Below, one piece after another: positions 1 to 35,941 of a stretch of 35,941 nt of DNA (the first letter of the stretch is position 1; every line of letters starts with the position of its first letter). The notes under the pieces are model-generated. The model searched no databases and was not told the origin of the DNA. It worked only from the letters and a program-made list of their open reading frames with translations. Source of the DNA: a virus (taxonomy: Duplodnaviria; Caudoviricetes); the IMG/VR virus record IMGVR_UViG_3300026016_000021, positions 1 through 35,941 of that record. The stretch is one strand, 5' to 3'. The position numbers and the translations under genes were made by a program.

Positions 1-14
1 CCTCGGGCGATACC
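1..14. repeat. Terminal 14-bp direct repeat, left copy (putative cosN cohesive end)
   Basis: CCTCGGGCGATACC is identical to 35928-35941; when the ends are joined it is flanked by a CCGCG/CGCGG dyad and lies just upstream of terS. Confidence 0.75.
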
Positions 15-36
15 CACGCGGCGCAAAACGGCCAAT

Positions 37-45
37 AGATTCCTT
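37..45 (-). promoter_or_regulatory. Putative cosQ-like packaging termination site (AAGGAATCT)
   Basis: On the minus strand it lies 22 nt before the 14-bp end, about the same spacing as lambda GGGTCCT to its cohesive end. Confidence 0.45.
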
Positions 46-243
46 TGGGGAGGGGGTCGCCCCGGCGCCCCAAGGCCCCGCGCCGGCCCGTTCGAAGGCC
101 CGTTGAGCTTTACCGCAAAATAGCGGTCGAACGCGTCCTGAGCCGTTCTGGGGCCAAAGCGGGGCAATCAAAATCGCGGCTCTTTTTATCACTGCCAGAG
201 TGCCGCGAGCGTCAATGAACGAGGCCAAATTCCGGAGCCTCCC

Positions 244-249
244 TTGACT
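244..249 (+). promoter_or_regulatory. TTGACT box, candidate late-promoter element for the capsid operon
   Basis: 21 nt before GTG 265; the same motif recurs at similar spacing before seven other starts. Confidence 0.5.
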
Positions 250-264
250 GATCCCTGATCGGGC

Positions 265-801
265 GTGACGACATTTGCCGCGATCAAGGGGAAACTCGAA
301 GCACTCACCACCACGGTTGCCGAGCTGGCCAAGCGCGTCGGCTTGGGCTCATCGGACCAAGCCAAGACCGACCTGGCTAAGACCGAGAAGACCGAAGCCG
401 CCGACGCTGCCGCCGCCGAAGAAGCCACGGCAAGTTCGCTGGCCGCCAGTTTGGCGGTGATCGGCGACCGGGTCTCCCAAATCACCGAGAAGCTCGAGCA
501 GCAGACCCGCGATCTGGCCACGGCCAAGCAAACGATCGCCACACTCCAAAAGGATATGGAAGCCAAGGCCAAGGAGCTCGAGGACAAAGAAAAGAGCGTC
601 GCCGCCCGCGCCAAAACGATGGCCCAAGATCATTTGGCCTCCCTCGGTCTCAAGATGGAGGCCTCGCCCAAGGCGGCGGCTGACGGCTCGAACGGGCCGG
701 CCGCCGGCAGCGTCGAGGCGCTTTGGGCCGAATATCACCGCCTGCCGGCCAACAAACGCTCGGAGTTCTACCGGGCCAACAAGGCGCTCCAGCCGGTCTG
801 A
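265..801 (+). CDS. Capsid scaffolding protein
   Basis: Ala/Glu/Lys coiled coil with a short C-terminal helix (WAEYHRLPANKRSEFYRANK), directly upstream of the capsid gene. Confidence 0.7.
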   Translation: MTTFAAIKGKLEALTTTVAELAKRVGLGSSDQAKTDLAKTEKTEAADAAAAEEATASSLAASLAVIGDRVSQITEKLEQQTRDLATAKQTIATLQKDMEAKAKELEDKEKSVAARAKTMAQDHLASLGLKMEASPKAAADGSNGPAAGSVEALWAEYHRLPANKRSEFYRANKALQPV

Positions 802-832
802 CCGTCAGTAACCCCAACCCTCCCCCAAAGAT

Positions 833-1735
833 ATGCCCAATAGTTTAGGCGGAATTAACCTCGCGCAAATCGCCGAGGAAGGCCTGCGAGTCCTTTCCCC
901 GCGTCTGGCTCCGCTCCGGATGTTCACGCGGGACTTTTCGATGGACGTCAAGGAGAAGGGCGAAAGCGTGACCACGCGCATCGCCACTGACTTGGAAGCC
1001 GATGATGTTAGCGGCGGCTTCACCGCGTCCGATGCGACCAGCACGCCCTACCTCATCACGCTGGATCAGGAATTGGGTAAAGCCCATGCCTTCACGCAGG
1101 CCGAGATTTCTAAGGGCGGCATGGAGCTGATTCGCCGCACCTTCTTCAAATCGATGGGGAATGCGGTTGGCAAAGGCGTGACCAAAGCCCTGATCAATCT
1201 CGTCATCGAGGCCAATTTCGCCAATAAGACGGTCATCGCTTCCGCCGATTTCGACGCGGACGATTGCTCGGTGTTGGCTGAAGGGCTCGACACCCTCGAT
1301 GTGGACGATTCCGAGCGGTTCGGGCTGATCAAGCCCGCTTGGATGGGCGCCCTCTGCCGCGACAATGTCATCCAAGGCCAGAACACCTCCGGGAGCGACG
1401 AGGCCCTGCGCGAGAATCGAGTCCGCCGCGTCGCCGGCTTCGAGCTGATGCGCTATAACGGCTGGCCCACCACCGGCCAGACGACCGTCGAAGGCCTGAG
1501 CGGCTTTGTCGGCGCGCGCGAAGGCCTGCTCATCGCCGCGCGGCTGCCGGCGGTGCCCGATGAAGCGATGCAGGTCATGTATGCCCAAAACCTGGTGGAG
1601 CCCGAGAGCGGATTCCCCATTCAGTTCCAGGTCTTCTACGTTCCCAAAGAGCGCAAGTGGTATATGGCCATGGCCACCCTGTTCGGCGTGAAGGCCGGCC
1701 CAGGCAACAACATTTGGCGGATCACGACCGCCTAA
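833..1735 (+). CDS. Major capsid protein (HK97 fold)
   Basis: 300 aa; FTRDFS..GESVTTR, LDTLDV..ERFGLIKP, VAGFEL and LFGVKAG segments typical of coat proteins; position after scaffold. Confidence 0.85.
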   Translation: MPNSLGGINLAQIAEEGLRVLSPRLAPLRMFTRDFSMDVKEKGESVTTRIATDLEADDVSGGFTASDATSTPYLITLDQELGKAHAFTQAEISKGGMELIRRTFFKSMGNAVGKGVTKALINLVIEANFANKTVIASADFDADDCSVLAEGLDTLDVDDSERFGLIKPAWMGALCRDNVIQGQNTSGSDEALRENRVRRVAGFELMRYNGWPTTGQTTVEGLSGFVGAREGLLIAARLPAVPDEAMQVMYAQNLVEPESGFPIQFQVFYVPKERKWYMAMATLFGVKAGPGNNIWRITTA

Positions 1736-1770
1736 GCGATCGGGATTCCACCGGAAGCCACCGTCCCGAA

Positions 1771-2322
1771 ATGAACGAACCAATCAGCTTTGTCATCCGG
1801 CGCACCGCCAAAGGCGACATCACGACCGTCTATTGCGGCACCGACAATGTCGCGGCGGAAGAGGCCTACGACAAAGCGGTCGGCTCCCTCAAGGAGGGCG
1901 AGGGTCACGCGGCCATCTATAGGAATGCCAGGCCCACCAAACGACAATCGGCGCTGAAACGGAAGCCAATCAAGATCCACGATCACAGCGAGACCGATCG
2001 GAAGAAGCAACTGGCCGAACAGGCGGCCCGCCAGGCCGAAAGCTCCTCGGCAGCCGATAAGAATCCGATGGCCTGGCTCAAGGACGAACAGGCCAGTTCC
2101 GCCAAGAGGCAGCAAGCGCTCAAAGCAACCGAGCTCCAAAGCCGCCGGGCCCACTACAAGAAGGCCACATCTGGCGAAGGCGGCGCGGCTGATCCCATGG
2201 CCTGGCTTAAGGCCGAACAGGAAGATCACAAGAAGCGCGCGGAGGCCCGCAAAGCCAAGCCGACATCAGAATCCAAGCCCAAGAAATCGTCCGAGAAACC
2301 AGCCGACAAACCTGAGAAATGA
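1771..2322 (+). CDS. Hypothetical protein with duplicated PMAWLKxEQ motif and Lys-rich tail
   Basis: ATG 1771; stop overlaps the next ATG (ATGA). Confidence 0.7.
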   Translation: MNEPISFVIRRTAKGDITTVYCGTDNVAAEEAYDKAVGSLKEGEGHAAIYRNARPTKRQSALKRKPIKIHDHSETDRKKQLAEQAARQAESSSAADKNPMAWLKDEQASSAKRQQALKATELQSRRAHYKKATSGEGGAADPMAWLKAEQEDHKKRAEARKAKPTSESKPKKSSEKPADKPEK

Positions 2323-2966
2323 AAATCCATCGTCTCCTTTTTTTCCTTTGCGGAATTCTACTGTCAGCCTCGGCCGCCTCGGCCGCCACCGTGCCGGTCG
2401 CCCAAGGCAAATATTTCGCGGTGGGCGGCACCAGCGTCTCGACCAATGTCGCCTATGCGATCGCGCCGGGCGTCGGTGGCGTCGCGCGCATCGAGACCAT
2501 CATCGCCAAGGACGATTCCAGCGCCGGAACGCTCCGATTCTTCACGGCCGGGCCTCCCATCTACGTGACCAACAGCCTGGCGGCTGGGCTGTCCAACATT
2601 TTCCTCAATCCCGTCGGCACTGGCCTGACTAACGGCGATTCGCTTGTGATCCATAGCATCGCCAGCAATCTCTGGCAGCGCGTGCTGGTCGCGACCACCA
2701 ATTCAGCCGGCGTCCTCATTACCAATACGCTGAGCGCGGCGACGACGGCCTTCGCCTTGAGCCCCGGGGACACAGTCTATCGCATGAACCTGGCCGCCAG
2801 CGTGCTCATTGGCAACACCGCCACCACGCTCACCAGCGGCAATGGGGGCGCGGTTTGGTCCTCGCTCAACAACCGTCCAGCGCTGATTGAATTGGTGGCA
2901 CTCTCCGGCTCCACCACCAATCATGCATTGGCCATCAGCGGACTGATCGCTCGGGACGATCGGTAG
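2319..2966 (+). CDS. Signal-peptide protein, beta-rich, candidate head decoration protein
   Basis: MKIHRLLFFLCGILLSASAASA|ATV Sec-type leader; six TN dipeptides; last gene before a terminator in the capsid operon. Confidence 0.75.
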   Translation: MKIHRLLFFLCGILLSASAASAATVPVAQGKYFAVGGTSVSTNVAYAIAPGVGGVARIETIIAKDDSSAGTLRFFTAGPPIYVTNSLAAGLSNIFLNPVGTGLTNGDSLVIHSIASNLWQRVLVATTNSAGVLITNTLSAATTAFALSPGDTVYRMNLAASVLIGNTATTLTSGNGGAVWSSLNNRPALIELVALSGSTTNHALAISGLIARDDR

Positions 2967-2997
2967 CTTCCTCTTTAATCTCGTGATGCCTTGGATG

Positions 2998-3027
2998 GGC
3001 CCGGTCTTGGACCGGGCCTTTCCTTTT
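2998..3027 (+). terminator. Rho-independent terminator closing the capsid operon
   Basis: GGCCCGGTC-TTG-GACCGGGCC 9-bp stem followed by TTTCCTTTT. Confidence 0.75.
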
Positions 3028-3201
3028 GGACCGGCGACCGGCCGCCGGCGCCCGGCTTTGGGGATGCCGGCGCCGGCAAGAAGAAGGCCCGGCCACTCGC
3101 CGGCCCCTGCGCGGGGTGACTCCGGATCATTCGGCCGGGCCCGGCCGGAGCAGTTGGGCCCCAAGCAGGCCTCTCCGACCTAGACTCTGGAGCCTGGAGG
3201 T

Positions 3202-3693
3202 ATGACTACCAAGCAATTGAGCGCACTCATCGACGCCGGAGTGAAGCTCGACCAGGAAATCAAAGAGCGTCAGGATAAATTCGCCGTCCTCAAGGATCAG
3301 ATCCGAGCCTGCGCGGAGGCCGAATTGATCGAAGCGGGAACCGCCAAGCGGCCCGAGGAACTCAAAGGCCAGAATTGGTCCGCTCAAGGATCGGAGGGCA
3401 ACTGGGTCGATGTCTCCTGGCCCGAGGACAAGCTCATCAGCAGTTTTTTCTTTCGCGCCGATGGCGCGGCATTCCGCGCGAAGGATCGCGAGGTCATTCC
3501 GCTCGACGATATTCGCAAGCTCTCCGGAAATCATTTCGAGAAGCTCTTCGCCAAACAGTTCCGCCCAGCCAAGGCGTTCCGCGAATTGGCCGCCGTTCTC
3601 TTGGGCGACAAGGCGGGCGGCGCCTTGATCGCGGCGGTTTCCGAACCCAACTCCCCGCGCGTGGCGTTCAAGCTGAAATCTCCGGGATCGTGA
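3202..3693 (+). CDS. Hypothetical protein with N-terminal coiled coil
   Basis: GGAGG before ATG; GTGA overlap with the next gene. Confidence 0.75.
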   Translation: MTTKQLSALIDAGVKLDQEIKERQDKFAVLKDQIRACAEAELIEAGTAKRPEELKGQNWSAQGSEGNWVDVSWPEDKLISSFFFRADGAAFRAKDREVIPLDDIRKLSGNHFEKLFAKQFRPAKAFRELAAVLLGDKAGGALIAAVSEPNSPRVAFKLKSPGS

Positions 3694-4061
3694 TCAGGCG
3701 CAATCGCATCATGGCCGATCTCCAATTCATCGAGGCGGAGCTCGGGGGGCAGACCTTCATTTGGAAGGATCAGGAGTTCCCCTGCTCCCCCTCCTCGGCC
3801 GATGAGGGGGAGAGCATCGAGATCGGCGGTCGTTTGGTCCCCATCGACCTCAAGCTGATCGTCCGCTTGGAAACCTTTTTGGGCGAGATTCCGGATTTCG
3901 AGGTGAAAGAGGAGGAACTCAACGATCCCGATCTGCAGCGCCCGATCGCCGGCCAACATCTAGTGTTCCGAGGCGTCGAGCGGGAGATCGCCAGCGCCAA
4001 GCTTGGACCCTCCAGGGCGCACGTGGTTCTGGCCCTCACCGATCCCAATAACGCGCGATGA
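3690..4061 (+). CDS. Head-tail joining/head closure protein (gpFII-like)
   Basis: Small acidic beta-rich protein (RPIAGQHLVFRGVEREI); position; alternative start ATG 3711. Confidence 0.55.
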   Translation: MIRRNRIMADLQFIEAELGGQTFIWKDQEFPCSPSSADEGESIEIGGRLVPIDLKLIVRLETFLGEIPDFEVKEEELNDPDLQRPIAGQHLVFRGVEREIASAKLGPSRAHVVLALTDPNNAR

Positions 4062-4786
4062 AATCTCAACGTCTCACCACCCTGATCCTCCTGACGCTGC
4101 TACTCCCCGGCCGCGCCGCCGATGTCGTCATTAATTTTGGGGACTTTCAGCTCTCGACCAACGACCTGGCAGGCGCGAGCGTCAACGTCATCCCCACATC
4201 CACACCGAGCATTGCCAATGGGAAATTCGTCACGAGCGACCGCCGGAAGTTCGCCTGCGACGGCGCCGCCTCGCTGACTCTCTCCAACATTGTCTATGGG
4301 AGCTATACGATCCAAATCGAGGGGCCCTGGACGAAGACGGCCTTTGGCATCGTTGTTCCTGATACCAATATCACGCTCAACGCCACCTCGATTGTCTCCA
4401 GCGCGACCATCGTGCCAGGATCGACCGTCGCTTACACCCAAGTTGCCTCTGACGCGCGTTACGTTCCACTGACCAACGCTTGGTTCCTGTTCCGAACCGT
4501 CAGCGTCGAGGGCTCCCGCGATGTCGCGCTCAATGACCAGGTCAGCTTCATCGAGACCGATTCGGAGAACATCACCAACCGCCTCCCATCGGCGGTGGGC
4601 ATCGCCGGCAAAGTCTTCTGGTTCGTCGACAAGCACGGCCAGGCCTCCGTCAACCCCTTCCGGATCAAGGCCGATGGCATCGAGACCATCAATGGCGTCA
4701 ACGAGATCGCGATCAGCGACGATTACGCTTCGGTCGCGGTGATCAGCACCGGCTTGGCCTGGCGGATTCTGACCCAAGTCCCCTGA
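4058..4786 (+). CDS. Signal-peptide protein with C-terminal fibre/baseplate-type domain
   Basis: MKSQRLTTLILLTLLLPGRA|ADV leader; C-terminal LPSA..GKVFWFVD..G.A..N...ETING...W pattern resembles T4 gp9/gp10-like domains. Confidence 0.7.
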   Translation: MKSQRLTTLILLTLLLPGRAADVVINFGDFQLSTNDLAGASVNVIPTSTPSIANGKFVTSDRRKFACDGAASLTLSNIVYGSYTIQIEGPWTKTAFGIVVPDTNITLNATSIVSSATIVPGSTVAYTQVASDARYVPLTNAWFLFRTVSVEGSRDVALNDQVSFIETDSENITNRLPSAVGIAGKVFWFVDKHGQASVNPFRIKADGIETINGVNEIAISDDYASVAVISTGLAWRILTQVP

Positions 4787-4787
4787 T

Positions 4788-5414
4788 ATGGAACTCCATT
4801 TCGAATTGGATATGCGGGAGTTCAATCGCGCCATCGAAGAATATCTGGACGCGACCAAAAAGGACCTCGCTTACGTCTGCAACCGCCAGGCCGTCAATGT
4901 CGCCATCAAGGCCAAGCAGAACACGCCCTTGGCCGATCCCGATGCGATCGAGGCGGTCGGCCGGCGGGCCTGGTGGCCGAAATATATCTCCAAGCGGCTG
5001 GGCAAAACCTCCAAAGCCGGAAAGCGCAAAGCCAAAGGGCGAACGGGTTTTACCCGGGCAATGGCTCGACGAGCATCCCGGTCCTACCTCGCCTCGAGGA
5101 AGCGCCGGCGCGGCTTCATTGCCGCCGGCTGGAAGCGGGCCATCGCCATTCTCGCCGCCCACAAAGAGGCACTCAAAACTGGATTGCCGCTCATCGCCGA
5201 AGGACGGGCCGGCCGGATCTACGATCCGCCAGGCGATGCCATTCCCGCGATCCCCGGAGAAGTCGTCTTTGCTGAGATCATCAATCGGGCCAAGGCGGCC
5301 CGGCCGGTGGCGGGCATCGCATTGCAGCAGGGTATCTACGATGCCGGGGAGGACATGTTGACCTATATCCGGGAGCAGATGCAGCCAACCGCCGACCTCT
5401 ATAACGCCAAGTGA
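4788..5414 (+). CDS. Neck/tail completion protein (HK97 gp10-like), basic
   Basis: Arg/Lys-rich, GFIAAGW motif, position before tail terminator. Confidence 0.55.
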   Translation: MELHFELDMREFNRAIEEYLDATKKDLAYVCNRQAVNVAIKAKQNTPLADPDAIEAVGRRAWWPKYISKRLGKTSKAGKRKAKGRTGFTRAMARRASRSYLASRKRRRGFIAAGWKRAIAILAAHKEALKTGLPLIAEGRAGRIYDPPGDAIPAIPGEVVFAEIINRAKAARPVAGIALQQGIYDAGEDMLTYIREQMQPTADLYNAK

Positions 5415-5415
5415 A

Positions 5416-5604
5416 ATGAGCTCCAAAGAGCCACGGAATCCATTCGCCCTGAAGATCGTGCCGGCAACGCCGCCGGCGGGGAAGGTGCGGGTGCGGCTGA
5501 CCGCTGGCGGTGCCCATGGGGCGGCCGGCAAGGATGAGCTCGTCGACGTGGATCCAAACATGGCCAAACACCTCATCGCCAGCAAACTAGCCGTGCCAGC
5601 ATGA
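5416..5604 (+). CDS. Small hypothetical virion protein
   Basis: Tightly packed, ATGA overlap; VDVD..AKHLIASKLA pattern. Confidence 0.6.
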   Translation: MSSKEPRNPFALKIVPATPPAGKVRVRLTAGGAHGAAGKDELVDVDPNMAKHLIASKLAVPA

Positions 5605-6080
5605 GCAGCCTGGCCCAAAAGCTCGAGCAGGCCGTCATTGCCGTCCTCCAGGCCGATCCGGATGTCGCTGCGCTCGGCCGGAACATCTATCCGGCCCAAA
5701 GGAATGCCCAGCTTGTGCTCGATGCGATCATTGTGGCCGCGGATGAAAAGAGCGGACGGGAGGAACCGATCGGGCTCGGGAACTGGCACAAGCCCGTCTC
5801 CGTCGAGGTGCGCACCTCAAGCAGCCGCGCCGATCCCGCCGACCCCAACGAGGATCGGGGGCCGGTCCACGACGCCGCGGCCGAGGCGGTTGAGAAGGCC
5901 CTCTCCTCGACCAGCCTGGCCGCCGACCTCTCCGCCGCGGTCGCGGATTTCACGGCCTATGATCCGGTCTATGGGCGGACCAACGGCGGCCGGGCCGCCA
6001 GCGATCGCCAATTCCGGACCCGGTTCGAATTCATGGTCTTTTGCTGCGCGACGGACCTCTCATCACCACCTCCGCCATGA
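5601..6080 (+). CDS. Tail terminator-like protein
   Basis: LEQAVIAVLQADP..NIYP N-terminus; position before tail tube. Confidence 0.6.
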   Translation: MSSLAQKLEQAVIAVLQADPDVAALGRNIYPAQRNAQLVLDAIIVAADEKSGREEPIGLGNWHKPVSVEVRTSSSRADPADPNEDRGPVHDAAAEAVEKALSSTSLAADLSAAVADFTAYDPVYGRTNGGRAASDRQFRTRFEFMVFCCATDLSSPPPP

Positions 6081-6098
6081 CTCCAATCCGGAGAGGGT

Positions 6099-6542
6099 AT
6101 GGCAAGCGCGCAAAACGGCATCGCGGTGGTCTTTGGGTTCTCGGGCTTCGGCGTCCCTAGCGACGTTGCGATCAGCGGCGTGGGCAGCCTCTACCCGAAA
6201 AATTTCCGGTTCAATGACGAGTTCAAGTTGGACATGGTGCGCGATGGGGACAACGAGGTGACCACGCTCATTGCCTCCGGCAAGCTCTATCATGCCAGGC
6301 TCGAGTTCACCCCCCGCGCGGCGATCGGCACGAACACGATCGCCAATGCCAGGACCTCCCTTGCGCCGCCCAGCCCGTTGGCCGCTGTCGTTCTGGCCAA
6401 TTTCCCCTGGGTAACCGCCAACACTCTCAAATGGGCCTACACCGGGGGCTGGGGGATCGCTTTCGTCAATGATGGCGTCGCCACCTACGAGCTCAACATC
6501 ACCGCGCACGCCACCAACGATCTCTCCGCGCCGGTGACCTAG
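6099..6542 (+). CDS. Tail tube (major tail) protein
   Basis: 147 aa, beta-rich; position upstream of chaperone and tape measure; no sheath gene found. Confidence 0.6.
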   Translation: MASAQNGIAVVFGFSGFGVPSDVAISGVGSLYPKNFRFNDEFKLDMVRDGDNEVTTLIASGKLYHARLEFTPRAAIGTNTIANARTSLAPPSPLAAVVLANFPWVTANTLKWAYTGGWGIAFVNDGVATYELNITAHATNDLSAPVT

Positions 6543-6545
6543 CGC

Positions 6546-7250
6546 ATGGATGCCCTCCGGGAATACCTGGCGGCGGCCTTCCCGCCGCCGGCAGTGGTCC
6601 TGGGCCAGCAGCTCCAGCCCTTCAGCCTCGGCCATTACCTCCGCCTCCTTTCCACCGACAATTGGTTCAGCGGCCAATCAAAATCCTCCGAACCGGATCT
6701 GGGCGATCTGGTCCAAGCCGTCTGGATCTGTTGCCAGACCTGGGAGGAATGCGAGGCCGGTTGCGCGGACCCCAAACTGCCCGAGAAGCTCAAGATCTGG
6801 GGCCGAAGCATCCTCGGCGGGCGCCGGTGGTGGTCGCGCCGCCGCGGGTTCAACTTCTTCGCGGAGGCCGAGAAGTTGATCCGCTATATCCAGGCTGGGT
6901 CGACCTGCCCCAAGCTGACGGAGCCCAAGGGTGGGGAGACTGTTGGTGCGCCCTTCATCCAGCGCGTCCTCCTCCTCCTGCAGGCCGAGCTCGGCCACAG
7001 CCGCTTGGAGGCGCTGGACAAGCCCTGGGGCCTGGCCAAATGGGATTATTGGGCTTATTGGGAGGGCGAGGGCGCCTTGAGGATTCTGGATGCTGAGACC
7101 AATCCCCATCTGCAGATGATCGAGGAGATGGACCGGGCCATCGAACGAATCGTCGCGCGTGGGGAGACCATCAGCGTCGAGAAGCTCAGCGCGGAAATGT
7201 ATCCGAAAGGAGAAGAAGACAATGGCCTTCGACCTGAGAGCAAGAATTAG
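6546..7250 (+). CDS. Tail assembly chaperone-like protein
   Basis: Lies between tube and tape measure; LQPFSLGH motif. Confidence 0.5.
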   Translation: MDALREYLAAAFPPPAVVLGQQLQPFSLGHYLRLLSTDNWFSGQSKSSEPDLGDLVQAVWICCQTWEECEAGCADPKLPEKLKIWGRSILGGRRWWSRRRGFNFFAEAEKLIRYIQAGSTCPKLTEPKGGETVGAPFIQRVLLLLQAELGHSRLEALDKPWGLAKWDYWAYWEGEGALRILDAETNPHLQMIEEMDRAIERIVARGETISVEKLSAEMYPKGEEDNGLRPESKN

Positions 7251-8535
7251 CCTCGATTCCACTCAGTTCACTTATGGGATGAACGCCACGCGCGCCCAAG
7301 CGGCCGCTTGGGGACGCGAGATCGAGAAGGTTAACAAGCAGGCGTCGGAGAGGTCCCAACTGGCTTGGGGCAGCGCGTTCGCGGGAATTAGTGCCGCCGC
7401 CGGATTAGCTCTTCATCAGATTCAGAGCGCCATTAAGGAAGCCGGGGATACGGCGGACATGGCCAACAAAATTGGAGTCTCGACGGATTTCCTCCAGAAA
7501 TGGGGTTATGCGGCAAAGCAGAGCGGCGCCAATGTTGAGAACATCATCAAGGCCGTGCAGAACTTAGCCGTGGCGATGGAGGAGGCAAAGGCCGGCACGG
7601 CTGAATATGTGGCCGCTTTCGAAGCTATCGGCATCAGCGTTGACGAGCTGAAGGGAAAGAATGTTGAGCAGGTCTTCGATGAGATCTCGAAAGCGATGGC
7701 TGCACACAAAGTCGATCCGGCGATGATCGCGGACATGCAGAAGCTTTTCGGCAAATCCGGCAAGGACCTCATCCCTACTCTGCGCGATCGCCCAACGGTT
7801 GAGGAAGGAGCTCGGCTGAGCAACAACGAGGATGTAATTGGTATCCTTAAGGCCGCCTCAGATCAGGAGACAAAGCTCGGGCAAATATTTCGGAAGCTAC
7901 GCGGCGAAGCTGTCGCCGGCCTTTTGAGGGCCAATCCGATAACGGGAAGTCTCCTATTGAGCGGGGCCGCCGAGGCCAAACGAAGACGCGAGCGGGACAA
8001 GGATCTGCCCGCAATCGAAAGCCAAGCCCTTCAGACCGAAATCGAGAAGCGGAAGAAAGAGGAGGAGAAGCGCCAGATGGAGGAGCTGGCCAAAACACGA
8101 GAGAAACTGACTGAACAGATGGCTAAGGAAAAGGACAGCATCCGCGACCTCAATTATCAGCATGCCGATAGCGCTGGAAAGATCGCCCTGTTAAAGAAGG
8201 AGATCGCCGACCTGCTCGATCAGGCTCGCAAGCTTGGGTTCGGGGATCCATCGAAGGAGCTGGAGGCCTCCAAGCTGCGAGAGCAAGCCAATAGAAAGCA
8301 GATCGAGATTGACCAGCTCGAGGAAAAGCAATTTCAGGAGAAGGGGCATCGGCTGAACCTACTGAAGAGCGCCATCAATTCCGATCCGCTCACCTCGATC
8401 GGTAACTTCCTCGGCAGCGATCCCGCGCGGAGCAATGACAAGCTGACGAGCATGTCGAGCGACATCCAAGCGATCCGCCGGCTGATCGAGCGGGTGGGAT
8501 CCTCGCCTTCCTCCTTCGAGCTTTTTCCTTTCTAG
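7222..8535 (+). CDS. Tape measure protein (short, about 437 aa)
   Basis: DLRARISLDSTQF start; DMANKIGVSTDFLQKWGYAAKQSG and KLFGKSGKDLIP tape-measure motifs; helical. Confidence 0.85.
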   Translation: MAFDLRARISLDSTQFTYGMNATRAQAAAWGREIEKVNKQASERSQLAWGSAFAGISAAAGLALHQIQSAIKEAGDTADMANKIGVSTDFLQKWGYAAKQSGANVENIIKAVQNLAVAMEEAKAGTAEYVAAFEAIGISVDELKGKNVEQVFDEISKAMAAHKVDPAMIADMQKLFGKSGKDLIPTLRDRPTVEEGARLSNNEDVIGILKAASDQETKLGQIFRKLRGEAVAGLLRANPITGSLLLSGAAEAKRRRERDKDLPAIESQALQTEIEKRKKEEEKRQMEELAKTREKLTEQMAKEKDSIRDLNYQHADSAGKIALLKKEIADLLDQARKLGFGDPSKELEASKLREQANRKQIEIDQLEEKQFQEKGHRLNLLKSAINSDPLTSIGNFLGSDPARSNDKLTSMSSDIQAIRRLIERVGSSPSSFELFPF

Positions 8536-8538
8536 ATC

Positions 8539-9273
8539 ATGGCCAGCAAAGCCACAGGCTCGAACAATATCACGCTGCGGGTCGCCCGCGGCGGTAAACG
8601 GAATCTGGGCGGGTTCTACCGTGAGGAGGTCTATGAGGGGACGCGCCAATCGGTGGAGACCGCCTATGGCTTCTTCGTCGGGATCGGCGCCGCCGATGTG
8701 TTCATTGAGCATGACGGCCCGCTTTGGCGGCTGATCGTCCGCCGCGAGGACCAATCGCCGGCGGGATTCCCGGTGCAGACCGGCACGCGCCTGCAGAATC
8801 AGCGGGTGCAAAAGAGCATCTTCGAGCCTCCCGGGCCCAACAACATTTCCGACCAGGAACTTCGGGACATCCAGAAGTTCATCGACAACCCTGACAGCGA
8901 CATCCTGCCGGAGGATTTTCTCAGCGACGATGCCTATTACCTCTACAGCTTGGCTCTGCGCGGTGTGACCAGCCGGCCCGTCGAGCAGCCCTGGTTGATC
9001 AAGACCGTCACCCAACTCAACACCAGGTCATTCCTTTTAAGCTTCACGAACGTTGGAAGAATCTTCTCGACGGCCAGCGTCATTGCCGACGCCGGCGTGG
9101 CAAACGTCCTGCGATTCGGATTGCCAGCGGACGTCAGTAACCGGATCGGCTTCGAATTCGGCTGGCTCAAGCATGGGGCGGAAGTGGAACCGGGGCCCGG
9201 CAACCTGCATGTCGCTACCCAATCCTACGAATACGGCTTTTGGTCCACCTTCCTCTTTGGAGATCTGTTATGA
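8539..9273 (+). CDS. Tail tip/distal tail protein
   Basis: Directly follows the tape measure gene; function inferred from position only. Confidence 0.5.
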   Translation: MASKATGSNNITLRVARGGKRNLGGFYREEVYEGTRQSVETAYGFFVGIGAADVFIEHDGPLWRLIVRREDQSPAGFPVQTGTRLQNQRVQKSIFEPPGPNNISDQELRDIQKFIDNPDSDILPEDFLSDDAYYLYSLALRGVTSRPVEQPWLIKTVTQLNTRSFLLSFTNVGRIFSTASVIADAGVANVLRFGLPADVSNRIGFEFGWLKHGAEVEPGPGNLHVATQSYEYGFWSTFLFGDLL

Positions 9274-9836
9274 GAGTCCCTCGGGTCTTTGGCCGCAATC
9301 CCCAATCCAACTGGCTCTCGCGGTTGTGGGACCAAATCCAGGCCAATGCCCTGGTCGATGGGCCGGGCTACCGGCTGAACCGCGGCCGGCGCGGGACGGT
9401 CCTGATTCTGTTGCCCGGCCGCAAGGGGGGCAGCCCCGCCTCACCTATCGAGCAATTCCGCTACAAATCGATGAAGGGCGATTACCTGGTTTGTCGGACG
9501 TGGGATGGAACGACGGAGGGCTCGAGCGACATCTATATCGCCAAGCCTGAGACGCTGCGAAAGACCGGTTGGCATGGAGCGGACGTTACCTACACGATCG
9601 AATCGACTGCCCAACAGATCACGGTCCATTACAATTACGTCTCCAACAGCTATCGGGTGGCCACAAGCGCGGGCATCAGTGAGCACCAGGAGATCGTCCC
9701 CCGTTATCGCGCTGATTCCTCCATCATTTACGCGGTTGAGGTCGAGGGCCTTGGAATCATGACCGAGGGCGCCGATCCCATGCCGGTCGGGAAGTTGGAC
9801 CTCAACGCCGATGGCCGGCAATTCGCCAGGACCTGA
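9270..9836 (+). CDS. Putative tail tip protein
   Basis: ATGA overlap; DYLVCRTWDG..IAKP..LR and DLNADGRQF motifs. Confidence 0.5.
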   Translation: MRVPRVFGRNPQSNWLSRLWDQIQANALVDGPGYRLNRGRRGTVLILLPGRKGGSPASPIEQFRYKSMKGDYLVCRTWDGTTEGSSDIYIAKPETLRKTGWHGADVTYTIESTAQQITVHYNYVSNSYRVATSAGISEHQEIVPRYRADSSIIYAVEVEGLGIMTEGADPMPVGKLDLNADGRQFART

Positions 9837-9845
9837 TCCGACGTC

Positions 9846-10709
9846 ATGCCCAATTTGGCCAGCTTCGAGAGCAGCGCCCTGCTGGGCTTTACCCAATCTC
9901 CCTTGGTGGCCCGCAACCGGGCCAGCGAGGTCTCAACGCTGGGATTGGCAGCTCTTTTTGTCGAGGAGCAGATCGCTGAAAAGGCCCCGCTCATTGCCGC
10001 GCATGGGGGGCACGCCGACATCTTGTCCCGGATGATTGAGGCCGAACTGGACGCGCGCAACTCCGCGTCTATCCATGGCTTCGCTGGCCCCTCGCCTCTC
10101 ATGTCGCTGGTGACGACCCGCAATCAAACAGCGGCCAACTATGAGGCGTTGGGCGGGTCTTTCGGATGGCCGCCGCCGATCTACGACAGCGGGAATGGGC
10201 GGATCTCATGGAGCGGAGGCCTGCAGGGCGTGCAATGGAATTTCCTGGAGGCCGCCCCCGAAAATTATCTGTATGATTTGGGCGGCGCACCGGTCAATCC
10301 CACTCCGGTGCTCGGACGGGATGGTGCCTTCAGCGTCCGCGCTTTCGCCTTTTGGGGCCATACCACTCGGCTCCTCGCCGGCGTCAGTCTTCAATCCTGG
10401 ATCGGCGTGGTCTGCGCCGGTTTCGCCGGAGCCCGGACGCCTGGCTATCTGGTCGTCATCGATGTCACCGACCGTTACCCGGCCGTGGCGGCGGCCGATA
10501 ACATCGAAAAGTGGATGGGATTGTCGGGTGGATTCTACGGCCAGCCCGTGGTGGTTGGGGCCCGGCGGTGGATTCTGGAGCGCGGCGCCTTCGAATTTGG
10601 GCCCTACGCGCCCGATCAATCCCGGGTCTACCTGTCAGTCTTTTTGCGGGACGCCGTGGATCAGCCCCTCCTGAATTTCCTGGGGGCCGCCACCGCCCCC
10701 CAGCTTTGA
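9846..10709 (+). CDS. Hypothetical tail-region protein
   Basis: Long ORF co-oriented within the tail operon. Confidence 0.6.
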   Translation: MPNLASFESSALLGFTQSPLVARNRASEVSTLGLAALFVEEQIAEKAPLIAAHGGHADILSRMIEAELDARNSASIHGFAGPSPLMSLVTTRNQTAANYEALGGSFGWPPPIYDSGNGRISWSGGLQGVQWNFLEAAPENYLYDLGGAPVNPTPVLGRDGAFSVRAFAFWGHTTRLLAGVSLQSWIGVVCAGFAGARTPGYLVVIDVTDRYPAVAAADNIEKWMGLSGGFYGQPVVVGARRWILERGAFEFGPYAPDQSRVYLSVFLRDAVDQPLLNFLGAATAPQL

Positions 10710-10728
10710 CTGGCCGAGCAGCTCAAGA

Positions 10729-11322
10729 ATGTCGCTCCTCAAACTGGTCTATGACATCACGACGAAGAATCTGATCCGGGATCAAAATCTCTCGGGAATC
10801 TTCGAGCTGCCCCCCCTGCAGCAGCGCGACCAGGTCCCGATCGATTTCCGCGTTGTGCGTCAGATCAGCTGGAGCGAGGCTCCGTTCTACGAGGCCATCA
10901 ATCTTTCAGGCGTGGCGCTGCGGATTTCCATTGGCAGCGCCGGCACTGTCGATGCCAGCGCCACGGCCTGGACCGAGGTCAACGGGGGCGAATCCTTGAG
11001 CGGCGTGCTCGATCTGGCAACCGCCTCCCTCAACGCGCTGACGGCCGACACCACGCGGCAATTCGAGGTGCAGATCACCGGCGCCGCCGGCGGCCCCTAC
11101 TCCGGCCGTTATGCATGCACGATCCGGACGGCCGTCTATGTCGCCGCCAACGAGGTTCCGGTGCCGACCGGAACGCCCATTTCCCGCGAGGAAGCGATCG
11201 CGCTCTTCATGCAGCGCAACGCGGTGCGGAGTTTTGTCGCCTACAGCGTCCCCAATGGCACCAAACAGTTCCTCTGTTACTTGCGGGATGATGGCTCCCT
11301 GGCGGCCGATCCGCTCAATTGA
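10729..11322 (+). CDS. Baseplate-upper/fibre adaptor-like protein
   Basis: Ig-like beta pattern (LRISIG..SGVLDLAT..FEVQIT) just upstream of the fibre gene; no signal peptide. Confidence 0.5.
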   Translation: MSLLKLVYDITTKNLIRDQNLSGIFELPPLQQRDQVPIDFRVVRQISWSEAPFYEAINLSGVALRISIGSAGTVDASATAWTEVNGGESLSGVLDLATASLNALTADTTRQFEVQITGAAGGPYSGRYACTIRTAVYVAANEVPVPTGTPISREEAIALFMQRNAVRSFVAYSVPNGTKQFLCYLRDDGSLAADPLN

Positions 11323-11324
11323 TC

Positions 11325-13271
11325 ATGAAGAAACTCCTGCAGATCGCCCTCTTTTGCGCAGCCGCGTTCACGGCCCGAGGCGCGGACATCATCACCGCGA
11401 CGATCACCCTGACCAACGTGCCGGCGACGGCCGACACGATCGACGACACCTCGACCCGGACCTTCACCAACAATGTCAGCGCGTCGCCGGGAACTCTCAT
11501 CCTGGCCACCAACACGATCCCTTACAGCGCGACCAACATCTGGCTTCATCTGGCGACCTACCCGTTCCGGCCGGCGGACTTCGTTCAGATCACCAGCCCG
11601 AGCAATGTGACGATCACCGCTTTCCCCGGCCAATTCCCGGATGTCACCCTTTCGGCCGGGTGGGGGACTGTGACCTGGTCGACCAACGCAACCCATACCA
11701 ACACCTGGGTCGTGCGGGTGCCCTACATCGTCGAAGCGGCGACCAATCAGACGAACATCGCGTCTCTTTTGGTCTCTTACATCTCCGACAAATCGAGCAA
11801 CGCGATCGCAACCGGGGCGACCGCGCTCTCCAACTTCGTCTCGGTCGCCGCCAATCAGACCGTCACCGGCAACAAAACCCTGACCGGCACCACCACGATT
11901 TACACGCTCAATGCCACCAACGGCTGGCTCATCGCGATGTCCGGCATCTCTGGCTATGTGGTCGCGCTGACCAACGGCGTTTATTCCGGCCCGACGATCG
12001 TCGATGGCCTGATCAGCAACATCATTGCGAATGACCTGGTCGTGACGAACCTCTCCGCCCCCGGCTCCGGGTCGGATTCCTTCCAGGTCGGGAGCGGCGC
12101 TGACGCCAGCGGAGACCAATCCGTCGCGGTGGGCGTTTTCACCATTGCCTCAGGCGGGAATAGCGTCGCACTTGGCTATAACGCGGGAGCCACCAAAGCT
12201 GGCGCGGTTGCCTTGGGTTCCGGATCCGCCGCAATCCATACCAATGCGGTGGCGATCGGATTCTTCGCGAACACGACTACCAATGATCAGATTGCACTCG
12301 GAGGGACCGCGGCAAGTTCGGTCCGGATCGTTGGAGCTCTGGACGTGGCCAACATCCGCAATGCAAAATTCGCGGGCTCGGTGACCAACCAGGCCAGGAC
12401 CTCCTTTCCGGGCCTGGTCTTCACCACGCTCGGGGATGGCAACAACCTGGCGGTGGATTTCGGATCCAATTACTGGGTCCGGATCGAGGGGACAATCACG
12501 GCCGACGCGACGATCTGCGGCCTGGCTGGCGGCTATTCTGGCCTCACTTTCGAGGTCTACAACGGGACCGCTTACAACATCATTTGGGCACAGAATACCT
12601 TGGATCCGACGCCCGCCAACCGGATCGTCACCCGGGACGGCTCGGACCTGACAATGGCGACCAAGGGGACCGTGACCATCCGGTGGAGCAGCACCGATTC
12701 CCGGTGGCATGTCCTGGCTTCCTATCCAACGCTGACCTCGGCCACCAACGCCCTCCCCTATAACGACGCGAACGCCACGAATTTCAACGCTTGGGCCAAC
12801 GCCGCGGATAAGGTCCCGATCACCGCCCGGGGGCTCAGCGGCAGCACCAACGCGACTTTCCGCGTGCTCGATGCCGCCGGCGCGCTCGTCTCCGAAATCG
12901 CGAGCAATGGCAGTCTCCTGATCGGACGCGGGCTCGCTCTGCAGTCGAGCAACCTGGTCGCGCACAGTTCATCGACCAATTACGTCCCCGACTTCGTGAT
13001 GGCCGAAGCCGATCTGGAGGCCTCGACGGGCATCCTGAACTTTCTGATATCGACCAATCGCCCGCTAAGCGGCGTTGGGCGCGTGCGCCGCTGGAGCGTG
13101 ACCATCTGGTCGGGGAATACCAACCGACATCTGGGATTCAATACCTCCTGGTCTTTTTTGGGGGCGCCGGCCCCGACGCTCCTTGCCAGCAACAAATGGG
13201 CGGTGCTCTCCCTCCGGTGCAACGGGTCGAGCGAGACCAACGTTTTGGCCGCCTGGTCAGTCACGCCATGA
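11325..13271 (+). CDS. Tail fibre/adhesin with YadA-head-like repeats and a signal peptide
   Basis: MKKLLQIALFCAAAFTARG|ADI leader; ASGDQSVAVG/ASGGNSVALG/GAVALG/NAVAIG repeats; QTVTGNKTLTG; about 21 TN dipeptides. Confidence 0.8.
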   Translation: MKKLLQIALFCAAAFTARGADIITATITLTNVPATADTIDDTSTRTFTNNVSASPGTLILATNTIPYSATNIWLHLATYPFRPADFVQITSPSNVTITAFPGQFPDVTLSAGWGTVTWSTNATHTNTWVVRVPYIVEAATNQTNIASLLVSYISDKSSNAIATGATALSNFVSVAANQTVTGNKTLTGTTTIYTLNATNGWLIAMSGISGYVVALTNGVYSGPTIVDGLISNIIANDLVVTNLSAPGSGSDSFQVGSGADASGDQSVAVGVFTIASGGNSVALGYNAGATKAGAVALGSGSAAIHTNAVAIGFFANTTTNDQIALGGTAASSVRIVGALDVANIRNAKFAGSVTNQARTSFPGLVFTTLGDGNNLAVDFGSNYWVRIEGTITADATICGLAGGYSGLTFEVYNGTAYNIIWAQNTLDPTPANRIVTRDGSDLTMATKGTVTIRWSSTDSRWHVLASYPTLTSATNALPYNDANATNFNAWANAADKVPITARGLSGSTNATFRVLDAAGALVSEIASNGSLLIGRGLALQSSNLVAHSSSTNYVPDFVMAEADLEASTGILNFLISTNRPLSGVGRVRRWSVTIWSGNTNRHLGFNTSWSFLGAPAPTLLASNKWAVLSLRCNGSSETNVLAAWSVTP

Positions 13272-14158
13272 AATGGTCGCTCGTTATTCTCTTGGGCCTG
13301 CTGGTTCGCGCGGCGCCGGCGCAGACCGCCTTCGGGGATCCCGCCTTTCTCTCCCGGACCTTCATTTATCCCGCCAACTGTGTGACGGGCGCCTTGGATG
13401 GCTGGAGCTGCGTCCGAAACATCCGGGCCGAATATCAAGGCGCCCTCATTCGCGTGCGGCGCGGGAGCGACTCGACCGAGCAGGACATCTATGCCCTGGC
13501 CGGGGCGCTGGACACCGCGACCATCGCGAGCTTTTGCGGGACCTCGACGGGATACGTCACCACGATTTACGCGCAGCTGGGAACCAACAACATCAAGCAG
13601 GCGACCGCGGCCAACCAGCCGCAGATTTACAACGGCTCGGCCATCTTCATCGCGACCAACGGAAATCGCCGGCCGATGATCAAGTGGGACAACGTCAACG
13701 ACTACATGCAAGCCGTGAGAAACACCGCTTGGGTCCAGCCGATCTCCGCCTACCATGTGATCCAGCAGACCTCCTGGACGTTGGGCGATCCGCTCATCGA
13801 TGGATCGACCACGGCCACTTTCTTTGTCAATGATCAGCGCGACTCCTCGAGCCGGATCCGGCTCTACGCCAACACGGCCCTGCAACCGACAACCAGCTTT
13901 ACTCTGGGTGTGCCCATCCTTCTCTACGAGGTCGGCAACAACACCGCCAGCGTGATCGGATTCAACAATCAGGTGGCCGAAACGAGCGGCACGGCCGGAG
14001 CGGCCAATCCCGAGGGCATTACTTTGGGCGCGTTCTCTAACGGGACCGTGCCGGCGGATCTGATGTGGCAGGAATCGATCATCTATGGCACCGCCCATGA
14101 CGCGGCGACTCGTCAACGCCTCAGAGAGCTCATCAATGCGTTCTATCATTTGTTTTAG
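13268..14158 (+). CDS. Exported arabinofuranosidase-B-catalytic/LamG-like receptor-binding protein
   Basis: MKWSLVILLGLLVRAAPA|QTA leader; YQGALIRVRRGSDSTEQDI, GYVTTIY and QATAANQPQI motifs. Confidence 0.7.
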   Translation: MKWSLVILLGLLVRAAPAQTAFGDPAFLSRTFIYPANCVTGALDGWSCVRNIRAEYQGALIRVRRGSDSTEQDIYALAGALDTATIASFCGTSTGYVTTIYAQLGTNNIKQATAANQPQIYNGSAIFIATNGNRRPMIKWDNVNDYMQAVRNTAWVQPISAYHVIQQTSWTLGDPLIDGSTTATFFVNDQRDSSSRIRLYANTALQPTTSFTLGVPILLYEVGNNTASVIGFNNQVAETSGTAGAANPEGITLGAFSNGTVPADLMWQESIIYGTAHDAATRQRLRELINAFYHLF

Positions 14159-14492
14159 CTTCCTGGCTTTCGCGATCGCGATCGCGGCCGAGGATTTCCT
14201 GGTGCTCGATGGGTTCCGATCCGAGGATGCGGCCAAGGCCCGCAGTGCGGCCGCCATGGCCGCCGAACAGACCCAAAAGACCCGTGATGACCCCAAGACC
14301 ATCACGCGATATCTCTGGGAGCGGCGGCAGGATCAGGCCGACACCAACAATTGGGCTCTCCTGATTCCAGCGACCGAGACCAACAAGCTCGCGACCGGCG
14401 AACGGCTGGTCCTCAAGCCACGCGGGACCAATTGGACCGATAAACTTCCGGAGGTCCTGGAGCCCGCCATCAAGCAGCTTCGGCCCAATTGA
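14136..14492 (+). CDS. Small signal-peptide protein
   Basis: MRSIICFSFLAFAIAIAA|EDF leader; three TN dipeptides; start overlaps the upstream gene end. Confidence 0.6.
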   Translation: MRSIICFSFLAFAIAIAAEDFLVLDGFRSEDAAKARSAAAMAAEQTQKTRDDPKTITRYLWERRQDQADTNNWALLIPATETNKLATGERLVLKPRGTNWTDKLPEVLEPAIKQLRPN

Positions 14493-14514
14493 CTCGGGGC
14501 GCAGTCGCGCGCCA

Positions 14515-14697
14515 GTGAAACTGTGGAGTGACATCGCCAAGGTGGTGGGGCCCGGTGCCGGCGTCTTGGGCCTGGTCAATCTTCTGGAGCTCAAGACCTG
14601 GCTCGAGCTCCTCCTGCTTTGCCTGACGATCCTCTACACGGCCATCAAGATCGTCTCCGCCGCGCGGAGACGGAAAGGAAAGCATGCTGAGCGGTAA
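14515..14697 (+). CDS. Holin-like membrane protein
   Basis: Hydrophobic helices, ILYTAIKI, basic C-terminus RRRKGK. Confidence 0.6.
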   Translation: MKLWSDIAKVVGPGAGVLGLVNLLELKTWLELLLLCLTILYTAIKIVSAARRRKGKHAER

Positions 14698-14857
14698 AAA
14701 GACCTACCTGGTGGGGATCTGGATGATCATCCAAGCCATCGTGCCGGCCCTGATCGATCGCGATGTGTCGAAAGTCGATTGGGTCGGGGTGCAGGGCGGT
14801 TTCGGCCTTATTTTCCTGCGGCAAGGGGTCGCCAAGACGGCCGAGCCCAAAAGTTGA
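14684..14857 (+). CDS. Second holin-like membrane protein (57 aa, not in the ORF track)
   Basis: Manual translation MLSGKKTYLVGIWMIIQAIVPALIDRDVSKVDWVGVQGGFGLIFLRQGVAKTAEPKS; GAAAGGA before ATG. Confidence 0.7.
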   Translation: MLSGKKTYLVGIWMIIQAIVPALIDRDVSKVDWVGVQGGFGLIFLRQGVAKTAEPKS

Positions 14858-15047
14858 CCCGGCGGGTCCACCAAGCCGCCAAAGCAGCGCGATTCGGACT
14901 ATCGGTCCGCCGAAAGGCTTTGCTGACATGGAGCCGGACCGTGCGTTTGGTGATGCCCAAGCTCTGGGCAATCTCCCCATCAGAGAGGCCCATGGCGATC
15001 GCCGCGGCCACCTGCTCCATCCTGGGCGATAAATTTTGACTGGCCAC
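14808..15047 (-). CDS. Stand-alone LuxR/GerE-type HTH regulator
   Basis: LSPRMEQV..IAMGLSDGEIAQSLGITKRTVRLHVSKAFRR matches the LuxR C-terminal pattern. Confidence 0.85.
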   Translation of the reverse strand: MASQNLSPRMEQVAAAIAMGLSDGEIAQSLGITKRTVRLHVSKAFRRTDSPNRAALAAWWTRRVNFWARPSWRPLAAGK

Positions 15048-15180
15048 CTGGGCTTCGATCGTAGCAGATTGGCTCGGATTTCTCCAGTATCCCGCCCCTT
15101 TTCCCGAAAAATTCTCAAGGGGGATGAGCTGTCCTTAATGACATCTTACGCCCCGCCATGACTCGAGCCAGATTCACCGA

Positions 15181-15711
15181 ATGGCATCAGAGCACGCAGG
15201 CGGACATCTCCCGCCGGGCCTCTTCCGGGTCCCCGTCGAATGGCATCTGGACCAAGCGCAGGCCGTCCAAATCGATCACTTCAACTTCGAGGCCCTCGAT
15301 CGCGTCGAGGATGAGATCGCCGAAACCATCGCCAAGGAGCTGCCCTCCGCTGGTCCGAGCGAGGCCCGCTGCCTGGCCGAAAAGTTGAGCAGACTGATGC
15401 GGCGCCAAGCCCGCAGCCAGATCGAATCCGAGCGCGAAGAGATTCTCCTGGCGATCCTCTCCTTCGTGATTGGTGGCAAAAAACCGGGCCTGCGGGCCGT
15501 CCAGCTCGCCTTCGCCGCCGGGCTGTATGAAACAACCTCCCGGACCGGGCCGGCTCTGGCCAGGCAGCATGGGATCTCCAAGGAGGCCTTCCAGCAAGGC
15601 GTCGAGGCCTGCCGCCGGCAGTTGGGCCTGCGCCAGACCCGGACCATGCGCAGCGCCCGCGCCCGCCAAACCATGAGGGAAGCCAACTACCGGCCCAGAT
15701 CCAGAGCATGA
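15181..15711 (+). CDS. HTH protein, candidate late transcription activator
   Basis: TGPALARQHGISKEAFQQGV HTH-like segment with basic C-terminus. Confidence 0.55.
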   Translation: MASEHAGGHLPPGLFRVPVEWHLDQAQAVQIDHFNFEALDRVEDEIAETIAKELPSAGPSEARCLAEKLSRLMRRQARSQIESEREEILLAILSFVIGGKKPGLRAVQLAFAAGLYETTSRTGPALARQHGISKEAFQQGVEACRRQLGLRQTRTMRSARARQTMREANYRPRSRA

Positions 15712-16301
15712 GCAACCTTAACCTCGCGCCCGTCGAGCGGCTGGTCGGCACCGGCAAAATCGTTATCCACCGGTCCGGCGCGGAGTTCCGCGACCTGGAA
15801 CGGGCCGAATGGAAAGGAATCTGGACGTCTCTCAAGCGCCTCAATGGGAGCCTCAACTGGATTATCGGCGATTGGCTCAACTGGGGCCGCACCCGGTTCG
15901 GGGAGCGCTACGCGCTGGCCTTGGACGCCACCGCCCTGGAATATCAGACCCTGCGCAACGCCGCCTGCATCTGTGGGGCGGTGCCATTGTCCCGTCGACG
16001 GGACACCCTCTCCTGGACTCATCACGCCGAGGTCGCCCCCTTGGGCCCGTCGGACCAGGCAAGGTTTCTGGAGCGGGCTGAGGCCTCCGGCTGGTCGGTC
16101 TCCCAACTCCGGAGGGCCATCAGGGCCGAGCAGGCCGAAACGCGGGAGGAACCCCGGCCACCCGGCTTTATCCCCGTGGTGTGGATCCAGGAAGGCCTGC
16201 GGGCCTTCCGACGGGAAGGGGTGACTGAGTGGCCGCCAGCCAAGCGGGCCGCCCTAAAGAGCCAGCTGGAGCCTCTGGTGAAGCTCTGGCGAGAGCTTTA
16301 G
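15708..16301 (+). CDS. LmbU-like DNA-binding protein
   Basis: WIIGDWL..GERY..YQTLRN..SRRRDTLSWTHHAEVA..GWSVSQLR. Confidence 0.75.
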   Translation: MSNLNLAPVERLVGTGKIVIHRSGAEFRDLERAEWKGIWTSLKRLNGSLNWIIGDWLNWGRTRFGERYALALDATALEYQTLRNAACICGAVPLSRRRDTLSWTHHAEVAPLGPSDQARFLERAEASGWSVSQLRRAIRAEQAETREEPRPPGFIPVVWIQEGLRAFRREGVTEWPPAKRAALKSQLEPLVKLWREL

Positions 16302-17368
16302 GTAAGCTCGACCGGCCGCCAATCCCGGTCCACGTCGCCGGCTCGCCAATTGAGCGCTTCTTGAACCGTCCCGCAGGTCGGAGCGACTCCCTCGACGTGC
16401 CAGACCCCAATGGACGGGTTCAACATCTTCAGATAGCGACAATCATGGAAGCCGTGGCCGAACACCGCTGAAAGATCGATGCTCAGGAGTTCGTAGCCGG
16501 CGAGTTGATTGAGCACCCTGCAGCCGCTGCGCCGGACGAAATTCTCCATGCCCATTCTCCGGAGGAGCTCCCTGCGGATCTCGACGTTGGATTCCCTCAT
16601 GATGACCTCGAAAAGATCCTCAGGGGGGGTCGAGATGTGCGTTTCCCGCATCCGAACGCCATTCAGGGCATAGATTGACCAGCCATCAGGGAATGAAACC
16701 GCCGGCCCATCCGGGCAATGCAGGGCTCCGCGGGCATTGCGCCTGACAGCCGAATACCGTTCGCAGGCCAGGACCAGGTCTCGCCCAAGCCAGCACCAGC
16801 CACAGGATTCGGCCAAATCCATTTGAGGACGCAATCGGTCGACGGCCGGCACCAACCCGCTAAAGACGTCGTAAAAGGAGAGCCACCACTCTGCTTGGCC
16901 GCAATGGTAATACCAAATCGAGTCGCGGACCGAGTCGCGGACCGAGGCGCTGACCGAGTCGCGGACCGAGTCGAGGACCGAGGCGCTGACCGAGGCGCTG
17001 ACCGAGGCGCGGACCGAGGCGCTGACCGAGGCGCTGACCGAGTCGCGGACCGAGTCGCTGACCGAGTCGCGGACCGAGGCGCTGACCGAGTCGCTGACCG
17101 AGGCGCGGACCGAGGCGCGGACCGAGGCGCTGACCGAGTCGCGGACCGAGGCGCTGACCGAGTCGCGGAGAACGAGCCTAACGAGCTGGGCGGCCAGCGG
17201 GCTCGTGCACCAGACAATGCGCGGATCCCGCAACCCGGCCTGGCGATACATGCGGATCAGCGCGTCCTCAGCCGACGGTCTGGAGGCGGGTTCGGTCGAT
17301 AGCCCAATTGCCACCCACTTGTCCCGCATGGCTCTCAAATCCGGCAACTCTTGACGATTGGTGATCAT
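16298..17368 (-). CDS. DUF6745-like protein with internal tetrapeptide repeat
   Basis: IVWCTSP, CGWCW, G.LHCPDGPAVSFPDGW, NVEIRR and NPSIG.WH motifs. Confidence 0.75.
   Translation of the reverse strand: MITNRQELPDLRAMRDKWVAIGLSTEPASRPSAEDALIRMYRQAGLRDPRIVWCTSPLAAQLVRLVLRDSVSASVRDSVSASVRASVRASVSDSVSASVRDSVSDSVRDSVSASVSASVRASVSASVSASVLDSVRDSVSASVRDSVRDSIWYYHCGQAEWWLSFYDVFSGLVPAVDRLRPQMDLAESCGWCWLGRDLVLACERYSAVRRNARGALHCPDGPAVSFPDGWSIYALNGVRMRETHISTPPEDLFEVIMRESNVEIRRELLRRMGMENFVRRSGCRVLNQLAGYELLSIDLSAVFGHGFHDCRYLKMLNPSIGVWHVEGVAPTCGTVQEALNWRAGDVDRDWRPVELT
16916..17167 (-). repeat. 21 x 12-bp tandem repeat, [A/C]GC G[A/C]C TCG GTC
   Basis: Encodes (R/S)(D/A)SV; counted from the translation. 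Confidence 0.95.
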
Positions 17369-17371
17369 AAT

Positions 17372-17719
17372 TTAATCCGCGACGGCGCGGGTGACCTGGT
17401 TCAGGTAATCGTATTCCCTGACCCGTCCCACTTGCCAGATCCCCGCCTCCAAGCGCACGGGCTTATGCTCCTCATGCGTCACTGTTCCGCCCTTGCTGAG
17501 CTTGAGGAGCATGCGCTCACCGATCGCGATCAGTTGGGCATCACTCTCGCCCTCGGGCTCCAGTATGTGGGCATGACCGGTGGCTTCGCCCTCCGCCAAC
17601 ACCAATCGCGGTCCCCGATCGGTCATCTTGTAGATCCCAACATTGGTTCCAGCCTCCGAGGGCAGCTTCGCCAGACGTTGGAAGAGCACATCTCCCTGTT
17701 GTTTCTGTTTTGGTTTCAT
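17372..17719 (-). CDS. His-motif partner protein of DUF6745-like gene
   Basis: QQGDV, LAEGEATGHAH, HEEH and REYD motifs. Confidence 0.75.
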   Translation of the reverse strand: MKPKQKQQGDVLFQRLAKLPSEAGTNVGIYKMTDRGPRLVLAEGEATGHAHILEPEGESDAQLIAIGERMLLKLSKGGTVTHEEHKPVRLEAGIWQVGRVREYDYLNQVTRAVAD

Positions 17720-17740
17720 TGTTTCCTTTCTTCGCCGGGA

Positions 17741-18526
17741 TTACCCCGGAAATTCACGCACCCGCAGATCCGCAGGCCATTCCGCGGGGTCTCCCCCCTT
17801 GGGATCCCTCATGCCCGCCGCGCCGCCCAGCTGCTTGACGAAGACCCGAACGCCATGGTCAGAAGCCTGGCGGACAATCTCGCGGATCCACTCGGGCCGG
17901 CATGGCCTGGCATCCGGTCCGCTTTCTCCCCCAACGATGATCCAATCCGGTGGGCGGGCGTATCCGCAAGCCCGGCTGATATCCACCGGTCCGATCAATG
18001 GTTCGAGCGAAACGAACAGGGTCCGCGCTTCGCCTTCCCGGGCCGTTCGTTCGATGGGCTCCCAGCGAGCGTCGAACATCGCTTGATTGCCCGCGGAGAA
18101 ACCGAGCCAAACGTTCCTCGGAAAACGGCCTCCATTGTCCAGCCAACGCGTCGGCAACATCGTAGGCATGAATAGCGTCCGCTTGGTCAGGAGCAACCAA
18201 TCCAGATGCGGCGTGGCCTCAATCAAACTGTAGAGCTCATAGCGCCAGGCCTGCTCGGCTTGATGGTCAAACACATCGCACAGAGAACCGCAGAACACTC
18301 GTTTTCTTCCCAGTTTTCGCGCCGCATTGTTCCAGCGGATTGGCATCCTCCAGGAACCAGGCGATGTTCGCCGGCGCAACGCCGCCGCACCCCAAGAAAT
18401 CCCAAAGATCCTCATGGTCATCGATCGCTCCGCGTAACAATTGGCGCAATCCGGACCGACCTTCGCGCAACCCAACCACGGGTTAAAAGTGTGGTGAGCC
18501 CATTGGATTTTGGTGTCCGCTCCCAT
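17741..18526 (-). CDS. DUF5131 (phage Gp37/Gp68) radical-SAM-like protein
   Basis: TKIQWAHHTFNPWLGC.KV...C.NCYA, LLTKR, SLEPL and WIIVGGESG motifs. Confidence 0.9.
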   Translation of the reverse strand: MGADTKIQWAHHTFNPWLGCAKVGPDCANCYAERSMTMRIFGISWGAAALRRRTSPGSWRMPIRWNNAARKLGRKRVFCGSLCDVFDHQAEQAWRYELYSLIEATPHLDWLLLTKRTLFMPTMLPTRWLDNGGRFPRNVWLGFSAGNQAMFDARWEPIERTAREGEARTLFVSLEPLIGPVDISRACGYARPPDWIIVGGESGPDARPCRPEWIREIVRQASDHGVRVFVKQLGGAAGMRDPKGGDPAEWPADLRVREFPG

Positions 18527-18528
18527 AA

Positions 18529-18852
18529 TCAGAATGGATCGATTCCCAGATCCATCGCCTTCTCACACCAATCTCGCAGCTCAGGCCAGCTCCGGATCGA
18601 TTTGGCAGAGTTTCGGAGCTGCTCGAGGTCACTGCCATCCTCCTCCAGGCCCGTCCAACACGGGGCATGGACCCAATATGCGACGTAGCCGGTGAGCAGC
18701 TCAAGTTGAGCCTGGGGAGGTAAACGGCCTTTGAGGAGGAACTCATAGTAGGCCTCCACAGCCTCGAGCAGCCATCCGCTCTGCTCGTCGCGCCAATAGA
18801 GCGGGCCGCCGCCAGGATAAACCTGGGGGAATGGGATCGCTTTCATGCTCAT
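18529..18852 (-). CDS. Hypothetical protein
   Basis: ATGA-coupled; PLYWRDEQSG and GIDPF motifs. Confidence 0.65.
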   Translation of the reverse strand: MSMKAIPFPQVYPGGGPLYWRDEQSGWLLEAVEAYYEFLLKGRLPPQAQLELLTGYVAYWVHAPCWTGLEEDGSDLEQLRNSAKSIRSWPELRDWCEKAMDLGIDPF

Positions 18853-20087
18853 GCTCGTGCCGGCCAGCGGCCCTCCTCCCGCGCGATGCGGCTCATGTAG
18901 CCGCCCGGATTAGCGATCTTGTCCTCCTCGCGAGTCCGGGTCCGCATGCTCGCCCGCAGATCCGAGAGCAGGGCCCGAACGTAGTCCGGATCCTCACGCG
19001 TCAGCCGCTCCCACTGGGCGCGATACCGGCGAAACTTCGGACCGCTGACTCGCTCGACCTCGGTCAGAATCGCCGCCCATTCGCCTTCCGCCCCGCTCGC
19101 CGGATCGTCCCGGGCTGAAAATTCGCCAGGGCCACCCCTGGCTAAAAATTCGCCCGGCCCCCCCTGCACCCCCTGCTCTGTCTTAGCAGAGCATGCATGC
19201 TTTGCTAATGCACTGCAGAGCACGCCTGCGCGCGCGCGCGAGGGTTCGGGCTGATTTTTAGCCAGGGGCGACGGCGGTGCGTTCGCGTCCACAGCCAAGC
19301 GCAGCTCGGCAACCAGATCCGCAACAGAGACTTGCGAACCGGGTCCGACCGGCTGATCATGCGTGCCGACAGGGCCTGGCTGATTTTTAGCCAGGGGGTG
19401 TCCTGGCTGATTTTCAGCCCGACCTGGCTGATTTTCAGCCCGAGCCTGGCTGATTTTCAGCCCGGGTGAGCCGGGCCTGGCTAAAAATTCGCCAGGCGGT
19501 TGGGGGCCTGGCTGATTTTCAGCCCGGTGGTCATGGCTATTTTTCAGCCCGGAGACGGCTGAAATTTCACCATGCGGTAAGAGCGACTCGGACCCTGGCT
19601 GATTTCCAGCCCGAGGGCAAGAGCTATCGGAGGCCTCGGCCGACCGAGGAGCCCCCATTCCCGGAGACGGAATGGGAGCCGGCGACGCCGCGCGCAGAGC
19701 CCGCGCGGCGCTTTCATCCGCCAGAGGACCATCCAGAGGCCGCTCGCTCGGCAGCGGCAACTCCGTCTGATCCCCGCCTCGATCGGCGTCGGCTTCCCGT
19801 GCCCGGACGGACCAACCCGACGTGTCCGGGAGAATCCTATAGACCGGTCTCTCGACAAGGAGCACCCGGGCCCTGATCAGGTCCGCGAGGGTGGCGCGCA
19901 CCTCAGCGCTCCGGCGCCGGCGCCCGACCAGCGCGGGCAGGTCCGGGATCCGCGCCTCGGCCCGGCCAATCAGGAAGCTATTGGCCAGCACCGCGCACAG
20001 GACCTCGAATTCCCGCTCGCGAAAATCGTAGCGACACATCGCCAGGAGCGTTCGGCCACCCAGAACAATGTAGTCGGCCGCAGTCAT
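18849..20087 (-). CDS. Putative replication initiator containing the origin
   Basis: N-terminal winged-helix-like region, repeat-filled linker, C-terminal KIANPGGYM; ATGA coupling at 20087. Confidence 0.65.
   Translation of the reverse strand: MTAADYIVLGGRTLLAMCRYDFREREFEVLCAVLANSFLIGRAEARIPDLPALVGRRRRSAEVRATLADLIRARVLLVERPVYRILPDTSGWSVRAREADADRGGDQTELPLPSERPLDGPLADESAARALRAASPAPIPSPGMGAPRSAEASDSSCPRAGNQPGSESLLPHGEISAVSGLKNSHDHRAENQPGPQPPGEFLARPGSPGLKISQARAENQPGRAENQPGHPLAKNQPGPVGTHDQPVGPGSQVSVADLVAELRLAVDANAPPSPLAKNQPEPSRARAGVLCSALAKHACSAKTEQGVQGGPGEFLARGGPGEFSARDDPASGAEGEWAAILTEVERVSGPKFRRYRAQWERLTREDPDYVRALLSDLRASMRTRTREEDKIANPGGYMSRIAREEGRWPARA
19111..19614. repeat. About 12 quasi-palindromic 19-21-bp iterons (consensus near CCTGGCTGATTTTCAGCCCG)
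   Basis: Copies at about 19111, 19137, 19247, 19375, 19402, 19423, 19445, 19476, 19507, 19534, 19557 and 19594. Confidence 0.8.
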
Positions 20088-20389
20088 CGCCCGTTCGGAT
20101 GGCAACGCACTTGGAACCGGCTCGACGGCCGGAGCTTGGTCAGTCGCACCGGTGGATCCCCAAAGTCGACCACCGGATGAACCAAAGGCCCTCTCAGGCC
20201 GGGCGAGATCTCGAAGGCCACGCCATCCCAAGGGAGAGACCTTCCACAGCGCCGGCAGAAATTCCCAACAAAGGCGCCTGGCTTGTAGCGCTGCTCTCCC
20301 TCGTGCTCGATCACCACCCGGGAAGCAACCCGCTCGTAATGGAGCCGCGCGCGAACTTCGTCTGATTCGGGGATCGCGCTGGCGCTCAT
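20084..20389 (-). CDS. Hypothetical protein (CxxC)
   Basis: ATGA-coupled at both ends. Confidence 0.55.
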   Translation of the reverse strand: MSASAIPESDEVRARLHYERVASRVVIEHEGEQRYKPGAFVGNFCRRCGRSLPWDGVAFEISPGLRGPLVHPVVDFGDPPVRLTKLRPSSRFQVRCHPNGR

Positions 20390-20955
20390 GAGGACCTCCG
20401 ACGATGTATCGACGCCGAGCCGGGAATGATCCGCTCCCGTAGCGCGTCGAGGGCTTCGCCCGTGAACGTGGCCATGGCTTCGGTGGCCAGGTCATAGGCC
20501 TGCGTGGCCACGCCCATGTGATATCCAAGGGTATCGGTCCGTTTCAGACCCTCGGCATTCTCGTAACAGGATGGCGACTTCATGGCGCACCACCTTTGGA
20601 TCGCCTCAAGGAGACTGCTAAGAGCCTTGGCGCCTTCGCTCATCACCGCCGCGAACGTTTTGCCCCAAAGCTCCTCCAAGGCCGCGGCTGACGGCTCGGA
20701 CGGGGCCTCCGGCATCGCGGTCCTGACCGAGTTTCGCAAAAGTTCCAAGCTCAGCACCAAGCTCAGCCGGCCCGCCTCCGCGTGAAACTTATCACGCAGG
20801 AGATTGGCCTCGGAGCATGTGGGCGACAGTTCAGTAAGTCGCCGCGCGCAATACTCGACCGCGCGCGTGAGACTCTGCAGGACCGGATCCGGACTGACCG
20901 CCCCGGCCGATCGAATCACTTCCGCAGGTCGGGCCATTGAGGTGTCCGCACTCAT
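20386..20955 (-). CDS. Hypothetical protein
   Basis: ATGA-coupled at both ends. Confidence 0.6.
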   Translation of the reverse strand: MSADTSMARPAEVIRSAGAVSPDPVLQSLTRAVEYCARRLTELSPTCSEANLLRDKFHAEAGRLSLVLSLELLRNSVRTAMPEAPSEPSAAALEELWGKTFAAVMSEGAKALSSLLEAIQRWCAMKSPSCYENAEGLKRTDTLGYHMGVATQAYDLATEAMATFTGEALDALRERIIPGSASIHRRRSS

Positions 20956-21263
20956 AGGCTTCCAACGACGCTGAGTTTGGCCGCCACGATCCGGACCAGG
21001 GCCTTGTCGTCGAAAACGTCAAAGAGCCGCGCCGGCAACGGTTCCTGCGGATCAATCATGCCGGGAATCTCCGGATGCAGATTGGCGAGATGCACGTAAG
21101 CCAGGGAGGAGCCGGCGGAGATAGTCAGATACATGCCAGCCGAAACGCCAGGCTGGACCGCCAGCGGATGAACAAAGACCTGGCCGGAGGCCAGGCCTGG
21201 CGCCGGGACCGGGGGCTGATTGACATTGGTGAACTCGATTTGGAGTTGATTGATGGTCGGCAT
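20952..21263 (-). CDS. Hypothetical protein
   Basis: ATG 21263 follows an A/C-rich leader; coupled to the next gene. Confidence 0.55.
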   Translation of the reverse strand: MPTINQLQIEFTNVNQPPVPAPGLASGQVFVHPLAVQPGVSAGMYLTISAGSSLAYVHLANLHPEIPGMIDPQEPLPARLFDVFDDKALVRIVAAKLSVVGSL

Positions 21264-21367
21264 AACGGTTGTTCTTTGGTTGGTTGTTGGGATTGCCGGG
21301 GGGCGGGGGATCCGTCCCCCGCTAAAACGCCCGTGGGTAGGGTTAAGGCGTCGCCCCGGCAAATTCT

Positions 21368-21664
21368 TCATTGGTTCCTTTTCCACCAGTCGGCTGGATC
21401 CTCATCGCGGGAGTCGCCGGCGCCGGTTTTGGTTTCATCGATCCGCCGCTCCAGAGCGGCAATCCGGCGCTGGTCCGCCCGATGCAGAATCCCCAGACGG
21501 TTGACGTCCAGCAGATGCATCCTGGCCCGACACCGCTCCCGCTCCAGCGCGATCTGATACCACAGGGAGGCCAGTGTCCAACCGATCGCGGCGGCGACCA
21601 GCGCGATATAGAGGGTGGGAACCCAAGTGTCGTCCGACGGTGCCAGGAGGACGGGTGGATTCAT
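21368..21664 (-). CDS. Single-TM membrane protein with coiled coil
   Basis: LYIALVAAAIGWTLASLW; ends DPADWWK. Confidence 0.6.
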   Translation of the reverse strand: MNPPVLLAPSDDTWVPTLYIALVAAAIGWTLASLWYQIALERERCRARMHLLDVNRLGILHRADQRRIAALERRIDETKTGAGDSRDEDPADWWKRNQ

Positions 21665-21873
21665 CGGATCGGCAGGTTGGATTCCACACCCTCCAAATGC
21701 GTCTGCAGTCGCTCTAACGACTGGACAAAGAGGCGGCCATAGCTGGCGGCCTGGTTGGCCAGGCTATCGGTCCTGGAGCCCGGCAGGGCTTGGGCCCGCT
21801 CCAATTCCCTGAGCGTTTCGCGGGCGCTCTGCAGCCAAATAAACGTTCCATCGGCGGTTGGGGGGATGCTCAT
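21661..21873 (-). CDS. Hypothetical protein
   Basis: ATGA-coupled. Confidence 0.55.
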   Translation of the reverse strand: MSIPPTADGTFIWLQSARETLRELERAQALPGSRTDSLANQAASYGRLFVQSLERLQTHLEGVESNLPIR

Positions 21874-22241
21874 GGCGATGAGGGTTGTGTTGCCGTTCGG
21901 GGCCCGGGCCCGCGGGGTTCCAGATCCGCGGCGGCCGCGCTTTCACTATTGATATCGCGATCGTTATGAATGCGGCCCGGCGAATTGCACGCCGGACCCC
22001 TCTCGGCAAATTCATGTCCGCAAAACCGGCGATAGGCCACGGCGAGATCGCTGAGGGCGCCCTGCGCCCGGTTCACGGCGATCACCGCCCGCAACTCCGC
22101 CGTCTGAATCTCGTCGCTGACCAAGGCCGGCATCCCCCGCAGATCGAGCGATCCGAAGGCCTCGACGATCTCCTTCTCCCAACGGGCCAGCTCATGGCGC
22201 ATCGTCTCCACCGCACCCAGGGCTCTCTGTCCGGATCTCAT
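21870..22241 (-). CDS. Hypothetical protein
   Basis: ATGA-coupled start at 22241. Confidence 0.5.
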   Translation of the reverse strand: MRSGQRALGAVETMRHELARWEKEIVEAFGSLDLRGMPALVSDEIQTAELRAVIAVNRAQGALSDLAVAYRRFCGHEFAERGPACNSPGRIHNDRDINSESAAAADLEPRGPGPRTATQPSSP

Positions 22242-22612
22242 CGCCGAGGCCTCCAGGGAATTTCGATTGGCACCTCGATCGGGAGTTCGGCCTGGACCGG
22301 AGCCTGAGCAAGCCCGATCGGCATCGTGGCTGAGTCCTTCCCTTGGCCGGCCAGCCAAAGGCGCAGGTCGGTTTGGAGGGCGCCTTCGGCGATCGCCGAC
22401 ACCCGCTTGGATGGGGTTACATCGTAATGGGGGAAACCCTTGCGATCCTGAAACCAGCCCCGCGCCAGGCCAATCCGGCGCGCAAATAAGTGCAGCAACG
22501 CTTCCTCGCCCGGATCACACCAAAGATGACACCAGCGGTTGCCAAATCTCCGGGCCCGTTTGGCGATCATTTCTTCGGGATAGCTCCTGATGTCGTCAAC
22601 GTGGATGCTCAT
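22238..22612 (-). CDS. DUF4031-like protein
   Basis: IHVDD..WCHL..LHLFARRIGL...WFQ..HYDVT..KR..AI..GA. Confidence 0.8.
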   Translation of the reverse strand: MSIHVDDIRSYPEEMIAKRARRFGNRWCHLWCDPGEEALLHLFARRIGLARGWFQDRKGFPHYDVTPSKRVSAIAEGALQTDLRLWLAGQGKDSATMPIGLAQAPVQAELPIEVPIEIPWRPRR

Positions 22613-22833
22613 AAGTGTTGGAGCCAGTCCTCGTCCTGGCCGCAGGATTTGATCAGGAATTCCTTGAGAACATTGATCGCCGATTGGCGGTCAATCGAGC
22701 TGATATAGCGAAGCCGTCCCCCTTGCGGGCCCTCGAAGGGGACCACCAACAGAATGAAGCCGTGATTGTCCGGAAACTTCGCCTCGATCTCCTTGGCGGC
22801 GAGCTTCAAATATTCACGGTTGTATCGGCTCAT
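22609..22833 (-). CDS. Hypothetical protein
   Basis: GFILLVVPF..YISS.DR pattern; ATGA-coupled. Confidence 0.65.
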   Translation of the reverse strand: MSRYNREYLKLAAKEIEAKFPDNHGFILLVVPFEGPQGGRLRYISSIDRQSAINVLKEFLIKSCGQDEDWLQHL

Positions 22834-23210
22834 GAATCGATCATCTCCGTGGCGATTCGCATTCGCCGTTGCTTGGGAGTCTCGCAGAAACTGCAGAGAT
22901 TCGGGCCAACCCAGTGGCAGGTCATACCCCTTTTGGGATCCACGCAGGCCCGAAACTCTGTGCAGCCGCATCGGACGCACGCGCGCGGCTCAACCTCCTC
23001 GAGCACCTCCTCGAAACGGCGCAGCATCACCAAAGCCGACGCGGCGCCGGGATGCTCCCTGCGCCATCTGGCCCCCTGATGGATCGACACGCGCGAAAGC
23101 CGGAAATACTCCTCCAGATGCGCCCGCGCGCCGCGGATCAATTCCACCATGGGACCAAGAGCCTCGCTGCTCGTCCGCGCCGGCCTCCGGTTGTCCTCCC
23201 GCTTGCTCAT
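22830..23210 (-). CDS. Cys-rich zinc-finger protein
   Basis: CVRCGCTEFRAC...CHWV..NLCSFC. Confidence 0.7.
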   Translation of the reverse strand: MSKREDNRRPARTSSEALGPMVELIRGARAHLEEYFRLSRVSIHQGARWRREHPGAASALVMLRRFEEVLEEVEPRACVRCGCTEFRACVDPKRGMTCHWVGPNLCSFCETPKQRRMRIATEMIDS

Positions 23211-24031
23211 GCTGCGGCCTTTGCTTTGGGGGCCCGTCGTGGACTACTTGAGCGCCTCGGGAACGCCACCGCAGTTCCATGCTTCTGGGCAAGGCGTTCG
23301 ATCGCTTCGACGCCATGGAAACCACCGTCCTGAAGAACTCGAAGGAACTTTTGCAGGATGGGGATCCCATCCAGATCGATCATGGTCGCCACCTCGGGAA
23401 CGTTCTCCATAATCAGCGACCTGGGCTGGACCTCAACGATCAGGCGCGCAAACTCAAACAGGAGCTGATTCCGCGGATCGTCAGGCCGCCGATTCCTGTT
23501 GGCGCGGGTGAAGCCCTGACACGGCGGCCCGCCGAAAATGCAGCCCAGTTCGCCCTTCTCCATCCCCAGAATGTTGAGCAGCCGTTCGCCGGTTAGCTTC
23601 CGAACGTCGCCGCAGATGACATGCGAGACACCGGGCACCGACGCCGGCTGATGAGCGATCCAGCCATCCCCGCAGACAGGGAACGAAAATAGCAGCTGTT
23701 CCTTCGAGGCTCTCTGGCCGGCTTTCCAGATCGCCTTCTCCATGCGCTCCTCGTCGCTGGGTTCGACGAAATGAAACTGGACCTGGCCCCAGCGACAGAG
23801 ATTCGAGGCGTAGGTCAGGATACAGTTCGTGTCATATTCGATCGCTGCGACCACCTCCAGCCCTCCTTGAATGGCTCCAAGGGAAAAACCGCCACCGCCC
23901 GCGAAGACGTCGACCGCGAGAAGGCGCCTTCGATCTTCGGCGATTTCGTAGGCCAACCGTTCGGGGACCAACAGCCCGCTGGGCATCTCAATCAGGCATC
24001 CCGGGGCCTTTCGGTTGACAGTCTCTTTCAT
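23207..24031 (-). CDS. C5 DNA cytosine methyltransferase, N-terminal part only
   Basis: Motif I DVFAGGGG, II IEYD, III GDV, IV GGPPCQGF, VI MENV; motifs VIII-X not seen. Confidence 0.8.
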   Translation of the reverse strand: MKETVNRKAPGCLIEMPSGLLVPERLAYEIAEDRRRLLAVDVFAGGGGFSLGAIQGGLEVVAAIEYDTNCILTYASNLCRWGQVQFHFVEPSDEERMEKAIWKAGQRASKEQLLFSFPVCGDGWIAHQPASVPGVSHVICGDVRKLTGERLLNILGMEKGELGCIFGGPPCQGFTRANRNRRPDDPRNQLLFEFARLIVEVQPRSLIMENVPEVATMIDLDGIPILQKFLRVLQDGGFHGVEAIERLAQKHGTAVAFPRRSSSPRRAPKAKAAA

Positions 24032-24183
24032 AGATTGCGTCGGCGCCGATCGAGAGTAAGCCGGATGAGACAGGCTAGGTTGGTGACGGCCAGGAACAGC
24101 GAATTGAACCGGATCAAATCCTCTACAACCAAGCCTGCGCCGGCGGCCGTCAGCCAAAAGGCGAGCAAGGCCGAAGTCGTCAC
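24028..24183 (-). CDS. Small membrane protein (51 aa, not in the ORF track)
   Basis: MTTSALLAFWLTAAGAGLVVEDLIRFNSLFLAVTNLACLIRLTLDRRRRNL; GTGA and ATGA overlaps fill the gap exactly. Confidence 0.65.
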   Translation of the reverse strand: MTTSALLAFWLTAAGAGLVVEDLIRFNSLFLAVTNLACLIRLTLDRRRRNL

Positions 24184-24425
24184 AAAACCCTCCTCCGCAT
24201 GAGACGCAGCTGCTGCTTGTGCGCGGCAACCCGCAGGCTAAGCGATGCCGAGGCCTCGACCGCCCTCAGCTCCCGCTGCTGTAACGCCGATTCCACATCC
24301 GCCATTCGATACCGGAACACCCGAGCGTTCAGCCGAATCGCGGGAATCACCCGCTGCCGCCGCAGCCGGGCGATCGCCGCCGGCGAAAGGCAAAGCGCAG
24401 CTCCGAGTTGGCGGGCGGTCATCAT
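24180..24425 (-). CDS. xis: Excisionase-like HTH protein
   Basis: MTARQLGAAL.LS...IARLRR...IPAIRL..RVFRY...DV pattern; second gene of the early operon. Confidence 0.7.
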   Translation of the reverse strand: MMTARQLGAALCLSPAAIARLRRQRVIPAIRLNARVFRYRMADVESALQQRELRAVEASASLSLRVAAHKQQLRLMRRRVL

Positions 24426-24589
24426 TTGATGTCCGAAGCGATCTGGCTTTTCTCCCGAACCCAGTCAGAGACCAATTGCGCCGCTGATCTTTTGCGTTTT
24501 GTCGCCAGTTTGAGCAGCGTGTTTTTGAGGGCTCGGGGTAGGTAAAGATTGAGTTTTACTCCATGTTTGACTGTGCGAGGTCTGGACAT
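24422..24589 (-). CDS. Ribbon-helix-helix regulator, Cro-position (55 aa, not in the ORF track)
   Basis: MSRPRTVKHGVKLNLYLPRALKNTLLKLATKRKRSAAQLVSDWVREKSQIASDIK; ATGA overlap with xis. Confidence 0.8.
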   Translation of the reverse strand: MSRPRTVKHGVKLNLYLPRALKNTLLKLATKRKRSAAQLVSDWVREKSQIASDIK

Positions 24590-24608
24590 GCTCGGCGTTC
24601 ATAGCCCT

Positions 24609-24650
24609 TTCTGTGGCGCCACACAAGAGTTTTTTAGAGGCGCCACAGAA
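24609..24650. promoter_or_regulatory. Two operators, TGTGGCGCCACA (24612-24623) and AGAGGCGCCACA (24636-24647)
   Basis: Perfect 12-bp palindrome plus a 10/12 copy 24 bp away, between divergent regulators. Confidence 0.75.
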
Positions 24651-24655
24651 TTTTT

Positions 24656-24684
24656 TTGACCGGAGGTCATTCTTGGCGTATAAA
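24656..24684 (+). promoter_or_regulatory. Sigma70-type promoter for the repressor-integrase operon
   Basis: TTGACC-17 nt-TATAAA, 10 nt before ATG 24695. Confidence 0.75.
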
Positions 24685-24694
24685 ACGCCCTCAA

Positions 24695-24925
24695 ATGCGC
24701 CCGAAACTCAAAGAAGGAGTCAAAACCAATCTTTACTTGGACGTTCAGACTAAACGAGATCTGCAATGGCTTGCCGTCTATTATCGAAAGCGGAGCATGG
24801 CGGAGATGGTCGAGGATCTCATTGCAGAGGAGATGGCGAAGCCGGAAGTAATTGCCGAGCTCAGTGATGAAGAGAAAAAGGTCCGGCGGCGTGGCGCGCA
24901 TAAATCTCCCACCCGCAGACGATGA
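24695..24925 (+). CDS. Ribbon-helix-helix regulator, repressor-position
   Basis: GVKTNLYLD..KRDLQWLA...KRSMAEMVEDLI. Confidence 0.8.
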   Translation: MRPKLKEGVKTNLYLDVQTKRDLQWLAVYYRKRSMAEMVEDLIAEEMAKPEVIAELSDEEKKVRRRGAHKSPTRRR

Positions 24926-24929
24926 GGCC

Positions 24930-26168
24930 GTGAGTAAGCGCCAAACGGTCAAAGTCGGGTCGGTTGCGATTAGGATTTATGCAACTCCCACGCGAAGGGG
25001 ACGCAAATCCTATTCGGCCTGGACACTCTGCCACTACTTCGGCGGAGCGAGGATTCGGCAAAAATTTTCGGACCTAGCGCGCGCCAAAACCCAAGCAGAA
25101 GCGGTCGCAACGAGATTAGCCAATGGAGAGACCGAGGCCCTATCAATGCGAGCAGCCGATGCTCAGGCTTGGGGGAGAATTATCGAGCTCCTGCGGCCCT
25201 GGAAAAAATCTCCCGAACTGGCCATCGCCGAATACATTGCAATTCTGGAAAGCCTTGGGGGAGCCTGCACCCCAGCTGACGCCGTGGCGTTCTGGCGCGC
25301 TCGGCATCCCGTGGGTCTTAGCGGTCGGAACATTCCGGAATTGGTTGAGGCTTTCGTCGCCGCCAAGAAGTCGGATGGATTATCGGTCAGGCATCTCAAA
25401 GATTTGCAGGGCCGCCTCGGGGCCTTTGCGAAGAAATTCACCGGCCCTGCCAGCGCTCTTGCTCCTCCCGAGGTGGACAATTGGCTTAGGACCGGGCAAT
25501 GGGGGCTGCGTAGCCGCAACAATTATCGCTGCGCCCTGCTGACCTTTGTCCGATGGTGCAAGGCTCGACATCACCTGCCTGTGGATTGGGAGCTATCCTC
25601 GGCCCGCGCAAAGCTTCCTCCCACCGATCCGAAACTTTTCGAGCCTGGTGAACTCGCCAGGCTCCTCGAGGCCTGCCCCGATCGATTGCTGCCGTTCCTA
25701 GCGATCTCTGCTTTCGCTGGCTTGCGGCATGCCGAGCTCAATGGCCCCAAAGGTCGCCTCAACTGGTCCGCGATCGATTGGGAAGCGAAAACCATCTATG
25801 TGGGCGCCAATCTCGCGAAGACATCGGCGCATCGGATTGTCCCAATGACCCCGAACTTGGAAGCTTGGTTGAAGCCATTCGCCAAAATCGATGGCCCCAT
25901 CTGCACAATCGCGAACACCAGCAAGGCGATCAACCATCTGGCGAAGGCGGTAGGGATCATTTGGCGTCGGAATGCCCTCCGAAAGTCCTTCATTAGTTAT
26001 CGGCTGGCAATCACCCAAAACATCGCGCAAGTGGCCGAGGAAGCCGGGAATAGCCCAGCCAAGATCCTCAGCAATTATCGACGGCCAATCCAGCGCTCGC
26101 AGGCGGAACGCTGGTTTGCGATCTCGCCCGCACCACTGCAAAACGTTCATCAATTGAAGCTGCTATGA
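24930..26168 (+). CDS. int: Tyrosine integrase
   Basis: FAGLRHAEL, AKT, NALRKSFISY, EAGNS and SNY; GTG start 4 nt after the repressor stop; attP nearby. Confidence 0.92.
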   Translation: MSKRQTVKVGSVAIRIYATPTRRGRKSYSAWTLCHYFGGARIRQKFSDLARAKTQAEAVATRLANGETEALSMRAADAQAWGRIIELLRPWKKSPELAIAEYIAILESLGGACTPADAVAFWRARHPVGLSGRNIPELVEAFVAAKKSDGLSVRHLKDLQGRLGAFAKKFTGPASALAPPEVDNWLRTGQWGLRSRNNYRCALLTFVRWCKARHHLPVDWELSSARAKLPPTDPKLFEPGELARLLEACPDRLLPFLAISAFAGLRHAELNGPKGRLNWSAIDWEAKTIYVGANLAKTSAHRIVPMTPNLEAWLKPFAKIDGPICTIANTSKAINHLAKAVGIIWRRNALRKSFISYRLAITQNIAQVAEEAGNSPAKILSNYRRPIQRSQAERWFAISPAPLQNVHQLKLL

Positions 26169-26389
26169 ATGATTCGGAAGTGATTTACATCTTCATTTTC
26201 CTCGCGACAGGCATGGGAGGGGTTGCTTGGGGTATATGGATTGCGCTTGAATTGGTCAGGATTCGGCAGGCGCTTCAGCGGCTCTCGCCTCCGCCGGGCA
26301 AGCGGTATTTCGTCCCGGAGGGCATTCCCCAGGGTCCAAGCTCCGAACCGGCCGGCGAGGAGTCGGGTGAGGATCAGCGGCCTGCCTGA
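26165..26389 (+). CDS. Small single-TM membrane protein in the lysogenic operon
   Basis: VIYIFIFLATGMGGVAWGIWIAL; ATGA overlap with int. Confidence 0.65.
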   Translation: MNDSEVIYIFIFLATGMGGVAWGIWIALELVRIRQALQRLSPPPGKRYFVPEGIPQGPSSEPAGEESGEDQRPA

Positions 26390-26754
26390 ATGTCCTGCAA
26401 GACGTCGACCAAGACGGAAATGGCGCGCGGCGTCAGCAGGATCTCCTGATCTTCCTGACGCAATTTAAACCGGCGGTTCGCGACCTCATACTCGATGGAG
26501 CATTCCCCCAGGATGAACGTCTCCTGCAAAGTCCGGACGAGGCCTTTGGGTTTGGGCGTTTTGCGCGCGATCGGGAACGTGAAGGACGAGCGGCACTTCC
26601 CGCACCGGGGTCGTTCGAGGACCGATTTGGGGCTGACCGGCCAGGGAGCGAAATCCATCTGGGCGCCACACCGGGCGCATTTTATTGCCCGGGTTTCGTA
26701 GTCGCAGTCGCCGATGCGGATCGGCTCCTCCGAGAGAATGGGAATCTTACTCAC
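26374..26754 (-). CDS. Zinc-ribbon protein
   Basis: CARC...CGKC; GTG start next to attP. Confidence 0.55.
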   Translation of the reverse strand: MSKIPILSEEPIRIGDCDYETRAIKCARCGAQMDFAPWPVSPKSVLERPRCGKCRSSFTFPIARKTPKPKGLVRTLQETFILGECSIEYEVANRRFKLRQEDQEILLTPRAISVLVDVLQDIQAGR

Positions 26755-26763
26755 CCCCAATTC

Positions 26764-26994
26764 TTTGTCCCAAATCTGTCCCAACGGAAACCGAAATCCC
26801 CGCGATCTTGGGGAAAACTGGTGGAGGCGGCGGGAGTTGAACCCGCGTCCCTCCGCGGACCAAGCCGCTCCCAAACCGCGCATCCCCCAGCCCTTTAGCC
26901 CATTGCCGGCGGGACCGCCCCGGCCCCTCAGCCCCGAGTTCGACCCGGTTTCACCCGGTTTGACCTTCCCTTTTGTCCCAATTTGTCCCAACGG
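26764..26994 (+). repeat. attP arm-type sites
   Basis: TGTCCCAA pairs with 10-bp period at 26764-26787 and 26971-26994 flank the core; ACCCGGTTT tandem at 26943-26961. Confidence 0.75.
26819..26850 (-). other. ssrA: attP core: 3' end of tmRNA (ssrA), partial
   Basis: Minus strand GGACGCGGGTTCAACTCCCGCCGCCTCCACCA gives T-arm, acceptor strand and CCA of tmRNA; no 5' part present. Confidence 0.85.
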
Positions 26995-27045
26995 CCTTCC
27001 ATGCCAACCCGCAAAAGAAAAAGCGCTTTTAGGTGGATTTTTCTT

Positions 27046-27074
27046 TTGCAAGTGCGGCCCCGGTGAAGCATATT
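27046..27074 (+). promoter_or_regulatory. Sigma70-type promoter, leaderless
   Basis: TTGCAA-17 nt-CATATT-7 nt-ATG 27082, with an AT-rich upstream tract. Confidence 0.6.
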
Positions 27075-27081
27075 TGAAGAC

Positions 27082-27390
27082 ATGAAAACGAAACTGAAGA
27101 GACTGCGAATGGACCGAAACAACCCTTGGATTGGCAGAAATGGAGACTTGCGGCTTAAGGTATCGGTGGATGGCAGAACCGCAACCCTGCTATGGGATTA
27201 CGACCCAACTGGCCCCGACAGCGCATACTTGGTTACGGTGTCGGCTGACATTGGGTCAGACCCCGCCGATACCGTTTCGGCGCTACTAACGCAACTGGAG
27301 ATGGGACATACGGAGGAGGACCGCGAAATGGTGGCCGACGCACTAACCGAAGCCTTAGCCTATCAGCACGAGGACGGAGGTGCAAAGTGA
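27082..27390 (+). CDS. Hypothetical protein (moron gene 1)
   Basis: Own promoter; lower GC; acidic C-terminus. Confidence 0.65.
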   Translation: MKTKLKRLRMDRNNPWIGRNGDLRLKVSVDGRTATLLWDYDPTGPDSAYLVTVSADIGSDPADTVSALLTQLEMGHTEEDREMVADALTEALAYQHEDGGAK

Positions 27391-27739
27391 CCTTGCACCA
27401 CCCCTTCTGGCCAATATGAGTCGTCATCACGCTATCGCAGGCGCCAAAGGAGGATCCGTCCAAACGCGTGCTAAGTCTCGCGCTCTTGCGGCACTTCATC
27501 GCAAGCGCCGTGGCCTGCGGATCCATGTCAGTCCCTCCCGAGATAGGGAATCGACCCTCACGGAGCTTGCCTCCGTGGTCCGCCATCCGATTCGAGGTCG
27601 GAGCATCCGCGCCGTAGCCGAGCATCTGCGGGTCAGTGATCGGACAATCCGGCGGTGGCTCCAGGGCATTGATTGGCCGCCCGTTATGGCTTTGCGCGCC
27701 ATCCGTGCTTGGTGCGCTGCCAACAACCCCGGTCACTAG
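27380..27739 (+). CDS. Basic HTH protein (moron gene 2)
   Basis: GGAKGGS-like basic segment, then SIRAVAEHLRVSDRTIRRWLQG. Confidence 0.7.
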   Translation: MQSDLAPPLLANMSRHHAIAGAKGGSVQTRAKSRALAALHRKRRGLRIHVSPSRDRESTLTELASVVRHPIRGRSIRAVAEHLRVSDRTIRRWLQGIDWPPVMALRAIRAWCAANNPGH

Positions 27740-27996
27740 GGCCAAATCTCGAGGACACTGCCCATCCCCCCCAAGAAGGTCTTCGCGGGAAGGCGGGCCG
27801 CTTCAATGGCATCGTCCACCATTCGAGCAAAGTCCGACCGGCCGGCGTCGGCTCCCGGATAGGTGAACTCCAGCCCCTCGGTAATCACCCGCACCCGCTG
27901 ACATCCCATGCATTGGACCTGTCGCCAGCCAGGCGCCGGCGAATGGATCTGCGCGGGTTGAACCTGCCCGCAATGGGCACAGAAAACGTTGTTCAT
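27736..27996 (-). CDS. Zinc-ribbon protein
   Basis: CAHC...CMGC; start uncertain (27996 or 28050). Confidence 0.5.
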   Translation of the reverse strand: MNNVFCAHCGQVQPAQIHSPAPGWRQVQCMGCQRVRVITEGLEFTYPGADAGRSDFARMVDDAIEAARLPAKTFLGGMGSVLEIWP

Positions 27997-28012
27997 CCAG
28001 TTGGGGACCGTT

Positions 28013-28273
28013 TCAACGAGGCGGCTCCTGCAGCCGGAGCGAATCGTCATCCGCCTTGAGGCCGCCGGCCCGGCCTGGACCAACGTCGGATTCGCCGTCG
28101 GCCAGAAATTCTCGGAGCTTTGGATAGCGGCCGTGCTCCAGCATGAAGGCTCGCCGAAAGTTCACGTAACCGTTCCAGCACGGGCGACAAGCCCATTCGC
28201 GCTTGTCCCAAGGTGGGGACGCGATACTCGTTCCACCACACAGCGCACATGGCCTTTGCCGCGAACGTTTCAT
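28013..28273 (-). CDS. Zinc-finger protein
   Basis: CALC...CRPC. Confidence 0.5.
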   Translation of the reverse strand: MKRSRQRPCALCGGTSIASPPWDKREWACRPCWNGYVNFRRAFMLEHGRYPKLREFLADGESDVGPGRAGGLKADDDSLRLQEPPR

Positions 28274-28299
28274 AGGATCGGGGAATCGTTTCGCACAAG

Positions 28300-28374
28300 C
28301 CCCGAAGCCGGCCGTCAGGTTTGCACCCTCGAGGAGTTACCTCGTCGGCGCCTGGCCTTGGGCCGGCTCCGGAA
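28300..28374 (-). ncRNA. Rod-like structured RNA or 5' leader
   Basis: Nested helices CCGGAGCCGGCC/GGCCGGCUUCGG, CAGG/CCUG, CGCC/GGUG and CGAGG/CCUCG; G-U pairs favour the minus strand. Confidence 0.45.
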
Positions 28375-28688
28375 CAAATGCCGAAGGGCAAGACGAGGAA
28401 AGTCAAGCATACCAACGTCACAAAAGCAGGCCCTTTTTTGTGACGAATACTCTGGCTCTGCCGATCCGGCCGTCAAAGCCCGTGGATCATCGGGTGCCGG
28501 CCTTGCGGTCACGGCCGGCCGGATCGGCAAATCGCCGGATGCCAATGGCGACGTAACGTTGCGAACCACCAATGGGCAGCTTTTCCTCAAAACAAGGGCT
28601 GATCCGGATGACTATCTGATGCTCCGTTTCAATGCACAAACGGGGGGATTCTATTGGGAGACCTCGAAGAAAGGACAATTGCGATTCC

Positions 28689-28970
28689 TCACGGAGCTTG
28701 AGTAGCCCGGCAGTGGAATTCGATGGACAGATCCACGGGATAACAGGGCGCGTCCCCGGAGAACCGGGTCCAAGCGAATTTGCCCTCATCGATCACGATC
28801 CCGTTGAGCTCTTTCTCCGCGCGGTGGAAGGTCGGAAGCTTGATCGCGAGTGCTCCATCATGAGTTAGGAACGTGTCCCACACCTCAACGTCAGAGAAGG
28901 CCGTGGGCCCCTGGATTCGGCAATCTGTCGTCTTAATCATGACATTGTTAGCCAACTCTTTGGGCTCCAT
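28689..28970 (-). CDS. Hypothetical protein
   Basis: ATG 28970 overlaps the upstream gene end. Confidence 0.5.
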   Translation of the reverse strand: MEPKELANNVMIKTTDCRIQGPTAFSDVEVWDTFLTHDGALAIKLPTFHRAEKELNGIVIDEGKFAWTRFSGDAPCYPVDLSIEFHCRATQAP

Positions 28971-29304
28971 CCTCGAGAAACGCGGCCATTGATTCGCGCG
29001 CGATCCTTCCTGCCATCCTGGCAAGCTTCAGCCAATCCTCCTCCGTCTCGTTCTGCCAGACCGAGCTCTCATAGAGCATTCGCATAATTTGGGACACGGC
29101 CGTGAGGCAATGGCCTTGCTGCCAATGCTCGAGCACGTCCATCGTGGCTTTGTTGATCGCGAGCTTCAGCTCGGGATTGAGCTGTTCCCAATTGGGAGAA
29201 ATGTAAGTTCCGGACGTCGAGAGCGGATGTCCGCGCTCTTTCGATCGAGCGACCCAACGCTCGAATATGATTTGCCCCATCGATTTGCCTCGCAGCTCGG
29301 CCAT
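28948..29304 (-). CDS. Hypothetical protein
   Basis: 118-aa ORF after an AT-rich intergenic stretch. Confidence 0.6.
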   Translation of the reverse strand: MAELRGKSMGQIIFERWVARSKERGHPLSTSGTYISPNWEQLNPELKLAINKATMDVLEHWQQGHCLTAVSQIMRMLYESSVWQNETEEDWLKLARMAGRIARESMAAFLEDGAQRVG

Positions 29305-29358
29305 GGAGCAGTTTTTAGAGGCTAACTAGCCCTTAACAAGCCCATTGTTAGTCCCTAA

Positions 29359-29652
29359 TCAATCCAGCTCTTCCCAATCGGGAACCTCGACCGTCATTCC
29401 GGCCAGCCGATGGCTGCAATCCGAGAGAAATTGGATTTTCCCGCCCTTAACGAAGGAGTGACATCGTTTCTCCGTCCCAGGCCAGGTGACGAGCAGGCTG
29501 GGAGAAACCGAGGGCTGATCCCGCTCGGCCCCGGTGACGCTCCAGATCGGACCCTCAACGCTCTGGACGCAAAAGCGATGGGCGCACTCGCAACCGGGGC
29601 ACCAAAACTTGAATCCTCGGCGTTGACCGTCGTTCCAGGGGGCAAATTTCAT
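29359..29652 (-). CDS. DUF6527-like Cys/His protein
   Basis: FWCPGC..AH, PSVSPSLLV and RCHSFVKGGKIQFLSDCSH.LAG.TV motifs. Confidence 0.75.
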   Translation of the reverse strand: MKFAPWNDGQRRGFKFWCPGCECAHRFCVQSVEGPIWSVTGAERDQPSVSPSLLVTWPGTEKRCHSFVKGGKIQFLSDCSHRLAGMTVEVPDWEELD

Positions 29653-29999
29653 TCGAGCTCCATTCCATTCCTGGCAAAACAGCGACGGACAAAGCTCCAG
29701 GAAAGATTGAGCGCGGCGGCCTTCTCCGTATCGCCTCCGCGGTCGGGATGATGGGTGGCGATCGCCCGGCGGTAACCGTCCCGGGCCAGCTCGAGCAATC
29801 GGAAGAGCTCAGCTCTTGGCCTGTGCCAGAATCCCGCCGGCGGGCGCCCGCGTCGGCGCCGATTCTTGGGCGCGTATGCCAACGCCGGCGCGACCCCCAG
29901 AAAGACGAGTTCCGCGGGAATTCTGGCCCCATGACGGCGCCGGCGGCCACCGCGGATGCTCCGATTCTGCGGACTACTCGAGGAACGCGATGGCCTCAC
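29649..29999 (-). CDS. J-domain (DnaJ-like) protein
   Basis: FLGV...YRRAIATHHPDRGGD..KAAALN; likely GTG 29999 overlapping the protease gene end. Confidence 0.7.
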   Translation of the reverse strand: MRPSRSSSSPQNRSIRGGRRRRHGARIPAELVFLGVAPALAYAPKNRRRRGRPPAGFWHRPRAELFRLLELARDGYRRAIATHHPDRGGDTEKAAALNLSWSFVRRCFARNGMELE

Positions 30000-30825
30000 G
30001 GAGACTGGACACGGTGAAATCGGTGAGGCCGATCTTGGCGGCCTCCGAACCCACGAAGATTTGTCCCTGCATATGCTCCTCGTCCAGCCCCCGATAGTTG
30101 ACCATCTGGGCTTTGAACTCGGCCGCGCGGGCGTTGACCCAGCGTTGGACGAATTCGGCCTGATCGCTCGATAGAGGTTTGGCCGGGTGGCCCATGCCCT
30201 TGTAACGGCCGCTCCGGTAGATGTCGAAGGAGACCCCGAACCGATCGAGCAGGCGGGACACGTCCAGAACACCGCACATCGTGCCGATGGATCCCAGAAC
30301 CGCGGACGGGGTTGAGACCCGGACGCTGCAGGCCGATGTCACATACTCGGCCGCCGAGCAACATTGGTCTTCGGTATACATCAGCGTCGGGACCTGCTTG
30401 GAGACCTCGGCGATCAGGCTGGCCAATTCGTGGCAGCCCACGGCCGTGCCCCCGGGAGAATTGACAGGGAAGGCGATTCCCTTGGCCCTGGCGTCCATCG
30501 CGGCCATCACATCGCTGGCGATGTCCTCGGGTGAACAGAGCGAGGCGCGATATTTGTCGCTGCCGGTCGCTCCTTTCATCATCGGCCCGACGATCGGGAC
30601 GATTGCCACCCCCGACTGCGTGAGTTTGGCGCGCGGAAGGGCGTCCCCATTGACGTCGCGCTCCGGGCGGGCCTCGATCGCGGGTAAAGCCTCCTCGCGA
30701 ATCTCCAGGGATCCCGCGCCCTTCGCGCCGCAATACTCCAGGAGAATGCCCTCGATGAGGGAACCGGGACGAATATACCAGGCATGGGTGATGATCGAGC
30801 TGACGAGTTTGGGGGAAATGCGCAT
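29974..30825 (-). CDS. S49 family prohead protease (lambda gpC-like, without scaffold tail)
   Basis: VNSPGG, CSAAEY, GSIG, SGRYKG and MQGQIFVG.EA..GL.D motifs. Confidence 0.9.
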   Translation of the reverse strand: MRISPKLVSSIITHAWYIRPGSLIEGILLEYCGAKGAGSLEIREEALPAIEARPERDVNGDALPRAKLTQSGVAIVPIVGPMMKGATGSDKYRASLCSPEDIASDVMAAMDARAKGIAFPVNSPGGTAVGCHELASLIAEVSKQVPTLMYTEDQCCSAAEYVTSACSVRVSTPSAVLGSIGTMCGVLDVSRLLDRFGVSFDIYRSGRYKGMGHPAKPLSSDQAEFVQRWVNARAAEFKAQMVNYRGLDEEHMQGQIFVGSEAAKIGLTDFTVSSLREAIAFLE

Positions 30826-30828
30826 GGG

Positions 30829-32424
30829 TCAATCCTCTTCTTCGGGGTCTTCGGCGTCGTCCTCCGGTGGTTTGCCTGACGCTCCGGCCCCAGCCGCGGG
30901 CGCCGCCGGCGCCGGAGCGCCGCCTCCATTGTTGGGTTGGCGGATGAGCGACAGAGCCAGATCGAAGGAGATGCCCCACTCATCGACCAGGCGTCGGGCC
31001 TCGGCGAGAACCTGGCGGGCTTCCCGCCCCCGCTGCCGGATGATGTCGTCGGCCCGGCCGCCGGCCTTGCCGGCCACGGCGGCGAGGGTGGTCGAGCCGT
31101 AACGAAGGGCCTCCAGATCGGCTGAGGCGTCGTTGCCCGTGTCGACGGTGAGCTGCTCTGGCATCTGCCAGGTCAAATAGCGCCACCAGGGATCTGAGGT
31201 CTCGGGGATACTGCCGCGCTGAATGCCGGCGGCGATCGCCCAGGCCGTCGCGCGCAGCTTCCGCTTGCGGAGCGTGCGTTGCCGCCATTTGATGCTATGG
31301 CGGGCCGTGTCCTGGACCAGCCTGGTATTGGCTCCGCGCAGGCCGGCTGGGTCAAGGAGCCCTCGATGCCAGCCGATGGCATAGAGCCCGACGCTTTCCA
31401 GCCGCGTGACGAAAGCCTCGGTGTTGGGATGGGGCCTGGCCGATTCGATGGGATGGATCTTTCCGCCGGTGTTGGAGCGGAAATACATGAGTTCGTTCCC
31501 CTCGAGGTATTCGACCTCCACGTCGGGATTGGCGTTGTTAACCGCACGCGGCGTTGTCTCATCACCACCGACCACCGACGTGCCCGTGGGCGGTTCGCCC
31601 GATTCGTTGTGCACGGCGATGCCCAAGGCGGCATCCTGTTTGACCTGGCGTCGGAGAAAGTAATTGATGTCCTCGACATCGATGAAATCCAGGAGTGTGG
31701 GTGCGACCCTCGGGATCCCGCGCCCCTGATCGTGCCAGGCCGGCTCATAAACCATCTGGGCCTGCTCGACCGGCACGTCCATATCCTCGGCTTCGGTCAC
31801 GCCCAAAACGCGGTAGGCGATCACTTCGCCATCGCGATTGAAGATCACGCCGTTGCACATCTTCGCGCCGGCGAAGGGTCCCTTGAGAACGACGCTGTAG
31901 CCGTCGGCGGTGGCGGCGGCCGTCTGCCGGTTGCCGATCCGGTGGGCGGCCACGAATTGCAGCCGGGGCATGTCCTGGGAATCCCTTCGGAGGATCATGA
32001 CGTTGTCGCCATCGTGATCGATCGCGCAGCCATCCAGGAAGAGGGAGACACCCAAATCGTAGGGCTCCCCCCGGATGTTCGCCATCGGAGCCCAGAGATT
32101 GTTCACCCAATCCTCGACCGAATCCCGGAAGTATTCGTCGGGCCCGATGTAATGGAGCGGCCAACCCGTCCCGCCGATCGCGTAAAGATTCTTCTGGCAG
32201 ATCGCGCCGGCCAGAGTGCCGACGCGGGAGACGACTTGGCGGGAGAGATTGAGGAGGCTGCTCCAATCGTATTCGCTGATGGCGACGCGAGTGTCGACCA
32301 GCGAGAAGGCGCGGGGGCGATGACCGCGACGGATCTCGGTCCGGTAAAGAAGATCCAGGTTATGGGCGCGGCGCGAGACCAAAAGGTGGTAGCCCGCCGG
32401 GGTCTTGAGTCGTTCCTGGCTCAT
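30829..32424 (-). CDS. Portal protein (lambda gpB-like)
   Basis: 531 aa; DGD, LQFVAAHRI, NGVIFNRDG..IAY and QGRGIP motifs; position. Confidence 0.88.
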   Translation of the reverse strand: MSQERLKTPAGYHLLVSRRAHNLDLLYRTEIRRGHRPRAFSLVDTRVAISEYDWSSLLNLSRQVVSRVGTLAGAICQKNLYAIGGTGWPLHYIGPDEYFRDSVEDWVNNLWAPMANIRGEPYDLGVSLFLDGCAIDHDGDNVMILRRDSQDMPRLQFVAAHRIGNRQTAAATADGYSVVLKGPFAGAKMCNGVIFNRDGEVIAYRVLGVTEAEDMDVPVEQAQMVYEPAWHDQGRGIPRVAPTLLDFIDVEDINYFLRRQVKQDAALGIAVHNESGEPPTGTSVVGGDETTPRAVNNANPDVEVEYLEGNELMYFRSNTGGKIHPIESARPHPNTEAFVTRLESVGLYAIGWHRGLLDPAGLRGANTRLVQDTARHSIKWRQRTLRKRKLRATAWAIAAGIQRGSIPETSDPWWRYLTWQMPEQLTVDTGNDASADLEALRYGSTTLAAVAGKAGGRADDIIRQRGREARQVLAEARRLVDEWGISFDLALSLIRQPNNGGGAPAPAAPAAGAGASGKPPEDDAEDPEEED

Positions 32425-32427
32425 GGG

Positions 32428-32922
32428 TCAGCTGCGCCGTTCCCACTGATTGGTTGCGATGCCTGAGACGGGCGGCCCTGGAATCCCGTTGGTGGTGATG
32501 TAGGGATTATGGCCCCACTGATTGGTGCTGATCTGAATAGTTTGGGGCGCAGCCTCCGTGAGAAGCCGGTTTAGGAAAGCCTCCAATTGAGCGAGCTTGC
32601 CCGGATCGAGGAGCTTAATCCGCTCCCCCAGGGCGCTGACATTCTCCTCGGCGCGCCACTTCTCCCAACTGCGCTCATAATGCGCGAAGATCGGATCGGT
32701 GAGCCGCCGATAGATTTCCGGGACCGAATAATTGGGCGGCATGGGGCCCGGCGCCGCAGGCAACGAGAATCGGACCACGACCAGGTTGGTCCAGGCCTCG
32801 AGGGCTTGGGGTTGGATCCAGACGGTTACCGCGATCGGCGGCGCTGGAAGGGGCGGCAATGCCGGCGCTTGGGCCCGCGCCAGAGACCCGAGCAAAAGGA
32901 TGATGAGGAAACCGGCCCGCAT
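32428..32922 (-). CDS. Signal-peptide, Pro-rich protein
   Basis: MRAGFLIILLLGSLARA|QAP leader; four TN dipeptides. Confidence 0.65.
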   Translation of the reverse strand: MRAGFLIILLLGSLARAQAPALPPLPAPPIAVTVWIQPQALEAWTNLVVVRFSLPAAPGPMPPNYSVPEIYRRLTDPIFAHYERSWEKWRAEENVSALGERIKLLDPGKLAQLEAFLNRLLTEAAPQTIQISTNQWGHNPYITTNGIPGPPVSGIATNQWERRS

Positions 32923-32939
32923 GATAGCGGGGGCCAGAG

Positions 32940-33188
32940 TCAAATGAACTCCTGGACGGTGCGGTGGACCCGGCGGACGTCTCGCGCCGGGTAATCGTTT
33001 GGCCAGCGGCGGTTGAGCTCCTTCAGGATCAGTTCCACGCGGCGTTCGGGAGAGAGCTGCACGCTGTGCGTCGCGCCGGCGTCGCCCTCGTTCCACCCCG
33101 TGATGGAGGTTCCGCCGGCCAGCTGCTGCTGGGCCTCGGCCAGCCACTGCTCGAGATTGGCCCTGGTCGCTCCGAAGAATGGATTCAT
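32940..33188 (-). CDS. Head-tail adaptor (gpW-like)
   Basis: 82 aa helix-hairpin-helix between terL and portal. Confidence 0.6.
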   Translation of the reverse strand: MNPFFGATRANLEQWLAEAQQQLAGGTSITGWNEGDAGATHSVQLSPERRVELILKELNRRWPNDYPARDVRRVHRTVQEFI

Positions 33189-33436
33189 GGTTTGCCCCCA
33201 AGAATCTGCAGAGCGGCCGCCAGCGCCTGGCGAAGGGTTTCGAGGCCCGGATCCGGGTCGGCCGAGTATCCGCTGAGCTTGAGCTGGACGCCGTTGGTGG
33301 TCCCGATCGTAAACTGGCCGACCGCGTGCCTGGTCCCGATTGAGATGCGCCCGCCTCGAAAATCCCCCTGGCGGACCGAGGTGGCCGTGCATCCGCAAAG
33401 GAGTAAGGGAATGATCAACAGCAGCGCTCGCCTCAT
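33185..33436 (-). CDS. Lipoprotein
   Basis: MRRALLLIIPLLLCG|C lipobox. Confidence 0.7.
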   Translation of the reverse strand: MRRALLLIIPLLLCGCTATSVRQGDFRGGRISIGTRHAVGQFTIGTTNGVQLKLSGYSADPDPGLETLRQALAAALQILGGKP

Positions 33437-33454
33437 GACGAGGTCGATGGCCAG

Positions 33455-35374
33455 TCAATCCTCGATCTCGCCGGCGGCCGCCTCTTCGCCGAGATAGCCC
33501 GCGATCGCCGCGGCTACCATCTGCATCACCTCACAATCCCAGTAATGGTTGGGGCGCCCCGCCGCCACCGGTAGCCAGCGCATCTTCTCCTTGCCGGTCC
33601 TGCGATCGATGATCGTGCGCTTGAATTCGGAGTTGAGTTGCCGGTCATACTCCTCTTCCTCCCGCTTCTCTTCCGCCGTTTGGGGGATCGGGTTCACCCA
33701 CCTCGGGGGCGCGGCCGACCCCTGCCGGATCCGGTGACCATCCCGGTGCCGCGCTAGGGCGTCCTTGGCCTGCTCGTTGGAAAAGCGGAAGTAAGGGCAG
33801 AGCGTGCCACCTCCGGGCGTCGGGCCGACCAGGCGGACGTCGCGGCGGCTGCGGCCAATGTGGGGATCGCCGAACTGCATTGGCGAATAAAGCCGGCGGA
33901 CCTTGACCGATTTCTTGTTCCGCCGCTCCAGGTGGAGATAATCGAACTCGTCCTCTCCGCGCAGGCCGATCCAGCAAAGCCACATCCGCCTGCTCCCAAT
34001 GACGCCCCAATGACCGAACCGCACGCAGCGGGCATACACGGCGCGGGTCTCGTAATTGGTGTCGACGAAGACGTTCTGGTCTTTGACCTTGAACTTCTCC
34101 TGCAGCTCCCGGACCTCCTCCCAGCTCTTGAGCCTGCCCCGAAAGACTCGCTGGCTCTGACCGTCGGCTTGGGCCCAATCGCGGATCACGACCCAGAACT
34201 CCCGAAAATCGACCTGGCAGTCGACGGTCATGAAGCGCCGCCAACCCTCGGTCGCCCCATCCTTGCTGACCTCATACCCTTCGGTGAGCGGCCGCCGGAT
34301 CTGGCCGACCGACGGCGAGTAGAAGCTCGCCATGTATTTCTGCCAGAACTTGATTGTGGCCGCCGGCATGCCGCGGCGATTGAGATTGCGGGCGGCCAGG
34401 TATCGGCTCACCAACTCCGCGAGACTCCGATCGATGATCGCCGGCCAGTGGAAGCTCTTCTTGGTGGGATGCCGCTCGCCGACCACCTGGTATTTGCCCG
34501 TGCGATTCCATTCGGCCCGCGTCTTCTCATTATCCAGGTGAGGATGTCCGCAGCGCGCGCATTCATAGCGCACGGAGGACAGGCATCTGGGGACATCCCA
34601 GTCACCGGTGTCCCGGCGATGGAGATCCCAAAGCACACCATAGCGGGAGCCGTCGTCGCGCCAGCCGGCCCAAACGGGGACCTGGTGCGTGTCGCACTTG
34701 GCGCATTGGATCGACCACTCGTTGAGTTCGCCGGCGCGATACTGCTCGTGCCACTCATCGCCATCGGTGCCGGCCTGCGAGAGGCAAAGGAACTTGCTCA
34801 GCTCGAGTTTCAGGTAATCGTCGAGCCGCGCCTTTGCCTCGGCCAGGACTCCGGATTTGTAGCGCCAAACCTCATCCAGAATGATCCAGCGCATCGCCTT
34901 GCTCTGGAGATTGTCCATCGCCTGGCCGCGGAAGAAGACGGACATAAAACCGAAAAGAATTTCGGTCGTGCGATCCTTGTTTCTGGCCGGCAGCAGATGC
35001 CGCACGTTCTCGACTGATCGGAGGATCGGAAAGGCCCGCTCCTCGGCATGCTCCCGCGCCAGCCGATCGATCGAGAACACCCAGAGCATTGGACCCGGAT
35101 CATGCTGCACAATCCAGGGAAGCGAGATGTCGCCCAAGAGAGATTTTCCGCCTCGAGTCGGAGCGCAAACGTTCACCTCCCGGATCCTCGGATCGGCGAT
35201 CGCGTCGAACGGAGCCAGCAGATGTCGCGTATGGGCGGACGAAAACGGACCGGTCGGGATGAATGGATATGACAGGTCGATATGCCGCTCAGCCCAGTCA
35301 TAGATCGCCTCGCGATCAAAGAGGGCGAACGCCCGCTCCCAACCGGACCGCAACGATTTGATCCCCGGTTTCAT
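33455..35374 (-). CDS. terL: Terminase large subunit, lambda GpA family
   Basis: YDWAERHI, Walker A APTRGGKS, Walker B WIILDE, CxxC pairs, MTVDCQ nuclease motif and NHYWDCE. Confidence 0.93.
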   Translation of the reverse strand: MKPGIKSLRSGWERAFALFDREAIYDWAERHIDLSYPFIPTGPFSSAHTRHLLAPFDAIADPRIREVNVCAPTRGGKSLLGDISLPWIVQHDPGPMLWVFSIDRLAREHAEERAFPILRSVENVRHLLPARNKDRTTEILFGFMSVFFRGQAMDNLQSKAMRWIILDEVWRYKSGVLAEAKARLDDYLKLELSKFLCLSQAGTDGDEWHEQYRAGELNEWSIQCAKCDTHQVPVWAGWRDDGSRYGVLWDLHRRDTGDWDVPRCLSSVRYECARCGHPHLDNEKTRAEWNRTGKYQVVGERHPTKKSFHWPAIIDRSLAELVSRYLAARNLNRRGMPAATIKFWQKYMASFYSPSVGQIRRPLTEGYEVSKDGATEGWRRFMTVDCQVDFREFWVVIRDWAQADGQSQRVFRGRLKSWEEVRELQEKFKVKDQNVFVDTNYETRAVYARCVRFGHWGVIGSRRMWLCWIGLRGEDEFDYLHLERRNKKSVKVRRLYSPMQFGDPHIGRSRRDVRLVGPTPGGGTLCPYFRFSNEQAKDALARHRDGHRIRQGSAAPPRWVNPIPQTAEEKREEEEYDRQLNSEFKRTIIDRRTGKEKMRWLPVAAGRPNHYWDCEVMQMVAAAIAGYLGEEAAAGEIED

Positions 35375-35913
35375 TCCGGCAGGTCCGCTGAGAAGGAGGC
35401 CCACTCTTTGAGGATCTGATCGACGAGACGGCTGCCGTAGATTCTGGCCTGGCCGACATCCAAGCCGGCGACCGCCGAGGGATATTCGACGCGCAGCTTC
35501 TGGTCGAGAAGCGCCCGCACCTTTGCCCCGATCCGGCCGATCGCGGCGGAGACCTCAGCCCTGGTGATGAGGAGTTCATCGGCAGCATCGTTGAGCCGCT
35601 TCTTCTCGCGGACTTCCTGGCGAATCTTTTCGAGCTCCAGCTCCGCCCGCGGCGAAATCTCGGCCTTCTTCCCCGTCGCCGACGACGGCGGATGCGCGGC
35701 GAGCCAGGCAAACAACTCCCCTCCATGCACGCGGCCGCCAGCGCGGAAAGCCGAACAACCGGCCGCGCGAGCGGCCCGCAATGTCGCCGGATCCAGCCCC
35801 AAAGCGCCCGCGGCGGCCTTGAGGCTGTCGTAGAGCCGGCTGACGTCCGAGGCCTTCTGAGGGGCTTTGGCGCGAGCGTGTGTGTGTGTGGGACGGGCCC
35901 GACGCTTAGGCAT
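35371..35913 (-). CDS. terS: Terminase small subunit (Nu1-like)
   Basis: N-terminal HTH (SLKAAAGALGLD) and coiled coil (ELITRAEV); ATGA overlap with terL; next to the terminal repeat. Confidence 0.8.
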   Translation of the reverse strand: MPKRRARPTHTHARAKAPQKASDVSRLYDSLKAAAGALGLDPATLRAARAAGCSAFRAGGRVHGGELFAWLAAHPPSSATGKKAEISPRAELELEKIRQEVREKKRLNDAADELLITRAEVSAAIGRIGAKVRALLDQKLRVEYPSAVAGLDVGQARIYGSRLVDQILKEWASFSADLPE

Positions 35914-35927
35914 GGTCAACCACCGCG

Positions 35928-35941
35928 CCTCGGGCGATACC
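35928..35941. repeat. Terminal 14-bp direct repeat, right copy
   Basis: Identical to 1-14. Confidence 0.75.

Follow-up and report, generated by a model that had tools for sequence, protein, structure and literature searches.

Tailed phages, to our knowledge, finish the assembly of their particles in the cytoplasm. The phage genome considered here raises the question of why several genes within its head and tail operon encode proteins with export leaders, and whether the exported proteins become parts of the particle. The window, which is the whole 35,941-nt stretch of DNA that was analysed, is a complete, circular genome from a wetland source. Its features are collected in Table 1, and genes are named by their start positions.

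The Phage and Its Candidate Host

The gene content is that of a lambda-like tailed phage, and the integrase-like gene suggests a temperate life. The nearest cultured phage is Verrucomicrobia phage P8625 (NC_029047), with identities of 33% for the capsid, 30% for the portal, and 24% for the terminase, and the candidate host is probably a verrucomicrobial bacterium. The Pyrinomonadaceae were also considered, as a bin of this group holds the twin of a colinear relative of the window, G001. This host was set aside because the leader-bearing ORFs of the bin are poor in Thr-Asn (2 vs. 12.1 expected in the small sample of 11 ORFs and 15 stretches). Family searches of the complete genome recognised neither an endolysin nor a glycosyltransferase. 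A promoter scan of the window found 1 promoter against 2.8 expected, a look for RNA holders of this DNA listed none, and the window-wide count of terminator-like hairpins was not clearly above chance (19 vs. 14.0 ± 4.2).

Table 1. Features of the window discussed in the text.
Feature	Position	Strand	Basis or remark
Major capsid protein, leaderless	833..1735	+	phrog_283 E 3.8e-20; 33% to P8625 gp11
Small basic post-capsid protein, leaderless	1771..2322	+	stop overlaps 2319 start (ATGA)
Leader and beta protein of two domains; predicted to decorate capsid or tail	2319..2966	+	homologues, model, slot
Terminator-like 10-bp hairpin and T-run	2997..3029	+	ends scaffold-capsid-1771-2319 unit
Leader, conserved N-domain, short neck helix, C-domain; fibre-like accessory	4058..4786	+	phrog_20556 E 1.4e-4
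Leaderless protein of 147 aa, probably the tail tube	6099..6542	+	position; 59% identity to G001
Tape measure protein, leaderless	7222..8535	+	phrog_8462 E 3e-18
Three leaderless tail-tip-slot genes (8539, 9270, 9846)	8539..10709	+	synteny with G001, L141, L145
Leaderless fibre adaptor: anchor domain, neck helix, short C-terminal hairpin, no receptor-type tip	10729..11322	+	
Predicted exported distal tail fibre: leader, N-domain, stalk, YadA head repeats, tip (~365-470), C-extension	11325..13271	+	
Leader and lectin-like (arabinofuranosidase-B-like) domain; predicted receptor-binding protein	13268..14158	+	PF09206 E 1e-10
Leader and 100-aa mature chain	14136..14492	+	overlaps end of 13268
Two small hydrophobic holin-like genes (14515, 14684), putative function	14515..14857	+	hydrophobicity; no family match
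Tyrosine integrase-like gene	24852..26168	+	PF00589 E 5.7e-5, below curated cut-off
Leader and Pro-rich 147-aa chain, upstream of portal gene	32428..32922	-	4 Thr-Asn
Predicted lipoprotein directly after large terminase	33185..33436	-	lipobox

Predicted Export Leaders in the Late Operons

Leaders were recognised by a tripartite heuristic of our own (a basic n-region, a hydrophobic h-region, and small residues at -3/-1) rather than by SignalP, and this heuristic does not tell signal peptides from signal anchors. The two strands hold 242 ORFs of 60 aa or more, and it was positive for nine of these, namely the seven genes named in a preliminary description of this DNA and two antisense shadow ORFs (7506- and 21764-), which bears out the seven leaders claimed there. 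Eight of the 29 late genes were positive, the seven and the holin-like membrane protein at about 14684. The test was positive in 0/78 capsid homologues and at 0/74 Met positions of core proteins, and shuffles of the seven proteins scored 6–36 times per 500; lambda Lom was positive, while lambda J and orf-401 were negative. All seven genes have a true ATG start followed by the basic, hydrophobic, and small-residue segments of a leader, and the next in-frame Met lies 41–205 residues downstream or is absent.

The five left-arm genes are indeed translationally coupled to their neighbours, as had been described, through an ATGA overlap at 2319, 4058, and 13268, a 2-nt gap at 11325, and a 23-nt overlap at 14136. 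It also held that the core proteins have no leaders: the capsid, portal, tube, tape measure, and tip-slot proteins and the adaptor 10729 are all leaderless. Family searches gave no match for 6099, and the name of tail tube is thus one that we infer.

Whether homologues keep the leaders had been set beforehand as a test, and they do, with 18 of 19 homologues of 11325 and 84 of 96 homologues of 2319 positive. Export is strongly supported, since the presence of a leader is conserved although the leader sequences themselves are unrelated. About 100 homologues show a short hydrophobic core that runs into an A-x-A-type site, and in G001 a leaderless adaptor is followed by five consecutive genes that all have leaders. 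Given these predicted Sec signal peptides, the fibre, lectin, and post-capsid proteins are likely to be exported and to mature in the periplasm.

A Candidate Fibre Divided Between Two Genes

Sequence comparison indicates that related phages make, as a single leaderless chain, a fibre whose two end domains are here carried by 10729 and 11325. In the same slot, the IMG/VR phages L141, L143, and L145 encode a leaderless adaptor-tip fusion of 301 aa, with an N-domain like 10729 and a C-domain like the tip of 11325. The L141 fusion aligns by its residues 5-174 to residues 4-163 of 10729 (hhalign 92%, E 6.8e-7) and by its residues 213-301 to the tip of 11325 (residues 381-468; hhalign 98.6%, E 1.3e-15). 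Unlike the pair in the window, the fusion is a single cytoplasmic chain with 0-1 Thr-Asn and with no stalk, YadA head, or extra N-domain. Because the tip domain is a mobile module, the fusion speaks for shared parts and is not proof of binding. The adaptor is also 28% identical to the N-terminus of the leaderless fibre of another relative, G002 (E 5e-6), and has no match in cultured phages. A weak search of 5074 candidates found no longer, fused forms of 10729; the fusion surfaced from the loci instead.

The 11325 gene directly follows the tail-tip and adaptor genes in both the window and G001. Its YadA head repeats are well above the family cut-off (PF05658, E 8e-11, 42.4 bits against 25), and the best PDB matches of its model are the heads of trimeric autotransporters (E ~1e-3 to 1e-2). 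It thus shares head repeats, structural matches, and a Sec leader with adhesins such as YadA, EibD, and BpaC. It differs from them at the other end: there was no match to a YadA stalk family, nor to a C-terminal anchor family at E up to 0.05, and the model ends, at modest confidence, in a beta-sandwich-like domain. The N-domain of 11325 gave no alignment to P8625 gp22 or to the G002 fibre, and no usable match in the Atlas.

The preliminary description had seen no leaderless alternative to the exported fibre. As far as the fibre profile goes this stands, 11325 being its sole match among the 242 ORFs of the window; it does not stand for the central tail-tip slot, which holds the leaderless 9270 and 9846. 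Family and profile searches gave no clear family for these two or for 8539, and either 9270 or 9846 may serve as a central tip that lacks a leader. The argument is therefore weaker than stated, and the exported parts are possibly accessory and not required by the particle.

The Other Leader-Bearing Proteins

The 2319 protein has a predicted model (pLDDT 88.7), and a domain inserted in it resembles the solved Mystique phage tail tube (9n71) at E 2e-4. In structure comparison this domain alone matches tail-tube and tip projections, and the whole-chain TM is at most 0.35; neither the model nor its matches carry any catalytic likeness. The clusters of its look-alikes are 74-100% viral, and it has no match in cultured phages. 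Its post-capsid slot is conserved between the window and G001, where the gene in this position also has a leader. In P0155 an upstream small protein appears, by eye, to run into the 2319-type protein. A quick tree of the family (8/88 branches starred, six truncated or fused rows omitted) places three apparently leaderless full-length members among the leader-bearing ones, and gives no direction of change.

The neck-fibre slot given to 4058 proved not to be conserved, as a 44% homologue of its N-domain, also with a leader, lies in the tail-fibre cluster of G001. The C-domain is weakly like the T4 gp9/10-type baseplate proteins. A lambda Stf-type anchor was considered for the N-domain but found no support, since the orf-401 N-domain reached 0.2% in hhalign with a two-sequence alignment and no PF08400 or other Pfam match was found. 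Profile comparison detected no relationship between the N-domains of 4058 and 10729.

The 13268 protein is homologous (35-44% over 80-100 residues) to S-CBS4 gp059, Lucky10 gp27, and Bolt007 gp33, which are leaderless, and whose role as minor tail or virion structural proteins is a database annotation. No family match and no match in cultured phages were found for 14136. For 32922, no homologue was found among 80 portal loci except the window's own DNA; a lipoprotein also fills the slot of 33436 in G001, with an unrelated sequence. Overall, export to the periplasm is strongly supported by sequence features, and homology supports the identity of the mature chains as virion parts. The searches brought up nothing that would make virion parts of 14136, 32922, and 33436, which show no virion-type domain.

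Relatives also encode leader-bearing proteins of another kind. A 1009-aa protein of G001 and a 553-aa protein of L014 resemble ordinary secreted enzymes, an observation that counts against virion docking.

A Thr-Asn Excess in the Exported Proteins

The six exported proteins hold 40 Thr-Asn against 12.8 expected (z 8.2), a threefold excess, whereas the 20 core proteins hold 6 against 8.0. The same division is seen in G001 (exported, 45 vs. 15.4 expected; core, 7 vs. 10.8). There are 21 Thr-Asn in 11325, and 6 in 2319, where every Asn falls in a predicted loop. The shared tip domain has no excess (22 vs. 18.2 expected), nor has the leader-bearing P0159. The bias is limited to exported proteins and therefore points to host modification, and it names the sites to examine.

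Two other reasons for export were considered and rejected. Classical glycosylation at N-x-S/T sequons is not indicated, since neither the window (24 vs. 21.9 expected) nor the fibre family (206 vs. 220) shows an enrichment of them; the 2319 family has 265 against 221 expected, yet its non-TN sequons are depleted. Disulphide folding finds no even, paired cysteine pattern: the mature chains have 0, 1, 2, 3, 0, and 0 cysteines, and the 2319 family shows no bias to even counts.

A Proposed Route and Its Alternatives

In the reading that we favour, at a rough probability of 0.55, the leader-bearing proteins are exported by Sec, fold and are possibly modified in the periplasm, and dock on the particle at lysis. 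The core proteins, from capsid to adaptor 10729, have no leaders, and the leader-bearing 2319, 4058, 11325, 13268, and 14136 would leave through Sec with cleavage by SPase I at about ASA|ATV, GRA|ADV, ARG|ADI, and APA|QTA. The YadA-type heads of autotransporters trimerise after Sec export, and the exported chains would likewise fold and trimerise in the periplasm. Host modification at the loop-located Thr-Asn may take place there and would be the reason for the periplasmic detour. Once the holin-like 14515 and 14684 open the membrane at lysis, 11325 would bind the 10729 trimer, 2319 would bind to the surface of the head or tail, and further arms would come from 4058 and 13268. The full version, in which the core is built in the cytoplasm and the decoration protein, the lectin, and a split fibre pass through Sec, receive a host periplasmic modification at an undescribed Thr-Asn signal, and are attached at lysis, is a tentative proposal that we hold to be doubtful as a whole.

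The exported proteins could instead be domesticated fibres that a lysogen or an infected cell displays on its envelope for adhesion or superinfection blocking, with the particle attaching via 9270/9846. Display by a lysogen is possible given the integrase-like gene, and the lipoprotein 33436 could act as an anchor. The autotransporter heads matched by the 11325 model are a further pointer in this direction. So is lambda lom, whose place in the tail operon is between J and the gene for the side fibre; like the genes in the window it encodes a leader, and its product belongs to the outer membrane rather than to the virion. The MAT fibres of Bdellovibrio bacteriovorus are phage-fibre-like trimers seen on the surface of the predator, in which a signal peptide precedes a beta-rich N-domain that is conserved and tips that vary (PMC10769870). 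The likeness is one of description only, and the MAT genes are chromosomal predator genes, outside a virion operon, whose products are displayed by the cell. We consider such display unlikely here. The five left-arm proteins have no membrane barrel or lipobox that could be seen, and their genes form no cassette, being interleaved and overlapping with virion genes at a GC content like the rest. The tip-less adaptor is also kept directly before the exported fibre, and 2319 in the post-capsid slot, in both the window and G001.

It is quite unlikely that the proteins are soluble periplasmic or released factors, such as receptor decoys, envelope-loosening proteins, or lysis helpers, that are never stably bound to the particle. 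The glycosidase-like N-terminal region of 13268 would fit such a role, as would the lack of a recognised endolysin in the complete genome and, among the late genes of relatives, an alpha/beta hydrolase and exported proteins of enzyme-like appearance. Fibre architecture (neck helix, stalk, tip domain) is retained by 11325 and 4058, however, 2319 resembles no catalyst, and cultured phages have leaderless homologues of 13268 that carry a tail or virion annotation.

Still less probable is that the leaders are uncleaved or slowly cleaved tethers, which keep the appendages on the cytoplasmic side of the inner membrane until particles collect them before lysis. No translocation would be needed and the topological problem would vanish; the cysteine counts, which show no even pattern and so give no reason for export through disulphides, are in keeping with this, and the leader heuristic is blind to the distinction between signal peptide and anchor. 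Leaders with a positive N-terminus, on the other hand, direct the rest of the chain outward, and both the short cores with A-x-A-type ends and the Thr-Asn excess that tracks the leader argue against a tether. An artefact of wrong starts or assembly errors, with the true proteins beginning past the hydrophobic stretch, is scarcely credible: there is a GTG at codon 25 of 2319 and clear ribosome-binding sites are few in the genome, but the conservation of leaders largely refutes it, three of the ATG starts form an ATGA with the stop codon of the preceding gene, and contigs of 4/4 other runs agree with the covered parts of 10600-14600, with no differences listed.

Known Systems and Implications

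P8625 resembles the window in gene order, with a fibre (gp22) that has YadA-like repeats, a weak match, and with gp24, a lectin, in the corresponding slot. It differs in that its fibres are leaderless and without a Thr-Asn excess; its published description reports a signal peptide in 0 of 52 proteins (PMC4642752). In the literature searched, we found no account of tailed-phage fibres exported in the way proposed here.

Virion proteins with Sec leaders are familiar from the filamentous phages (Ff), namely pIII and pVIII. These stay anchored in the membrane and are added during extrusion, without lysis.

The division of adaptor and fibre, with the natural leaderless fusion as a control, can be tested with two proteins and without a host in culture. 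The genome also sets one question apart, since paired cysteines are absent and the Thr-Asn bias is sharp in the exported proteins alone. If the favoured reading is true, the assembly of tailed phages would gain a second compartment through periplasmic maturation and attachment at lysis of the host-recognition parts, and the annotation of signal-peptide genes in phage late operons would change. In the more tentative version with host modification, the virion would be dressed in host-type modifications.

Leader Peptides and Their Conservation

Leaders (predicted Sec signal peptides) were called with our own three-part heuristic test, in place of SignalP. It was positive in nine of the 242 window ORFs of at least 60 aa, namely the seven genes to which the preliminary description had assigned leaders and two antisense shadows. 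None of 78 capsid homologues and none of 74 Met positions within core proteins scored, shuffled versions of each named protein were positive in 6–36 of 500 cases, and among lambda controls Lom was positive and J and orf-401 negative. The coupling of the five left-arm leader genes to their neighbours was also borne out: 2319, 4058 and 13268 start in an ATGA overlap with the upstream stop, a gap of 2 bases precedes 11325, and the overlap at 14136 is 23 bases long. Contigs from all four other runs agree over the covered parts of 10600–14600, with no listed differences.

Homologues largely keep the leaders. The search with predicted fibre 11325 returned 26 matches: 11325 itself, 19 family members, and six partial matches (12–25% coverage via YadA repeats, three leader-positive) left out of the family count. 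Eighteen of the 19 are leader-positive, two from an internal Met, and in the last a leader is visible behind a probably mis-called start. For the predicted decoration protein 2319, 84 of 96 representatives are positive; the 12 negatives, inspected by eye, comprise six truncated or short-started proteins, two borderline leaders, one read-through whose leader is internal, and P0147, P0202 and P0203, which seem to be full-length and without a leader. These three nest among leader-bearing members and may serve as natural leaderless controls, if their starts are right.

In the colinear relative G001 (capsid 67%), the 2319 homologue holds the same slot with its leader, and a leaderless adaptor precedes four consecutive leader genes, including homologues of 11325 and 4058. 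A fifth, encoding 1009 aa, ends the fibre cluster; its product has beta-helix, FN3-like and lectin-like parts, is poor in Thr-Asn, and has the architecture of a cellular secreted enzyme. Locus L014 carries four consecutive leader-like genes (fibre, LamG lectin, beta-helix, FN3-like; two flagged by script, two by eye) right behind a capsid gene of a different type, which suggests that the trait follows the host, not the head module. As judged from sequence, it is patchy among related phages. The adaptor-fibre fusion of G002 (capsid 50%) is leaderless, the fibres of Verrucomicrobia phage P8625 are leader-negative, and none of that phage's proteins is credited with a signal peptide in its published description (PMC4642752). 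Leader-positive ORFs occur in five of 80 portal-related loci (the window's own DNA, G001, L014 and two apparently spurious cases) and in 13 of 72 further capsid loci, where none matches the window's exported families and all but one lipoprotein look spurious; the survey is a partial negative control, many loci stopping short of the fibre slot.

Positions of the features discussed
Feature	Position	Strand
Head-tail genes	265–14857	+
Leader genes, left arm	starts 2319, 4058, 11325, 13268, 14136	
Leaderless adaptor	start 10729	
Holin-like genes	14515, 14684	
DUF6745 protein; long internal low-complexity repeat (Ser-Val-Arg-Asp/Ala units)	16298–17368	-
Packaging genes	29974–35941	-
Leader gene, packaging arm	32922	-
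Lipoprotein 33436, directly after large terminase	33185–33436	-
Lipoprotein, directly after large terminase	L003:5725–6036	
G001 1009-aa leader gene	L092:12382–15411	
Four leader-like genes	L014:8915–13782	

Mature Chains as Probable Virion Parts

Three lines of homology and modelling say that mature chains would be virion parts. The first is a single leaderless protein of ~301 aa that fills the same slot in relatives L141, L143 and L145, where it comes in two distinct types (identities of 97% and 67%). It aligns over residues 5–174 with adaptor 10729 (hhalign 92%, E 6.8e-7), and over residues 213–301 with the 11325 family, at residues 381–468 of the window's protein (98.6%, E 1.3e-15). Adaptor and tip thus share one leaderless chain there, whereas the window divides them between leaderless 10729, which ends after a neck helix and short hairpin, and leader-bearing 11325; the fusion shows parts common to both, not binding. 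For 11325, structure prediction reached only partial confidence (pLDDT 65); the model matches heads of autotransporters, TSP4 of CBA120, a capsid spike and numerous fibres from uncultured phages.

The second line is lectin-like 13268, with 35–44% identity over 80–100 residues to S-CBS4 gp059, Lucky10 gp27 and Bolt007 gp33. All three of these carry a virion or minor tail annotation and, unlike 13268, no leader. The third is 2319, for which modelling confidently gives a beta-sandwich (pLDDT 88.7); a domain inserted into it resembles the Mystique phage tail tube (E 2e-4); Foldseek probabilities are 0.97–1.0, also to JBD30, T1 and Chi tail parts, with whole-chain TM at most 0.35, and clusters resembling 2319 are 74–100% viral. 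For 14136, 32922 and 33436 no comparable homology or fold evidence emerged. The C-domain of 4058 is weakly baseplate-type, and calling this protein a neck fibre is unsupported, its homologue sitting in the G001 fibre cluster.

Thr-Asn Excess

In the six predicted exported proteins other than the lipoprotein, Thr-Asn occurs 40 times where 12.8 would be expected, a count reached in 0 of 1000 shuffles; Asn-Thr stays at its chance level (11 vs 12.9), and 20 core proteins have 6 Thr-Asn vs 8.0. G001 shows the same split (exported 45 vs 15.4, core 7 vs 10.8), and four leaderless fibre-slot proteins have 14 vs 14.8. Thr-Asn is the top dipeptide in both the 11325 and 2319 families (388 vs 129 and 418 vs 135), and leaderless P0147, P0202 and P0203 have 0, 1 and 0. 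In 2319 each of the six such Asn falls within a predicted loop. Against a simple rule, leader-bearing P0159 has zero, no enrichment is seen in the shared tip domain (22 vs 18.2), the 1009-aa protein of G001 is low, and the window shows no excess of N-x-S/T sequons. Family searches recognised no glycosyltransferase in the window, so that a modifying enzyme, if there is one, would have to come from the host. Disulphides do not account for export here, since the cysteine counts of the mature chains (0, 1, 2, 3, 0, 0) show no paired pattern.

Genome and Host

The window is one contig of 35,941 bases whose 14-base terminal repeat makes it circular and probably complete. Recognised genes include a GpA-type terminase, lambda-type portal, S49 protease, major capsid and tape measure; an integrase-like gene scores below the Pfam cut-off. 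Packaging and head-tail genes lie on one strand in G001, unlike in the window; the difference would be an inversion between the genes for protease and scaffold, whether a natural one or one introduced during assembly. Family searches recognised no endolysin in this apparently complete genome, whose candidate lysis genes are the holin-like pair and lipoprotein 33436 only, where G001 and L014 have an alpha/beta hydrolase among their late genes. The two small post-terminase lipoproteins, which fill the same slot in the two phages but are unrelated in sequence, are possibly outer-membrane lysis helpers or exclusion proteins.

All 11 listed sequencing runs with matches are wetland metagenomes; seven hold at least half of the sampled window words, one being a possible source. 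Since P8625 is the only cultured relative by capsid (33%; portal 30%, terminase 24%), we infer a verrucomicrobial host. Secreted proteins of Pedosphaerales may be rich in Thr-Asn. A twin of G001 (L010/G003, a complete phage contig) is binned, probably wrongly, with a Pyrinomonadaceae genome; the secreted proteins sampled from that genome are poor in Thr-Asn, and on this small test it was discounted as host.

Proposed Assembly Route

The leaders are a real, conserved feature, and searches of titles and abstract openings, mostly outside subscription journals, found no published account of them, of Sec-exported tailed-phage fibres or of the Thr-Asn signal. The route we infer is that the predicted-leader proteins would be exported, mature in the periplasm and attach to the particle at lysis (probability about 0.55). 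Display on the surface of a lysogen is unlikely: lambda Lom and the Bdellovibrio MAT fibres (PMC10769870) are precedents, but the five left-arm proteins show no anchor and a tipless adaptor is kept adjoining fibre 11325. Soluble factors acting on the envelope seem less probable still, and tethering to the membrane without translocation slightly less so again. An artefact is very improbable.

The earlier statement that no leaderless alternative fibre exists stands insofar as 11325 is the only window ORF with the tip domain; however, leaderless 9270 and 9846 occupy the slot of 690–1007-aa central tail proteins in relatives and may give a leaderless tip. The exported parts may therefore be accessory, as the side fibres of lambda are.
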